From the IMG/VR virus record IMGVR_UViG_3300045242_000078, positions 1 through 51,268 of that record: a DNA stretch of 51,268 nt. One strand, written 5' to 3'. Below the pieces are notes generated by a model. That model had not been told where the DNA came from. It saw only the letters and a list, made by a program, of their open reading frames with translations, and did no database searches. The translations under genes were made by a program, and so were the position numbers. Origin of the DNA: a virus. Lineage: Duplodnaviria; Caudoviricetes. Below are positions 1-51,268 of the stretch, one piece after another (the first letter of the stretch is position 1; each line of letters starts with the position of its first letter).

Positions 1-33
1 CTGCCCAGAAGGGACGGAGTTGGGGCGGATAGC

Positions 34-288
34 TTACTGCTGGACATCGTTATTCTCCTTGCGATTTGATTCAAGTTTCACGGCAGGAATAAACGTGAAA
101 ACTGCCAGAATCGCCACGCACGACGCCCCGATCCAGGATGCATTATAGATCGAATACGCCGAGAGAGCGATTATCCCGAAAAGCGCCGTCAGGCTAAGAA
201 TTCGACTGGCAAGCATCTGGATTCCGACCTTTGCGTAGGCGAACATCACTTTCAGATCGGGCACGCCGATATCATTCATTTGGCTCAT
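34..288 (-). CDS. Small two-TM membrane protein (variant Y)
   Basis: Two hydrophobic helices; GGAGG SD before MSQMND; homolog at 41487-41741. Confidence 0.7.
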   Translation of the reverse strand: MSQMNDIGVPDLKVMFAYAKVGIQMLASRILSLTALFGIIALSAYSIYNASWIGASCVAILAVFTFIPAVKLESNRKENNDVQQ

Positions 289-517
289 CGTCTGCCTCCT
301 TGTTTTTGAAAAACTCACCGGCGCTATCGTCCTGCTGCACGTTCAACCGGATGGACTCAACCTTGAGAAAACGATCGAGCACCTTGCAACGCTCGGTAAG
401 TGAGTATTTCGGATTCTCGCCCGCCTTCGGCTTTTCCATAACCTCGGCCATCATTTCCTTGATTGCCCGCACTAGGACCGGATCAACGCCCTTAGACTTC
501 GCCTTCGGCTTGGTCAT
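272..517 (-). CDS. Hypothetical protein (variant Y)
   Basis: ATGA-coupled to upstream gene; conserved homolog at 41728-41970. Confidence 0.75.
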   Translation of the reverse strand: MTKPKAKSKGVDPVLVRAIKEMMAEVMEKPKAGENPKYSLTERCKVLDRFLKVESIRLNVQQDDSAGEFFKNKEADDEPNE

Positions 518-1728
518 TGGCCGATGCCTGCGCGGTTCGCGTCGTCTTGAGTGACTCGCGCAGGCCGGTTGTTGCCAGCTTCGAACGCGCCAATTCCAAC
601 CCGCGCGGCTGTCGCCGGAATCTGTTCACTACCCGAGTAGAGCATTCGCGCAATGAGGGACTTGAAAAGCGGACTGCGGTCAGCCATGAAGCCGACAAAC
701 TTTACAGGGTTCATCGTGAGCCAGCCAAGCCCTGCTGGGTTCTTGTTCGCGTCCATCAGCACCCTGCGCTCGGCCACGTTCAGAGCGTTCAGCAGCTTGG
801 ATTCCTCGGCGTTCAACGGTTGCACTTGAGGCACCGCCTTTGCGATTTCCTCTTTCAGCCCGCGTGCCAGCGTCTTCTGTGCTTCGATGTCAGCGCCCTT
901 GAGTTCTCCATACGACTTGTCGCCGAGGGAGCGGTAGGTGCCCTGTTTCAATTCCTGCGCGAGTTGGACTGGAATATCCTGCTTACCGACAAGAAGCGGG
1001 TGATTCAAGAATTCGTCCCATGCCTTCTGGATTGCGGCGATGTCCGACTGCGGTGTTACCTGTTTCTCGAACTTCGTCAGCGCATCCTGCAACGTATTGG
1101 CGACTTTGCTCTTGTCCACGGTAGCAGGCGAATTCTGAATCAACTGCTTGATTTGCTGATTCAGGCCCGATATTTTGTCCTGTAGTTTGTCCACGCCGCC
1201 GGGTGTGACGTTGATGCCTTCCTCAAGCATCGTGTCGATTGCCTTTGCCGCCTTCCCGGTTCGCAGCGTTTCGAGCGTCGGCTTGAGGGCGCTTTGCATC
1301 ATGCGCTTCCCCTCGGCTTGGAACGCGGGGGACGCGCCCTTGGCGACTTCGCCCCCTAGCAGCATGGGCAAGGTCTGCAAACCGACGTTCGCGGCGTAGC
1401 CAGCACCCGCGGCCACGTTGGGAGACATTCCGACCTTTGCCGCCGCGTCCGTCACCCTCCCCCCGCCTTCGTAGGCGGCCCTATCGAGCAGCTTCCCGGC
1501 GGTTTCCGTCCCCTTCATGATGCCGGTAATCGGCAAGCCCATGAGCCCGAATTTGCCAACGTTCGACATGGCTGACTCAGCGAAAGAACGCAACGCGGAC
1601 GGTTTCTCTTTCTTGGGTCCGGCGTTCTCTGGAGCCTCAAGTTGAGCAATCAGCGCCGGGTCCGTTACAAGCTTGCTGCCGGCTGAACCGAGTTCGGCCA
1701 GCAACGCGGGGTCGGTGACTTCTTTCAT
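514..1728 (-). CDS. Putative DNA ejection/internal virion protein 3 (variant Y)
   Basis: Follows the nozzle/ejection cluster; helical and Ala/Lys-rich; N-terminal VTDPAL(L/I)A(E/Q)L repeat; ATGA overlap at 1725-1728. Confidence 0.6.
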   Translation of the reverse strand: MKEVTDPALLAELGSAGSKLVTDPALIAQLEAPENAGPKKEKPSALRSFAESAMSNVGKFGLMGLPITGIMKGTETAGKLLDRAAYEGGGRVTDAAAKVGMSPNVAAGAGYAANVGLQTLPMLLGGEVAKGASPAFQAEGKRMMQSALKPTLETLRTGKAAKAIDTMLEEGINVTPGGVDKLQDKISGLNQQIKQLIQNSPATVDKSKVANTLQDALTKFEKQVTPQSDIAAIQKAWDEFLNHPLLVGKQDIPVQLAQELKQGTYRSLGDKSYGELKGADIEAQKTLARGLKEEIAKAVPQVQPLNAEESKLLNALNVAERRVLMDANKNPAGLGWLTMNPVKFVGFMADRSPLFKSLIARMLYSGSEQIPATAARVGIGAFEAGNNRPARVTQDDANRAGIGQ

Positions 1729-3269
1729 TTCTCGAACCACTTCCCGTCGCGCTTGACGTAATCCTTGCTGTTGATGGTTTTAGTTTCTTCGCCAGGCTTC
1801 GGGTCAGTCGCGCGCCGGTTCTTGTTGTCGCCGATTTCCTTCGTTCGTTTCAGTAAGTCCTCGCGCGCGTCGATCAAGCCGAGTTCGGCCTGATGCCCCT
1901 CAATGCGCAACTGCTGCATGGCGGCCTTGTAGACCGCAGGGGAATCAGCCGTGGCAAGCATTTTTTCTGCCTCCTGCAAGCTATGTACCGTGGGCGCCCC
2001 GCGTTGGATCAGCGCCCCGTAGGCGTTCTGGACGGCGCGGTTAGCAACAACCAGTTGCTTCTGCTCCGGGCTCCACGTGGATTCAGCGGCCTGTAGAAGC
2101 TGGTTTAGCGGCTTCCATCCGGTGCGCGCCACGGCATCTATGGCTTTTTCAGCCGGAGGGATGAACCGCTCCAGTTCCTTGTTTGCGATTGCAACGGACG
2201 CCGATTGCGTGCCAATGCGCTGCGCCTCTGCGTTGATCTCGCGCAGATGAATCTTGTTCGCCACCATATCGCTAGGGTCGCCCGTTCCCACAGTGGTCGC
2301 GGCAGAATACACGTCCCCGGAAAACTGCTTGCCGACGGTCTGAGCAAAGCGCGTTGGCAGCGGCGTGCCGGTCGAGACGATCTTCGCCCAGAAATCCACC
2401 TTCTTTTTGTACTCTGGGTCCGCGTTGTACTGCTCGCTGAGTCCGGCGGTCGCTCCGGGGCCTGCTTTTTCGTCCGCAGCCTTGCGATTGGCGGCGTTCT
2501 CGCGCGCCACCTGCTCCATTTCCTGGTCGTGGCGCTTCCGCTCGACAGCCGCATCGTGCCGCTCGCCGATCTGCGCCCGCGCCACCGTCAGCCTGTCGAT
2601 GGCCTTTTCTGTCGAACTGAGGATGGTTTCGCCTCTTTTTACCTTGTCCGACAGCGATTTCTGCTCGTGGCCAGCCGCTTTGTCGTCAAAATCGTACCTT
2701 TCCAAGATTAAATCGTGCTCCAGCGTCCACGCGGCGACGTTGTTCTTGTTTTTCCGGTCGTTTGCGGCCATGTCGCGCTGCAAAGCGGCGTTTCGTTCCT
2801 TCATCGAGGCCAAGTTCGTGTCGTAAATCTTGAGCGATTCGGCGACTTGGCGGTCATCTTCCTTCATGAAGCCGTTCATCGCCCCGGTAAGCGCCGTCAT
2901 CGTGTTGTTGTAGGGCGAGCGGGACGCCTTGCCGGCGAACATTGAGGCGACCAGCAGCATGCCGAAGGTCTTTTGAAGCTCCTGCGGGTCCAAAGCGGGC
3001 CGCTGGGAGGGTTCCATGCGTTCTTCCTTCTGGATTGGCTCGTCGGCGGCCTTGTGCGCTGCCTCTCTCAGCTTGTCCGAGGCCGGCTTTAGCTCCGCAG
3101 CGGCATCCCGCGCCCGCTGCGCACGGCTGGCCGAAAGGTCGGATTCCTGCTGCTGCAAGTCCGCAACGTCCCCCGCCTGCGCCGCGCTTTTGCCCTCCAG
3201 ATCGAAGATTCGGCGGTCAAACTGCTGCCCGAGGCCAGCAGAATCGACGGTTGCTTGGTCAAGAGCCAT
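1725..3269 (-). CDS. Putative DNA ejection/internal virion protein 2 (variant Y)
   Basis: Long helical/coiled-coil protein with a short hydrophobic segment; start MALDQ matches copy 2. Confidence 0.6.
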   Translation of the reverse strand: MALDQATVDSAGLGQQFDRRIFDLEGKSAAQAGDVADLQQQESDLSASRAQRARDAAAELKPASDKLREAAHKAADEPIQKEERMEPSQRPALDPQELQKTFGMLLVASMFAGKASRSPYNNTMTALTGAMNGFMKEDDRQVAESLKIYDTNLASMKERNAALQRDMAANDRKNKNNVAAWTLEHDLILERYDFDDKAAGHEQKSLSDKVKRGETILSSTEKAIDRLTVARAQIGERHDAAVERKRHDQEMEQVARENAANRKAADEKAGPGATAGLSEQYNADPEYKKKVDFWAKIVSTGTPLPTRFAQTVGKQFSGDVYSAATTVGTGDPSDMVANKIHLREINAEAQRIGTQSASVAIANKELERFIPPAEKAIDAVARTGWKPLNQLLQAAESTWSPEQKQLVVANRAVQNAYGALIQRGAPTVHSLQEAEKMLATADSPAVYKAAMQQLRIEGHQAELGLIDAREDLLKRTKEIGDNKNRRATDPKPGEETKTINSKDYVKRDGKWFEK

Positions 3270-3279
3270 GATTTTCGCC

Positions 3280-4848
3280 TCATTTCGTCGTGGCAACGCC
3301 GGATTGAGTGGCCGGCAGTCGGGCGCCGAGCGTGCCCAACATCGTCATGAAGTCGGTCAACGCCTTCGCCGCCGCTTGATCCCCTGCAATCTGCGCCTTG
3401 ATCGCCTCAACCTGGGTGTTGTCGGTCAGGTTCAGTTCGTTCAGGCCCTGGGTGAGCAGGTTTTGCCGCGCCTGCTCGGTCTGCGCGTCGGCTTGCTGGT
3501 TGATGTTGGCGATCGTGCCCTGCAACTGGCTGCTATCGGGGATGCCCGCTTTCGCGTAGAAATCGTTCGCCCGGTTGATCGCCGCCTGCTTGGTCTGCTG
3601 GATGTTGAAGGCGTCGGCGGCGTTGATCGTCCCGGCCTTGTACTGGGCGAGCAACTGATTGGCGATATCGCGCTGCGGTCCGCCTAGTGACTTTATCTCG
3701 TCGAAGTACTTATTCGCGTTGCTGCTCGATGTCGCCAAACCGGCCAGCCCGCCGATGGCCGGGGCGAGCTTCAGGAGGTCGCTCGCATTGCTTGGCAAGC
3801 CGGGAACGCCTGAACTTGGCGCCCCAGGAGCGCCGCTGATCGGGTTTCCGAATAAATCCGTGTTCGTATCGGTGCCCGGCGCAACGTCGGATAGGGGCGT
3901 GTCCGAAGGCGCCTGATGCACGGTATTGAACGATCCGCCTTGCTGGTTGATGAAGTCCTGAGCGGTGCCGAGTTCGGCCGGCTGGTTTGCGCCGCTACCG
4001 ACCAGAGATTTAGCCGCAGCCGCGGTCGATGCGCCGGCGGCGGTCGTCTGGAGTGGCGACAGACCGGACCCGCCGGCGGTAGGAGTAGCAGGCGCCGTCG
4101 GCGCAGTCGGGGCGGTTCCGGCTGGAGGACCTGGCGCGGTCGGCGCCGGCGATGCAGCCGGAGGCGTGGGCGCCGTTTCAGGCAGCACGGCGCCAGGCGC
4201 GGCGGCTTCCGGCAATGCCGAGGGCAAGCCCTGCGCCGAAGCGTTGGCAGCGGTAGGGAGCCCGGCGTCGCTGGCCGCACCGGGAGCAGCTTGCGCCGCG
4301 AGCCCGCCAGCGGCACCACCGACTGCGCCCGCGGTCGCAGCGTCAAGGCCCCAATTCGCGGTATTGCCTGCGATCAACGATCCAAGCGCATCGCCACCAC
4401 CCGCCCCTACCGCATTGGCAGCCTCCAGCGTGCCGGGAGCAGCACCGAAACCTCCCGCTGCGCCAGCCGCACCGCCAAGTGCGCCCGCCGCCGCCGGCAG
4501 GAACGCCGAGCCCGCCGCCAGCCCGCCGATGATGCCGCCGACTCCTGGGCCGAACGGGTTAGCGTTGCGCGCCTGATTCGCTGAAAGCTGTTGCTGCCAC
4601 TCTGGCGTGACCTTTCCAGCGGCATCCGTGACCATGACCGGTTGACCGTCGCGCCCCGGAGCAAACGCAGGCTGCCCAGGAGGCGGAGCGTTTTGCGAAA
4701 GCGCTCCCGTAACGTCGTTCTTGTACCAGATTTGAGTGTCATCACCACCAGGAATGAACTTGTTGTCTGTGACCATCACCCATCTGCCAACAGGAGCGGC
4801 TTGCTGCACCCCGCCCGCCGTGGCCGATTGTTGAGGTAAGGTAGCCAT
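3280..4848 (-). CDS. Putative DNA ejection/pilot protein 1
   Basis: Gly/Ala-rich hydrophobic stretches, Pro/Ala linker and Gln-rich C-terminus typical of pilot proteins; AGGA SD. Confidence 0.55.
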   Translation of the reverse strand: MATLPQQSATAGGVQQAAPVGRWVMVTDNKFIPGGDDTQIWYKNDVTGALSQNAPPPGQPAFAPGRDGQPVMVTDAAGKVTPEWQQQLSANQARNANPFGPGVGGIIGGLAAGSAFLPAAAGALGGAAGAAGGFGAAPGTLEAANAVGAGGGDALGSLIAGNTANWGLDAATAGAVGGAAGGLAAQAAPGAASDAGLPTAANASAQGLPSALPEAAAPGAVLPETAPTPPAASPAPTAPGPPAGTAPTAPTAPATPTAGGSGLSPLQTTAAGASTAAAAKSLVGSGANQPAELGTAQDFINQQGGSFNTVHQAPSDTPLSDVAPGTDTNTDLFGNPISGAPGAPSSGVPGLPSNASDLLKLAPAIGGLAGLATSSSNANKYFDEIKSLGGPQRDIANQLLAQYKAGTINAADAFNIQQTKQAAINRANDFYAKAGIPDSSQLQGTIANINQQADAQTEQARQNLLTQGLNELNLTDNTQVEAIKAQIAGDQAAAKALTDFMTMLGTLGARLPATQSGVATTK

Positions 4849-4857
4849 GATCTGTCC

Positions 4858-5196
4858 TTAAAGTCCGAGCGCCTGCTCGATTCTCTGATGCGCGAACGTG
4901 TGATTCTGCTGCCAGTCCTCGGCCTGCGCGCTGTCTTTCGGATCAAGCGTATCGAGGTCAACCGGTAGCGGCAGCCCGAGCGCCGTTGCAATCGAAGCGT
5001 GCACCTCGGCGTGCAAGTTCAGCCAGTCCTCGGTAATGCCGCCCGTCGTGAATAGCGGGTAATGCGCGCTCACCACCTGCAACTGCTCCATGAGGGCGCC
5101 ATAAATCGTTTCGTGCGCGAGGTCATTCAAATCCAAGAACTGCACCAGAGCACCCGCGTCCTGCATGTCGAAATCTTGCAAACTGCTCAAGTTCAT
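4858..5196 (-). CDS. Hypothetical virion-module protein (His-rich, acidic)
   Basis: ORF packed between structural genes; GC3 codon bias. Confidence 0.65.
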   Translation of the reverse strand: MNLSSLQDFDMQDAGALVQFLDLNDLAHETIYGALMEQLQVVSAHYPLFTTGGITEDWLNLHAEVHASIATALGLPLPVDLDTLDPKDSAQAEDWQQNHTFAHQRIEQALGL

Positions 5197-5198
5197 GG

Positions 5199-5831
5199 TC
5201 AGTAGCGATACCACGCTCTGAGTTGGTCCCCGGTCTGCGGCGTTGACGCAGCCACAAACGTAATCGTCAACCCGGCCAGGTTGTAATCTATGCCGGCAAG
5301 GTACGATGTCCCGTCCTTGTGCGTTAGCAGCAGGCTCGCCGCAGGCGTCGGCGCGTGGGCGAGCGTGAATACTTTGTTTCCTACCGTGCCCGCGCCGTTG
5401 ATGGTGCCAACTGGAGTTTCGTTATCGGCAAACTGCGGCCCGCCCGTCGCTTGTCCGACCAGCTTGTATTGTGTTCCGTCGTACACCACCGACACCACCG
5501 CGCCCGAGCGGATCGTGCCCGCGGCAATCGCGCTTCCGTCGAAGTTCGTAATCGGCACCGTGCCAGTACCATAGGCATTGAGCGTGGAGGCCCCGGTGTT
5601 GGTCGTCGCCGCGAGGAATTGAATCGCAAGCCCCGCCGCGAGCACCGCCGTCACGCCGACAGGCAGGCTCACGATGTACACGTTCGCAGCGCCGGTATCG
5701 ACCAGATAATTGCCGAACGTATTCGTGCTCGCAATCGCCGCTTTGAGCGCCGCGAAATTCGCATCCAGTTGAACGAGGCTCCAGGGTGCCGAGAGGTTCG
5801 CAAAGGTGGTGATCGTTACTGGTGCTGGCAT
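5199..5831 (-). CDS. Short tail fibre/needle-like structural protein
   Basis: QLDANF N-terminal motif, ATTNTGASTLN beta motif, DYxLAG..ITF..P..GD C-terminal motif. Confidence 0.6.
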   Translation of the reverse strand: MPAPVTITTFANLSAPWSLVQLDANFAALKAAIASTNTFGNYLVDTGAANVYIVSLPVGVTAVLAAGLAIQFLAATTNTGASTLNAYGTGTVPITNFDGSAIAAGTIRSGAVVSVVYDGTQYKLVGQATGGPQFADNETPVGTINGAGTVGNKVFTLAHAPTPAASLLLTHKDGTSYLAGIDYNLAGLTITFVAASTPQTGDQLRAWYRY

Positions 5832-5841
5832 GGTGAATTCT

Positions 5842-7371
5842 CTACTGTGCGCGAGTCGCCCAATCCGTCGAGCGGCTGTATTGCGTCAAGAACCCTTCGA
5901 CGATGTACGCGGGAGAACTGGACGTCATCGTGAATCCAAGATATCGACCCTTGAACTCCGCGTCGCCCTGGAAAATGTTGAAGCCAGAAAATATCCAGTC
6001 CCCGGTGACCAGCGCCGCATTGATCCACTCGCCCAACTGCCCGGCGGCGTTGAACCATTGCCCGGTGTTCGTTGCCGAGAGCATCACTGGCACGGTGCCG
6101 AAGTCGGAATCGAGCGACAAGCTCAACCAGAAAGGATGTGCAACCGTGGTGACTTCGACCCCGGCCTTTTGGCCTTCCTTCATGCGCGTGGGCTCTTTCA
6201 TTGGCCAGAGCGCCGTCTGAATCTTGGTGTCAATCGGCGCCGTGGTATCTGAAAAGAGCTTGTAGATGTTCGTGCCGTCCGTGCCAAAGAGCGCCGTTTT
6301 CTCCGCCTGGAAGCCGCCCGCAATGAGGGTGAGCGCGTCGCCTTGGCTGGCGAGGAACCACTTGTCATTGAAAAGAATCGCTAGAAGCGCCCGCTCGCCG
6401 CGCGCGGCATCGTTATAGCGAAACAGAAACGCGAGACACAAAATCTGGTAGATGTTCGCCGGCCCCCCTGAAACTAAGTCCTGATAAACCAAGTCCCGAA
6501 ATACGCCGTCCAGCTTGTCTGAGATTTTCTGCGGCGTCGCGCCGTTGAGCACATAGAAGCCGCTATCGGTGACGAACGCTACAAGCCGGTAGTAGGCGAA
6601 AATCGACATGCGCTGCGTCGATCCGATCAGGGCGGAAATGTTCGTGTTGGAAAAAAGCGTCGGCGTCGGCGTGCCGGTGCCCAAGCGCACGTCCGACACG
6701 ATGTTGAACGACGTGTTCCCCGCGATGTAGATAAAATTATTCGCCGTGAAAAGCGCCGTGATGTTCGAATGCAGCGTTTCGTCGGTGACGATGAAGGTGC
6801 CGCCCGAGCTCGCCGTGGTGAAGTCCTGATAGCTGTTCGGACCTGAGAACGTGATCGTGCGCAGGAACCCGACCCACACGCGGCCCGCGTAGGTGGCGAT
6901 GGTCGCGCCGAACGCAGGCGCCCCGGTGATTGAGGCGAGCACCACAAGCCCGCCGATAGGGTCCCAACTCCAGTATCCGTTCGCAGCAACGATCAGCGCG
7001 CGCTCGTTTTTCCACTGCGCGATTGAGACTTGCCCGACGAACGTGCCGCCCGCCGCTATCACGGTCACGGCGAACGTGGCGAGGTTCAACGCGTGCCCGC
7101 CGCCGCCCACGTTGAAGCACAATTGAAAATCCACGTTGCCGATATTCGCGTACTTCCAATAGTTGATGGTCACCGCCGGAATCGTCGCAACCAGCGTCGG
7201 CGCAGGAATGCAGCGCAGGTTCGCATACCCGACCGGCATCACGTTTTCAAGCCAGGAGAATTCTTTCTCGTCAATCGCCGTGCGCTGCGCCTGCGTGTTG
7301 ATGCCGGCGAAGTCCTTTACGCTCAGGTCTTGATCTAGCGTTTCAGCAGCGAGTGCGCGCGCGTTCACCAT
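5842..7371 (-). CDS. Tail nozzle/tubular protein B (P22 gp10-like position)
   Basis: 509-aa beta-rich protein after the adaptor; F.GIN..WLEN.MP N-terminus. Confidence 0.65.
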   Translation of the reverse strand: MVNARALAAETLDQDLSVKDFAGINTQAQRTAIDEKEFSWLENVMPVGYANLRCIPAPTLVATIPAVTINYWKYANIGNVDFQLCFNVGGGGHALNLATFAVTVIAAGGTFVGQVSIAQWKNERALIVAANGYWSWDPIGGLVVLASITGAPAFGATIATYAGRVWVGFLRTITFSGPNSYQDFTTASSGGTFIVTDETLHSNITALFTANNFIYIAGNTSFNIVSDVRLGTGTPTPTLFSNTNISALIGSTQRMSIFAYYRLVAFVTDSGFYVLNGATPQKISDKLDGVFRDLVYQDLVSGGPANIYQILCLAFLFRYNDAARGERALLAILFNDKWFLASQGDALTLIAGGFQAEKTALFGTDGTNIYKLFSDTTAPIDTKIQTALWPMKEPTRMKEGQKAGVEVTTVAHPFWLSLSLDSDFGTVPVMLSATNTGQWFNAAGQLGEWINAALVTGDWIFSGFNIFQGDAEFKGRYLGFTMTSSSPAYIVEGFLTQYSRSTDWATRAQ

Positions 7372-7372
7372 G

Positions 7373-8224
7373 TCACGAAACCGCGTAAGGGTGTTTCAGG
7401 CGACGCGTGTACGCCGAGTTGATCGCCTTGATGACTTCATTGTTGTAGCGTTGGTAAAACATCTCGGCTTCGCTCCACTTCTGCGCCTTGATCTTCGCCA
7501 AGTGCGCCGCGAAATACTGCACCGGGTCTTGCATCACAATCGGAATCACTTCCAGACTCGTGTTATCCACGAGCGGCGGCGGCTGCTGCACCGAATCGAA
7601 GTCCGCCTTGTACGCCTGATCCGGGATGCGCGCGATGTACGTTTGCGTGTAGCCGTAGATGGAAAAGACAACGGGCCTGCCGGGGGTTCCGACAAAACTG
7701 CGCGCGAGCGCGTTGAAGGTGGACCAGTCCCGGTAGGCAAGCACGATGCGCGAATTGCCCGAGTACACCGTGAGGTTTACGCAGTCAATCGTGCTCGAAT
7801 TGATGAAGTAGGCGGTTGCCGCGGAGCCGGTTCCGGGCCCGCCGAAACTAACCGCGGGCGTGCTCGCGTACAGCGTCCCCGGATTCGTCACCACGATGTC
7901 CGTCACCGCGCCCCCCGTGACTGTGGCAACGGCAGTCGCGGTTACACCGCCGGTCACTCCCGGTCCGGCGATGGTGACGGCGGGCGCGGTGACGTAGCCG
8001 GTACCGGGCGATGTGATCTGGAAGCCCGTCACGGAACCGAATGGGTAAACCTCAACGCCAGTCGATAGGTAGAGCGTCTGGAGCAGACGGTTGCAGCCGG
8101 TATCGCGGACTACGCGCGTGCGGGCGGCGTTTACGTAGTCGCCGATCTCCGCGACGCTCGTAAACTGTCCAGCTGCGTCGTGCAGGAGCCTTTGGACTTG
8201 GATTACGTACTGGTTTAGCGCCAT
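7373..8224 (-). CDS. Head-tail adaptor with inserted PGTGYxTAPxVT domain
   Basis: Helical N/C termini (YVNAARTRV; YFAAHLAKIK) plus a Gly/Thr repeat insert. Confidence 0.6.
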   Translation of the reverse strand: MALNQYVIQVQRLLHDAAGQFTSVAEIGDYVNAARTRVVRDTGCNRLLQTLYLSTGVEVYPFGSVTGFQITSPGTGYVTAPAVTIAGPGVTGGVTATAVATVTGGAVTDIVVTNPGTLYASTPAVSFGGPGTGSAATAYFINSSTIDCVNLTVYSGNSRIVLAYRDWSTFNALARSFVGTPGRPVVFSIYGYTQTYIARIPDQAYKADFDSVQQPPPLVDNTSLEVIPIVMQDPVQYFAAHLAKIKAQKWSEAEMFYQRYNNEVIKAINSAYTRRLKHPYAVS

Positions 8225-8236
8225 TGCGCGGGCTTG

Positions 8237-8650
8237 TTAGCCCGCTTGCGCTTGCCGAGCGGCTGCGAGCTTCTGAAGTGGACCGACCCTGCCGTTAGCT
8301 ACTCCCGGCGCGGGGTAGGCAGTCATCCCCGCGCCGGTTTCGTCATCACCAGCCGGGACGGAGGGGCCGGAGATTAGTTGATGCGCGCGCGCCTCTTTTT
8401 CTGACATATGGAAGGAGAATTGCCCGAGCCGTTCCAGCGCCTTCGGCATGTCGTCCAGCGTGAAGGCGAGCCCGAGCCGGCGGATGACGCGCGTCTTGTC
8501 CTCTTCGCCAAAGCCCAAGCAGAGTTCGGCGGTTTCGACCAGCATCTCTTCGACACCGCCCGCCGGAATCGTGAAGTCCTCGCCGTTGTAGCGGTCGCGG
8601 AAAGGTTTGTCGCCGTGGTTCGCAACGAACACGGTTTGCTGTCGGATCAT
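8237..8650 (-). CDS. Hypothetical virion-module protein
   Basis: ATGA-coupled start; conserved in copy 2 with synonymous changes. Confidence 0.7.
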   Translation of the reverse strand: MIRQQTVFVANHGDKPFRDRYNGEDFTIPAGGVEEMLVETAELCLGFGEEDKTRVIRRLGLAFTLDDMPKALERLGQFSFHMSEKEARAHQLISGPSVPAGDDETGAGMTAYPAPGVANGRVGPLQKLAAARQAQAG

Positions 8651-8913
8651 GATGCGAGTTCCCAATCGGTAGCGAGCAAATCAGTTTGGGAACACAGCCA
8701 CGGAACGATGTCCCCGGTTGCCGTTTTCATATCCACGTGAGCGTGATAGGTGACTTCTGTTCCTACCGGATAGATGCCGAGCAACGGAGGGCGGTTGACT
8801 TCAAACTTGCTGCCAGGAACAAGGAACAGGAACATGTTTTTTCCGTTCCACCCGGAACGCGCCACGCGAGCGCCGTCTTGCATCTGCTTCACCGCCCACC
8901 CGATGCCGTTCAT
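8647..8913 (-). CDS. DUF2829 / Tad2-like anti-defence nucleotide-sponge family protein
   Basis: A..G.RVAR.GWNGK.MFLFL and VPWL.SQTDLLA.DW signature motifs. Confidence 0.8.
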   Translation of the reverse strand: MNGIGWAVKQMQDGARVARSGWNGKNMFLFLVPGSKFEVNRPPLLGIYPVGTEVTYHAHVDMKTATGDIVPWLCSQTDLLATDWELAS

Positions 8914-8941
8914 AGTCTGCCCCTTCGATCCACGTGGAACC

Positions 8942-10051
8942 TTACAGCGGCAGCAGGTACGACAGGTCAGACGCCGCGCCGCCGACGGTCTGCGCCACGA
9001 TCGTCACAGCGGCGGAAATCGTGCCGTTAGAATCGCTCGCATATGCAATGCCGGTCGGAATGATTTGGTGCAGCCCGCCATCCAGGAAGGTGACGCCGCC
9101 GCCCACCGTCGTATTAAACGCGGTGTAGGCAGGACGAGGAACGAAAAGCCCCGTGGTGATCGCCGGATTCGTGTTGATGGATTGCGCCGTCGCAAGTGCG
9201 CCAATGGCGAATCCGATGTTGCCGGCACCGAGGTTCGATGCCGCTGTCTGCGCAACGCCCGTCGTGATCGTGAAGCACATGATCGCGGTTGCAGCCGGGG
9301 TGCCAGTAGTGGGCGCAAAGGTGAACGTCGGCACGGAAGTCATGCCCGCGCCGTTGTTCGCCTGCGTGAGCGCCGTATAGCCGCCGGAGCCTGCCAAGGT
9401 CGCATTGACCGTCAGCACGCCGCCCGTGCCCGTTGTGTCGCCCGGCGCGCGCGTGACTGTGACCGGAGGCGCTACCGTGTAGCCTGCGCCCTGGTTCGTC
9501 ACCGTGACCGCGTTGATCGCGCCGGCGGACACCGTGCAGAACGCCGTCGCCGGGACGCCGCCAAGCGGAGGCGGTCCGATCTGGAGCACGGGCGCGCGCG
9601 TGTAGCCAGTACCGCCCGCCGTAATGGCGATGGTCGTATTGATCGCACCGCCCACGATCGCGTTCACCGTTGCGACGATCGATCCGCCGGCGGCGGACAT
9701 CGTAACGGTCGGGCTCGCCGCCGTGCCGTTCCCCGTGCCTGCCGGATAGATGCCGTTCGTTAGGCCGGAACCCGCTGTAGTCAGAGACGCCCCGACCATC
9801 GTCCCGGTCAGGTTCGCAAGCCGCCAGTTCGCCCCGTCGCTCGATACGATCGTGCCCGCCGACTGCGCAGGGGTCGTCAGCACGCGCCAAACTTGCGTCG
9901 CCGCGTCCCACCATTGGAGGAACGTGTAGAGGCCCGGAAGCACCTGATACTGCCCCGAGGGGACCATGAACAACTGCCCCGAGGTCAGGTTGACGGTTAC
10001 AGGCGTGTGGCCTTGGTCGTAGGCGCCGGCCCCCATGCGATTAATTGCCAT
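8942..10051 (-). CDS. Capsid decoration/minor structural protein with G(T/A)GYT.AP repeats
   Basis: Follows capsid/HNH; Gly/Thr/Ala-rich beta repeats; GGAG SD. Confidence 0.6.
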   Translation of the reverse strand: MAINRMGAGAYDQGHTPVTVNLTSGQLFMVPSGQYQVLPGLYTFLQWWDAATQVWRVLTTPAQSAGTIVSSDGANWRLANLTGTMVGASLTTAGSGLTNGIYPAGTGNGTAASPTVTMSAAGGSIVATVNAIVGGAINTTIAITAGGTGYTRAPVLQIGPPPLGGVPATAFCTVSAGAINAVTVTNQGAGYTVAPPVTVTRAPGDTTGTGGVLTVNATLAGSGGYTALTQANNGAGMTSVPTFTFAPTTGTPAATAIMCFTITTGVAQTAASNLGAGNIGFAIGALATAQSINTNPAITTGLFVPRPAYTAFNTTVGGGVTFLDGGLHQIIPTGIAYASDSNGTISAAVTIVAQTVGGAASDLSYLLPL

Positions 10052-10060
10052 CGTGTTCTC

Positions 10061-10546
10061 CTAGATGTGAGCCCAGTTACGGCCTTTTTTCACGTACCAA
10101 ACGGCAGTGATTGAGACGCCGAACTTTTCTGCCATAGACTTCAACGTAAGATTGCTGTCCCTGATGAAATGCACATCGGCTTCGGTCAGTTTCGTCTTGT
10201 TGTTGTCTGGACCGCGGCGACCGATACTGCCGTACATTCCGTGTTTCTCACGCTTCGCGCCACGCCCGCGCATTTCACGATCTCGCGTGTTGTCTTGCGT
10301 AGTGCCGAGATAAAGGTGATGCGGGTTCACGCACGCTTCAACGTCGCAACGATGAAGCACCCACTTCTGAGGCGGAATTGGTCCGTTGAAAAGCGTGTAG
10401 GAAAGACGGTGCGTAGACAAATCCTTCTGCGTCTCGGTATCCCAGATACGACCGTATCCGGTGTCGTTCATTGCGCCCATCCATATCCAGCAACCGCTTT
10501 CGGTTACTGGTTCAACAAGCGCGAGGAATTGGTCTTTCGAGATCAT
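10061..10546 (-). CDS. HNH homing endonuclease with C-terminal HTH
   Basis: GCWIWMG..GYG..HRLSY..VLHRCD...CVNPHHL..GT..DN motif; KLTEADV HTH; ATGA overlap with capsid stop. Confidence 0.9.
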   Translation of the reverse strand: MISKDQFLALVEPVTESGCWIWMGAMNDTGYGRIWDTETQKDLSTHRLSYTLFNGPIPPQKWVLHRCDVEACVNPHHLYLGTTQDNTRDREMRGRGAKREKHGMYGSIGRRGPDNNKTKLTEADVHFIRDSNLTLKSMAEKFGVSITAVWYVKKGRNWAHI

Positions 10547-11637
10547 AATGTTAACGAATTGAACCCAGATATGCGGGTTGATGCTTTTGGTTTTACATTT
10601 GCTAACTCCAAAATGCAAACCAATGCACCCACATATCCCAATTGGAAGTTGCTAATTGTACTTTCAAAACCTGTGAACGCGAAGCTTCCCATTACATGCA
10701 CATACAGATTGATATAGTTAGAATTCTGCAAATACACGATGCCTTCGGGACAGTACTGGTCAGCGTAGATCGGAACGCCGCACACCATGAGCGCATCAAA
10801 CCCGGAGCGCGGCCCGTCGCCTGATCCGTCGAAGCCGGTGCCCGGCGTGATGACGTACTGCTCTTGGCCCTGATAATCCTGCGCGAGCAGCGCCCAGGTG
10901 CCAAAGCCGCACACGCCGAAACTCGGTTTCTCGCCGCCGTTCTTTGCCGTGCCAGCGATGTACTGCAAGAGTGCTTGCCGCGTCGGGTTGCCGGTTGCGG
11001 CGTACACCTTCGACTGCCACCACACGTTTTGCGTGCGGTTGATGTTGCCGTAGGTCACCATGTTGGTGCCGTCGTCAATCGCGCCGGGAAAGCCGATCAG
11101 CGCCTGCAAGTTCGTCGTGTTGTTGAATAGCGCGGTTGAAAACACGTCCATGACTACGTTCCCGGCGTCGTTCATCTTCGCCTCGATCTTCGGAATGATC
11201 GCGTGATCGAGTTGCAGGATGCCTTCCATCCCGAGGAACGGAATAGGCACGATGAAGAGTTTCAGATTCCCCTCGAAGAGGAACGCGCCCTGCAAGTCGG
11301 ACGGCTGATTGAACGCGCCGTCGTAGCCTGACCATTGACCGGTGACAAACGGGGCACCCTGCACCGGGACACTGATGGAACTGACGCCACCGTAAGCGGG
11401 CTGCGCTCCGGCAAGTAGGGACGCCATCGTGGGCGAGTTGTTGTAGATTTGGACTACGAGGCGGGGAATGAACGCCCTTCTCGTAATTGCGGTTAACTCC
11501 CCTCCAACGCCTACCCCTGGGACGATTCCTGTACCAAATACGACGGTTTGCATTAAACCCACGCGCATCATGTATTGCGTGATTGCGAAATACGCCGGTT
11601 CAAACAGCCACGTCAAAAAGTTGAGGAAGCGATTCAT
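10543..11637 (-). CDS. Major capsid protein (with ~31-aa N-terminal extension)
   Basis: Position after scaffold; 364 aa; TAAGGAG SD before ATG 11637; motifs RRAFIP.LVVQIY, YGNINR...WW, GVPIY.D.YCP. Confidence 0.85.
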   Translation of the reverse strand: MNRFLNFLTWLFEPAYFAITQYMMRVGLMQTVVFGTGIVPGVGVGGELTAITRRAFIPRLVVQIYNNSPTMASLLAGAQPAYGGVSSISVPVQGAPFVTGQWSGYDGAFNQPSDLQGAFLFEGNLKLFIVPIPFLGMEGILQLDHAIIPKIEAKMNDAGNVVMDVFSTALFNNTTNLQALIGFPGAIDDGTNMVTYGNINRTQNVWWQSKVYAATGNPTRQALLQYIAGTAKNGGEKPSFGVCGFGTWALLAQDYQGQEQYVITPGTGFDGSGDGPRSGFDALMVCGVPIYADQYCPEGIVYLQNSNYINLYVHVMGSFAFTGFESTISNFQLGYVGALVCILELANVKPKASTRISGFNSLTL

Positions 11638-11647
11638 GCGAGACTCC

Positions 11648-12268
11648 TTATCCCAAGGCAAAGCCGGCCGCAACTTCATGCGCGGTGAAAAGAGAACTGG
11701 GAATCGAAACGCCGTATTGTTGCAGCAGAGTCGATGCCCAAGCTAGTTTGTCCTCAACTCTCTGCCCGTAGGGTTGGGATTTGCTCCACAGTTCTAGATT
11801 GGAAATTGAATTGTCGGCGCGGTCGCCGTTCTTGTGGTGAACGGTTTCGTGAGGAAGCAGCGGCCTTCCCAGAATCTTCGCCATGATGACGCGATGTTCC
11901 TTGACGATCTTCCCGTCGATGGCTTTTCGTTTGTAGCCGTTCGAATCCAAGGTGAATGGTTCTGCCCTTCTGAAAATAGTTCTGCATGCATAAGAACAGA
12001 AATTTGAGTCCTTGAACATCTTGAATTGGGAACTGTAGCGCGTGTACAACTTGCCGCACACTTTGCAGTTTTTGCTTACAGATTCCTGGCCGTTCCTGCA
12101 TGCCCTAGAGCAATACCTTGCGGGTTCTGCGCGGTGCGCCGGAACAGAAAATTCAGATTTGCAGCCGAGACATATTTTTTTGACCGCGGTCGATGGCGTG
12201 CCACGCGGTTTGCGCTTCATCTTTTCGAGCGCCGCAGCGCGCCGCTCCGGGTCTTTTGGCATTGTCAT
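11648..12268 (-). CDS. HNH endonuclease with N-terminal CxxC/CSxxC Zn repeats
   Basis: C..C..F....YCSRAC repeats; EHR..M..LGR.L...[11 protein letters not shown]...NLEL. Confidence 0.9.
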
Positions 12269-12269
12269 A

Positions 12270-12830
12270 TCAGTGCGTCCTTGCGGCTTTGGCGCGGTCT
12301 TTCCTTATCTCGTCCATCGCGCGCATAGCTTCTGCGCGCGCCGTCCCAATCGGGTCTTTCATGAACGCCTTGCCGAGGTCTCCCTGACCAAGCTCGAACC
12401 CTTGCTGGTGCGACGTCGACGGCGTGGGCTCTGCTGCTTCCTGCTCGATTGCGCGCTGCATCGCGGCTTTCGTGAGGCCGGTCTGCGTCGTCATGAAGCC
12501 GTTCTCGCTTGCCCACTTCACGAGATCGGAGAATGACGCGCGCGTGCTGACGTGCCCGGCATCGCGCAAGTTCTCGTAGAGGTTGCTCGCTTCGCGCTCG
12601 GCGTCGGACATCTGCCCGCGCTTCTCCAGTTCCTCGATACGTTTGTCGCGCGCCGAGAGCGCGGCCACGGTCTTGTCCTCGAGCTCAACAATCGGCATGG
12701 AAATGTTCGGATTGTTCTTTTTGACGAGACGCTGAAACACGCCTGCGGTGTCGGGTTTGGAGAGCACGTCATCGGCGAGCGCTGCGAGCGCGCGTATCTC
12801 CTCATCCGTTTTACCTTCCAAGGGGGGCAT
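12270..12830 (-). CDS. Putative capsid scaffolding protein
   Basis: Charged helical protein immediately upstream of the capsid region; AGGAG SD. Confidence 0.55.
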
Positions 12831-12840
12831 GGTCTAGCTC

Positions 12841-13044
12841 CTATGCTGCTGGCGGAATGGGTTGCGGATCGTCATTGGCTGCCAAGGTCTGCGCGCGCAC
12901 CTTGGCGAAGTCGTGAACTTCACTGCGCCGCGCCATCGCCAAGCGCGTATCGGCCGGAATCGGCTGGCCCTGCGACGTGTGGCTCACCACGCCGGCCGCG
13001 TCCGCCTCGGCGTGCTTGTCCGAGTCTGGACGGTCGTCTTTCAC
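12841..13044 (-). CDS. Hypothetical protein
   Basis: GTGA-coupled ORF. Confidence 0.5.
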   Translation of the reverse strand: MKDDRPDSDKHAEADAAGVVSHTSQGQPIPADTRLAMARRSEVHDFAKVRAQTLAANDDPQPIPPAA

Positions 13045-13322
13045 TTCGTGGGAGCCGCAGCACCGGCCTTCGCAGGCGCCGCCGGCTTCTTGATCTGCCG
13101 CTGATCGACGTTCGGATCGGCCTTGCGCCGTCCGGCGAACGCCTGATCTTTCGCGCGCCGGTCTTTCAGGCCCGGATAGCTGTCGTCGACCACGGTCAAA
13201 GTGGAAGCGGTCGAATGGTACGTTTCGCCGTTTTGCAGCACCTTCACTTCGGTCGGTTCTTTCGGATCGCCGATCAGCACCGCGGCGATTTCAGGCCCCG
13301 AGTTCTTAATTTCGATGGTCAT
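13041..13322 (-). CDS. Hypothetical protein
   Basis: AGGAG SD; codon bias. Confidence 0.6.
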   Translation of the reverse strand: MTIEIKNSGPEIAAVLIGDPKEPTEVKVLQNGETYHSTASTLTVVDDSYPGLKDRRAKDQAFAGRRKADPNVDQRQIKKPAAPAKAGAAAPTK

Positions 13323-13332
13323 GGATTTGCTC

Positions 13333-13524
13333 CTACTTGACGCTTGAACCGGGTTTGACGATGTTCATAGCGTTCTTGAAAAACGCCTTGGTAGCCGACG
13401 AAAACCCTCCGAAAACCGGGTATCGCGGCGGATTGACCACCCGCCCGTTGTTCTGCGCGTTGGTCAACGGGTCGCGGATGCCGCGTCCGCTCGGTCTGAC
13501 GCCAATTCCTGGTTGCTCGGGCAT
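13333..13524 (-). CDS. Small basic head-module protein
   Basis: AGGAG SD; NPPRY..FGG motif. Confidence 0.65.
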   Translation of the reverse strand: MPEQPGIGVRPSGRGIRDPLTNAQNNGRVVNPPRYPVFGGFSSATKAFFKNAMNIVKPGSSVK

Positions 13525-13536
13525 GATTTGCTCCTA

Positions 13537-13965
13537 TTAAGCTGGTGCGGGTTGTGGTGCGGGTGAGCCGGGGCCGGGCGGTGCGCCCATGCCCGGCGGC
13601 TTGACGGCGCCGAGCATGTTCATGATTTCGGCGGGGAAGAGGCGCCGATCTTCGTCTTTCGACTTGCCGAACGCCTTGGAGAGCGTCGACAGCGCCTTGC
13701 TTACGGCGTCAAATTCGGGGCTGTCTAAGGGAAAGTGCGGCAGTTCGCGCTGGAGCATTTCGCTCGCCACCTGAATCTGCACGCGGGCGGCTTTCTGGAT
13801 GCCTTCCTGCGGCTGCGGTGTGGCCATCGGCGCGCTGCCAGGACCGCCTGAACCTGGGCCGGTAGCGGAACCGCCAGCGCCTGGGGAGGGTGAGGGTGCA
13901 GCGGATTCGGGCAGAGGCATTGACGAGGACTTTCGGCCTGGTTTTGACGGAAAACCGCTGCCCAC
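13537..13965 (-). CDS. Pro/Gly-rich head-module protein (start uncertain)
   Basis: Helical core flanked by low-complexity Pro-rich ends. Confidence 0.6.
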   Translation of the reverse strand: MGSGFPSKPGRKSSSMPLPESAAPSPSPGAGGSATGPGSGGPGSAPMATPQPQEGIQKAARVQIQVASEMLQRELPHFPLDSPEFDAVSKALSTLSKAFGKSKDEDRRLFPAEIMNMLGAVKPPGMGAPPGPGSPAPQPAPA

Positions 13966-13982
13966 GGGTCCGTTCCGGCGTG

Positions 13983-14011
13983 ACTCTGTGCCTAAATCAC
14001 TGTTTCGTCAA
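13983..14011 (-). promoter_or_regulatory. Putative sigma70-type promoter TTGACG-17-CAGAGT
   Basis: Near-consensus -35 and 17-bp spacer, directly after a terminator; weak -10. Confidence 0.4.
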
Positions 14012-14020
14012 GTAGGAATG

Positions 14021-14048
14021 AAAAAGCCCGGTCTGAGCACCGGGCTTT
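14021..14048 (-). terminator. Rho-independent terminator
   Basis: AAAGCCCGG-N8-CCGGGCTTT hairpin with U tract on the minus strand. Confidence 0.8.
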
Positions 14049-14065
14049 CTATGGGGTGGAAGCGG

Positions 14066-14101
14066 TTAACGCCTGCCCCGACGTCCTCTGCGCCTAGCCA
14101 T
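14066..14101 (-). CDS. 11-aa arginine-rich micropeptide MARRRGRRGRR
   Basis: GGAGG SD before ATG, TAA stop, then terminator. Confidence 0.65.
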   Translation of the reverse strand: MARRRGRRGRR

Positions 14102-14193
14102 GATGAAGCCCTCCATGGTGAATGATGGACCGCCCCTACTACAGAACACGGCGTCTGCCGCGACCTGATCTCTTTCTGCCGTATGCCATTCGA

Positions 14194-14622
14194 TTACTTT
14201 ACGCTTGCCATCTTCGCTTTGGCAAGTTCTTTTTCAGCATCATCGCATTCCGCTTGCAGCAAGACGATTGCCATGCGAAAGCGGTCAAGAATAATCTCGT
14301 TGCACAATATTTTTGCTTGAAGTTGATGTACCTCGTTCTTCAACCTCGGTATGCAATCTGCTTCCTTGCACGTCAGAAAATTCTGACAGCACGGCTTTGG
14401 ACCGTACTGCTGATATAGTTGCGCGTAGCTGTCTCTGAGTTTGGAAATTTCAGCGGCAACTTCATGGTGCACACGGTATCCCCATTTCCCAATGACCGTG
14501 ATGGAATAATTTTCGGCAGGAGCCGAGATTGTAGGGGTGTCTAACTCCCGCTCTGCCGCTTGGACAACTGCACAATTTTCGAAATGTCCGTCAAGGAATC
14601 CGCAATATTGGCACGCGCTCAC
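14194..14622 (-). CDS. Hypothetical protein (Cys motifs, coiled coil), AT-richer moron-like
   Basis: GTGA-coupled ORF. Confidence 0.55.
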   Translation of the reverse strand: MSACQYCGFLDGHFENCAVVQAAERELDTPTISAPAENYSITVIGKWGYRVHHEVAAEISKLRDSYAQLYQQYGPKPCCQNFLTCKEADCIPRLKNEVHQLQAKILCNEIILDRFRMAIVLLQAECDDAEKELAKAKMASVK

Positions 14623-14834
14623 GCCCTCACCTTTCTGTATGGTTGCCGATTGTGTTCACGTACCGTTGCTACCAATTCATCGCGCATCTTGCAGTAGAGC
14701 AGCCGCATATCCGTATAAGCCGCGAGCGGCGTATTAGCGCAGCCACGCGCGACGCCAATCGTCCCGGCTTGAGTTGACCACCAAAGGCCGTCCTTGAAAC
14801 GCAGGCGAGCCTTGAAGCTGCCGTCAGGGTTCAT
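14619..14834 (-). CDS. Hypothetical protein
   Basis: TAAGG SD before MNPDG. Confidence 0.5.
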   Translation of the reverse strand: MNPDGSFKARLRFKDGLWWSTQAGTIGVARGCANTPLAAYTDMRLLYCKMRDELVATVREHNRQPYRKVRA

Positions 14835-14841
14835 CGCAACC

Positions 14842-15060
14842 TTATTTCTTGTGGACTTTCGCTTTCCCCTCTCGATAGTGCATATCGTCGTACTCCCGAT
14901 TCGCTTTCTTGATTTCATCGTTGGATAGCTTCGACGCTGGTTTGCCGGTCATCGTCTTTGCGTTCGTAGCGACGTTTTCAACGTCCAAGCGAACGCCGGC
15001 GCGATAGTTCTTGTGTTCGAGGATGCTACTCATGAACAGGCCGTTATCTTTTTTCGCCAT
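14842..15060 (-). CDS. Small basic hypothetical protein
   Basis: AGGAG SD after portal stop. Confidence 0.55.
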   Translation of the reverse strand: MAKKDNGLFMSSILEHKNYRAGVRLDVENVATNAKTMTGKPASKLSNDEIKKANREYDDMHYREGKAKVHKK

Positions 15061-15069
15061 GACTGACTC

Positions 15070-16743
15070 CTATTTGACAGATGCCAGAGGCGGCTTCGGC
15101 GCGGCTTTCTGCGCCTCCATCGCCATTTTCTGCTGCGCGGCCTTGGCCTCTGCCGGTTCGATGATCTCTTTCAGTTCGCGCAAAATCGCCTCTTCTGCCG
15201 GCGGCGAGTTGAGCATAATGTACCGCTCGCGCGTGATGGCTCTCGCCTTGAGTAGCCGGTCGCTCAACAACTGCGACCCCTCTTGGAAGATCGGGCTGTT
15301 GCTGTGCGCGTCCACGCCCACGGTGAAGTTTGGCGACATTTCCGCCGGAATGAACGGCACATCGTTATCGTCGTACAGTTCCTCGGTCGTCCCCACGTAC
15401 AGGCATTTCCCGAACAGCGTTGCGGACTGATCAAGCGAGTCCTCGATAATCATCGCGCGCTTTTTCGGCCGCGCCGTGCCCACCGTCAGGAGCTTGCCCG
15501 CGTGCCCCGCCGAGCGAACGCCAGATTCGCCCCTGCCCTGCACCACGTTGGACAATCCCGATACCGTGTCCATGTAATCCTGATAGCGCGCGAGGCTGGC
15601 GTAGATGTGCTCCGGGATGTTCGGCACGAAAGTCTCGCGGCGGAAGTTGGGATCGCCGATTGCCACGTTCGCGCCGGGCGAATTGAATGCGTCCATCTTG
15701 TCGGGTAGCCCCATGCCGCCCCAGGCAGAAGGCGGATCCACCTGCTTTTGTTCCAGCCGTTCGATGTCGATCATTCGCTCGTTCAGCTTGTTCTGGATCG
15801 GCGTCAGCTTGGAGACTTCCGACTGTCCCCAGAAATAGTCTGGCAGCGGGTTCGGGCAGACCTGGACAAAGCCGTGCTCGCCTTCGAAGTCCTTGGAGCG
15901 CGGCAGGAAAATGTTCTTGCGGTCGAACACGATCGCCTGCTCGCCTGCCATCGTGCAGACCTGGTAATCATCTTGGGAATCGTCCCAGACGTAGATTTCC
16001 TGCATCTCAATGACGGGAACAGCAAGCTGCGCGGCGTAGTCGGCGATGGTGCCGATATTCACGTTCACTTCGCCCTGGAGGCTCTGCAAGCCTTCGCCGG
16101 GGATGCCCGAAGTCAGGAGGATGCGATCCAACATCGGCGGCGTTGACGACGCGGTATCCTTTTTGGTATAGGCGTCCGTGGCCGCTTTCAGGATTTCCTC
16201 GCGCTTCGGGTGCAGGCTGATGCGCTTCGCAAGGTCGGATTTCGTCATGTAGTACACATGGACGAACGCTTCCTGCCGGTCGAGCATGGGCACGTCGTCG
16301 CGGTACACGCCGAAACAGGCCGGGTCGATGACGTAGGGGTCCACGCGGCCATTCCTGCGCCGGATGTGCTTGACGAGCGTCGTGTCGTACACCATCGACC
16401 ACAGGATCGCCATTTGCATAATGACGTCGGCGTTCGCCTTCTTCCACTCTTCCATTACCAGCTTGCCAAAGGCGCCGGTGCGCTTGCGGTCGGACTTCGG
16501 GGCGTGACTTCCCATCGTGACACTGAACCGCGTCGAATCGCTGGCGTAGAGGAATGACGTGACGGTGTCGAGGTGACTGTAGAGCAGATTCCACGGCGAC
16601 GGTGCGCCGTCTGACGTGCCGTAGAAGTAATAGGCCCTATTCAGAGTGTACTGTTCCAATCGCGTCTGGCGCGAGGACATGCACACACGCGACACCTCTT
16701 GCCAAAAATCGAGACGCGCCGCGTCCTGGTGCGGGATACGCAT
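15070..16743 (-). CDS. Portal protein
   Basis: 557 aa downstream of terminase; YFWGQSEV..L..IQ and VSGLSNVVQG motifs typical of podovirus portals. Confidence 0.85.
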   Translation of the reverse strand: MRIPHQDAARLDFWQEVSRVCMSSRQTRLEQYTLNRAYYFYGTSDGAPSPWNLLYSHLDTVTSFLYASDSTRFSVTMGSHAPKSDRKRTGAFGKLVMEEWKKANADVIMQMAILWSMVYDTTLVKHIRRRNGRVDPYVIDPACFGVYRDDVPMLDRQEAFVHVYYMTKSDLAKRISLHPKREEILKAATDAYTKKDTASSTPPMLDRILLTSGIPGEGLQSLQGEVNVNIGTIADYAAQLAVPVIEMQEIYVWDDSQDDYQVCTMAGEQAIVFDRKNIFLPRSKDFEGEHGFVQVCPNPLPDYFWGQSEVSKLTPIQNKLNERMIDIERLEQKQVDPPSAWGGMGLPDKMDAFNSPGANVAIGDPNFRRETFVPNIPEHIYASLARYQDYMDTVSGLSNVVQGRGESGVRSAGHAGKLLTVGTARPKKRAMIIEDSLDQSATLFGKCLYVGTTEELYDDNDVPFIPAEMSPNFTVGVDAHSNSPIFQEGSQLLSDRLLKARAITRERYIMLNSPPAEEAILRELKEIIEPAEAKAAQQKMAMEAQKAAPKPPLASVK

Positions 16744-17225
16744 TACGGCGCGCTCGCCAGTGCCTTGTCGAAGTCCTGCGCCGATCCTGGTTCGTGGCCG
16801 ACCGGGTGCGCCCTCGGCCGCGGCAGCGCCTTCATCAGTTCGGAGATTGCGCCGCCGCTATCGGTCATGCCCATACCTGCGAGCGCGGCAGTTGCGCCGC
16901 CTGCCGAGCCTTCGCGTGGTACTTCGCCTTTGCCTACCTCATACACGTTGCCGGCCGGAATTGGCTGCCAGAACGCTTCCATGCCCTTCTGGGTCTTCCT
17001 GGATGCCCCCACCGAGCCGTTGCGGTTCGAAAGGTCGGTCAGTTGGTAGCGAGCCGCGAGCCGGTCTAGCGCGCGGTCGGAGATTTTCGTGCGCTCGGAC
17101 TTGCCCGCGGGCGCGGTGCGGAACTCCTGCACCACCGTGGTACAGCCCCCTACGGGACAGACGGGATTTTTCTGCGCCGACTCGAACGGCCCATGACCGA
17201 GACAGCGATACTCGCGGATGACCAT
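16743..17225 (-). CDS. FmdB-like zinc-ribbon protein
   Basis: EYRC..HG.FE....CP..GC at N-terminus. Confidence 0.6.
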   Translation of the reverse strand: MVIREYRCLGHGPFESAQKNPVCPVGGCTTVVQEFRTAPAGKSERTKISDRALDRLAARYQLTDLSNRNGSVGASRKTQKGMEAFWQPIPAGNVYEVGKGEVPREGSAGGATAALAGMGMTDSGGAISELMKALPRPRAHPVGHEPGSAQDFDKALASAP

Positions 17226-17240
17226 GCGCGCACGATACGC

Positions 17241-17621
17241 CTATTTGTTCACCGGCGGCAACACCGGAAAGGCAGCCTTGTTCACGGCAACCCAGTCGAG
17301 CACCGGCCCCCTGTCCGTCATCCTGATCCGCGTCAGCATCGTCTGCTCCGGCAGCGGATCCTCGTACACCGTGATCTCGTAGGTGCCGCGCGCCTTGCTT
17401 ACCCGACGCGCTTCCACCTGCCCGTTTTCCAGCAGCGTGAACGCGCGATCTAACCGGCGGTACGTCTCCCGGTACATACCCTCGAATTCCTTGGCGTATC
17501 GCCACCAGTGACCGGGGCCGATTCCGCTTACCTTCTCAAGGATCGCAAGCGAGAATGGCCGCTCCTTCGCCGGCATGGCGATCAGGGCGCGCAGTCTTCG
17601 TTTGCATTCCTCTCTTGTCAC
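17241..17621 (-). CDS. Hypothetical protein (possible HTH)
   Basis: GTGA-coupled to terminase stop. Confidence 0.6.
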   Translation of the reverse strand: MTREECKRRLRALIAMPAKERPFSLAILEKVSGIGPGHWWRYAKEFEGMYRETYRRLDRAFTLLENGQVEARRVSKARGTYEITVYEDPLPEQTMLTRIRMTDRGPVLDWVAVNKAAFPVLPPVNK

Positions 17622-19423
17622 TTGTTCACTCCGTACCGTATGCCCACTTTCTCCATGTACCCCCCGACCGTGCTCCTCAGCGTACTCTCAACCGGCGTCT
17701 CCGCTCGGCCCGTGATCGCCACCTTCGCCCGCTTGTCGGCTTCCTTCGCCCAGGTGAGGCCCATCTGCTTTAGCTTCATGATGAAGTAGCGCACGTGGTT
17801 CTCCGCCGCAATCGCAGACGCCACCGTGCAGTCATCGTGCCCGCGGCCAGAGGCGCCAAGGAAGCCGTCTTTCTCGCGCACGATGATTTTCATTTCGTCG
17901 GCGAGCAACTTGGAGTGCAGCACGGCATGCCCCTTATCGACCAGATCGCGGAAGGTGTTGAAACAGCGGTCCTTGGTCTCGGCTGAAGTTTTCCAGGCGT
18001 ACACACCGCCTCCGAATGGGCTATCGAGCCTTCGATACAGGAAGTAGCGCATATGCCCGACCACATCGCGCAGTGCCTTTCCCTGCGGCGAAGCGCCCAT
18101 AATAGCCGCCTGCCGCCGCAGGTTGTCGATTTCCCCGAGCACCGCTTCCCCCGGCCCGTTGATCTCAAGGTTGACCATCGAATTGCGGTAGCACCCGGCG
18201 ATGTAGCAAATCACCCACGCGAACTTGTACGTGGTGATTTCTGGCGTGCAGAATTCCGCCACCTGCTCGAAGCGATCGGCGTAGCAGCGGTACACTTCGA
18301 CCACGCTTCTATCCGCCCAATGCGCGCTGCCGTAGGCTGGATCCGCGCCAATCGAATAGAAGGCCGTATCGTCTGGCTGCTCCCAGATGCGAAGATGCGC
18401 CGTGCGCTCGGGACATTCCTCCACCACCGTCTGCATGAAGTCAGAACCGAAGCCAAAGCGCAGGCATTCGACGGGCGCGGGTTCCGCCTCGATCGCAGTC
18501 GCAATGTCGTGCACGCGCGTCAGGCTGAAAAAGTTTTTTCCCGTGAGGATGAAGGCCATCTCCGACGTCCAGGGCATTTCTTGTCTGGCGTAATCTTGGT
18601 CGTGAAGTTTTTCCGCAACGATCCAGCGCCACCACGCTATTTGCTCCGGTACGATGTCGAAGTCGTATTGCAACTTGACCGCTTGAGCCCACTCGTGTTC
18701 GTTGCTGGTTAGTTTTCCATCCCAATAGACTTCATATTCATTGGAATCTTTTTCTTTGCGGTATAGTTCATTGCGCCACCATCCTATGAAGATCGCTCGT
18801 TGCGTTACGGCATCTTCTGCTTCTACAAACATTTCGTGAAACAAATTAAAGCCGCGTGCAGTCGATTCCCACATCGCAAAGCGCAGCGGGTTTATTTCTG
18901 CAAGCGAAGACTGAATTGATGCAAGCGATTCTTCATCTTCCCAAGAACTGCACTCGGTTGCGTGAATGAAGGTGATGCCTTTGCCGCGTCCCTTACCGCC
19001 TTTTCGTTTCACACCGCCGCCAATCTGCATGAACATGCGTGATCCGTTTTCAAATTCGAGCATGTTGCGATTGTTGGTAAGTAACCTGAGACGGTGCGTA
19101 CGCGGCAGCCCATTGTGGAACTGCGTTAGAGTCGAGCGGAACATATCCTTATTCTCTTCCCCATCCGAGGCGAGCGTGCCCTGCATCCCCGTATACTCAT
19201 AGTGCCAAAACAAGTCAATTGCTAACTGAATGGTAGTCACCCCGAGTTGGCGAGCTTTGCAGCAAACGAAAGAATGAATGTCGTCCTCAAGCCCTCTCAC
19301 AACCTCTTGCAACAGATATTCTTGCGTGCCAAGCAATTTGTCCAGCGTGATTACGCCCTGCTCCTTGGAACTAACGGAGAGTTGATTGCAAAAAGCGCGG
19401 AACCTGCGTATGTCGAACTTCAC
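17618..19423 (-). CDS. terL: Terminase large subunit
   Basis: Walker A KARQLGVTT, Walker B FIHATE, ESTARG, nuclease IGADPAYG and GHDD; GTGA-coupled start at 19423. Confidence 0.92.
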   Translation of the reverse strand: MKFDIRRFRAFCNQLSVSSKEQGVITLDKLLGTQEYLLQEVVRGLEDDIHSFVCCKARQLGVTTIQLAIDLFWHYEYTGMQGTLASDGEENKDMFRSTLTQFHNGLPRTHRLRLLTNNRNMLEFENGSRMFMQIGGGVKRKGGKGRGKGITFIHATECSSWEDEESLASIQSSLAEINPLRFAMWESTARGFNLFHEMFVEAEDAVTQRAIFIGWWRNELYRKEKDSNEYEVYWDGKLTSNEHEWAQAVKLQYDFDIVPEQIAWWRWIVAEKLHDQDYARQEMPWTSEMAFILTGKNFFSLTRVHDIATAIEAEPAPVECLRFGFGSDFMQTVVEECPERTAHLRIWEQPDDTAFYSIGADPAYGSAHWADRSVVEVYRCYADRFEQVAEFCTPEITTYKFAWVICYIAGCYRNSMVNLEINGPGEAVLGEIDNLRRQAAIMGASPQGKALRDVVGHMRYFLYRRLDSPFGGGVYAWKTSAETKDRCFNTFRDLVDKGHAVLHSKLLADEMKIIVREKDGFLGASGRGHDDCTVASAIAAENHVRYFIMKLKQMGLTWAKEADKRAKVAITGRAETPVESTLRSTVGGYMEKVGIRYGVNK

Positions 19424-19977
19424 GCGGACGCTATGAGCGATTGAACGAACACGGAAAAATCCTTTGTGTGTTTTCTGGAGTTGCAAGACTTGCACAGCAA
19501 TTGAATGTTGCTAATGTCATTACTTCCGCCGTTTGCCATCGCAACAATGTGATCGGCTGACGGATTGCGCGTGATGTCGCAGCCGCACGCGTTGCACTTA
19601 CCATCCTGCTCTATCATCATGGACTTCAGTTGCGCCGCTGTATGCTTTCCGTTTACACCCTTGAGGAGAGCGCGACGATTGCGTGTGTACGCGGCCCTCT
19701 CTGCCGGATGCTCTTGCAAATACTTCTTGGATCTTGCTAGAAAAAATTGGTGGCGTGACAGTCTGTTCTTTTTTCGATGCGCCTTTACCTTTTCTGGGTT
19801 TTTGATATTCCACTTCTTTTTTGAGAGCGCATGTATTCCCGGATTGGCCTTGTTTCGAACACGAGCGTACTCGTTGTGGCAAGGCTTGCACATTTTATGC
19901 AAACCGTCCTTCGTCGCGCGATTGATTCCGAACGCGGATTCGTCAAATTCCTTCTTGCAGGACCAGCAGACTTTCAT
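19420..19977 (-). CDS. HNH endonuclease (McrA-like) with N-terminal Zn finger
   Basis: CxxC..F...DGL...CK.C; CNAC...DHIVAMANGGSNDISNIQLLCKSCNSRK. Confidence 0.9.
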   Translation of the reverse strand: MKVCWSCKKEFDESAFGINRATKDGLHKMCKPCHNEYARVRNKANPGIHALSKKKWNIKNPEKVKAHRKKNRLSRHQFFLARSKKYLQEHPAERAAYTRNRRALLKGVNGKHTAAQLKSMMIEQDGKCNACGCDITRNPSADHIVAMANGGSNDISNIQLLCKSCNSRKHTKDFSVFVQSLIASA

Positions 19978-20234
19978 CCCGTAATCGCGCTAACTCGCAC
20001 GCGTGCCCACCGCGCCTGCGGTTCTTTCTCGATCACGCCCTCGCGCTCAAGCAAGTCCGCGCACTCCTGCACGTGCGTCCGGTTCAAGCCGATGTCTTTC
20101 GATGCGCGCGCCCGCCAGCCGCCTGTGACCATGCAGTCCTCGCCCATCTTGCACAAGAGCCACCAAAGCAATTTATGGCAACCCGCATTGAGCTTCAAGC
20201 GGTAGATCGGTTTTGCTTCGACGCCGATGGTCAC
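19974..20234 (-). CDS. Winged-helix DNA-binding protein (possible terminase small subunit or regulator)
   Basis: ASKDIGLNRTHVQECADLLEREGVIE wHTH pattern; upstream of terL. Confidence 0.5.
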   Translation of the reverse strand: MTIGVEAKPIYRLKLNAGCHKLLWWLLCKMGEDCMVTGGWRARASKDIGLNRTHVQECADLLEREGVIEKEPQARWARVRVSAITG

Positions 20235-20235
20235 G

Positions 20236-20481
20236 TCAATATTCCGGCCACACTTCAATCTGCCCGTGCTTCTCAATCAAGTGGATTAGTTTCTTGTACG
20301 GATTTTCTTTGTTGTCCCCAAATACTCCAGCCATTGCATTGAGAGCAACAATGTGAGTCTCATTGAGGCGAAACGGCCTGTCGCCAAAAGCGTTTTCCAT
20401 TGCTTCCAGAAACGCACTCGGACAACTAACGCCAAGACTATCTGCGCCCTTAGTCGGACGATACATGATTGACGCACTCAT
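20236..20481 (-). CDS. Hypothetical protein
   Basis: TAATG-coupled. Confidence 0.6.
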   Translation of the reverse strand: MSASIMYRPTKGADSLGVSCPSAFLEAMENAFGDRPFRLNETHIVALNAMAGVFGDNKENPYKKLIHLIEKHGQIEVWPEY

Positions 20482-20738
20482 TATTCAGGACTACTCCGCG
20501 CCAGTTCCATCAGTGCAACGCTTAGCGGCGTCGTTTTGTAAATCTGCGTGATAAGCCCAGGCACGAATGCTTTTCGAGAGATTTCGAAAATGTCTTGAAC
20601 GATCTTTCTTTCGTAATAATTGATCGCCAGCGTTTCCTCAAACGTTGGCAGGACAATACGCATCAGCGACTCGGCGCGTACGATAGCTGGTGCTGCGCCA
20701 AGCGCCAGGATGGAAGACATAAAGCCGCGCCGGTTCAT
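20481..20738 (-). CDS. 85-aa twin-arginine-signal protein with capsid-N-terminus-like C-terminal segment
   Basis: MNRRGFMSSILALGAAPAIVRA signal; ATGA and TAATG coupling on both sides; residues 49-77 align to capsid residues 47-75. Confidence 0.75.
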   Translation of the reverse strand: MNRRGFMSSILALGAAPAIVRAESLMRIVLPTFEETLAINYYERKIVQDIFEISRKAFVPGLITQIYKTTPLSVALMELARSSPE

Positions 20739-20950
20739 CCGCGAGACACCGGCCAATACCCCCACACAAGCAGAACCAATGCCAGTATCCAATGCCCGTA
20801 GAACAACAGCAGCAGGACGGCCAGCAGCGGCAACGAAAGAATCAGCAACACCAGAATAAAATTGTTCACGGCGTATATTCTCCCATTGCCAACGCGAACA
20901 GCAGAAACAACGGAAGAACGATATGCCCGTGAGCGAGCAGCAATCCACAC
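20735..20950 (-). CDS. Small membrane protein (start may be downstream GTG)
   Basis: Two strongly hydrophobic segments. Confidence 0.5.
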   Translation of the reverse strand: MWIAARSRAYRSSVVSAVRVGNGRIYAVNNFILVLLILSLPLLAVLLLLFYGHWILALVLLVWGYWPVSRG

Positions 20951-20978
20951 AACACGGCAATCACGACTCCAGCACAGT

Positions 20979-21188
20979 TCATTGCTTTTCCTCCCTGTAT
21001 TTTCCTTTTATGTGCGCGTTAAAGTGTTTCCCTTTGGAACCCGACCTAAGAAATTCAAGAAACGTATCAAGCGGCACGCCAGAGTAGCGCCACGTGGGAC
21101 CTGAGCGGAACGTGATATCAAGGTCGAGTGTATTCTTGTCGTAGCCGTAGGCCGAGAGCAACGAACTTGAGCAGCCGTGCATTTTCAC
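20979..21188 (-). CDS. KTSC-domain protein
   Basis: SS.L...GYD....L.I.F.SG..W.Y.GVP.....F....SKGK.FN..IK. Confidence 0.85.
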   Translation of the reverse strand: MKMHGCSSSLLSAYGYDKNTLDLDITFRSGPTWRYSGVPLDTFLEFLRSGSKGKHFNAHIKGKYREEKQ

Positions 21189-21192
21189 GGCA

Positions 21193-21471
21193 CTACCCGA
21201 TTTCCTCGAACAGCAATTGCAACTGCGCCGCCGACTGCGCTTTCTTTTTCACGGCATCGGTGCAGCGCGCGACGATGTACTGCGATAGCACGCCGGGAAT
21301 GATGCCGCACGTCAGAGCAGCAACCTGTATCGCGTTGTTGAACGTGGTTTGCGCATCGATCTTGCGCAGACACGCCTGTTCCAGTTCATCAATTGATCCG
21401 CGCAGCGCCGTGATGTTGATGCCGGCAGCCAGGGCGCGCACCTGCGTCCTATCGCTCGTTTCCATGTCCAT
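21193..21471 (-). CDS. Hypothetical helical protein
   Basis: AGGAGG SD; QLQLLFEE C-terminus. Confidence 0.6.
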   Translation of the reverse strand: MDMETSDRTQVRALAAGINITALRGSIDELEQACLRKIDAQTTFNNAIQVAALTCGIIPGVLSQYIVARCTDAVKKKAQSAAQLQLLFEEIG

Positions 21472-21484
21472 GCTCACCCTCCTT

Positions 21485-22000
21485 TCAAAAAGGCAACTCG
21501 TCGTGAATCTTCGGACCGAGCACAATCGGAGGCTGCGGCGCAGGCTTTCCCTCTGCCGTTAAAGCCACCGCGAGCGCACTCCACCGATCAGCCTTGATTC
21601 CGTACAGCGGTCCTGGCGAGCGCTTGAGCCCGATCGCCGCCGCCTGCCCACCGTAGCGATCGATAATCGCGGCGCGAATGTTGCTATCTGACGCTTTCGA
21701 CGATTCGCACAAAAACTGCTTCACCTCGCGCCGGTAGATCAAACGTACCACTCCCCCGCGCCGATCCCACGCCTCGGCAAAGCGGCCGATCCATTTCACG
21801 GTCTCGAAAATCTCCCGCCCGACCGCCATCCCCATGCTGGCGATGTCCTCGATCGCAAGCACCGGCCCTTGCATCCACTCCCCGCGCAAGCGCTTGAGCA
21901 CCTGCGCGTTGACCTCCTTCGCGTGACTGTGCGGCACCCCGTCGCCGAGCACCACCCACGCCGACTCAGTTGTGCCAGGGTCAAGCCCGATGACGATCAC
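21485..22000 (-). CDS. RuvC-like Holliday junction resolvase
   Basis: IGLDPG, VLAIE, GRF.E, D.WSALAVA acidic motifs; GGAGG SD before GTG. Confidence 0.8.
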   Translation of the reverse strand: MIVIGLDPGTTESAWVVLGDGVPHSHAKEVNAQVLKRLRGEWMQGPVLAIEDIASMGMAVGREIFETVKWIGRFAEAWDRRGGVVRLIYRREVKQFLCESSKASDSNIRAAIIDRYGGQAAAIGLKRSPGPLYGIKADRWSALAVALTAEGKPAPQPPIVLGPKIHDELPF

Positions 22001-22078
22001 GCCAAGCCTCCATCCGTTCCCCGGACCGTCAGTTCGGCCGCTTCGAGGGTGGTGAGCCACCGGGGAGGTTCTGAGAAG

Positions 22079-22118
22079 TTATCCACAGGCAACCCTGCTA
22101 TCCGCCGAGTTATCCACA
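22079..22118 (+). promoter_or_regulatory. Two perfect DnaA boxes (TTATCCACA) in direct repeat
   Basis: AGTTATCCACAGG twice, 31 bp apart, in intergenic DNA. Confidence 0.7.
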
Positions 22119-22154
22119 GGTGGGTGAAATGACCCACTGGGTCAAATGCCCCAC

Positions 22155-22574
22155 CTACCCGTTGAACGTCCTGCCGGCAAGCGGACCGACCGGCCCCACC
22201 CGCGGCTGCTCCTCCGCCGCCACCCGCGCCCCGGCGAGCTGCTGCCACACCGAGTAGCGCGCCGTCCGGGCCGCCTGCAAGCGCAACTGCCGGTTCAACC
22301 CGTCGTCGTCAGGCAAAGGCTCGACCAGGCCGCGCGCCTCCGAAACAGCCAAGAGGGCCGTCGCTACATCCAAAGCGTGGACCGCAATGTCCCGAGGATT
22401 GTCCTCGGTCCCGAGCTCGACCCCCTCGGCCACCACGTTCGCGTACAGAGGCGACTTGAGGAAGTCCACCGCCAGCCTTACCCTCAGGTCCAGCATAGCC
22501 CCAGTCCCAAACCCCTCCAAGACGTTGCTAGGATAATCCATACCATCCCTTATTCCACCCCTATCCTTGTCCAT
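22155..22574 (-). CDS. Hypothetical protein
   Basis: ORF packed in operon. Confidence 0.55.
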   Translation of the reverse strand: MDKDRGGIRDGMDYPSNVLEGFGTGAMLDLRVRLAVDFLKSPLYANVVAEGVELGTEDNPRDIAVHALDVATALLAVSEARGLVEPLPDDDGLNRQLRLQAARTARYSVWQQLAGARVAAEEQPRVGPVGPLAGRTFNG

Positions 22575-22776
22575 CCCCTACCCCTCCCTTAGTCCTACCC
22601 CTAGGCCTACCTACACCACGCCCTGCCTTGACTCGTCCAGTCCTGATCCTGGACTCCTTGATCTTCCTCGCGTAGCACCCCTTGCAGTACGCCGCCAGCC
22701 CGTCCGATAGCGTCTCGTTCCGACCGAACGCCGTCTCCTTCAACTCCCGCTCGCAGGATGGACACCACTTGCTCAT
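22561..22776 (-). CDS. Stand-alone HNH-type Zn finger plus AT-hook-like tail
   Basis: CPSC...FG.N....DGL...CKGC; GRPRGR. Confidence 0.65.
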   Translation of the reverse strand: MSKWCPSCERELKETAFGRNETLSDGLAAYCKGCYARKIKESRIRTGRVKAGRGVGRPRGRTKGGVGDGQG

Positions 22777-23111
22777 GCCTCGGCCGGATCCGGTTCATCC
22801 TTCGCCCCAGGCTGGTACGGGCGCCACTTCCACAGCGGGCAGCGCAATACCCGGCAGTGCGTGATTTCCTCCCGCTGCCAGCACGAACAGTCCAGGCACT
22901 TCGCCCGAATCGCGTTTAGCGGCGAACCGTCACCCTCAAATGCTTTCTCGCAGATGCTGCGCGCAGATATCGGAATTTGTTCAACATATTCATTCACTTT
23001 CGCCTGATCTTCCGGCGATCTCGGCTTCCTCCACGCATGCTCCGGCTTGATTCCGGCCGCCCGCATCGCAGCACGCTTCTCCTGCGCTTTCTTCAATCCT
23101 TCGTTCGTCAT
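22773..23111 (-). CDS. Cys-rich hypothetical protein
   Basis: SPL.AIRAKCLDC......I..C....CPLW.WRP motif. Confidence 0.65.
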   Translation of the reverse strand: MTNEGLKKAQEKRAAMRAAGIKPEHAWRKPRSPEDQAKVNEYVEQIPISARSICEKAFEGDGSPLNAIRAKCLDCSCWQREEITHCRVLRCPLWKWRPYQPGAKDEPDPAEA

Positions 23112-23959
23112 GCCAGACCCCTTTCGGCCTCCCCGTGGCCCAAAGCTGAACATTCCCGGAGCGCGGGCGTGAACCCGGCTGGGTCAATGGGTACGAGGAG
23201 GTCGGTAAGGTTCAAGCAAGTGCTCCTTTCGGCCGTTCAGAGCCTGAAAATGACTTTACCGCCGCGCTCAAGCAAAAGTCAAGGAGAAACATGCGTCAGA
23301 ATCCACGGACGATGTAGGACACAGAAAATAGCGCCACCAATCCGACGGCACATTGTTCAATGTGCCGAATTTGTAACAAGCACCCTTCCTAACGCCTTTC
23401 CCCTACTCCAGAACAGACCACTCCAACCTTTCCCGCAAAACAGCAGAAAAAAATGGGGGAGGGAGGAAGGCGAGGCACGCGCGCACGCCGCCCTCAGACC
23501 CATCTGGCCAGGCGCCCGGCAGCCGCGACGGCCTGACCGACCAGCCAGCAGCCAGCCCGGCGCCCAGGCTGACATCGAGTTCGCCGCCGACGCCCTCTGG
23601 CCGCCTGCACCTAGACGCGGCCGGCCAGGTTGACCGATCGCCCGATCGCCCTTTTTAGCCCAGATGGCGGGTAAAGTGGCGGGTAGGAGGCGTGATAAAC
23701 AGACTTATTCAATGTAATCAATTAAGTTTGGCAGAGAGTGAGTCCGCATAACCGTAATTCGGGCTATTGTGCGCCGCAGCAGACAATCCGCCGGCCGACC
23801 TCGGACCCGATCGCCTGGAGGGGGTGTCGAAAGTTCGACAGGACAGCCAAAAATGATGACTATGAGTAGCGCAGTTCAAGGCTGCCGCCTCTGAACCGGC
23901 GGTTAATGACCCTGCGGTCAGTTTGTCGATGCGGTCCTGATCTGATCTGGTCGCACGGA

Positions 23960-24081
23960 TTGCGCACGGGGACTGCGCACAAGCGCACGGGTACTATGTA
24001 TACCCGTGTGCGCACTTGTGCGCATTGCTTTGTCCTGCGCACATGTGCGCAGTTTGTGCGCAGTTTGTGCGCATGTGCGCA
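23960..24081. repeat. TGCGCA iteron-like cluster, putative replication origin
   Basis: Nine TGCGCA palindromes in ~120 bp directly after the helicase stop, plus ACGGGTA/TACCCGT inverted repeat. Confidence 0.7.
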
Positions 24082-24083
24082 GG

Positions 24084-25253
24084 CTAGTTTATCCACCAGA
24101 AACCGGCTTCGGTGCTGGCGATTCTTGTGGCTTGAAGATCGTTCTGTGCGCGGTTAAAAGCCATGCGTCTGGTGTTGGCTTGCTTGCGTGATTCTTCCTT
24201 GCTAAGTTTTTGACTTATTGGACGAATACGGTAATAGACTGACATCCAATGATCGACCTGCACGGCACGCGCGCCGGCTGGCAGGACTGAGGTTGCCGGC
24301 AGAATCTCGCCGTGTTCCTCAATGGCGGTCTTGAGGGCATCGAAACCAACTTGTGCGCAGTTGGAGAGTTTGACTGGTTTGCTGCGCACAAACGGGCTGT
24401 TTTCGAGGTTGTGCGCAACGAGGCAAGTTGTGCGCATTTCGCCGTCCGAATCCAGGCCGATTTCGATGACTTCGAGCCTGAAGGGAAAGACGTCGGAGTC
24501 GATTCCGTCGCGGACCTTCTCTACAGTGGCTACTTTGGCCTCAACCCGGATAACGACATCAGCAGCGGCCCGAAGGGAGGAATTTCCGCGCATTCCCTTG
24601 TTTCTATCCTTTCCCGAGTGGTGAACGATCAGGGTTCCAGCGCCGAATGTGGCCCGGATTTCGTCGGACGCGGCGATAACGCGGCTCATATCGTCGGTTT
24701 TGTTTTCGTCTCCGCCCGGCATGGAACGGCTGAGCGTGTCGAACACCGCCAGCGCGATTGGTATCCCCGCTTCCTTGGAAATGTCGCGCAATTCCTCAAT
24801 CAACGCGCCTACCGCCTCAACGTTCAGCAGGTTCGTGCCGCGGGTGAGGATTACTAGCGGGGTTCTAGGCGCCAGATCGCCTACATGACGGGAACGCCAC
24901 GCAATGAACCGGCGCAGGACGCCAGCCCCGGCCTCGGCGGCGACGTACACCACCAGGCCCAGCTTGACGCGCCGGCCGCGCCAGGGCGAACCGGTGGCGA
25001 TGCTGTAGGCCATATCAATGGTGAAAAACGTCTTACCGTCCCCGGATGGACCATAAATGACGTGACAGGCGGCGCGCTCGATCAACCCTTTAATGAGATA
25101 ATCGGCATCGAGGCTGAGGGCGGCATCGTCCACCCAAACGCGATATGGGTGCTTATCCTCGCCGTTGCCGCCGGGAGTGTTGCGCTTTTTCTGCCAGCGA
25201 TTGAGGGCTTCCTCATCCCGATCCGGCCCCGGCGGCGCCTGTTCATCGCTCAT
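24084..25253 (-). CDS. RepA-like (AAA_25) SF4 replicative helicase
   Basis: GPSGDGKT Walker A, VVYVAAE, AVFDTL, IVHHSGKD..KG.RG.SSL. Confidence 0.88.
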   Translation of the reverse strand: MSDEQAPPGPDRDEEALNRWQKKRNTPGGNGEDKHPYRVWVDDAALSLDADYLIKGLIERAACHVIYGPSGDGKTFFTIDMAYSIATGSPWRGRRVKLGLVVYVAAEAGAGVLRRFIAWRSRHVGDLAPRTPLVILTRGTNLLNVEAVGALIEELRDISKEAGIPIALAVFDTLSRSMPGGDENKTDDMSRVIAASDEIRATFGAGTLIVHHSGKDRNKGMRGNSSLRAAADVVIRVEAKVATVEKVRDGIDSDVFPFRLEVIEIGLDSDGEMRTTCLVAHNLENSPFVRSKPVKLSNCAQVGFDALKTAIEEHGEILPATSVLPAGARAVQVDHWMSVYYRIRPISQKLSKEESRKQANTRRMAFNRAQNDLQATRIASTEAGFWWIN

Positions 25254-25665
25254 AGGCGGCCTGGGCGATCCCGTTCAGGCGCTCCACGGCCTTGAACAGC
25301 CTTTCATAGTCCGACTCGCTTACTGTGCGCTGTTTGTGCAGTTCGGCCGCGATGACAGCAGCGACGCCGATCTCGCGCCGCGCGATGTCGAATACATCGG
25401 ACGGAAAAAACGGCGGGCGCCTGCCTGGGTGATTGACCGGCAGCCGGTCGGGGAACAAATCCTCAAACGTCAGATCGACGGCTTCGAGCACCGCCTGCAC
25501 TTCGCAGCCGGCGAAACAGTGCGCCAGCACCAGGCCGTTACCGGCGTAGGTGATTTTCAAGCTCGGCGATTTATCGGCGTGCGCCGGGCAGCGCGCCATC
25601 CACGTATCGCGTCCGGTGTTGCGAACACCTTGCAGGCGCGACAGCAGCAAATCCACGTTTGCCAT
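25243..25665 (-). CDS. Primase Zn-finger (CHC2-like) protein without TOPRIM
   Basis: ARCPAH.DKSPSL...HCFAGC. Confidence 0.8.
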   Translation of the reverse strand: MANVDLLLSRLQGVRNTGRDTWMARCPAHADKSPSLKITYAGNGLVLAHCFAGCEVQAVLEAVDLTFEDLFPDRLPVNHPGRRPPFFPSDVFDIARREIGVAAVIAAELHKQRTVSESDYERLFKAVERLNGIAQAAYER

Positions 25666-25764
25666 GTACCCCTCCTACCAAGGAAGGGGCGAGTCCCCGC
25701 GGCGTGGTAGGCACCGCGGGGGCGGGTCTCGTCCTAGTCTGGGGCTGGCCGGCCCCACACTTAA

Positions 25765-25793
25765 ATCCTAATCCACGCACGCCAGAAAATCAA
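25765..25793 (-). promoter_or_regulatory. Putative promoter TTGATT-17-TAGGAT for replication genes
   Basis: Near-consensus hexamers with 17-bp spacer, upstream of a structured leader. Confidence 0.6.
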
Positions 25794-25800
25794 CCCGCAA

Positions 25801-26094
25801 TCAAGACCCTGTGGTAAGCCGCGCGGCGAGCGCGTCGGCAACGGCTTGAGTTCTGCGCTGGATTTCTGGGCTGTTATGCGCAAGCCAGACTATCAACGCG
25901 TCAGACATTTTTAGCGCCAATGCAGGGTCCGCTTTTTTTATCGCCGTTCGCACAACTGCCGATCCGAGGTCGAACATTTCCGTATCTGTCAGCGTGCCGC
26001 GCTGGCGTTTGCAAATCAGCGTGTGCGCTTCGATGCAAAACCGGTCGAGCCATTCATCGCCCGGCTGATCCGGCAGAATGTGATCGTGGTCCAT
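25801..26094 (-). CDS. Hypothetical protein
   Basis: GGAGG SD; abuts upstream stop. Confidence 0.55.
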   Translation of the reverse strand: MDHDHILPDQPGDEWLDRFCIEAHTLICKRQRGTLTDTEMFDLGSAVVRTAIKKADPALALKMSDALIVWLAHNSPEIQRRTQAVADALAARLTTGS

Positions 26095-26274
26095 TTACCC
26101 TCCCGGCGTGAGTCTCGCGGCCAATTCATCCATCGCCCGGCGCAGCTCGTCGTGGGTCGCGCCCGGATGCTCGCGGATCCACTGCGCCCGCTCGCGCTCA
26201 AACCGGCGCATCCGCGCGATGCCGCGCATCACCGCGCTATGGTCCGGTCCTGGCTTTCTGCGGCTGACGATCAT
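26095..26274 (-). CDS. 59-aa hypothetical protein (MIVSRRKPG...LAARLTPGG)
   Basis: GAGGT SD; not in ORF track; C-terminus resembles that of the next gene (LAARLT). Confidence 0.5.
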   Translation of the reverse strand: MIVSRRKPGPDHSAVMRGIARMRRFERERAQWIREHPGATHDELRRAMDELAARLTPGG

Positions 26275-26475
26275 TGACCACCTCGGGCTGGGCGGCCCCG
26301 GCAGACGGATCGCCTAAACCGGGGCCTAGCTTCTCCGGCGCGGGATAGGATTACCGCGCGGTCGAGCGTTTAGTCGGCCCCAGACGGTACGCGAGCGCCG
26401 TTAAAACCGGGGCCTGGCCGGCTTGGGGAGGGAACGCCGCGCGCCGGTTGGGGCGCAGTTTAGCACTGCGGCTTG

Positions 26476-26769
26476 TTACTGGCCCCGTTGCATCCTGGCG
26501 ACGCACTCGCATATGGCCCGGTTCAGATTGATGTTATGCGTTGCAGCGTGCGCCGATTCGTAATCGCCTATGGCCTTGCATACGCACCATTCCGTATTTG
26601 CGCCAGACACTTCAAGCCGAAATTTCCGAATCAGCAGCATCGCTTGAGTGTCGTTCGTAACCGGATTCCACGGCGCGAATGTGCCCTTGTCGTATAGTTG
26701 GCCGTTGGACTCGCCAAGCGTGATGCCTACGGCTGCGGCACAAAGGCGCATCATTTCAACATCGGTCAC
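26476..26769 (-). CDS. NinX/DUF2591-like protein
   Basis: WNP..ND.QA..LI...L and ..RAIC motifs. Confidence 0.5.
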   Translation of the reverse strand: MTDVEMMRLCAAAVGITLGESNGQLYDKGTFAPWNPVTNDTQAMLLIRKFRLEVSGANTEWCVCKAIGDYESAHAATHNINLNRAICECVARMQRGQ

Positions 26770-27200
26770 GGCAGCAACTCAATGTCATCGGAAGCGTCCG
26801 CCTCGCCCGTGGTGCAGGTAAAGCACATGCCTGTCTCACCGTATTTCCAGATTGGTTCATCGCAATTTGTGCATTGGCCTTTTTGCTGTGCCACTTCCCG
26901 CCACATCGAAAGCGGGCGCTTATCGTTGTTGGCATCGCCCCATTTCTTTGCCTGCTCAGGCGTGATGTATCTGCCGAAATTATTCATTTCCATACGCCTT
27001 GGCAATAGCCGCCTTGAGCGCCTTGCATAGTGGATGCTTTGGCGCGAATCCTTGCCATTGGGCAAGCGATTGTTCGCAGGCGCACAAGAGCAATTGGTTC
27101 AATTCTTGTAACTGCTCTATGTTGGCTAATAAGTCCTCTATTGTCGGCGGTACGTCCTCTGTCTGATCATCAATCGACTGTGGTGCGATGTCAGCCATAT

Positions 27201-27341
27201 TTATCTCCCAATGCAGGCATAGCCTGTAAGCGTTTTCACATACACCCCGTTGCAGTCAATCCAGCCGGTAAGCGTGACCCAAATAACGACAGTAAAAACG
27301 ATTACAGCCATGGCGATCACGGCCCACTCGAAATATTTCAT
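27201..27341 (-). CDS. 46-aa membrane peptide
   Basis: ATGA-coupled; one TM followed by C.G.YV....GY.C. Confidence 0.45.
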   Translation of the reverse strand: MKYFEWAVIAMAVIVFTVVIWVTLTGWIDCNGVYVKTLTGYACIGR

Positions 27342-27529
27342 GCGCCATCTCCAAGCCGGAACAGGCGCCGCACGGCCTCAGGAGGCGTGCCGAGTAAATC
27401 GCGCTCTCGCGTGATTTGTTCTATTTCCTTCGCTTGGGCGCGGATATGCGCGGCTGCAAGCGCGGCGTCGCAGCCATCCCAATCGTCCTCATCTATGCTT
27501 TTAAGGAGAGCTTCGATTTCGGCTGTCAT
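27338..27529 (-). CDS. Hypothetical early protein
   Basis: Coupled ORF; paralogous to N-terminus of 33678-34145. Confidence 0.55.
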   Translation of the reverse strand: MTAEIEALLKSIDEDDWDGCDAALAAAHIRAQAKEIEQITRERDLLGTPPEAVRRLFRLGDGA

Positions 27530-28044
27530 GGCTTTTCCCTATTCATAGCTTTATCAATCTTCCTAGACAACCGACGTGCGTCTGGGTGACGGATACTCCA
27601 AAGGAATATGCGGGTTTCATCTGCCAAGTCCCTTGTAATTATTACCTCTGCCTGCTCTTTAGCTTCTCGTTCCGCTTTCAGTTTTCTCAGCAGTTGCTTG
27701 GCGCACTCAGGGCACCAATAGCTTTGCCCGCTTCTGTCAAGTTCGCCCTTGACTAATTCGCCGCCACAGTCTTCGCAAACGGGGCCGGAGGCGCACGGGG
27801 CGAGGGCGCGGATAGCCGTCGCGCAATTATTGCGCGCATTACATGTCACGTCGTAATCGCAAATTTTTGCGCATCGCTCAATTGTGTCCTGCACTGCGGT
27901 TGCAAGTTGGCGCTCAAGTTCGTCTCGCGCCCGCTCAAGCTCATCCAGTCGAGCGGCGGCATGTACCAGATACGCGGATATCATTAAACTTGGGCGATGA
28001 GCATATAAGCGCAAGCGATCCGCAAGCGTCACCACTTTATTCAT
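27526..28044 (-). CDS. Modular early protein with Zn ribbon
   Basis: ERCAKICD..CATAIRAL; CEDC...CPEC. Confidence 0.55.
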   Translation of the reverse strand: MNKVVTLADRLRLYAHRPSLMISAYLVHAAARLDELERARDELERQLATAVQDTIERCAKICDYDVTCNARNNCATAIRALAPCASGPVCEDCGGELVKGELDRSGQSYWCPECAKQLLRKLKAEREAKEQAEVIITRDLADETRIFLWSIRHPDARRLSRKIDKAMNREKP

Positions 28045-28232
28045 TTTGCGATCCAGCGCGACGGCTCGAAGTGGCAAGGATGCCGCGGCGATACGTAGGC
28101 CCACACGCGCTGGTAGCCGCAGTTGAGCCATCCCGCATCGTGCAGCACTCCGCTCGCATCGTCAGCCGGGCGGGCCATCGCGCAAGTGCCGCACCGCTCG
28201 GCGGGCAGTTCCGGCGTGGTCGTGCTGTTCAT
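28041..28232 (-). CDS. Small Cys-containing protein
   Basis: ATGA-coupled both sides; CGTC. Confidence 0.5.
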   Translation of the reverse strand: MNSTTTPELPAERCGTCAMARPADDASGVLHDAGWLNCGYQRVWAYVSPRHPCHFEPSRWIAK

Positions 28233-28414
28233 GCCGGTTTTGGTCCGCGCTTGTAGAGGTCCGGGTATTTTGCCCCCGGCGGAACCATCCAATCGCGCCC
28301 GAACTTGATTGCGCCCTTAATCCGCCCGTCCTGGCATAGACGCCGCACCCAGACGGCGGAGCAGCCCCATTGCGCGGCGGCTTGCGCCGCTGATTTCATC
28401 TTTTTAGTATCCAT
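28229..28414 (-). CDS. Excisionase/MerR-like HTH_17 DNA-binding regulator
   Basis: AAAQWGCS..WVRRLC..GRI.GA.K.GR.W.VP. Confidence 0.8.
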   Translation of the reverse strand: MDTKKMKSAAQAAAQWGCSAVWVRRLCQDGRIKGAIKFGRDWMVPPGAKYPDLYKRGPKPA

Positions 28415-28514
28415 GCGCTGCAATATAGTACTATGTGCGCAACGGCGCAATTTATTTTCAAAAACTTGATCTAGGTCAAGGAAATTGAATAGCGCACGCG
28501 ATACTGTTCAGTCA
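28415..28514. promoter_or_regulatory. Divergent early control region: leftward TTGCGC-17-TATATT; rightward -10 TACTGT with FNR-like box TTGAT-CTAG-GTCAA (28466-28479)
   Basis: Strand switch point; hexamer spacing read directly. Confidence 0.6.
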
Positions 28515-28548
28515 TACCGCAATTGAGCGGGAAACCAAGGGGCGAATC

Positions 28549-28740
28549 ATGAAACAGTATGAGTTCCAACTCAGGCAGTCAGAAGGTCGGCGCGATTACG
28601 TGCTTTGCACAGCGCAGAATGCAGAAAAAGCGCGCAATGCCGTGGTTGACGCTTATGCGCCGCAATTCGCCATATCCGACAACCCGACGCGCGAATGGCC
28701 GGCCCACCATTTTTACGGCGAGATTGACGCTACCGCATAA
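28549..28740 (+). CDS. Hypothetical early protein
   Basis: First ORF of plus operon; AAGGGG SD. Confidence 0.6.
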   Translation: MKQYEFQLRQSEGRRDYVLCTAQNAEKARNAVVDAYAPQFAISDNPTREWPAHHFYGEIDATA

Positions 28741-29120
28741 CGTTTCTAGTTTTCATCCTCGGCCAGCTTGCGGGCTGGCCCGGAATGGGAACTTGCGCTG
28801 CGTTGTGGCGCGAAACGGGAGAAACGGAAATGATCGAAGCCAACATTATCAATGAACAATTCGCGCAAACCCTGGCGGCACGCACAGACGAGCGTTGCGG
28901 ATTTTGCTATCCGCGCGAACACGGCAAGAACGGCGAAGTCAGACGCGAATGGTCGCCGACATGGAATATGTTTATCAACTTCTGCCGCAAGCATTCGCCG
29001 GAACAGGAATGCAAATCAAGATATACGATCCAGCAAAAACGCGCCATTCAAGAGGAAATGCGAATTGTTGAAGCAAACAAAAAGTAAGGCGATGGAATTT
29101 TAACGCGAGAAAAGGGAATC

Positions 29121-29429
29121 ATGAGCGCACGCGGCATCCTTGATCTGGTAATCGAATACGGGCGAAGCGAGTCCACGGAAGACCGCTTCGCCCTGTTTGA
29201 GGCGATTAAGGCAGGCGTCGAAAAGATGGAACGCGAACACGCCGAGATGCATTCTGCTTTAGCTGCCGCCGTCCCCATTATCAAGGCTTGGCACAACTTC
29301 GGAGTAGAGGACGGCTCCGAGCTTGACGTGTGGCAGATTTACTACGACAACGCGCCGGAAATGAGGCCAATACGCGAGGCTCTTTTTATGACGCCGCATG
29401 ATACTCTTGCAGAGAGGACGGGAAAATGA
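29121..29429 (+). CDS. Hypothetical early protein
   Basis: SD; coupled to next ORF. Confidence 0.55.
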   Translation: MSARGILDLVIEYGRSESTEDRFALFEAIKAGVEKMEREHAEMHSALAAAVPIIKAWHNFGVEDGSELDVWQIYYDNAPEMRPIREALFMTPHDTLAERTGK

Positions 29430-29614
29430 CTGAGCACGATGTAGTCCCGGTGCTAGCGTCCGAGCTTGCCGCGCTGCGCCGGGATGCAGGCCGGTATCGT
29501 TGGTGGCGGCAATTCTGGGTTAGCGACTGCCCTACCATGGGATCGTTGACGGATGCAGAAACCGTTGAAGACGTTGACGCCGCAATCGACGCGGCAATGC
29601 AGGCGAACAAGTAA
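29426..29614 (+). CDS. Hypothetical early protein
   Basis: RRDAGRYRW..DAAIDAAM phage motif. Confidence 0.6.
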   Translation: MTEHDVVPVLASELAALRRDAGRYRWWRQFWVSDCPTMGSLTDAETVEDVDAAIDAAMQANK

Positions 29615-29633
29615 AACCGCAGGGAGGATAGCC

Positions 29634-29861
29634 ATGAGCAGAACTAGATTTGAAGCGGCGCGCGAAAAGCGCAACGCAGTTAAAGCGGGCGAAGCTGCGG
29701 GGGAGATCGCGGATAGCATGGATGTCCGCATGGCACTGATGGCGCGGGTTGATGCAGGCGAGATTACACTTGAGCAAGCGCAAGCTGAATTGAAAAAGAT
29801 CAAGCGCGGCGCAAAAGCGGCAGGAAAACTCACGCGAGCGCAGGCGTTTTCAAGAGGATGA
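29634..29861 (+). CDS. Hypothetical protein flanked by 14-bp direct repeat
   Basis: GGAGG SD; ACCGCAGGGAGGAT at 29616 and 29861. Confidence 0.65.
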   Translation: MSRTRFEAAREKRNAVKAGEAAGEIADSMDVRMALMARVDAGEITLEQAQAELKKIKRGAKAAGKLTRAQAFSRG

Positions 29862-31007
29862 CCGCAGGGAGGATTTTTAGGAGGCTGCCATGCAATTTCG
29901 ATTGAGATTGGTAAAACCGACTGACCGCGCGCCGGATAAGCCGCTCGCCAAGTTGTCGCTGGAGGAAAAGCGGCTGCGCGCGATTCAGTACCTCAAGGCG
30001 CGCAATCTCTGGGTGCTACAGAAGGGATCGATGGCGCCGAGGTGGAAGGCATGAAAATCGTAGTCGCCAAGTGCATTGGTTGCGGCACAACCAGAGAAAT
30101 TCGTGCGGGCGAGATTGCGCCTGACGATCATCCGATGTGCGAACTTTGCTACATGCCGATGGTTGCCTGGAAGGGGAAGGTGGAGCACGACCCGCCCGGC
30201 GACGAATGGGAAGAGCGGCGCATTAGGGAGGGTGAGAAATGAATCAAGATGACATTAGAGAAGCATCCGACGCAGCGCTTGCAAAGGATCGGGAAAGACT
30301 CCCACAAATGCCGGCTAACGAAACACTGGACGATTTATACAGACTAGGTTTTGCGCGTGGAGTGGGCTGGATCGTAAAGCTGGATAACTTGGATACCGAC
30401 TATCACGACGACAAACCGCCGGAACTTGCCGACCGGCACGTGACAACCAGCGCGGGCGATCTGGACCTGGCCGGAAGGCCGTTGAAGCAAGGCAGTTAGA
30501 AATGGACTGGGAAAAGTGGCCGTTAAACGCATATGTCGATTGGGAGACAAAGACGGTGCGTTTTATGGTGCCGGACGGAAGCGGCATGTACGTCGGCAGC
30601 TTGGATGCCGGATGGAAACACGCTAACAAACTGCAAGACGAAAACGCTGGCTTGCGTGTCGAACGCGATGTCCTACGCGCCGACATCGCCTGTTTAGTCA
30701 GAGCGCTCCGGCCAATCACCAATGATCCAGCCATACCGCTTTTGTTCGACCGCCAACTATCGCCGTTCACGCTGATGGAGTTGACGAAGTAGGAATTTCA
30801 ACGAAGGAGGGAGAAACGAATGTTCCGTATCACGGTTACCGAGTGCAACCCGCTGGCCGATCCGGGCGCCCCGCCGGTAGAGATAGAAGTGTTCCGCCAG
30901 AGCGTAGAAGCGCTGGACCTGCGCTCCGTGATCGAGGCGATCAACAGGCGTCCCAGGAAGCCGCGCGAGGCCCGCGCGCCGACGAACGCGCCGAAGAAGG
31001 AAAAGCC

Positions 31008-31793
31008 GTGAGCGACGAAACCACGCTGGTCGTTCCGTACTCCCGCGCCGAGGACCGCGTGCCGGCGGTTGCGCAGTCCGAGCAATCCTTGCTGCAAGCG
31101 ATCGTGCGCGCGGCGGCGGACCCTGCGACGGACCTGAGCAAGATCGAGCGCCTTTACGCCCTGCACGAGCGCATGGTGAAAAACGACGCGGAGACGGCCT
31201 TCAATGCTGCCCTGGCTCGCGCCCAGGCGCTTATGCCGACCGTGGCCCGCAAGGCGTCGAATACGCAGACAAACAGCAAGTACGCCAAGCTGGAGGCCAT
31301 TGTCGAGGCCATTTCCCCGATCTACACAGCGGAGGGATTTGCCTTGAGCTTCGACACGGCGGAAGCGCCCAAGGCCGGGGATATTCGCATTGTCTCAATT
31401 CTGTCCCACGCCGCCGGCCACAGCCGGCAGTATCACATCGATATGCCGCCAGATGAGGCCGGGATCAAAGGCAACGTCAACAAGACGCGCCTGCACGCGA
31501 CCGGCAGCACGAATAGCTATGCGCGGCGCTACCTGATCTGCATGATCTTCAACGTTGCCACGATGGACGATAACGACGGCAACCGCGACAAGAAAGTGAT
31601 GCCGGATAAAGCATTGGCCGACTGGCTCGCCGCGGTGGAAATGGCGGAGTCGATGGACCAGATCGAGGCGGTATGGATTCAGATTCTCGCAGCCTCGAAA
31701 GATGCAGGTGACATTGAGGCGCACGAGACCATGCGAGCGGCCGTACTGAAACGGAGGAAGGAAATCAAAGCCAAGGGGGAGACGAAAACATGA
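31008..31793 (+). CDS. ERF-family ssDNA annealing protein
   Basis: AFNAALA.AQ, KYAKLE.I, GST.SYARRY motifs; GTGA start. Confidence 0.85.
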   Translation: MSDETTLVVPYSRAEDRVPAVAQSEQSLLQAIVRAAADPATDLSKIERLYALHERMVKNDAETAFNAALARAQALMPTVARKASNTQTNSKYAKLEAIVEAISPIYTAEGFALSFDTAEAPKAGDIRIVSILSHAAGHSRQYHIDMPPDEAGIKGNVNKTRLHATGSTNSYARRYLICMIFNVATMDDNDGNRDKKVMPDKALADWLAAVEMAESMDQIEAVWIQILAASKDAGDIEAHETMRAAVLKRRKEIKAKGETKT

Positions 31794-32659
31794 ACCAGCA
31801 AGAGGTGGTTGCCTACAGCCCCGTCAAGGCCGCGCTGGCCGATCTTGAGCACAAGTACAAGGCCGTAGTATTCGACGTGTCCACGCCTGCGGGCATGAGC
31901 ACGGCAAAAGCCGCCTACAAGGACATCAATGCATACAGCATCATGCTCGAAGCCGCGAGGGTGAAGGAAAAGGCGGACAGCCTCGCTTACGGCCGGTTTG
32001 TGGACAGCGAGGCCAAGCGCATTGCCGATCAATTGGACGCGCTGCGCCTGCCGATCAAAAACCAGATTGATGAGGTAGCCAAGGCCGAGCAACGCGCCCG
32101 CGAAGCCGCAATCAAGGAAGCGCAGGACCGCATCACCGCCGAGCACGAAGCGGCGAAGGCGGCAGAAGAACGGCGCATGGCGGAAGCCCGCGCCGAGATT
32201 GCGCGCCAGCAGGCGGAAATCGCCCGCGCGCAGCGGGAAGCCGAGGAAGCGGCCAGGGCGTCGCGTGCCAGGATCGAGGCAGATGAAAGGGCAGCCCGCC
32301 AAGCACGCGAGGAAGCCGACCGCGCGGCGCGCCGCGAACGCGAGGAAGCGGAAGCCGCAGCCAAGAGGATCAGGGATGCCGAGGAAGCACGCCTCAAGGC
32401 TGAGCGCGACCGGATCGACGCCGAGGCACGCGCGCTGGCCGAGGCCAAACGCGCGGAACAGCAGCGGATTGACGACGAAGCCCGCAGGGCTCTACTGAAA
32501 GCCGAAGAAGCGATGCGAGAAGCAGCGCGCAAGAAGATGTTTGCAGAGGCCACGGAGGAAATGATTACGACACTGCGATTCAGGATTTCTGACTCCGACG
32601 CTCATGCCGGCATCGCGGCGGCGATAGACGAATACCTTGCCCAAAAGGTGCCGGCATGA
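31790..32659 (+). CDS. Coiled-coil protein in recombination cluster
   Basis: E/A/R-rich heptads; coupled to ERF and exonuclease. Confidence 0.7.
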   Translation: MNQQEVVAYSPVKAALADLEHKYKAVVFDVSTPAGMSTAKAAYKDINAYSIMLEAARVKEKADSLAYGRFVDSEAKRIADQLDALRLPIKNQIDEVAKAEQRAREAAIKEAQDRITAEHEAAKAAEERRMAEARAEIARQQAEIARAQREAEEAARASRARIEADERAARQAREEADRAARREREEAEAAAKRIRDAEEARLKAERDRIDAEARALAEAKRAEQQRIDDEARRALLKAEEAMREAARKKMFAEATEEMITTLRFRISDSDAHAGIAAAIDEYLAQKVPA

Positions 32660-33303
32660 GCGACAGCTTCGATAAATTCCTTGAGCAGGGCGAACAGCGC
32701 TCGCCTGAGTGGCTGGCTGCGCGCGTAGGATTTACCAGCGCGTCACGTTTCCGCGATGTAGTGGACAAACTGAAATCCGGCAAACCCGGCGCAAAGCGCG
32801 AAGCTTATCTTTGGGAAAAAGTAATTGAACGTTTAACGGGCCAGCCTGCAACGCATTATGAATCTGTGGCTATGCAATGGGGCGTAGAGAACGAAGCGGA
32901 AGCGCGTCAGCAATACGAAGCGCATACCGGCGCACTGGTTGAGGAAACCGGCTTTATCCATCATCCGTCGCTTGAATGGGTAGGCGGATCGCCAGATGGA
33001 AAGATTGATTCAGGCGGCGTAGTGGAAATAAAAAATCCGTTCAACAGCGCGAATCACCTGCAATGCTTCCTTACTGGCTTTCCCGAGGAACACCGCGCGC
33101 AAACGCAAGGACTACTCTGGCTGATGAATAGGCAGTGGGTTGATTGCGTGTCATACGATCGCCGACTGCCAGCGCCATTGAATCTCTACATTGAGCGGCA
33201 GCAACGCGATGACGATTACTGCGTCATGCTCGCCGCAGAAATCACGGTGTTTAACGCCGAGGTTGCCGCGCTGGTCGAAAAGCTGCGGGCGATACGTTCG
33301 TGA
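32656..33303 (+). CDS. YqaJ/lambda-exonuclease family nuclease
   Basis: QRSPEWL..R.G..SAS, MQWG.E.E..AR..YE, GGSPDG, EIK. Confidence 0.9.
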   Translation: MSDSFDKFLEQGEQRSPEWLAARVGFTSASRFRDVVDKLKSGKPGAKREAYLWEKVIERLTGQPATHYESVAMQWGVENEAEARQQYEAHTGALVEETGFIHHPSLEWVGGSPDGKIDSGGVVEIKNPFNSANHLQCFLTGFPEEHRAQTQGLLWLMNRQWVDCVSYDRRLPAPLNLYIERQQRDDDYCVMLAAEITVFNAEVAALVEKLRAIRS

Positions 33304-33677
33304 CGGCGAAGGCAGCGGCGAAGTGAAGCCTGAAACGATCAGGGCCATCCGGATAGCAATCTCAATATGGTGCGCTATTTTTATGATACTTAATTTCTTG
33401 ATATACGCATCGACGAAAGAACCGGCCGCAGTAAGCCTCGCCGTGGGTCTACTGTGCGGATTCTGCATGTTGCTCACTAAGCCATGACCCGGCGCAAAGC
33501 CGGAATCGAGGACAAGGGCGAATGGTTCGCCGTGCGCCGTGCGAATGGCCGACTCAGCGGTCGAATGTTCCGCTGCCCGCTGCGCGCGGCTGAACACGCC
33601 ATGCGCGGATACGGCGTCGCGTGGTGGCCGGAATTGGTTCGCCGAGGCATACACATTGTTGCTGTGAGGGAGGATAA

Positions 33678-34145
33678 ATGAGCGCCGAAGTCGAAGCCCT
33701 GCTCGCACAAATGGATTGCTTAGACCAACCTGACGTTAAATGGTCTTTGCAGCACTATAGAAATAGTATCAAAGATGCTGCTGAGTTGATCCGCGCCCAG
33801 GCCGAGGAAATCGCCAGACTGCGCGAACGAGTAAGCACAGCAGAATCGCAAAAAGAGTATCTGCGAGAGCAAATCGCGGCTGCGGCGCGACAGGAGCCTA
33901 TCGGGTGGATTTCGGACGACGATATGCAATTCCTGAAACGCGACGGCGAATGCACTGTTTACCAAGAGCGCCAGGATATTGTGTTTTCGTCTCCGCAAAC
34001 ACAAACGCCCGTCTACGCCGCGCCCGTCCCTGCTGGCGATGCGGGCAGCGTTATCAACGTCAAGGATTTCGGCGCTACAGGTGACGGTATCACAGACGAT
34101 ACTACTGCTATTCAGCGCACGCTAGATTCAACGAGATCGAAATGA
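33678..34145 (+). CDS. Modular early protein ending in a tailspike-like NVKDFGA.GDG.TDDT.AIQ motif
   Basis: GGAGG SD; motif read directly. Confidence 0.7.
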   Translation: MSAEVEALLAQMDCLDQPDVKWSLQHYRNSIKDAAELIRAQAEEIARLRERVSTAESQKEYLREQIAAAARQEPIGWISDDDMQFLKRDGECTVYQERQDIVFSSPQTQTPVYAAPVPAGDAGSVINVKDFGATGDGITDDTTAIQRTLDSTRSK

Positions 34146-34882
34146 GCGCAGAGCCGAATGGCGAGTTTCAGCGCGTGCCTAATGCGCTACTGGAGCAGGC
34201 AAACGCCAGGATTGACGAGCTTGAGCACCAGCTTGCGACTGTGGCGCAGGCGGAGCGAGAGCGGTGCATAGCAGTGATCGAGGCCACGCCACTAAGTTTC
34301 CCTATGCACAAATATCCATCGCCAGAAGAACGGCATTTGATGGCTGTTGTTGAAGCTGGATGCAGGGGCACTTTTGTAGGCGCAATCAGACCTCTTGCCC
34401 CACTCGCTGGTGAAGAACCGGAGGCGGCGCAGTCACCGGGTAGCGAATCAGCTACACGCAATTCTGATGTGGTGCCGAGCCATGAGCCTGCACCTGCCTC
34501 CGACCACGACAATCCGCCTTTCCCTAATTGCGGATACACGACTTGCGATCTCCCTGGGCAGTGCATCAAAGAGGGCAAGTGTCACCATCCTACAATACAC
34601 GTGCCGTGGAAAAATCCTGCGCTCATGCTTACCACCGGCGGCGTTTGCTCGAAATGCGGATTCACCTATTGGGAACATCGCGGCCATATCATCGCCTGCC
34701 CGGTCTGTGAGAACGAGAGACTGCGCGCCGTCGCCGAGGCGGCCTGCAAGGCCATAGACGGCCTGTTGGAAGCGAGCGCACCGCGCGACGGCGGCATCAT
34801 GAGATTTTGTGCTGCTAAAGCAGATGCGCTGAAAGCTGTTGCTGCTGTGAGCGCGCTGGAGCGGGGCGAGGTGAAGTCGTGA
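34142..34882 (+). CDS. Modular early protein with Cys clusters
   Basis: ATGA-coupled; shares modules with 27526-28044. Confidence 0.55.
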   Translation: MSAEPNGEFQRVPNALLEQANARIDELEHQLATVAQAERERCIAVIEATPLSFPMHKYPSPEERHLMAVVEAGCRGTFVGAIRPLAPLAGEEPEAAQSPGSESATRNSDVVPSHEPAPASDHDNPPFPNCGYTTCDLPGQCIKEGKCHHPTIHVPWKNPALMLTTGGVCSKCGFTYWEHRGHIIACPVCENERLRAVAEAACKAIDGLLEASAPRDGGIMRFCAAKADALKAVAAVSALERGEVKS

Positions 34883-35079
34883 GCGACCCGATGAAAGAGC
34901 TTGTGAGCGACGAAGAATTGCGCAGAATCGACAAGGCGGGATGGATACCCGGCATTGGCGTAATTGTCAGAATGGCCCGCGAACTACTCTCCCGGCGCCG
35001 TGGAGAATGGATTTGCAAATCGTGCGGCCTGAAACAGGATCCGGCGCAGCAGGATTCTGACGGGGGAATACCGTGGTGA
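34879..35079 (+). CDS. Small Zn-ribbon protein
   Basis: MARELL..RRGEWIC..CG. Confidence 0.55.
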   Translation: MSDPMKELVSDEELRRIDKAGWIPGIGVIVRMARELLSRRRGEWICKSCGLKQDPAQQDSDGGIPW

Positions 35080-35083
35080 GCGG

Positions 35084-35554
35084 TCAGGCGAGCGCCATTT
35101 TCCACGCTTCGGCATAGAACCCGGCCCACGTAGCATGTCGAGGCGCACCGGGGCGCCAACATTCGAGGTATTGAATCCAGCCTTCCTCCGCATTGCCCTG
35201 CTCCGGCAGAGGATCATGAATTGTCCAGAGCAGGCAGCGCATGTAGGCGAGGCAGAGCACATCGTTGTGCTCAATGGCGGCGTAGCTGGTTTCTGGTTTG
35301 TAATCGTAGTCTAAGCGGTCAAGCACACTGCGGATCAAGGGCTGGCTCGCCTTGTCGTTGAGAACGCCGCGAATGCCGGATAGCTCGAATTGCGCGAATC
35401 CGTGAGCCGGCCCACCGATCTGCCGGCGCGCGTCCCACCGGCTTTCCTGCATCGGGATGGCGAACATCATGGCTTTGGCTTCGATACTGTCCATAGGGGC
35501 AGGCAGAAGCGAAGCCGCAGCTTTGTAAGTCGCCCCGAACGCCGTAAAACTCAC
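35084..35554 (-). CDS. Putative endolysin (lysozyme-like/transglycosylase fold)
   Basis: AI.MQES....RRQ.GGPA.GF.QFE catalytic-Glu pattern; end of lysis cluster; GTGA start. Confidence 0.65.
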   Translation of the reverse strand: MSFTAFGATYKAAASLLPAPMDSIEAKAMMFAIPMQESRWDARRQIGGPAHGFAQFELSGIRGVLNDKASQPLIRSVLDRLDYDYKPETSYAAIEHNDVLCLAYMRCLLWTIHDPLPEQGNAEEGWIQYLECWRPGAPRHATWAGFYAEAWKMALA

Positions 35555-35829
35555 GTCAGCCTTGCTTCCGCCGCCGCCAACGCCGTGTCCGCCGCCGAGA
35601 ACGGAGCCAGCCAGCGCGGATCGTTGTCGAGCCATTTTTCGGACTGCGCCTGCTGTAGGATGCCGCCGGCTTGAAGCATCGCTTGCGAGATGCCAGCCGC
35701 CACCGGAATGAGAGCCGAGACGATCGCCAGATTCTGGTTCGGCGCCGTGGCCGCGCTGTGCATGGTGGTATAGACCTGTAGGCCCGCCTCGGCGAGTTGG
35801 GCGAGTAGTGCGACTATGGCCGGATTCAT
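35551..35829 (-). CDS. Lysis-cluster amphipathic protein
   Basis: Coupled to lipoprotein gene. Confidence 0.55.
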   Translation of the reverse strand: MNPAIVALLAQLAEAGLQVYTTMHSAATAPNQNLAIVSALIPVAAGISQAMLQAGGILQQAQSEKWLDNDPRWLAPFSAADTALAAAEARLT

Positions 35830-36185
35830 CAGCGGATTCCCCCGTTGTAAGCCGCAAGCTGGTCAATCAGGCTTGCGAGTGTCGTCAGGTAGACCTGACT
35901 CCGCGTTGCATCCTGCTGCATAGCCGCGTTCCGCGCATCGATCAGCGTCGCGTGCGCCTGGGCTTCGATGACCTTGGCCTTGTCGTAATTCGGCCCAACG
36001 AGGATGCCCTGAGTGTGGAGGTCAGCTATGGCATTGACGGCTGCGGTCAGGCTGATTTCCAAGGCGTAGACGGACTGCGTGGGCGATTTGGGCGTGACGA
36101 GGACGACGTTGCCGGTGGCCGGATCGGTAGCGCATCCAGCCAGCGCGAACGCGATCAGGCACGCGCCGAGTAGTTTGCGCATCAA
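35829..36185 (-). CDS. Lipoprotein (spanin-like position)
   Basis: Signal peptide with LAGC lipobox. Confidence 0.7.
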   Translation of the reverse strand: MMRKLLGACLIAFALAGCATDPATGNVVLVTPKSPTQSVYALEISLTAAVNAIADLHTQGILVGPNYDKAKVIEAQAHATLIDARNAAMQQDATRSQVYLTTLASLIDQLAAYNGGIR

Positions 36186-36469
36186 GCCGCCGGCGGTACG
36201 ACGGGCGCCGGAACGATGGCGCGAATCGAGGCATCCAGCGCCGTCAACGACGCCAGTAGGGAATCGGAGTCCGCCGGCGTGATAATCACGTCGCCGGTCA
36301 ATGCCGCAGTGAGCGAAGCAACATCGGTCTGGATGGTCGTAATTGCGGTTTGCAACTGAGCGAGAGTAGCCATGATCTGAGTTTCCTTTTTGATTATGTA
36401 CAGCAATGTGTGTTTCAGGTGTGCATCGCTGATACTGTCCACATGCACGATGATTTCGGTAAGTTCCAT
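36182..36469 (-). CDS. Coiled-coil hypothetical protein
   Basis: MATLAQLQ heptads; possible internal start at 36373. Confidence 0.5.
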   Translation of the reverse strand: MELTEIIVHVDSISDAHLKHTLLYIIKKETQIMATLAQLQTAITTIQTDVASLTAALTGDVIITPADSDSLLASLTALDASIRAIVPAPVVPPAA

Positions 36470-36936
36470 TTGCGCGGCATCCTAGCAGGTTGAAGTGCTG
36501 CCGTCTGTGCGGTCAGCGGTCCGTTACCATGACCAAAACCGCGAGAAACAACAGCACGGCCACAAGCACCATGCCAATGTCGGCCCACCGGATATAGCCG
36601 CGTTGCGTCAACACTTTATGAGTTTGCACAGCAACAAAACGGCCAAGCACGCCAGCGCGTAGGCCGCGACGGCGATTGCGAGGTTTTCAAAATTCAACGG
36701 CATTTTTAGAAAGTCTTTCCGTTCCAAATGATGGGAATTGCGGTGTTTTGTCCGCGCGTCAATCGTGCCGAGTGAATCATGTCGTCAACGTTGCGATAAC
36801 GATAGGTGCGGCAGATAACCACGTCGTCCCCATCCTTGGTCTTGCCGATGACGCTGAAAAGGAACCCGCCGCCGCTCTCGAAGCAGAAATAGCGGTCAAT
36901 CGAAACGGGGCGCGGATTGGCGGACATGCGCGCATT

Positions 36937-37290
36937 TTAATGGCCGGCGAGCGGTTCCGCGAGCGCGTCAACCGGCGGCAGTTTCGGCGCGATGACTTTG
37001 ATGAGCGTCGGCACTTCGGACGCGGCGACGAGCGGAGTAGGCCCCGTCGTTCCGTCCGATATGGTCTGTCCGACCCTAACCGCTACGACTAGATCATCCT
37101 TCGCCTTGCGCGCCGCCGTGATTTTTTCAAGCACCCCGACAAGCGCGGGTAGCGCGACCATGAGCGATCCGACCAAGGCGGATGCCGTTTCGGATGAAAG
37201 CAGGTTTTTTGCGGCCAGCCATGCGCCGCCCGCAATGAGCATTGAGCGGACTGCGGACCACACGGAACGGCGTATTTCGTCATCCATCAA
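36937..37290 (-). CDS. Putative holin
   Basis: Two TM helices (R..LIAGGAWL...), basic after TM2; in lysis cluster. Confidence 0.6.
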   Translation of the reverse strand: MMDDEIRRSVWSAVRSMLIAGGAWLAAKNLLSSETASALVGSLMVALPALVGVLEKITAARKAKDDLVVAVRVGQTISDGTTGPTPLVAASEVPTLIKVIAPKLPPVDALAEPLAGH

Positions 37291-37598
37291 CGCGCCCGCC
37301 TCGCCGCCGCCAGTTCGTCTTTAAGCTCTTTCACGGTTTCAATCAAAAAACGGTGCTCTGCGGAAAAGCCAGCAATAGCGATTTTTAGATCGTTGGAATT
37401 CTCTTTGGCCTTGTCCATCTGTTCCCGGAACGCGATCGCTTGGTCTGATTGCAGTTTCTGTTGTTTTTGTATCTCAGGAATTTGGTCGATCTTGCCAAAA
37501 ACCCCGGTCACGCCAGCCACCACGAAGCCCAAGATCGTTGTCGCCATCGCCATGACGAGCGTGCGAACAATCTCTCCACGCATGCCTGGCATGTCCAT
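37287..37598 (-). CDS. Single-TM coiled-coil protein (lysis cluster)
   Basis: N-terminal TM then heptads. Confidence 0.55.
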   Translation of the reverse strand: MDMPGMRGEIVRTLVMAMATTILGFVVAGVTGVFGKIDQIPEIQKQQKLQSDQAIAFREQMDKAKENSNDLKIAIAGFSAEHRFLIETVKELKDELAAARRAR

Positions 37599-37789
37599 GC
37601 TATTGCTCGTAGTGCATACGCAGCAAGAAGACCAAAACGCCGAATACGACAGTGATTAGCAGGCCGAACAAGTCGCGCGCCGAGGTGTGAAAGAAGTGAC
37701 GAGAGGGAGGATTTTGCATTGCGCAGCATTATCGCATGTTGCGTGCCGAACCATCTGTTCGGCAGGACGCTATAGGCAAAACGTCACAA

Positions 37790-38686
37790 TTAATAGGCAA
37801 TGCAATTGAAAACCAATACGTCGCCAGCCGTGTAGGCGAGCGCGAGGCCGTTCACAAGTGATACCTGCACCATAGTCGCAAGCGTGGCCGGCGTTGCTCC
37901 CGCCACCTGATTGATTACCGTATTCACGCCGCCGCCGAGACTGAGATTGTTTCCCCTGCAAGCCCAACCATTCGCGGCTGTGGGCAAGGTGATATTTCCG
38001 GCTGACGAGGGTGCGCTGCCAACGGTGATTTTGAACGCCGCCGTATTGTTGCAAGGCGAGCACGTCGGCCCGGTTCCGAAGCCGGATGCAATCGTCGGGT
38101 TCGTGCTACTCATGATAAGGTTGCCGGCATCGTCGTTTAGCGCGGTGCTGGAGAGCGCTCCAGAGAGTGCAATTCCAGAGCTAAAGATCGTTGCAATTGT
38201 AACGCCATTAACCCTGAACAGATGCGACGCGCCTTCATAAATGCCTTGTACGTCCGCGGTATCTCCGAGATTGCGAGACGCCCATTGAGCAACAGAAGAC
38301 CCTGCTGTTACCCGTGCGGAAGCAGTACCGTCTTGGGCAATCGCTACTAAGCCGCTCCCGCCGCCAATACTCGTTGCGGTTATTATCCCGGTCGCAGAAA
38401 CCGAGGTGAACGTGCCCGCGCCGCCAGTGATTGAGTTTGCGCCGACGTTGATTGGGTTCGTGGTCGAGAGCAGCGTCCCGGAGGTCGGCAGAATCAGCGA
38501 AGTGGGCGCCGTCATGGTCAGCGTGGTAGCGAACGATCCGGCTGTAGTGAGCGCCCCGCCGAGCGTGAGCGTGCTGGAATTTGGATTTCTGATTCCAGTG
38601 CCGCCCGAATACGGCGACGTCTGAGCGAGCGCGGAGCCAGCCGATACGGCGGCGAATAAGGCAAGTGCGGCAAAAATTCGTTTCAT
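37790..38686 (-). CDS. Tail-fibre-like beta protein with Sec-type signal peptide
   Basis: MKRIFAALALFAAVSAGSALA|Q; Gly/Thr/Ser-rich; PTIASGFG, P.AANGWAC motifs. Confidence 0.6.
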   Translation of the reverse strand: MKRIFAALALFAAVSAGSALAQTSPYSGGTGIRNPNSSTLTLGGALTTAGSFATTLTMTAPTSLILPTSGTLLSTTNPINVGANSITGGAGTFTSVSATGIITATSIGGGSGLVAIAQDGTASARVTAGSSVAQWASRNLGDTADVQGIYEGASHLFRVNGVTIATIFSSGIALSGALSSTALNDDAGNLIMSSTNPTIASGFGTGPTCSPCNNTAAFKITVGSAPSSAGNITLPTAANGWACRGNNLSLGGGVNTVINQVAGATPATLATMVQVSLVNGLALAYTAGDVLVFNCIAY

Positions 38687-38691
38687 GGGAT

Positions 38692-39105
38692 TCAGGCAGA
38701 AATCACGGCGTCCCACGCGCCAACTCCGGTCAGGCTGAGCGACGTAGCCCATGCGATCATCGCCTTTCCCGCAGGTAGAGAAATCCCCGTCGCAGTCGCT
38801 ACGCCGTTGATCGTGTCGGTGTTCGTGCCGAACACCTGGCAGGCGTTCGCGCCTGCGTTGCGGATGAACATAAGCACGCCGACCGCGGCCATGCGCGCAT
38901 CCCCGTTGGCAAGCGGCAGAATTTCTGGCAGCGCGACGGAATCGCCGGTGGTGCCAACGGTGTCGATTCGGCTGATCTGAGCCGACAAGGGATAGGCATT
39001 CGCTTGCACTCCGCTTGGCGTGGCGACGATGCCAGTTTCGGTATTCGTGCCGGTGAGGTAACGGAATTGCGCGAGGTTATCAGGGCTTTGCGGTGTTGCG
39101 GTCAT
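38692..39105 (-). CDS. Hypothetical structural protein
   Basis: AGGAG SD; DTINGVA..TG motif. Confidence 0.65.
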   Translation of the reverse strand: MTATPQSPDNLAQFRYLTGTNTETGIVATPSGVQANAYPLSAQISRIDTVGTTGDSVALPEILPLANGDARMAAVGVLMFIRNAGANACQVFGTNTDTINGVATATGISLPAGKAMIAWATSLSLTGVGAWDAVISA

Positions 39106-39125
39106 GATTGAATCTCCTAGTTAGG

Positions 39126-40907
39126 TTATGGTATCGACGTCACAGCAGTCCTCGCCAATCCGGCCACGATGGCATAGCCGTTTGCATTCAGATGTATATT
39201 GTCCCCGGCATAGAAAGCCACATTCGTTTCTGATCCCGCCGGGCCTATGTTCGCCTGCGCCGCCACATCGCACAAGGCATCTGCAAACGTGGGCCAATTG
39301 GCTCTGATGCTGGTATTTGCAGATTGTCTTGCGGTCTCAAAGCCACCCGGTAAGCCAGCATCAGATCGCGGTAACACGGTGAACGCAATCACCTTCCAAC
39401 CAGCCGCCTTACGTGCCTGACAATAAGCAACGAAGTTGGCATAGGCAGTGGCAACGGCAACGCTCGCACTAAGCTCATTGGTGATTTCCCATGCGCCGAG
39501 TATGTGTTTCGTGTTGCCGTCCTGCAATATCGGATCAATCTGCGTTGCCGCATCGGAGGACATTTGGGTGGTGGTCTGCCCTGGAACGCCAAAGTTCCAC
39601 GAGTTCCACGTTGCGCCGAGAAGCGCGACGAGTTGCTTTACGTAGTCAAATCCTGCTCCCGCTCCAGTTCCGAATGTAAGGCTGTTACCGTCTCCAACGA
39701 AGAGGTTAGGCCCAAGCGTAAAAGTTAATGCTGGAAACGCTGCGGCGCTTTGTTGTACAGGATAAATCTTTACATTGCGTAAGACGCCGTTAAACTGTTC
39801 TCCACCAACAGAATTACACCCGATACCGATTGCGCCAACCGCCATTGCGCCGTCGAATGCGCCCACAGCAGGACTAGGCGCCGCGCCGTCACCCGTCACC
39901 ATCATACCGAACGGTCCCCACGACGTAGCCCGCTTGCGCACGCCCGTACTCATGTCGGTCAGGCTGCTTTTAGTTAGAAATGTCGTTCCATCCGTCATTT
40001 GTATCTGTACTGACAAGGACGATCCTGAGTACATGACACGATTGCCAATCGCAACACAATTACCTGCCGCCGTAGTCCAATTGGAACTCAGTTCCGCACA
40101 GGCCATGCCCTGCGTGATGTCCATGTTCCCGGCCTGCGGGAAAGTCCACACGTCAGCCGCGCGTGCCGCGCCAGCCGTAGCCATCGGGCTTGTGGCGAAC
40201 TGCGTAGCAGCCAGCGCCTCGAATCCATTAAAGTCCACGTCGATTGAGTCACCTGTTGAGCCGATCAGCACGCCATAGGCCACGTTGAGCACGCTCACAT
40301 TGAGTTCGCAACGGGTTAGCGTCACGCTGTTCAGGTCAGCGGTCACATCCTTCGTCGTAACGCCCTGCTGGATCAGGATGGTCCCGCTGCCGCCAACACG
40401 GCGAATGAATGGGCTGTAGGTGCGCGCCGACGCCGCAGCTACCAGCGTCATCAAGATAGTCGTGTTCGGCGCGTTCGCCACGATGCGGGTGCATGAGTTC
40501 GGCATGCCATCAATGCCGGTGCCGGTCAGTGTAATCGTGGGCGCTCCGATCTTGATCCAGGCCGCGTTGGTCATGTCCCGGATTGCTGCGGTAGGCGTAG
40601 TCAACTGCACGCCCGCAGGCTCGCTCCAATATCCGCCATACGGCCCAACGCCGGTATCGCGCCCAAGATAGGTCGCGCGGGCAATGCCTGTTGCGACCTG
40701 CCCCCACAAGCCGCTTGCGAGCTTCGTCCATGCGACCGAAGCACGAGTGAACGTGCCGACAGGAGAACCCGAAGACTGCGCCGGAACCGTGTTGACGATG
40801 CCGTTGCCTAAATCGTTTAGCGGCAGGTTGAAAGAGGGAAAGCCAATCCCGCCCCCGGCAGAACCGAAGATGCGCAAAGTCCTCTTGCCGGCGCCTACGT
40901 GGAGCAT
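39126..40907 (-). CDS. Tail protein with C-terminal SGNH/GDSL hydrolase domain
   Basis: GDGNSLT (block I), GVPGQTT (II), ITNE (III), DNIHLN..GY (V). Confidence 0.75.
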   Translation of the reverse strand: MLHVGAGKRTLRIFGSAGGGIGFPSFNLPLNDLGNGIVNTVPAQSSGSPVGTFTRASVAWTKLASGLWGQVATGIARATYLGRDTGVGPYGGYWSEPAGVQLTTPTAAIRDMTNAAWIKIGAPTITLTGTGIDGMPNSCTRIVANAPNTTILMTLVAAASARTYSPFIRRVGGSGTILIQQGVTTKDVTADLNSVTLTRCELNVSVLNVAYGVLIGSTGDSIDVDFNGFEALAATQFATSPMATAGAARAADVWTFPQAGNMDITQGMACAELSSNWTTAAGNCVAIGNRVMYSGSSLSVQIQMTDGTTFLTKSSLTDMSTGVRKRATSWGPFGMMVTGDGAAPSPAVGAFDGAMAVGAIGIGCNSVGGEQFNGVLRNVKIYPVQQSAAAFPALTFTLGPNLFVGDGNSLTFGTGAGAGFDYVKQLVALLGATWNSWNFGVPGQTTTQMSSDAATQIDPILQDGNTKHILGAWEITNELSASVAVATAYANFVAYCQARKAAGWKVIAFTVLPRSDAGLPGGFETARQSANTSIRANWPTFADALCDVAAQANIGPAGSETNVAFYAGDNIHLNANGYAIVAGLARTAVTSIP

Positions 40908-41246
40908 CTACAACCCATCTCCGTTGGTGATCTCGAACGATGCACCTGAGGAAGCTATGAACCACGAATTCGGCGCCATCGTGAATACTTCGACGCTCGC
41001 CGGAAGCATCCCGATTGTTCGTGGGCTCGGCGTGCCCAACGCAGGCGCCGTTGCTACCATCCCGGCAGGCGCAGCGGCGGACGGGCCCGGCGGCGAGGAC
41101 TGAAACCACGCCTGCGCCGTCAGGCTTAAGTTGCGCACGCGGTAATTCGTGAGTTGAAGCGTACTAGCGGAGGTGACCTGAACCGCCGCGCTTGAATCGA
41201 CAAAGAACGTGCTATTCGCCATCGGCGAGAAGGCTGAATTGTTCAT
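40908..41246 (-). CDS. Small structural protein
   Basis: ITNGDGL C-terminus; coupled. Confidence 0.6.
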   Translation of the reverse strand: MNNSAFSPMANSTFFVDSSAAVQVTSASTLQLTNYRVRNLSLTAQAWFQSSPPGPSAAAPAGMVATAPALGTPSPRTIGMLPASVEVFTMAPNSWFIASSGASFEITNGDGL

Positions 41247-41500
41247 GAGTCGTCCCCTTTTTTCGGCCAGCCTGATCCGCGATTGCGCGGCACTTCGACG
41301 CCAAGGAATTCGCCGTACGGCGCGTTGACCGGAACTTCAATCGGTTCCGTGATCGGCATGAGGGAACCGGTGCGCGTCGGAATCTCGCCCGGCTTCCACG
41401 GCGCGTTTGCGTAGCGGGACTGTTTCTTGAGCGAGGGTTCTGGGGCGAGGACGCTGCCGAGCAAGGCAGGCGCCGGTGCGGATAGCTTACGGCTGCTCAT
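41243..41500 (-). CDS. Hypothetical protein
   Basis: GGAGG SD; start also visible at 1-47. Confidence 0.6.
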   Translation of the reverse strand: MSSRKLSAPAPALLGSVLAPEPSLKKQSRYANAPWKPGEIPTRTGSLMPITEPIEVPVNAPYGEFLGVEVPRNRGSGWPKKGDDS

Positions 41501-41741
41501 GGTTCACCTCCTGAGCGCGCCCGGATTCTGCTTTGATACTGGGAATGAATACGAACAGCGCCAAGACTAAACAAATTGCCGCCCCGACGTGACTCTCATT
41601 ATAGACGGAATAGGCCGAGAGCGCGATGATGCCAAAGAGCGCGGTCAGGCTCAGTATCCGACTCGCCATCATTTGCACGCCGAGACGTCCGAAACGAACG
41701 AGGGCTGAAATGTCCGGTACGCCGATGTCATTCATGTTCAT
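41487..41741 (-). CDS. Small two-TM membrane protein (variant X)
   Basis: Homolog of 34-288. Confidence 0.7.
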   Translation of the reverse strand: MNMNDIGVPDISALVRFGRLGVQMMASRILSLTALFGIIALSAYSVYNESHVGAAICLVLALFVFIPSIKAESGRAQEVNHEQP

Positions 41742-41970
41742 TGTCTTCCTCCTTCTGCTTGAAAAACTCTCCGGCACTGTCGTCTTGCTGCACGTTCAGA
41801 CGGATGGACTCGATCTTAATCATGCGGTCAATGATCTTGCAGCGCTCGCTCAAAGAGTACGCCGGCTGCTCGCCCTCCTTCGGTTTCGCCATCACCTCTT
41901 CCATCAAATCCTTGATCGCCTTGACGAGCTTCGGATCCACGCCCTTCGACTTCGCCTTCGGCTTGGTCAT
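41728..41970 (-). CDS. Hypothetical protein (variant X)
   Basis: Homolog of 272-517. Confidence 0.75.
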   Translation of the reverse strand: MTKPKAKSKGVDPKLVKAIKDLMEEVMAKPKEGEQPAYSLSERCKIIDRMIKIESIRLNVQQDDSAGEFFKQKEEDNEHE

Positions 41971-43187
41971 TGGCCTATGCCTGCCTTGTCCGCGTCGCGC
42001 TGCGTGACGCTTGCGGGCCGGTTGTTGCCAGCTTCGAACGCGCCAATGCCTACACGCGCGGCGGTAGCGGGAATCTGTTCGCTGCCCGAGTAGAGCATGC
42101 GTGCAATGAGTGACTTGAAAAGCGGACTGCGGTCAGCCATGAAACCGACGAACTTAGCCGGGTTCGTGGTCAGCCAGCCTAATCCCGCCGGGTTCTTGTT
42201 CGCGTCCATCAGCACCCTGCGCTCGGCGACGTTCAGCGCATTCAGCAGCTTGGATTCCTCGGCGTTCAACGGCTGCACTTGAGGCACCGCCTTTGCGATT
42301 TCCTCTTTGAGCCCGCGTGCCAATGTCTTCTGCGCCTCAATGTCAGCGCCTTTCAGTTCGCCATACGACTTGTCGCCGAGGGAGCGGTAGGTGCCCTGTT
42401 TCAATTCTTGCGCGAGATTCACCGGAATATCCTGCTTGCCGACAAGAAGGGGATGGTTCAGGAATTCGTCCCATGCCTTCTGGATTGCGGCGACGTCCGA
42501 CTGCGGCGTTACCTGCTTTTCAAACTTCGTCAGCGCATCCTGCAACGTGTTGGCGACTTTGCTCTTGTCCACGGTAGCAGGCGAATTCTGAATCAACTGC
42601 TTGATCTGCTGATTCAGGCCGGAGATTTTGTCTTGGAGTTTGTCCACGCCGCCGGGGGTGACGTTGATGCCTTCCTCAAGCATTGTGTCGATTGCCTTTC
42701 CCGCCTTCCCGGTTCGCAGCGTTTCGAGCGTAGGCTTGAGGGCGCTTTGCATCATGCGCTTACCCTCGGCTTGGAACGCGAGGGACGCGCCCTTGGCGAC
42801 TTCTCCCCCTAGCAGCATGGGCAAGGTCTGCAAACCGACGTTCGCGGCGTAGCCCGCCCCTGCGGCCACCTTCGGGGACATTCCGACCTTTGCCGCCGCG
42901 TCTGTCACCCGCCCCCCGCCTTCGTAGGCGGCCCTATCGAGCAGCTTCCCGGCGGTTTCCGTCCCCTTCATGATGCCGGTAATCGGCAAACCCATCAGCC
43001 CGAATTTGCCAACGTTCGACAGAGCGGACTCTGCCGTAGATCGGAGCGCGGACGGCGGTTCCTTCTTGGCTGGAGGTGCAGGCGCGGCAGGCTTCGCGTC
43101 AAGGGTGAATCCCGGCGGAGGCGGCGGTACAGCCTCGTCCAGCGTGAACCCAGGCGGCAGCGACGCTACGGGGTCATCGGTTGCCAT
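41967..43187 (-). CDS. Ejection protein 3 (variant X), PPGFTLD N-terminal repeats
   Basis: Near-identical to 514-1728 except the first ~45 aa. Confidence 0.65.
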   Translation of the reverse strand: MATDDPVASLPPGFTLDEAVPPPPPGFTLDAKPAAPAPPAKKEPPSALRSTAESALSNVGKFGLMGLPITGIMKGTETAGKLLDRAAYEGGGRVTDAAAKVGMSPKVAAGAGYAANVGLQTLPMLLGGEVAKGASLAFQAEGKRMMQSALKPTLETLRTGKAGKAIDTMLEEGINVTPGGVDKLQDKISGLNQQIKQLIQNSPATVDKSKVANTLQDALTKFEKQVTPQSDVAAIQKAWDEFLNHPLLVGKQDIPVNLAQELKQGTYRSLGDKSYGELKGADIEAQKTLARGLKEEIAKAVPQVQPLNAEESKLLNALNVAERRVLMDANKNPAGLGWLTTNPAKFVGFMADRSPLFKSLIARMLYSGSEQIPATAARVGIGAFEAGNNRPASVTQRDADKAGIGQ

Positions 43188-44740
43188 TTGCCGTCCTTGA
43201 ACTGTATTTTCTTGCCGTCAGGCCCGGTTGCGGTCGGCATGGTAGGTGATGCGGGTGCGCCGTCAGCGGGTACGCTCGGCCGAGCGGAACCGATGCGCTG
43301 CTTGTCGATTGCGCGCTCAAACGTCTTGATACGCTCCTTGCCCTCATCGTGCATCGCCTCGCCCACGGCATCGAACGAAGCTGGCGTCATGTTGATGTTG
43401 GCCCACTTGCGCGCTTCCTCCTGCGCGCCTTGGTGCAGTTGCGCGATGGACGCCTGCCCGCCAGATAGGATACGAGCCGACTCCTGCCCAGTCGCTGACA
43501 GGTAGTAGAACAAGCTCGAATACGCCGGATTCCCGGTCCATTTTTCCTCGCCGCGGGCGATTGCGTTCAGGAGCGGGGACAGGTCGGTTGACCCGAGCTT
43601 CTTCATTTCCTCCTTGGTTTTCTTGATGTTGAAATCCAGTTGGTCAACGGCTTGCCGGGTTGCCCCGAGCATGGCGGTTAGCTGCGTTACGCTGCGCTGC
43701 CCGGCGACGTAGCCGATTTTCCGGTTCGCCAGTTCCTCCCCTGCTTGCTGGTCGGTCATGCCGGTCTGAGATTTGATCTGCGAAATGGCGGCGACGCGAA
43801 GCTGCTCGCGCTTGTGCGAAACGTCCATGCCGTAGCCGGGGAGCACTTGATTGATGGGCATCCCTGCCGCCACCTGTGCGCCGCCGCTGGCAAGCTCCGA
43901 TTCGCTCATGATGGGGCCGGTTTTCTTGTCCGCCTGATCTTTGCGGAAATCCATCATTTCGCGGAAATGGCTGTCTGCCTGCGCCCGAGCCTTGGCAGCT
44001 TCCTCTTTCTTGTCCTCGCGCGCCTGCTGGCGGTCGCCAAGCTGCGCCCGCACCGTAATCGCCCTGTCCAGCGCCTTTTCGGTCGATTGGACAATGCTTT
44101 CTCCACGTTTTACCTTATCCGACAGAGATTTCTGCTCGTGCCCGGCCGCTTTGTCGTCAAAATCGTACCTTTCGAGGATTAAATCATGCTCCAGCGTCCA
44201 CGCGGCGACGTTGTTCTTGTTTTTCCGGTCGTTCGCGGCCATGTCGCGCTGCAAAGCGGCGTTGCGCTCCTTCATTGAGGCAAGGTTCGTGTCGTAAATC
44301 TTCAAGGATTCGGCGACTTGGCGATCATCCTCCTTCATGAAGCCGTTCATCGCCCCGGTAAGCGCCGTCATCGTGTTGTTGTAGGGCGAGCGGGACGCCT
44401 TTCCGGCGAACATGGAGGCTACCAGCAGCATGCCGAAGGTCTTTTGAAGCTCCTGCGGGTCCAAAGCGGGCCGCTGGAATGGCTCCATGCGCTCTTCCTT
44501 CTGGATTGGCTCGTCCGCGGCCTTGTGCGCCGCCTCTTTCAGCTTGTCGGCGGACGGCTTTAGCTCCGCAGCGGCATCCCGCGCCCGCTGTGCACGGCTG
44601 GCCGAAAGGTCGGACTCCTGCTGCTGGAGGTCGGCCACGTCCCCCGTCTGCCCCGCGCTTTTTCCCTCCAGATCGAAGATTCGACGGTCAAATTGCTGCC
44701 CGAGGCCAGCAGAATCGACGGTTGCTTGGTCAAGAGCCAT
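43166..44740 (-). CDS. Ejection protein 2 (variant X)
   Basis: N-terminal ~230 aa shared with 1725-3269; C-terminal half different. Confidence 0.65.
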   Translation of the reverse strand: MALDQATVDSAGLGQQFDRRIFDLEGKSAGQTGDVADLQQQESDLSASRAQRARDAAAELKPSADKLKEAAHKAADEPIQKEERMEPFQRPALDPQELQKTFGMLLVASMFAGKASRSPYNNTMTALTGAMNGFMKEDDRQVAESLKIYDTNLASMKERNAALQRDMAANDRKNKNNVAAWTLEHDLILERYDFDDKAAGHEQKSLSDKVKRGESIVQSTEKALDRAITVRAQLGDRQQAREDKKEEAAKARAQADSHFREMMDFRKDQADKKTGPIMSESELASGGAQVAAGMPINQVLPGYGMDVSHKREQLRVAAISQIKSQTGMTDQQAGEELANRKIGYVAGQRSVTQLTAMLGATRQAVDQLDFNIKKTKEEMKKLGSTDLSPLLNAIARGEEKWTGNPAYSSLFYYLSATGQESARILSGGQASIAQLHQGAQEEARKWANINMTPASFDAVGEAMHDEGKERIKTFERAIDKQRIGSARPSVPADGAPASPTMPTATGPDGKKIQFKDGKWQPMTP

Positions 44741-44750
44741 GATTTTCGCC

Positions 44751-46310
44751 TCAGACTTTCCCGGATTGCGTGGCCGGCAGCTTGGCGCCGAGCGTGCCCA
44801 ACATCGTCATGAAGTCGCTTAACGCCTTCGCCGCCGCCTGATCCCCTGCGATCTGCGCCTTGATCGCCTCAACCTGCGTCTGGTCGGTCACATTCAGTTC
44901 GTTCAGGCCCTGGGTGAGCAGGTTTTGCCTTGCCTGCTCGGTCTGCGCATCGGCTTGCTGGTTGATGTTGGCGATCGTGCCCTGCAACTGGCTGCTATCG
45001 GGGATGCCCGCTTTCGCGTAGAAATCGTTCGCCCGGTTGATCGCCGCCTGCTTGGTCTGCTGGATGTTGAAGGCGTCGGCGGCGTTGATCGTCCCGGCCT
45101 TGTACTGGGCGAGCAACTGATTGGCGATATCGCGCTGCGGTCCGCCTAGTGACTTTATCTCGTCGAAGTACTTATTCGCGTTGCTGCTCGATGTCGCCAA
45201 ACCGGCCAGCCCGCCGATGGCCGGGGCGAGCTTCAGGAGGTCGCTCGCATTGCTTGGCAAGCCGGGAACGCCTGAACTTGGCGCCCCAGGAGCGCCGCTG
45301 ATCGGGTTTCCGAATAAATCCGTGTTCGTATCGGTGCCCGGCGCAACGTCGGATAGGGGCGTGTCCGAAGGCGCCTGATGCACGGTATTGAACGATCCGC
45401 CTTGCTGGTTGATGAAGTCCTGAGCGGTGCCGAGTTCGGCCGGCTGGTTTGCGCCGCTACCGACCAGAGATTTAGCCGCAGCCGCGGTCGATGCGCCGGC
45501 GGCGGTCGTCTGGAGTGGCGACAGACCGGACCCGCCGGCGGTAGGAGTAGCAGGCGCCGTCGGCGCAGTCGGGGCGGTTCCGGCTGGAGGACCTGGCGCG
45601 GTCGGCGCCGGCGATGCAGCCGGAGGCGTGGGCGCCGTTTCAGGCAGCACGGCGCCAGGCGCGGCGGCTTCCGGCAATGCCGAGGGCAAGCCCTGCGCCG
45701 AAGCGTTGGCAGCGGTAGGGAGCCCGGCGTCGCTGGCCGCACCGGGAGCAGCTTGCGCCGCGAGCCCGCCAGCGGCACCACCGACTGCGCCCGCGGTCGC
45801 AGCGTCAAGGCCCCAATTCGCGGTATTGCCTGCGATCAACGATCCAAGCGCATCGCCACCACCCGCCCCTACCGCATTGGCAGCCTCCAGCGTGCCGGGA
45901 GCAGCACCGAAACCTCCCGCTGCGCCAGCCGCACCGCCAAGTGCGCCCGCCGCCGCCGGCAGGAACGCCGAGCCCGCCGCCAGCCCGCCGATGATGCCGC
46001 CGACTCCTGGGCCGAACGGGTTAGCGTTGCGCGCCTGATTCGCTGAAAGCTGTTGCTGCCACTCTGGCGTGACCTTTCCAGCGGCATCCGTGACCATGAC
46101 CGGTTGACCGTCGCGCCCCGGAGCAAACGCAGGCTGCCCAGGAGGCGGAGCGTTTTGCGAAAGCGCTCCCGTAACGTCGTTCTTGTACCAGATTTGAGTG
46201 TCATCACCACCAGGAATGAACTTGTTGTCTGTGACCATCACCCATCTGCCAACAGGAGCGGCTTGCTGCACCCCGCCCGCCGTGGCCGATTGTTGAGGTA
46301 AGGTAGCCAT
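44751..46310 (-). CDS. Ejection/pilot protein 1 (copy 2)
   Basis: Duplicate of 3280-4848 with variant C-terminus. Confidence 0.55.
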   Translation of the reverse strand: MATLPQQSATAGGVQQAAPVGRWVMVTDNKFIPGGDDTQIWYKNDVTGALSQNAPPPGQPAFAPGRDGQPVMVTDAAGKVTPEWQQQLSANQARNANPFGPGVGGIIGGLAAGSAFLPAAAGALGGAAGAAGGFGAAPGTLEAANAVGAGGGDALGSLIAGNTANWGLDAATAGAVGGAAGGLAAQAAPGAASDAGLPTAANASAQGLPSALPEAAAPGAVLPETAPTPPAASPAPTAPGPPAGTAPTAPTAPATPTAGGSGLSPLQTTAAGASTAAAAKSLVGSGANQPAELGTAQDFINQQGGSFNTVHQAPSDTPLSDVAPGTDTNTDLFGNPISGAPGAPSSGVPGLPSNASDLLKLAPAIGGLAGLATSSSNANKYFDEIKSLGGPQRDIANQLLAQYKAGTINAADAFNIQQTKQAAINRANDFYAKAGIPDSSQLQGTIANINQQADAQTEQARQNLLTQGLNELNVTDQTQVEAIKAQIAGDQAAAKALSDFMTMLGTLGAKLPATQSGKV

Positions 46311-46319
46311 GATCTGTCC

Positions 46320-46658
46320 TTAAAGTCCGAGCGCCTGCTCGATTCTCTGATGCGCGAACGTGTGATTCTGCTGCCAGTCCTCGGCCTGCGCGCTGTCTTT
46401 CGGATCAAGCGTATCGAGGTCAACCGGTAGCGGCAGCCCGAGCGCCGTTGCAATCGAAGCGTGCACCTCGGCGTGCAAGTTCAGCCAGTCCTCGGTAATG
46501 CCGCCCGTCGTGAATAGCGGGTAATGCGCGCTCACCACCTGCAACTGCTCCATGAGGGCGCCATAAATCGTTTCGTGCGCGAGGTCATTCAAATCCAAGA
46601 ACTGCACCAGAGCACCCGCGTCCTGCATGTCGAAATCTTGCAAACTGCTCAAGTTCAT
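46320..46658 (-). CDS. Duplicate of 4858-5196
   Basis: Identical translation. Confidence 0.65.
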   Translation of the reverse strand: MNLSSLQDFDMQDAGALVQFLDLNDLAHETIYGALMEQLQVVSAHYPLFTTGGITEDWLNLHAEVHASIATALGLPLPVDLDTLDPKDSAQAEDWQQNHTFAHQRIEQALGL

Positions 46659-46660
46659 GG

Positions 46661-47293
46661 TCAGTAGCGATACCACGCTCTGAGTTGGTCCCCGGTCTGC
46701 GGCGTTGACGCAGCCACAAACGTAATCGTCAACCCGGCCAGGTTGTAATCTATGCCGGCAAGGTACGATGTCCCGTCCTTGTGCGTTAGCAGCAGGCTCG
46801 CCGCAGGCGTCGGCGCGTGGGCGAGCGTGAATACTTTGTTTCCTACCGTGCCCGCGCCGTTGATGGTGCCAACTGGAGTTTCGTTATCGGCAAACTGCGG
46901 CCCGCCCGTCGCTTGTCCGACCAGCTTGTATTGTGTTCCGTCGTACACCACCGACACCACCGCGCCCGAGCGGATCGTGCCCGCGGCAATCGCGCTTCCG
47001 TCGAAGTTCGTAATCGGCACCGTGCCAGTACCATAGGCATTGAGCGTGGAGGCCCCGGTGTTGGTCGTCGCCGCGAGGAATTGAATCGCAAGCCCCGCCG
47101 CGAGCACCGCCGTCACGCCGACAGGCAGGCTCACGATGTACACGTTCGCAGCGCCGGTATCGACCAGATAATTGCCGAACGTATTCGTGCTCGCAATCGC
47201 CGCTTTGAGCGCCGCGAAATTCGCATCCAGTTGAACGAGGCTCCAGGGTGCCGAGAGGTTCGCAAAGGTGGTGATCGTTACTGGTGCTGGCAT
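46661..47293 (-). CDS. Duplicate short tail fibre-like protein
   Basis: Identical translation. Confidence 0.6.
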   Translation of the reverse strand: MPAPVTITTFANLSAPWSLVQLDANFAALKAAIASTNTFGNYLVDTGAANVYIVSLPVGVTAVLAAGLAIQFLAATTNTGASTLNAYGTGTVPITNFDGSAIAAGTIRSGAVVSVVYDGTQYKLVGQATGGPQFADNETPVGTINGAGTVGNKVFTLAHAPTPAASLLLTHKDGTSYLAGIDYNLAGLTITFVAASTPQTGDQLRAWYRY

Positions 47294-47303
47294 GGTGAAT
47301 TCT

Positions 47304-48833
47304 CTACTGTGCGCGAGTCGCCCAATCCGTCGAGCGGCTGTATTGCGTCAAGAACCCTTCGACGATGTACGCGGGAGAACTGGACGTCATCGTGAATCCA
47401 AGATATCGACCCTTGAACTCCGCGTCGCCCTGGAAAATGTTGAAGCCAGAAAATATCCAGTCCCCGGTGACCAGCGCCGCATTGATCCACTCGCCCAACT
47501 GCCCGGCGGCGTTGAACCATTGCCCGGTGTTCGTTGCCGAGAGCATCACTGGCACGGTGCCGAAGTCGGAATCGAGCGACAAGCTCAACCAGAAAGGATG
47601 TGCAACCGTGGTGACTTCGACCCCGGCCTTTTGGCCTTCCTTCATGCGCGTGGGCTCTTTCATTGGCCAGAGCGCCGTCTGAATCTTGGTGTCAATCGGC
47701 GCCGTGGTATCTGAAAAGAGCTTGTAGATGTTCGTGCCGTCCGTGCCAAAGAGCGCCGTTTTCTCCGCCTGGAAGCCGCCCGCAATGAGGGTGAGCGCGT
47801 CGCCTTGGCTGGCGAGGAACCACTTGTCATTGAAAAGAATCGCTAGAAGCGCCCGCTCGCCGCGCGCGGCATCGTTATAGCGAAACAGAAACGCGAGACA
47901 CAAAATCTGGTAGATGTTCGCCGGCCCCCCTGAAACTAAGTCCTGATAAACCAAGTCCCGAAATACGCCGTCCAGCTTGTCTGAGATTTTCTGCGGCGTC
48001 GCGCCGTTGAGCACATAGAAGCCGCTATCGGTGACGAACGCTACAAGCCGGTAGTAGGCGAAAATCGACATGCGCTGCGTCGATCCGATCAGGGCGGAAA
48101 TGTTCGTGTTGGAAAAAAGCGTCGGCGTCGGCGTGCCGGTGCCCAAGCGCACGTCCGACACGATGTTGAACGACGTGTTCCCCGCGATGTAGATAAAATT
48201 ATTCGCCGTGAAAAGCGCCGTGATGTTCGAATGCAGCGTTTCGTCGGTGACGATGAAGGTGCCGCCCGAGCTCGCCGTGGTGAAGTCCTGATAGCTGTTC
48301 GGACCTGAGAACGTGATCGTGCGCAGGAACCCGACCCACACGCGGCCCGCGTAGGTGGCGATGGTCGCGCCGAACGCAGGCGCCCCGGTGATTGAGGCGA
48401 GCACCACAAGCCCGCCGATAGGGTCCCAACTCCAGTATCCGTTCGCAGCAACGATCAGCGCGCGCTCGTTTTTCCACTGCGCGATTGAGACTTGCCCGAC
48501 GAACGTGCCGCCCGCCGCTATCACGGTCACGGCGAACGTGGCGAGGTTCAACGCGTGCCCGCCGCCGCCCACGTTGAAGCACAATTGAAAATCCACGTTG
48601 CCGATATTCGCGTACTTCCAATAGTTGATGGTCACCGCCGGAATCGTCGCAACCAGCGTCGGCGCAGGAATGCAGCGCAGGTTCGCATACCCGACCGGCA
48701 TCACGTTTTCAAGCCAGGAGAATTCTTTCTCGTCAATCGCCGTGCGCTGCGCCTGCGTGTTGATGCCGGCGAAGTCCTTTACGCTCAGGTCTTGATCTAG
48801 CGTTTCAGCAGCGAGTGCGCGCGCGTTCACCAT
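47304..48833 (-). CDS. Duplicate tail nozzle protein
   Basis: Identical translation. Confidence 0.65.
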   Translation of the reverse strand: MVNARALAAETLDQDLSVKDFAGINTQAQRTAIDEKEFSWLENVMPVGYANLRCIPAPTLVATIPAVTINYWKYANIGNVDFQLCFNVGGGGHALNLATFAVTVIAAGGTFVGQVSIAQWKNERALIVAANGYWSWDPIGGLVVLASITGAPAFGATIATYAGRVWVGFLRTITFSGPNSYQDFTTASSGGTFIVTDETLHSNITALFTANNFIYIAGNTSFNIVSDVRLGTGTPTPTLFSNTNISALIGSTQRMSIFAYYRLVAFVTDSGFYVLNGATPQKISDKLDGVFRDLVYQDLVSGGPANIYQILCLAFLFRYNDAARGERALLAILFNDKWFLASQGDALTLIAGGFQAEKTALFGTDGTNIYKLFSDTTAPIDTKIQTALWPMKEPTRMKEGQKAGVEVTTVAHPFWLSLSLDSDFGTVPVMLSATNTGQWFNAAGQLGEWINAALVTGDWIFSGFNIFQGDAEFKGRYLGFTMTSSSPAYIVEGFLTQYSRSTDWATRAQ

Positions 48834-48834
48834 G

Positions 48835-49686
48835 TCACGAAACCGCGTAAGGGTGTTTCAGGCGACGCGTGTACGCCGAGTTGATCGCCTTGATGACTTC
48901 ATTGTTGTAGCGTTGGTAAAACATCTCGGCTTCGCTCCACTTCTGCGCCTTGATCTTCGCCAAGTGCGCCGCGAAATACTGCACCGGGTCTTGCATCACA
49001 ATCGGAATCACTTCCAGACTCGTGTTATCCACGAGCGGCGGCGGCTGCTGCACCGAATCGAAGTCCGCCTTGTACGCCTGATCCGGGATGCGCGCGATGT
49101 ACGTTTGCGTGTAGCCGTAGATGGAAAAGACAACGGGCCTGCCGGGGGTTCCGACAAAACTGCGCGCGAGCGCGTTGAAGGTGGACCAGTCCCGGTAGGC
49201 AAGCACGATGCGCGAATTGCCCGAGTACACCGTGAGGTTTACGCAGTCAATCGTGCTCGAATTGATGAAGTAGGCGGTTGCCGCGGAGCCGGTTCCGGGC
49301 CCGCCGAAACTAACCGCGGGCGTGCTCGCGTACAGCGTCCCCGGATTCGTCACCACGATGTCCGTCACCGCGCCCCCCGTGACTGTGGCAACGGCAGTCG
49401 CGGTTACACCGCCGGTCACTCCCGGTCCGGCGATGGTGACGGCGGGCGCGGTGACGTAGCCGGTACCGGGCGATGTGATCTGGAAGCCCGTCACGGAACC
49501 GAATGGGTAAACCTCAACGCCAGTCGATAGGTAGAGCGTCTGGAGCAGACGGTTGCAGCCGGTATCGCGGACTACGCGCGTGCGGGCGGCGTTTACGTAG
49601 TCGCCGATCTCCGCGACGCTCGTAAACTGTCCAGCTGCGTCGTGCAGGAGCCTTTGGACTTGGATTACGTACTGGTTTAGCGCCAT
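48835..49686 (-). CDS. Duplicate head-tail adaptor
   Basis: Identical translation. Confidence 0.6.
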   Translation of the reverse strand: MALNQYVIQVQRLLHDAAGQFTSVAEIGDYVNAARTRVVRDTGCNRLLQTLYLSTGVEVYPFGSVTGFQITSPGTGYVTAPAVTIAGPGVTGGVTATAVATVTGGAVTDIVVTNPGTLYASTPAVSFGGPGTGSAATAYFINSSTIDCVNLTVYSGNSRIVLAYRDWSTFNALARSFVGTPGRPVVFSIYGYTQTYIARIPDQAYKADFDSVQQPPPLVDNTSLEVIPIVMQDPVQYFAAHLAKIKAQKWSEAEMFYQRYNNEVIKAINSAYTRRLKHPYAVS

Positions 49687-49698
49687 TGCGCGGGCTTG

Positions 49699-50112
49699 TT
49701 AGCCCGCTTGCGCTTGCCGAGCGGCTGCGAGCTTCTGAAGTGGACCGACCCTGCCGTTAGCTACTCCCGGCGCGGGGTAGGCAGTCATCCCCGCGCCGGT
49801 TTCGTCATCACCAGCCGGGACGGAGGGGCCGGAGATTGGTTGATGCGCGCGCGCTTCTTTCTCGGTAAGATGAAATGAGAATTCCGAAAGCCGTTCCAGC
49901 GCCTTCGGCATGTCGTCCAGCGTGAAGGCGAGCCCGAGCCGGCGAATGACGCGCGTCTTGTCCTCTTCGCCGAAACCGAGGCAGAGTTCGGCGGTTTCGA
50001 CCAGCATTTCCTCCACGCCACCAGCCGGGATGGTGAAGTCCTCGCCGTTGTAGCGGTCGCGGAAAGGTTTGTCGCCGTGATTGGCAACCCATACGGTTTG
50101 CTGGCGGATCAT
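49699..50112 (-). CDS. Variant of 8237-8650
   Basis: Few substitutions. Confidence 0.7.
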   Translation of the reverse strand: MIRQQTVWVANHGDKPFRDRYNGEDFTIPAGGVEEMLVETAELCLGFGEEDKTRVIRRLGLAFTLDDMPKALERLSEFSFHLTEKEARAHQPISGPSVPAGDDETGAGMTAYPAPGVANGRVGPLQKLAAARQAQAG

Positions 50113-50375
50113 GATGCGAGTTCCCAATCGATAGCGAGCAGATCAGTTTGAGAACACAGCCATGGAACGATGTCGCCGGTTGCCGTTTTCATGTCCACGT
50201 GCGCGTGATAAGTGATCTCGGTTCCGGGAGGATAGATTCCGAGCAACGGCGGGCGGTTGACTTCGAATTTGCTGCCCGGAACGAGGAACAGGAACATGCC
50301 TTTTCCGTTCCACCCGGAACGCGCCACTCGCGCGCCGTCTTGCATCTCCTTAACCGCCCACCCGATACCGTTCAT
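50109..50375 (-). CDS. DUF2829/Tad2-like protein (variant Y)
   Basis: Same motifs as 8647-8913, mostly synonymous differences. Confidence 0.8.
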   Translation of the reverse strand: MNGIGWAVKEMQDGARVARSGWNGKGMFLFLVPGSKFEVNRPPLLGIYPPGTEITYHAHVDMKTATGDIVPWLCSQTDLLAIDWELAS

Positions 50376-50403
50376 AGTTTGCCCCTTCGATCCACGTGGA
50401 ACC

Positions 50404-51268
50404 TTACAGCGGCAGCAGGTACGACAGGTCGGACGCCGCGCCGCCGACGGTCTGCGCGACAATGGTGATAGCGGCGGAAATCGTGCCGTTGGAGTCGCTG
50501 GCATACGCAATGCCGGTCGGAATGATCTGGTGCAGCCCGCCATCCAAGAACGTCACGCCGCCCGTGGCCGTGGTGTTGAACGCCGTGTAACCAGGACGCG
50601 GAACGAATAGCCCCGTGGTGATTGCCGGATTCGTGTTGATGGATTGCGCCGTAGCCAACGCGCCGATTGCAAATCCGATGTTGCCGGTTCCGAGGTTCGA
50701 TGCTGCGGTCTGCGCCACGCCCGTCGTGATCGTGAAGCACATGATGGCAGTTGCAGCCGGGGTGCCGGTCGTCGGCGCGAAGGTGAACGTCGGCACGGAG
50801 GTCATGCCCGCGCCGTTGTTCGCCACCGTCAGCGCCGTGTAGCCGCCGGAGCCTGCGAGTGTCGCATTCACTGTCAGCGCGCCGCCTGTGCCGGTCGTGT
50901 CGCCTGGTGCGCGCGTCACCGTCACCGGAGGCGCCACCGTGTAGCCTGCGCCCTGATTCGTGACGGTCACCGCGTTGATGGCGCCGGCGGACACCGTACA
51001 GAACGCCGTCGCAGGGACCCCGCCAAGCGGAGGCGGGCCGATCTGCAAGATGGGCGCGCGCGTGTAGCCCGTTCCGCCCGCCGTAATGGCAATCGTCGTA
51101 TTGATCGCCCCGCCGACGATTGCATTCACCGTTGCGACAATTGAGCCGCCGGCGGCGGACATCGTAATGGTCGGGCTCGCCGCCGTGCCGTTCCCCGTGC
51201 CAGCAGGATAGATGCCGTTGGTCAGGCCCGTTCCCGCAGTCGTCAGCGACGCCCCAACCATCGTCCCG
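50404..51268 (-). CDS. Variant of decoration protein 8942-10051, 5'-truncated by window end
   Basis: Near-identical protein, many synonymous changes. Confidence 0.65.
   Translation of the reverse strand, partial: GTMVGASLTTAGTGLTNGIYPAGTGNGTAASPTITMSAAGGSIVATVNAIVGGAINTTIAITAGGTGYTRAPILQIGPPPLGGVPATAFCTVSAGAINAVTVTNQGAGYTVAPPVTVTRAPGDTTGTGGALTVNATLAGSGGYTALTVANNGAGMTSVPTFTFAPTTGTPAATAIMCFTITTGVAQTAASNLGTGNIGFAIGALATAQSINTNPAITTGLFVPRPGYTAFNTTATGGVTFLDGGLHQIIPTGIAYASDSNGTISAAITIVAQTVGGAASDLSYLLPL

Follow-up and report, generated by a model that had tools for sequence, protein, structure and literature searches.

A tail and an N-module that covary across one gene junction of short-tailed phages, and their probable docking role between gp20-like and gp16-like proteins

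The window, i.e. the whole stretch of 51,268 nucleotides that we analysed, corresponds to about 1.24 units of a 41.5-kb phage genome, and its overlapping ends are non-identical. When the window was compared with itself by blastn, positions 2557-9806 aligned to 44028-51268 (96.4% identity over 7253 columns) and positions 141-1616 aligned to 41597-43069 (86.6% over 1477 columns), and between these aligned flanks no nucleotide alignment was found for 1617-2556 versus 43070-44027. This unalignable segment covers the C-terminal half of an upstream protein and the first ~42 residues of a downstream protein; a swap at ~1600-2560 versus ~43060-44030 had been proposed in an earlier sequence-only reading, whose coordinates are right to within about 20 bases. 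All genes of this region are carried by the minus strand, and the two versions of the region (variants Y and X) contain the following features.

1617..2556, minus strand: variant Y of the swapped segment; it encodes the C-terminal half of the gp20-like upstream protein and the start (~40 codons) of the gp16-like downstream protein
43070..44027, minus strand: variant X of the swapped segment, from nucleotide and protein comparisons
1725..3269, minus strand: upstream protein, variant Y, an ORF with its stop at 1725-1727 that gives 514 aa when counted from the Met it has in common with X
43166..44740, minus strand: upstream protein, variant X, 524 aa
1728..1793, minus strand: Y tail (putative docking tail, predicted beta mini-module), last 22 codons; the same tail occurs in locus L003
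43169..43234, minus strand: X tail, last 22 codons; its class is common to locus L149 and gene 20 of phage SEN22
514..1728, minus strand: downstream protein, variant Y, with a length of 404 aa if started at the ATG at 1728 and of 408 aa if started at the GTG at 1740
41967..43187, minus strand: downstream protein, variant X, 406 aa, with a 22-nt overlap between its start and the upstream gene
1624..1728, minus strand: Y N-module, the 35 codons that begin with the ATG at 1728, with a twofold repeat; the homologue P0001 starts at this Met
43083..43187, minus strand: X N-module, first 35 codons, with a twofold repeat
3280..4848, minus strand: first of three large proteins, 522 aa, Ala/Gly/Pro-rich, outside the cassette (context only)
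44751-46310, minus strand: second copy of the first large protein (context only)

The upstream proteins of X and Y have 233 of 276 aligned N-terminal residues in common and are unrelated past about residue 235-240, and the downstream proteins, which differ at their starts, are identical at 352 of 366 residues from residue ~42 onward. In variant Y, the ATG at 1728 overlaps the upstream stop codon as ATGA. Apart from this segment the duplicated 9.8 kb is 96% identical, and no second swapped segment is present over its five further structural genes (the portal and capsid genes are single-copy in the window, hence outside the X/Y comparison). X and Y are not an isogenic pair with a single clean double crossover, because the divergence of the two flanks differs (96.4% versus 86.6%).

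Both C-ends quoted in the sequence-only reading are present as written, each with the same four-residue turn behind a proline-rich stretch. The AlphaFold2 model of the Y upstream protein is all-helical, with helices up to 63 residues long and a moderate mean pLDDT (68.7), and it predicts three short strands at residues 496-513 (pLDDT 80-87) preceded by a low-confidence linker (486-495), consistent with the hairpin-like C-end that had been suggested. The duplicated motifs reported at the N-ends hold up as well: matched to themselves without gaps, the N-ends score 54 (X) and 44 (Y), as compared to a 99th percentile of 34 in shuffles, and an alignment of the X class of N-modules (L149, P0005/8/10/34/62/68/99/113 and SEN22 gp16) has five invariant positions in each of the two repeats.

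Searches with the proteins themselves gave few names. Nothing usable was returned by Pfam or PHROGs for any of the three large proteins (the Pfam version used gives no family even for P22 gp16 itself), and a wide structure search with VIA-align retrieved generic helical hairpins only (best Z 8.1). For the upstream protein, the nearest named ESM Atlas cluster is PF16928 (0.86, a lead only); PF16928 (Inj_translocase) had no match in either upstream variant by hmmscan at E up to 0.1, whereas P22 gp20 itself scores 405 bits against it. The upstream protein had 0 matches in a PDB sequence search, and its model matched only uncharacterised phage proteins in BFVD. By hhalign, its alignment reached a probability of 1.2% against the P22-like gp20 alignment, and its last 110 residues without the tail reached 12% (E 0.0024), both comparisons landing on one and the same helix pair.

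The downstream protein has at least 1265 homologues, none of them named, and its AlphaFold2 model has a conserved helical core (pLDDT about 90). Its BFVD matches include entries named 'Injection protein' and 'DNA transfer protein' and proteins with LT_GEWL domains, and the nearest named ESM Atlas cluster is PF26808 (0.92, 144 shared features, again only a lead). Its profile had 0 matches in a PDB sequence search, its model matched nothing in the PDB at E <= 0.001 (Foldseek), and no tblastn match was found among 50,697 cultured-phage records; hhalign gave a probability of 1.7% for the core alignment against P22-like gp16, and 0.2% for the alignment against P22 gp16 alone.

The link to ejection proteins comes from the two ends. 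Salmonella phage SEN22 carries the variant-X pair of the window where its annotated genes 20 and 16 meet: for the X tail, the score against the tail of SEN22 gene 20 is 61 (threshold 33), and for the X N-module, the score against SEN22 gp16 is 49 (threshold 40.6). The name 'ejection protein' used in the sequence-only reading thus finds no backing in Pfam or PHROGs and gains support through the comparison with P22-like phages, since the X pair adjoins across the SEN22 gene 20/gene 16 junction. Other classes are shared as well; the pair class of Sf6, L and CUS-3 matches locus L048, and a Proteus phage class matches L028, L092 and L151.

To see how tails and N-modules assort, we surveyed 114 non-redundant junctions from 171 sources with unbiased pairwise scores, comparing the last 22 upstream residues (tail), the first 35 downstream residues (N-module) and both protein bodies. 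Single-linkage clustering chained via low-complexity linkers (largest cluster 79), and pairwise counts and average linkage were used instead. The N-module is similar as well in 122 (74%) of the 165 tail-similar pairs (background 5.0%), and their own upstream body is similar in only 32 (19%; background 12.6%). Similarity in the region after the module is found in 34% (108/321) of N-similar pairs, against a background of 22.4%. A locus and its nearest tail neighbour have a common N class in 84 of 99 cases, and the majority N cluster holds 80 of the 91 members of multi-member tail clusters. Under unsupervised clustering, the adjusted Rand index is 0.458 for tail versus N-module (reached by 0 of 2000 permutations), as compared to 0.018 for tail versus own body and 0.035 for N-module versus following region. 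Concordance is asymmetric, with the tail similar in just 122 of 321 N-similar pairs, which may reflect weak detectability of 22-residue tails or real promiscuity.

Individual loci show the same pattern. One upstream body occurs with different tails in L036/L042, L054, L035, L044 and L156, each with an N-module matching its tail, and L050 versus L082 is a further example of a body/tail exchange with matching N-modules. In the L021/L144 pair the polarity is reversed, with the proline-rich peptide on the tail and two hairpin-like repeats on the N-module. Net charge is positive for the tail in 82 of 114 loci and negative for the N-module in 98 of 114, while neighbouring regions are neutral; this charge pattern is not universal, as P22-like tails are mostly uncharged.

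The junction between the first and second large proteins served as a control. In the same 71 loci, 12 of 14 tail-similar pairs at the control junction are similar in their own body, whereas at the studied junction the own body is similar in 13 of 56 tail-similar pairs and the next N-module in 39 of 56; a cassette was sought at the control junction in these loci and was not found. The proposed chaining of ejection proteins by such cassettes would apply to this one junction and not to the neighbouring one.

We also compared gene 20 and gene 16 in 12 cultured P22-like phages (66 pairs). Similarity of the tail is found in 17 pairs and of the N-module in 16, with 16 pairs similar in both, and 11 of the 66 pairs have similar gp20 bodies with different tails. 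Phage L, for example, has a gp20 body of P22 type, but its tail and its gp16 are both of Sf6 type. Tail class and N-module class thus covary across genomes independently of both protein bodies, the covariation is restricted to this junction, and it is present in P22-like phages. Covariation of tail and repeat type had been predicted in the sequence-only reading, and both surveys are strongly positive for it; free assortment was seen in neither. Inheritance as a unit, also proposed there, holds for the last ~20-30 and first ~35-45 residues and for nothing more: the ~950 nt exchanged in the window are far above this minimal pair, and the 250-residue C-terminal half swapped there assorts freely from the tail in other phages.

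We think it likely that the two ends form a cognate docking pair that joins the gp20-like tube protein to the gp16-like membrane protein. The upstream and downstream proteins would be counterparts of P22 gp20, which forms the periplasm-crossing tube, and of P22 gp16, by which the DNA channel is completed at the inner membrane. The pair would consist of the final ~20-30 residues of the upstream protein and the initial ~35-45 residues of the downstream protein, each half separated from its protein body by a flexible linker, and the tail would bind the N-module directly, after ejection. The pair would thereby fasten the membrane protein to the far end of the tube, and it may also act inside the virion. 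As the halves are encoded back to back over an overlapping stop/start, recombination that imports a new tail would bring its partner along, and only recombinants gaining both halves would survive. The outcome would be dozens of interchangeable, mutually matched pairs, including a beta tail with a beta-beta-alpha module, a helix with a helix and, as in X and Y of the window, a short peptide in two copies with a small hairpin that contains tryptophan. The twofold repeat might let one downstream protein hold two tails, which would fit the 12 gp20 : 6 gp16 modelled for P22.

Results on P22 bear on this reading. According to the available part of one study (PMC10461980), P22 hybrids with only the Sf6 gene 16 or only the Sf6 gene 20 form particles that are non-infectious, triple P22/Sf6 swaps are functional, and amber-truncated gp20 that lacks its last 33 residues yields virions that do not function; its authors conclude that a gp16-gp20 interaction is needed during delivery. 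In the available part of an in situ cryo-EM preprint (bioRxiv 10.64898/2026.09.03.749273), the gp20 C-terminal domain lies against the cytoplasmic membrane and is proposed as a template for gp16, the density beneath the gp20 dodecamer is best fitted by six gp16, gp20 residues 436-471 are not resolved, and low-confidence AlphaFold3 runs wrap the extreme gp20 C-terminus around gp20's own plinth instead of binding it to gp16. Our own complex prediction for the X pair (residues 41-130 of the upstream C-terminal 130 with downstream residues 1-60, from small alignments) scored 0.05 (mark 0.32), with low confidence in the partner fold, a result that favours neither binding nor its absence. Natural fusions of the upstream and downstream proteins were sought and none was found; four proteins of 715-2040 aa turned out to start with an ordinary N-module and to carry a C-terminal extension, and this is weak evidence. 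A programmed frameshift or read-through fusion was rejected, because the stop-to-start offsets (-1, -4, -11, -16, -22, 0, +2, +3) occupy all three frames.

Linkage alone is one rival reading. If the junction were simply hypervariable and recombination-prone, the tail and the N-module could act separately (e.g. in membrane or periplasmic contacts) and travel together by adjacency. Tight linkage is expected even without interaction, because the halves are 0-30 nt apart and overlap by 1 to 28 nt in many loci, and few neutral breakpoints are expected in so short a target. The argument for docking depends on the position of breakpoints, which are common immediately beyond the pair and missing from its interior. 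They occur often within about 25-60 codons to each side: counted as summed k-1, which is inflated by over-splitting, there are 71 tail clusters within body clusters and 49 N clusters within following-region clusters, as compared to 9 apparent splits of a tail cluster by N cluster, none of which is clear (they are both-side sub-variants, N-terminal extensions or one clustering error). Locus L003 has a 173-nt insertion exactly at the junction, and DNA rearrangement is therefore possible there. Sub-variants change together on both sides, the neighbouring junction behaves as an ordinary gene boundary in the same loci, and the polarity-reversed L021/L144 pair and the failure of the P22/Sf6 single-gene hybrids, as far as the available part of that study goes, likewise speak against adjacency as the whole explanation, which we regard as improbable.

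Alternatively, both ends might bind one and the same variable third partner, for example a further virion protein, the portal barrel or scaffold during packaging, or a host envelope protein. Short terminal peptides could be loading signals, and P22 ejection proteins are described, in the available part of one report, as affecting each other's incorporation and sitting near the portal barrel (PMC4992974). Against this, the rest of the duplicated 9.8 kb in the window has no second swapped segment over its five further structural genes, and across loci the pair assorts independently of the protein bodies next to it. The same pair classes are found in enterobacterial Lederbergvirus, in an aphid-symbiont phage and in uncultured phages with Massilia prophage relatives, and this spread over very different hosts disfavours a host-specific partner. 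We judge a common third partner quite unlikely. A chimeric join of two co-occurring strains is plausible for a 51,268-bp linear IMG/VR contig of 1.24 genome units with non-identical ends, but as the origin of the variants themselves it is very improbable, as both cassettes are intact open genes and, because each has relatives elsewhere (Y in L003 and P0001, X in L149 and SEN22), the cassette finding is independent of both copies sharing one molecule.

A stronger version of the docking reading is tentative, and we hold it to be rather less than an even prospect: the pairs could be a true orthogonal compatibility code with at least 20-40 exclusive types and a 2:1 stoichiometry set by the twofold repeat, in which tail and N-module type would decide which membrane protein completes which periplasmic tube. 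Because the membrane protein can diffuse between co-infecting particles, diversity could be maintained by selection against mixed, non-functional channels and perhaps also against decoys that resident prophages or satellites produce. Orthogonal pairs, if that is what they are, would make a natural toolbox of small heterodimerising tags and would serve as a practical guide to constructing functional chimeric phages.

Even the newest in situ structures of P22 do not show how a short-tailed phage couples its periplasmic tube to the inner-membrane-opening protein; according to the available part of the preprint, neither the very C-terminus of gp20 nor the N-terminus of gp16 is visible in them (bioRxiv 10.64898/2026.09.03.749273). 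A matched pair at these two ends offers an explanation of why single-gene P22/Sf6 hybrids die and whole-set swaps live, and of the lethality of the 33-residue removal from gp20. It also represents an unusual form of phage mosaicism, with exchange boundaries inside both genes that avoid the gene boundary. In the literature that we searched, a scope outside which lies Casjens & Thuman-Commike 2011 (reportedly the main analysis of mosaicism in these P22 genes), we found no description of a matched cassette spanning the junction.

Among known systems, gp20/gp16 of Lederbergvirus (P22, Sf6, L, CUS-3, SEN22 and others) is the closest in layout: the genes are likewise adjacent, with overlapping stop and start, in a late virion module, and the uncultured loci have tail and N-module classes in common with them. 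P22-type gp20, like the upstream protein of the window, is a long helical protein whose C-terminal half is variable, and the gp20 architecture in the available part of the preprint (a C-terminal domain and a separate extreme C-terminal segment) is comparable to the upstream model. The protein bodies of the window, by contrast, show no significant sequence or profile similarity to P22 gp20/gp16, and the downstream protein is shorter (404-408 aa versus 609-740 aa in P22-type gp16). P22-type gp20 is described as tolerating 'apparently random' intragenic mosaic modules, and the available part of that description contains no tail that travels with gene 16.

In T7, according to the available part of the report, an N-terminal 'molecular tape' of gp16 binds the C-terminal domain of gp15 (PMC8954989). 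That tape is a ~70-residue internal stretch (157-228) behind a transglycosylase domain and not a terminal mini-module, the available text describes no interchangeable classes, and the T7 proteins have no sequence relation to those of the window. The docking domains of polyketide and non-ribosomal peptide synthases serve an enzyme assembly line rather than a virion or membrane channel and are unrelated in sequence, so that the analogy is one of logic only. There, too, the DNA around a gene junction encodes short elements at the C-terminus of one polypeptide and the N-terminus of the next; these belong to several structurally different, orthogonal classes and determine the order of the subunits.

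The window is an entire IMG/VR virus record of 51,268 bases. According to a self-comparison, the opening 9.8 kb and the closing 9.8 kb represent one stretch in two versions at an offset of ~41.46 kb, so the record holds ~1.24 phage genome units. It reflects either a genuine, heterogeneous concatemer or tandem, or two strains occurring together that were joined during assembly (1-9806 and 41597-51268 being the variant ends). The two versions match at 96.4% between 2557-9806 and 44028-51268, and at 86.6% between 141-1616 and 41597-43069. Between these aligned flanks, 1617-2556 (variant Y) and 43070-44027 (variant X) show no alignment whatever in the same comparison. Because the flanks differ in divergence, X and Y are not an isogenic pair. 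The minus strand carries every late gene in the window, and the landmarks are:

17618-19495, minus strand, terminase (PHROGs)
15070-16743, minus strand, portal-like protein (PHROGs)
10543-11679, minus strand, major head protein (PHROGs)
39126-40907, protein of 593 aa without a PHROG hit, placed after the ejection genes at the position of the P22 tailspike

The unalignable segment spans the C-terminal half of an upstream protein (514 aa in Y, 524 aa in X) and the N-terminal ~42 residues of the downstream protein encoded next. The sequence-only reading had described this swapped segment with its C-ends and repeated N-end motifs, and all are present as it wrote; the N-end repeats score 54 and 44, above the shuffles' 99th percentile of 34. 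The first of the three large proteins also has a short motif twice near its N-terminus (4600-4848 and 46060-46310), and a long Ala/Gly/Pro-rich middle. The gene preceding it varies between loci, and in some loci its end may resemble a tail-fibre chaperone domain.

None of the three large proteins has a match in Pfam, PHROGs or any PDB sequence. At least 1265 metagenome proteins are homologues of the downstream protein, none of them carries a functional name, and no relative of the downstream protein was found among cultured-phage records. Among 120 of the homologues listed, a ~320-residue core is 50-65% identical throughout, and the first 30-45 residues fall into many unrelated types (diverse twice-repeated short peptides, or small strand-strand-helix or helical modules). 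Three longer homologues (P0121-P0123, 716-733 aa) keep an ordinary N-module and are extended at the C-terminus, by 250-300 residues. AF2 models the helical core of the downstream protein with confidence (pLDDT ~90, residues 140-340) and leaves the N-module poorly determined. Uncharacterised phage proteins make up the best BFVD matches of this model; lytic-transglycosylase domains are present in several, and some bear the labels 'Injection protein', 'DNA transfer protein' or Mx8 virion protein. The nearest named ESM Atlas clusters, taken as leads only, are P22 gp16 for the downstream protein (PF26808, 0.92) and P22 gp20 for the upstream protein (PF16928, 0.86). As profile comparisons do not show homology of the protein bodies to gp20 or gp16, we call the proteins gp20-like and gp16-like by position, architecture and shared end-modules, not as members of those Pfam families.

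Using a core alignment of the downstream protein, we fetched the best 80 of 177 viral, 9 genomic and the best 80 of 273 metagenomic loci, giving 171 sources with the window's two copies included. A usable junction was lacking in 29 (22 whose fetched stretch contained no upstream ORF, 4 with an upstream ORF below 190 aa, 3 with a stop-to-start gap above 30 nt), and one locus (L027) was left out since its upstream frame resembled out-of-frame junk. The remaining 141 junctions were reduced to 114 by merging those in which each end was at least 85% identical. Two Massilia genomes and an Oxalobacteraceae MAG contain prophage copies of the family (L083, L084), a hint that the phage group of the window may infect betaproteobacteria.

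By eye, every N-module type in this listing is accompanied by its own type of upstream C-tail. We scored the tail (last 22 residues), the N-module (first 35 residues) and the upstream body (residues -130 to -45), calling two regions similar when their local-alignment score exceeded the 99.9th percentile of shuffles. Among 165 tail-similar locus pairs, N-modules are also similar in 122 (74%; background 5.0%) and upstream bodies in only 32 (19%; background 12.6%); among 321 N-similar pairs, the region after the module is similar in only 108 (34%; background 22.4%). The nearest neighbour by tail has the same N class in 84 of 99 cases. Average-linkage clustering yields adjusted Rand indices of 0.458 between tail and N-module (reached by 0 of 2000 permutations), 0.018 between tail and own body, and 0.035 between N-module and following region. 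The majority N cluster holds 80 of the 91 members of multi-member tail clusters. Nine tail clusters span two N clusters, and these cases fall into three groups: sub-variants that change on both sides together, an extra N-terminal extension ahead of the motif (L003 and L005), and one clustering error; no clear mismatched pair was found among the 114 junctions. One upstream body type carries at least five different tails (L036/L042, L054, L035, L044, L156) and another carries two (L050, L082), and the next protein's N-module is always the one matching the tail.

From these comparisons the tail and the N-module probably form a cognate docking pair. The docking code proposed from the sequence holds up in the covariation across genomes that was suggested as its check, with the functional unit being the short tail plus the N-module and not the whole swapped half-gene.

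Given a spacing of 0-30 nt and frequent overlap between the two halves, linkage alone, i.e. joint travel through adjacency on the DNA, is a serious candidate, though we consider it improbable. The junction of the first and second proteins behaves as an ordinary gene end: across 71 loci, 12 of 14 tail-similar pairs there share their own body, whereas at the gp20-like/gp16-like junction of the same loci 13 of 56 do so and 39 of 56 share the next N-module. The code, originally drawn along the ejection proteins, is therefore kept at this latter junction only. Exchange boundaries are frequent within a few tens of codons on both sides; k-1 sums, inflated by over-splitting, are 71 for tail clusters within body clusters and 49 for N clusters within following-region clusters, versus 9 unclear N splits within tail clusters. 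DNA can evidently be rearranged at the junction itself: compared with variant Y, a close relative (L003:5829-6003) has 173 nt inserted precisely at the junction, after the upstream stop and before the repeated motif, which give the downstream protein an in-frame 55-residue extension resembling a second small strand-plus-helix module. Also against linkage are a pair of reversed polarity (L021/L144; L021:5600-5900), with a proline-rich peptide on the tail and two hairpin-like repeats on the N-module; the charges, net positive in 82 of 114 tails and net negative in 98 of 114 N-modules with neutral adjoining regions; and twofold internal repeats, a feature specific to the N-module (39 of 114; tails 5 of 114, control segments 3 of 114). 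We note that the reversed pair mirrors the arrangement of variant X, and that an extension similar to that of L003 occurs in L005/L102. A shared third partner bound by both ends seems less likely still than linkage.

Following the ESM Atlas and BFVD leads, we examined P22 together with 11 further P22-like phages, hand-picked to be diverse among 40 rows listed of the 151 records that matched. As in the window, gene 20 and gene 16 overlap stop-to-start. P22, SPN9CC, epsilon34 and APSE-2 have one common tail with one gp16 N-module; Sf6, CUS-3, L, ST160 and S9-5 have another, of the same class as a viral locus (L048); the third tail class, also seen in L028/L092/L151, is that of a Proteus phage and IME10. 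Salmonella phage SEN22 carries the variant X pair of the window (scores 61 and 49, thresholds 33 and 40.6). Of 66 phage pairs, 17 are tail-similar, 16 N-similar and 16 both, and 11 have similar gp20 bodies with different tails. The gp20 of phage L is P22-type until ~30 residues from its end and then has an Sf6-type tail, and its gp16 is also Sf6-type. The gp16 of S9-5 and IME10 carries a lytic-transglycosylase domain. The Proteus phage gp16 (L178:3993-4200) and locus L091, otherwise different, have in common, at the start of the downstream protein, a conserved ~45-residue segment that follows or replaces the docking motif.

In the literature searched, no account of a matched cassette across this gene junction came up. 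Leavitt, Casjens and colleagues (PMC10461980) report that P22 with Sf6 gene 16 alone or Sf6 gene 20 alone makes non-infectious particles and that a swap of all three ejection genes is functional; their conclusion is that the two proteins gp16 and gp20 'must interact during DNA delivery'. In the same paper, virions are non-functional when an amber mutation takes away the final 33 or 66 residues of gp20, and gp20 is described as tolerating 'apparently random exchange' of intragenic modules. A preprint by Yu, Liu, Molineux and colleagues (bioRxiv 10.64898/2026.09.03.749273) presents gp20 as a dodecameric periplasmic channel whose C-terminal domain meets the cytoplasmic membrane and, as they propose, serves as a template for gp16, with residues 436-471 not resolved and density best fitted by six gp16. 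By our own reckoning, this 12:6 ratio would fit two tails held by one twice-repeated N-module. Low-confidence AlphaFold3 runs in the same preprint put the gp20 end around its own plinth, a modelled placement that counts mildly against tail-to-gp16 contact. In T7, the N-terminal 'molecular tape' of gp16 binds the gp15 C-terminal domain (PMC8954989). A docking pair as proposed here would extend a known kind of contact (gp20-gp16, gp15-gp16) to a modular system with many matched types, directly testable in P22.

What the first reader, a model, noticed from the sequence alone, without database searches (positions are those of the whole stretch)
20481..20738. Twin-arginine-signal mini-protein carrying a copy of the major capsid N-terminal segment (candidate capsid mimic/decoy)
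Seen: the real ORF starts at 20738 (ATGA overlap upstream, TAATG downstream; the ORF track over-extends it). It begins with a Tat-like signal (NRRGFM, h-region, VRA). Residues 49-77, DIFEISRKAFVPGLITQIYKTTPLSVALM, align without gaps to capsid residues 47-75, ELTAITRRAFIPRLVVQIYNNSPTMASLL (11/29 identical by hand, many others conservative). The protein ends 8 residues later. The copy is diverged, so it is not a recent duplication. Established: several defence systems sense major capsid proteins or short capsid peptides (CapRel, Lit/Gol). Inference: a decoy that titrates or relocates a capsid-sensing immune receptor to the membrane/periplasm (Tat exports folded complexes), a dominant-negative inhibitor of competitor capsid assembly, or a membrane anchor for procapsids. 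I know of no description of this architecture.
Basis: partly seen in the sequence, partly recalled or inferred. Interest (0 to 1): 0.88.

Follow-up and report, generated by a model that had tools for sequence, protein, structure and literature searches.

The report
Phage mini-protein: export leader plus capsid-arm copy
A small phage gene joins a highly conserved export-type signal to an old, diverged copy of the first arm of the phage's own capsid protein, and it belongs to a large family of phage mini-proteins, apparently undescribed, that share the signal and often carry pieces of capsid proteins.

Summary
Window 20481-20738 (-) encodes an 85-aa protein. Its residues 47-83 are a significant, gap-free, diverged copy of the N-terminal arm of the phage's own major capsid protein (BLASTP E 7e-7; 0 of 2000 shuffles reach the score; hhalign 91%).

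The gene belongs to a family. About 190 phage mini-proteins share a near-invariant 30-aa Tat-like leader (MNRRGFLGSILALGAAPAIVRA[DE]SLMRIVP). The leader is conserved as protein, because third codon positions vary freely, and it is fused to very different C-terminal cargos.

- 34 of 181 distinct cargos match large phage proteins: 33 match the first ~150 residues of capsid proteins of three PHROG families, and 1 matches a portal N-terminus.
- Every other cargo hit to a family of known function is to a head or tail protein.
- P22-like cargos are mosaics of the coat N-arm, the next strand and the long P-domain helix. Some are in permuted order, and they stop at a constant point.
- Capsid-type cargo was of the phage's own capsid family in all four genomes where this could be checked.
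- The family is almost absent from bacterial genomes and from the closest annotated relative.

Function is untested. My best reading (about 0.3) is a membrane- or Tat-targeted competitive mimic of the capsid arm that engages an assembly partner. The rivals are an immune decoy, a leader-only function, and a periplasmic accessory role. Five full-text searches found no description.

The parts
20481..20738 (-). Mini-protein gene, 85 codons plus TAA stop (P0001)
   Evidence: The start overlaps the upstream stop (ATGA) and the stop overlaps the downstream start (TAATG). The GC pattern by codon position is coding-like at 0.55/0.42/0.56.
20673..20738 (-). Residues 1-22: Tat-like signal (MNRRGF, uncharged h-region GFMSSILALGAAPAIV, V-R-A)
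   Evidence: Pfam TAT_signal scores 14.3 bits, E 0.041, below its cut-off. 51 of 132 family members hit TAT_signal at E<0.01. Thirteen of these positions are invariant in 37 relatives. Codon-position entropy is 0.68/0.38/1.46 bits.
20646..20672 (-). Residues 23-31: ESLMRIVLP, a conserved box just after the predicted cleavage site
   Evidence: S24 and M26 are invariant; L25, R27 and P31 are nearly invariant.
20601..20645 (-). Residues 32-46: variable spacer
   Evidence: Not similar to the capsid or to other family members.
20490..20600 (-). Residues 47-83: diverged copy of the capsid N-terminal arm
10543..11553 (-). Major capsid protein gene, probable true start M43 of the ORF. The mechanical ORF runs to 11679.
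   Evidence: phrog_9953 E 2e-25. Most relatives are 334-336 aa. The MW202753 capsid is 333 aa.
11395..11499 (-). Capsid segment that the mini-protein copies (ORF residues 61-95, about residues 19-53 of the 336-aa protein)
   Evidence: It contains the family-invariant residues E19 L20 T24 R25 R26 A27 F28 P30 V34 Q35 N38 A44 L46. By my hand comparison of the alignment with the list, six are identical and five conservative in the mini-protein.
20735..20950 (-). Upstream overlapping ORF, 71 aa, very hydrophobic (P0003). Function unknown.
   Evidence: No family hit beyond phrog_1712 at E 0.043. No PADLOC hit.
20236..20481 (-). Downstream overlapping ORF, 81 aa (P0004). Function unknown.
19420..19977 (-). 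HNH endonuclease gene between the mini-gene block and the terminase gene
   Evidence: Pfam HNH_5 2.5e-11 and phrog_1035 1.1e-26.
17618..19495 (-). Terminase large subunit gene, the start of the packaging and structural genes downstream of the mini-gene
   Evidence: phrog_2 E 2.2e-15.

Best explanation
Shown:
- This is a real, translationally coupled accessory gene of an uncultured soil phage.
- It encodes a member of a phage-restricted family of mini-proteins. The family has a near-invariant 30-residue Tat-type leader (twin arginine, mildly hydrophobic Gly/Ala-rich stretch with a Pro, V-R-A, then a conserved ESLMRIVP box), a variable spacer, and a swappable C-terminal module.
- In this phage the module is an old, in-frame, diverged copy of the N-terminal arm of its own HK97-type major capsid protein.

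Inferred:
- The leader takes the protein to the inner membrane or the Tat translocon.
- The module acts as a competitive mimic of the free capsid arm. It binds a partner that normally holds that arm during head assembly, either the scaffolding protein or a neighbouring capsid subunit.
- Binding tethers that partner at the membrane or withdraws it.
- The patchy, fast-changing distribution suggests an accessory role in conflict, such as interference with co-infecting relatives or tuning of assembly. It does not look like a core assembly factor.
For: The copy is significant.

The leader is conserved as protein. Entropy by codon position is 0.68/0.38/1.46 bits over 14 distinct leaders, and the upstream DNA is unconserved.

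Family size:
- 177 hits of 46-149 aa among 220 candidates.
- Only 12 hits of 150-213 aa among 54 candidates, one of them the window's own over-long ORF.
- 77 viral loci.

Cargo content:
- 34 of 181 distinct cargos hit large ORFs. 33 hit capsid proteins, all within residues 1-152, and 1 hits a portal at residues 55-97. None hit non-structural ORFs among the 873 searched. Subject identities were confirmed.
- The Pfam and PHROG hits of known function are all head or tail proteins.
- 27 of 27 tblastn hits of another member (P0060) fall in coat genes through its cargo.

P22-like cargos are built from three coat motifs, here called A, B and C:
- A occurs in 25 cargos, B in 24, C in 9, and at least one in 39 of 181. 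Shuffles give 2.65.
- Orders found are AB 13, CB 3, CAB 1 and CA 1, whereas the capsid order is A-B-C.
- Motif B lies 0-7 residues before the stop in 22 of 24.
- By position these segments correspond to the N-arm, the F-loop/strand and the P-domain helix. They skip the E-loop.
- In P22 the scaffolding protein contacts N-arm residues N4, D14, E15, E18 and R101 of the P-domain (PMC9965877, passages read).

Cargo matches the phage's own capsid family in the window, in L056 (two genes), in L022 and, by eye only, in L016.

In L056, synonymous sites between cargo and capsid are saturated (pS 0.84) while pN is 0.21.

The gene sits on the late-gene strand just upstream of the HNH and terminase genes. 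In L056 the two genes flank the portal gene.
Against: - No binding, export or expression data exist.
- About 80% of cargos match nothing. Two genomes tested (L015 95% complete, L014 51% complete) have no own-genome source for their cargo.
- Some cargos look like whole small domains rather than interface peptides, such as the Gp80 fibre domain or LamG.
- A signal that puts the cargo in the periplasm would separate it from cytoplasmic assembly partners.
- The low dN/dS could have been acquired while the segment was still part of a capsid gene.
- The window's capsid family has no solved structure. Calling the copied piece the N-arm therefore rests on its position and on the general HK97 plan.
- Mapping the P22-like segments onto P22 domains is by position, not by alignment to P22 itself.
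- The cargo is not closer to the phage's own capsid than to relatives' capsids. The window's cargo is 34% identical to its own capsid and 39% to the L066 capsid. The L022 cargo scores 81 against its own capsid and 87 against the L016 capsid.
- AF2 models are low-confidence.
Confidence: 0.3

Rival explanations
1. Immune decoy. The capsid-arm copy binds a host defence protein that senses newly made capsid protein. The leader then holds that sensor at the membrane, or exports the complex through Tat, which can carry folded complexes.
For: - Cargo classes (capsid N-region, portal, tail fibre/spike) match the kinds of phage proteins known to trigger defence. CapRel binds newly made capsid protein, a Gol peptide within T4 gp23 activates Lit, and PifA escape mutants map to the T7 capsid (PMC9712102, passages read).
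- The gene is accessory and patchy. It is absent from the complete relative MW202753 and has low GC3 compared with core genes. Cargo is replaced between relatives with the same capsid family, as in the window versus L066.
- Some genomes carry two copies.
Against: - A mimic of a trigger would be expected to activate the sensor, not silence it.
- No defence or anti-defence family hit was found (PADLOC).
- The gene is placed with late genes, not with early anti-defence genes.
- No sensor is known for this phage or its host.
- The permuted coat mosaics keep what are, by position, scaffold-contact elements. This fits an assembly partner at least as well.
Confidence: 0.2
2. The leader is the working part. 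It would be a small membrane or Tat-engaging peptide that blocks or uses a conserved host membrane component. What follows it would be tolerated baggage, often recruited from nearby structural genes.
For: - The leader is far more conserved than ordinary signal peptides, including its hydrophobic core and 8 residues past the cleavage site, across phages with unrelated capsid families.
- Cargos are unrelated to each other, of varied length, and about 80% have no match.
- No conserved neighbour gene was found.
- There is a precedent in kind. [quoted passage not shown] That the C-terminal part of that lysis protein can be replaced is recalled, not checked.
Against: - All 33 capsid hits lie in the first 152 residues of roughly 290-405-aa capsid ORFs, and no hit is to a non-structural ORF.
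- The end point after motif B is constant (22 of 24).
- Permuted but motif-preserving mosaics are not what random remnants would give.
- Capsid motifs are retained despite saturated synonymous change.
Confidence: 0.2
3. An exported periplasmic accessory protein, for superinfection exclusion, receptor masking or control of lysis timing. The capsid likeness would only reflect where the sequence came from.
For: - The Tat-like signal with the positive-inside arrangement predicts a periplasmic C-terminus (inspection).
- Small phage proteins with signal peptides act in the periplasm. T4 Spackle is one (abstract of PMC7677548) and T4 RI is another (abstract of PMC8385771).
- Some cargos are glycan-binding or depolymerase-like modules (LamG, pectate-lyase, Gp80 fibre).
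- In the window the gene is coupled to a small, very hydrophobic ORF.
Against: - Capsid arms have no known periplasmic partner.
- Pectate-lyase cargos are only the first rungs of the domain (profile positions 10-70 of 213).
- No lysis genes were identified next to the gene, and there is no conserved neighbour across loci.
Confidence: 0.12
4. A non-functional leftover of a partial capsid-gene duplication that happens to be in frame behind a leader.
For: - HNH endonuclease genes flank the capsid gene, and a third lies beside the mini-gene block. Local rearrangement is therefore plausible.
- The cargo has no close orthologue, so selection on it could not be measured.
Against: - The same design recurs in at least three capsid families and in two copies in L056.
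- The frame is open to a stop that overlaps the next start.
- The gene is embedded in an overlapping gene chain.
Confidence: 0.05

Closest known systems
Twin-arginine (Tat) signal peptides of bacterial exported proteins
   Same: RRxF motif, a mildly hydrophobic Gly/Ala-rich stretch, a basic residue before a small-x-small site. 51 of 132 family members hit Pfam TAT_signal at E<0.01.
   Different: The leader is phage-encoded and nearly invariant in its hydrophobic core and beyond the cleavage site. It is attached to 50-120-aa fragments, not to cofactor enzymes. It was found in only 3 of 185,579 species genomes scanned, all of them MAGs. This member is below the curated cut-offs.
T4 Gol peptide / Lit, CapRel and PifA: short capsid regions or capsid proteins as triggers of host defence
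   Same: A short piece of a major capsid protein acting apart from the capsid (PMC9712102).
   Different: Gol is part of the capsid gene itself, not a separate gene with an export leader. No sensor is known here. Nothing was tested.
T4 internal proteins with a shared N-terminal capsid-targeting sequence (recalled, not checked in a call)
   Same: A short conserved N-terminal leader on otherwise unrelated small phage proteins.
   Different: That leader targets the head interior and is cut by the head protease. This leader looks like a membrane export signal, and the variable part, not the leader, resembles capsid.
Competing or mimicking assembly proteins of satellites (SaPI1 CpmB, P4 Sid)
   Same: Small accessory proteins that act through the capsid-scaffold interface (PMC5644958, abstract start seen).
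   Different: Those are alternative scaffolds that bind the capsid protein. Here the protein copies the capsid side of the interface and carries a signal peptide.
Gag-derived dominant-negative factors of eukaryotes (for example RTL8 against PEG10)
   Same: A stand-alone gene resembling a Gag/capsid gene that interferes with particle formation (title and start of abstract seen).
   Different: Different fold, different domain of life, no export signal. This is an analogy only.
Leader-plus-variable-core families (polymorphic toxins, bacteriocin and RiPP precursors)
   Same: A conserved N-terminal trafficking part with a highly variable C-terminal part (PMC3482391, abstract start seen).
   Different: No toxin domains, immunity genes or processing enzymes lie nearby. 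Cargos derive from virion proteins.

Membership tests
Tat signal peptide | Twin-arginine consensus (S/T-R-R-x-F-L-K) in the n-region | tested here: met
   The sequence reads N-R-R-G-F-M-S. R3, R4 and F6 are invariant in 37 and in 132 relatives. The consensus itself is recalled.
Tat signal peptide | Uncharged, moderately hydrophobic h-region followed by a c-region with a basic residue and a small-x-small cleavage site | tested here: met
   GFMSSILALGAAPAIV is 16 residues with mean Kyte-Doolittle 1.79, and is followed by V-R-A. This was judged by inspection; no SignalP or TatP was available.
Tat signal peptide | Score above the curated HMM cut-offs (Pfam PF10518, NCBIfam TIGR01409) | tested here: not met
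   P0001 scores 14.3 bits against a cut-off of 22.7 and has no TIGR01409 hit. One relative, P0135, reaches 23.4 bits. 51 of 132 relatives have E<0.01.
Tat signal peptide | Export that depends on TatABC | not testable with these tools
   Needs reporter fusions in tat+ and tat- cells.
HK97-fold major capsid protein (phrog_9953) | Full-length match to the capsid family profile | tested here: not met
   P0001 has no PHROG hit. Only residues 47-78 align, to profile columns 15-46 of 335. It is a copy of one segment, not a capsid protein.
Leader-cargo mini-protein family defined here | N-terminal MNRRGF..LA..AAPAIVRA.SLM leader at the very start of a protein of about 75-215 aa | tested here: met
Leader-cargo mini-protein family defined here | Cargo derived from a virion protein of the same phage | tested here: met
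   Met for this member. Across the family it holds for only a part: 34 of 181 by BLASTP. No own-genome source was found for the L015 and L014 cargos.
Known defence or anti-defence families (PADLOC) | Match to a defence-system model | tested here: not met
   No hit for P0001 or seven neighbouring ORFs.

The most novel reading that the evidence does not exclude
Phages carry a universal 'capture and remove' device. It would be one ultra-conserved Tat leader onto which each phage grafts a mimic of its own virion proteins (capsid arm and P-domain helix, portal N-terminus, fibre pieces). The mimic would bind whatever recognises that piece, either a host capsid-sensing immune receptor or a competitor's scaffolding or capsid protein. 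The leader would then drag the bound, folded partner to the Tat translocon and out of the cytoplasm by hitchhiking. This would be a new class of phage counter-defence or inter-phage weapon that uses the host export machinery.
Probability: 0.1. Interest if true: 0.95.

Novelty: categorically new. Interest (0 to 1): 0.8.

Why it matters
If the reading holds, phages repeatedly build stand-alone mimics of the assembly or recognition surface of their own capsid proteins and attach them to one shared export-type signal.

This would give a direct handle on two open questions:
- how unassembled capsid protein is recognised, by scaffolds or by immune sensors;
- whether phages exploit the Tat pathway.

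Whatever the function, three results stand:
- a new family with a sharply defined signature that can be annotated in metagenomes;
- a natural set of minimal capsid-derived peptides, including permuted mosaics, that mark which parts of the coat protein matter on their own;
- a signal peptide whose conservation is unusual enough to suggest a specific binding partner.

Tried and rejected
1. The leader as a conserved DNA site (attP core, recombination or homing site). Rejected: third codon positions vary freely and the flanks are unconserved.

2. A decayed leader in the in-frame extension upstream of the capsid gene. Not significant: 233 of 2000 shuffles reach the score.

3. Full-length capsid or tail proteins carrying the leader, which would make the mini-proteins truncated calls. 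The 'longer' search found only 12 proteins of 150-213 aa among 54 candidates. Mini-genes in long contigs end at true stops.

4. A conserved partner gene within 2.5 kb. None was found. The largest non-self cluster with a plausible gene spans 5 of 52 loci.

5. Prophage or host origin. Only 3 relatives turned up among 93 pattern matches in 185,579 species genomes, all MAG contigs.

6. Cargo alone against 1.84 billion representatives. It found itself and two repetitive junk proteins.

7. ESM Atlas. The best feature score was 0.90, to unnamed viral clusters, and named rows were Tat-signal proteins at 0.83-0.85. These are leads only.

8. AF2. P0001 alone gave pLDDT 54.3. A 19-sequence alignment of P22-type members gave pLDDT 61.7, with helices at 3-12, 16-27 and 50-75. 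Both are too weak for a fold search, so none was run.

9. Complex prediction of the capsid protein (36-row alignment) with mini residues 23-85. It returned no verdict and is not used as evidence either way.

10. Sequencing runs. No RNA holder was listed. There are two soil-metagenome DNA rows, one of which may be the source.

11. No solved structure for the window's capsid family.

12. PADLOC gave no hits. NCBIfam gave no hit for P0001 and only weak sub-threshold rows for relatives: TIGR01409 for two, a rhamnogalacturonidase model for one, and TransRepNsdA for four through the leader.

13. Own-genome source of cargo in L015 and L014. Only self-hits were found.

14. In one search, with only +/-10 kb per locus, only the window and L056 showed own-locus capsid hits among 56 leader ORFs in 52 sources. 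The L022 capsid lay outside its locus and was found later.

15. Literature. Searches found no description of such a family. Supplements are closed and subscription papers are not searched.

16. The tblastn searches of GenBank phages found no leader. BLAST's low-complexity filter may mask the leader, so its absence there is not shown.

Full report
**The gene.** The window is a 51,268-bp virus record, and its packaging and structural genes lie on the minus strand. The finding is the ORF at 20738 to 20481. Its ATG sits inside GGATGA and overlaps the stop of a 71-aa, very hydrophobic ORF. Its TAA overlaps the ATG of the next 81-aa ORF. An HNH endonuclease gene and the large terminase gene follow. 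A Holliday-junction resolvase gene and a primase/helicase gene lie upstream. The mechanical ORF extends to a TTG at 20960. All relatives start at MNRRGF and the upstream DNA is not conserved, so 20738 is the start.

**The capsid copy.**
- The capsid gene is the 10543-11679 ORF (phrog_9953, E 2e-25).
- BLASTP aligns mini residues 49-83 with capsid ORF residues 61-95: 12/35 identical, 23/35 positive, no gaps, E 7e-7.
- The Smith-Waterman score is 67 against 24.2 +/- 3.8 for shuffles, and 0 of 2000 shuffles reach it.
- hhalign against 36 capsid homologues gives 91.2% probability, E 9.8e-7.
- Thirteen positions are invariant in this stretch of the capsid family. By my hand comparison of the alignment with the list, the mini-protein keeps six unchanged and five conservatively.
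- Most homologues are 334-336 aa and the MW202753 capsid is 333 aa. The capsid therefore probably starts at M43 of the ORF (window 11553), and the copied piece is residues about 19-53.
- Calling this piece the N-arm of an HK97-type protein is an inference from position. No solved relative exists.

**The leader defines a family.**
- A search of 5.8 billion proteins returned 177 hits of 46-149 aa among 220 candidates.
- Almost all share only the first ~30 residues, at roughly 90% identity, and then diverge completely.
- Only 12 proteins of 150-213 aa among 54 candidates carry the leader. One of them is the window's own over-long ORF.
- IMG/VR holds 77 loci.
- 185,579 species genomes hold 3, all MAG contigs.
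- The complete genome of the closest annotated relative, MW202753, which has the same capsid family, has no such ORF.
- Over 14 distinct leaders, entropy by codon position is 0.68, 0.38 and 1.46 bits, and the 30 nt upstream are random. The leader is therefore kept as protein, not as a DNA site.
- It looks like a Tat signal: RRxF, a 16-residue Gly/Ala-rich uncharged stretch with a Pro, and V-R-A with a basic residue.
- 51 of 132 members hit Pfam TAT_signal at E<0.01. This member scores 14.3 bits against a cut-off of 22.7.
- Conservation runs about 8 residues past the predicted cleavage site. This is unusual for a signal peptide and suggests a specific partner.

**What the cargos are.**
- I took 181 distinct cargos (of 193 found) and compared them with all 873 ORFs of 200 aa or more in the fetched loci and the window.
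- 35 gave hits at E<1e-3. One of these was a self-hit.
- Of the 34 real ones, 33 hit proteins that PHROG calls major head proteins: phrog_283 in L016, L080, L004 and L028; phrog_334 in L056; phrog_9953 in L066; and the annotated capsid of MW202753.
- One hit the N-terminal part of a portal protein.
- All 33 capsid hits lie within residues 1-152: 24 within the first 60 and 9 between 74 and 152. None hit a non-structural ORF.
- Family scans of 132 members agree. Besides TAT_signal, the stronger Pfam hits are SU10_MCP (3), Laminin_G_3 (2), pectate-lyase (2), Gp80 fibre (1) and PhiKZ_MCP (1). Four single-member hits at E 0.004-0.008 remain: one to a phage endosialidase N-terminal extension and three to non-phage families, which I take for noise.
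- All seven PHROG families of known function are head or tail proteins (10 member hits). Four PHROG families are of unknown function.
- Not every hit is N-terminal. P0075 matches SU10_MCP positions 81-123 of 292. P0068 matches PhiKZ_MCP positions 575-615 of 635, but below that family's cut-off.
- A different member, P0060, hits 27 GenBank phage records, always through its cargo. Twenty of these hits are annotated as coat, capsid or head. The other seven are 'hypothetical'; six lie at the same coordinates as capsid genes in sibling genomes, and the seventh (H6) is a second record of Thalassomonas phage BA3 whose other record calls the same position major head protein.
- About 80% of cargos matched nothing.

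**Mosaic build of the P22-like class.** The phrog_283 capsids are P22-type coat proteins. Their relatives are annotated as P22 coat protein, and the PDB hits are to coat proteins and an insertion domain.
- Three N-region motifs occur in these capsids in the order A (about residue 11), B (about 47) and C (about 92).
- Among the 181 cargos, A occurs in 25, B in 24, C in 9, and at least one in 39. Shuffles give 2.65.
- The orders found are AB (13), CB (3), CAB (1) and CA (1). Some mini-proteins therefore carry the segments in permuted order, and all omit the stretch between B and C.
- Motif B lies 0-7 residues before the stop in 22 of 24.
- In P22 the domains are: N-arm residues 2-30, F-loop 34-50, E-loop 51-78 and the P-domain with its long helix 79-127. 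The scaffolding protein contacts N4, D14, E15 and E18 of the N-arm and R101 (PMC9965877, passages read).
- By position, which is an inference, the mini-proteins keep the N-arm, the following strand and the P-domain helix, and they drop the E-loop. The part they keep is the scaffold-facing part.
- Random leftovers of recombination would not give this pattern.

**Relation to the phage's own capsid.**
- In L056 two leader genes flank the portal gene, and both carry copies of the N-terminus of that phage's phrog_334 capsid. One is identical at 26 of 36 aligned residues with pN 0.21 and pS 0.84, which is saturated.
- In L022 the cargo aligns with residues 2-37 of its own phrog_283 capsid, which lies outside the +/-10 kb locus.
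- In L016 the likeness to its own capsid N-terminus is visible by eye, but the aligner preferred another region.
- With the window, that makes four genomes in which capsid-type cargo is of the phage's own capsid family.
- The cargo is not closer to the phage's own capsid than to relatives' capsids. This suggests old paralogues and not recent duplication. The low dN/dS could also date from before capture.
- For two other cargo types (L015, L014) no source was found in the same genome.

**Context.**
- No neighbour gene is shared across loci.
- In the window, the mini-gene and its two small neighbours have GC3 of 0.49-0.58, against 0.67-0.81 for the capsid, terminase and portal genes.
- Together with its absence from MW202753, this marks an accessory gene.

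**Interpretation.**
- Shown: the gene model, the copy, the family, protein-level selection on the leader, and the strong bias of recognisable cargos toward capsid N-regions.
- Inferred: targeting by the leader, and action of the cargo as a mimic.
- I rank as most likely (0.3) a competitive mimic of the capsid arm that engages an assembly partner (scaffold or neighbouring subunit) at the membrane. The retained segments of the P22-type members coincide with scaffold contacts, and the genes sit among late genes.
- The immune-decoy idea (0.2) fits the accessory, fast-changing nature and the list of known triggers (PMC9712102). It has no direct support, and a trigger mimic should activate a sensor.
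- A leader-only function (0.2) fits the extreme leader conservation and the many unmatched cargos. It does not fit the ordered capsid mosaics.
- A periplasmic role (0.12) fits the predicted topology and the lectin-like cargos. It does not fit capsid arms.
- A dead remnant (0.05) is unlikely given the recurrence.

**Limits.**
- Complex prediction gave no verdict.
- No RNA data were found.
- AF2 models were weak.
- Five full-text searches found no description of such proteins. A 2026 Tat review mentions phages only for SlyD and phiX174, for T4 RI in its reference list, and in the name of the phage shock protein PspA.
- Supplements and subscription journals were not searchable.

Noticed in passing
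window 3300-9800 and 44760-51268: The two ends of the record repeat each other at an offset of 41,462 bp. They are 100% identical over about 3500-8000 and 87-97% identical beyond that. Window 1-3300 does not match 41463-44762. This looks like a roughly 41.5-kb genome assembled past its own start with strain variation in the tail-gene region, or like two related elements in tandem.
   Followed up: partly
window 11648-12268, 10061-10618, 19420-19977 (all -): There are three HNH endonuclease genes. Two directly flank the capsid gene and one lies just upstream of the terminase gene.
   Followed up: no
window 11554-11679 (-): The capsid ORF is over-extended by 42 codons at its 5' end. Close relatives called at 362-380 aa probably share this over-call, while most of the family is 334-336 aa.
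   Followed up: partly
window 19420-20950: A block of small genes and an HNH gene has lower GC (0.525 for 18001-20000) and lower GC3 (0.49-0.59) than the core genes (0.67-0.81). This suggests an acquired accessory island between the replication and packaging modules.
   Followed up: partly
L056 7621-7890 and 10001-10252: Two leader genes flank the portal gene (7878-10001). Both carry copies of the N-terminus of that phage's own capsid (15314-16459). Their leaders differ at 14 of about 25 synonymous sites but at only 5 of 65 non-synonymous sites.
   Followed up: yes
L017, L019, L064: Further loci each hold two leader-type ORFs. Their cargos matched nothing.
   Followed up: no
L066 188-439 and 9953-10831: A relative with the same capsid family (phrog_9953) has a leader gene about 9.8 kb upstream of the capsid gene, as in the window. 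Its cargo is unrelated and not capsid-like.
   Followed up: partly
window 30843-33303 (+): An Erf-like annealing protein gene and a RecE-like exonuclease gene lie on the opposite strand. No integrase was seen among the ORFs I scanned.
   Followed up: no
P0139, P0140 (database proteins): The only non-self hits of the cargo in the 1.84-billion library are long repetitive proteins with a recurring FTPKTFVPALL unit. They are most likely translated repeats and chance matches.
   Followed up: yes
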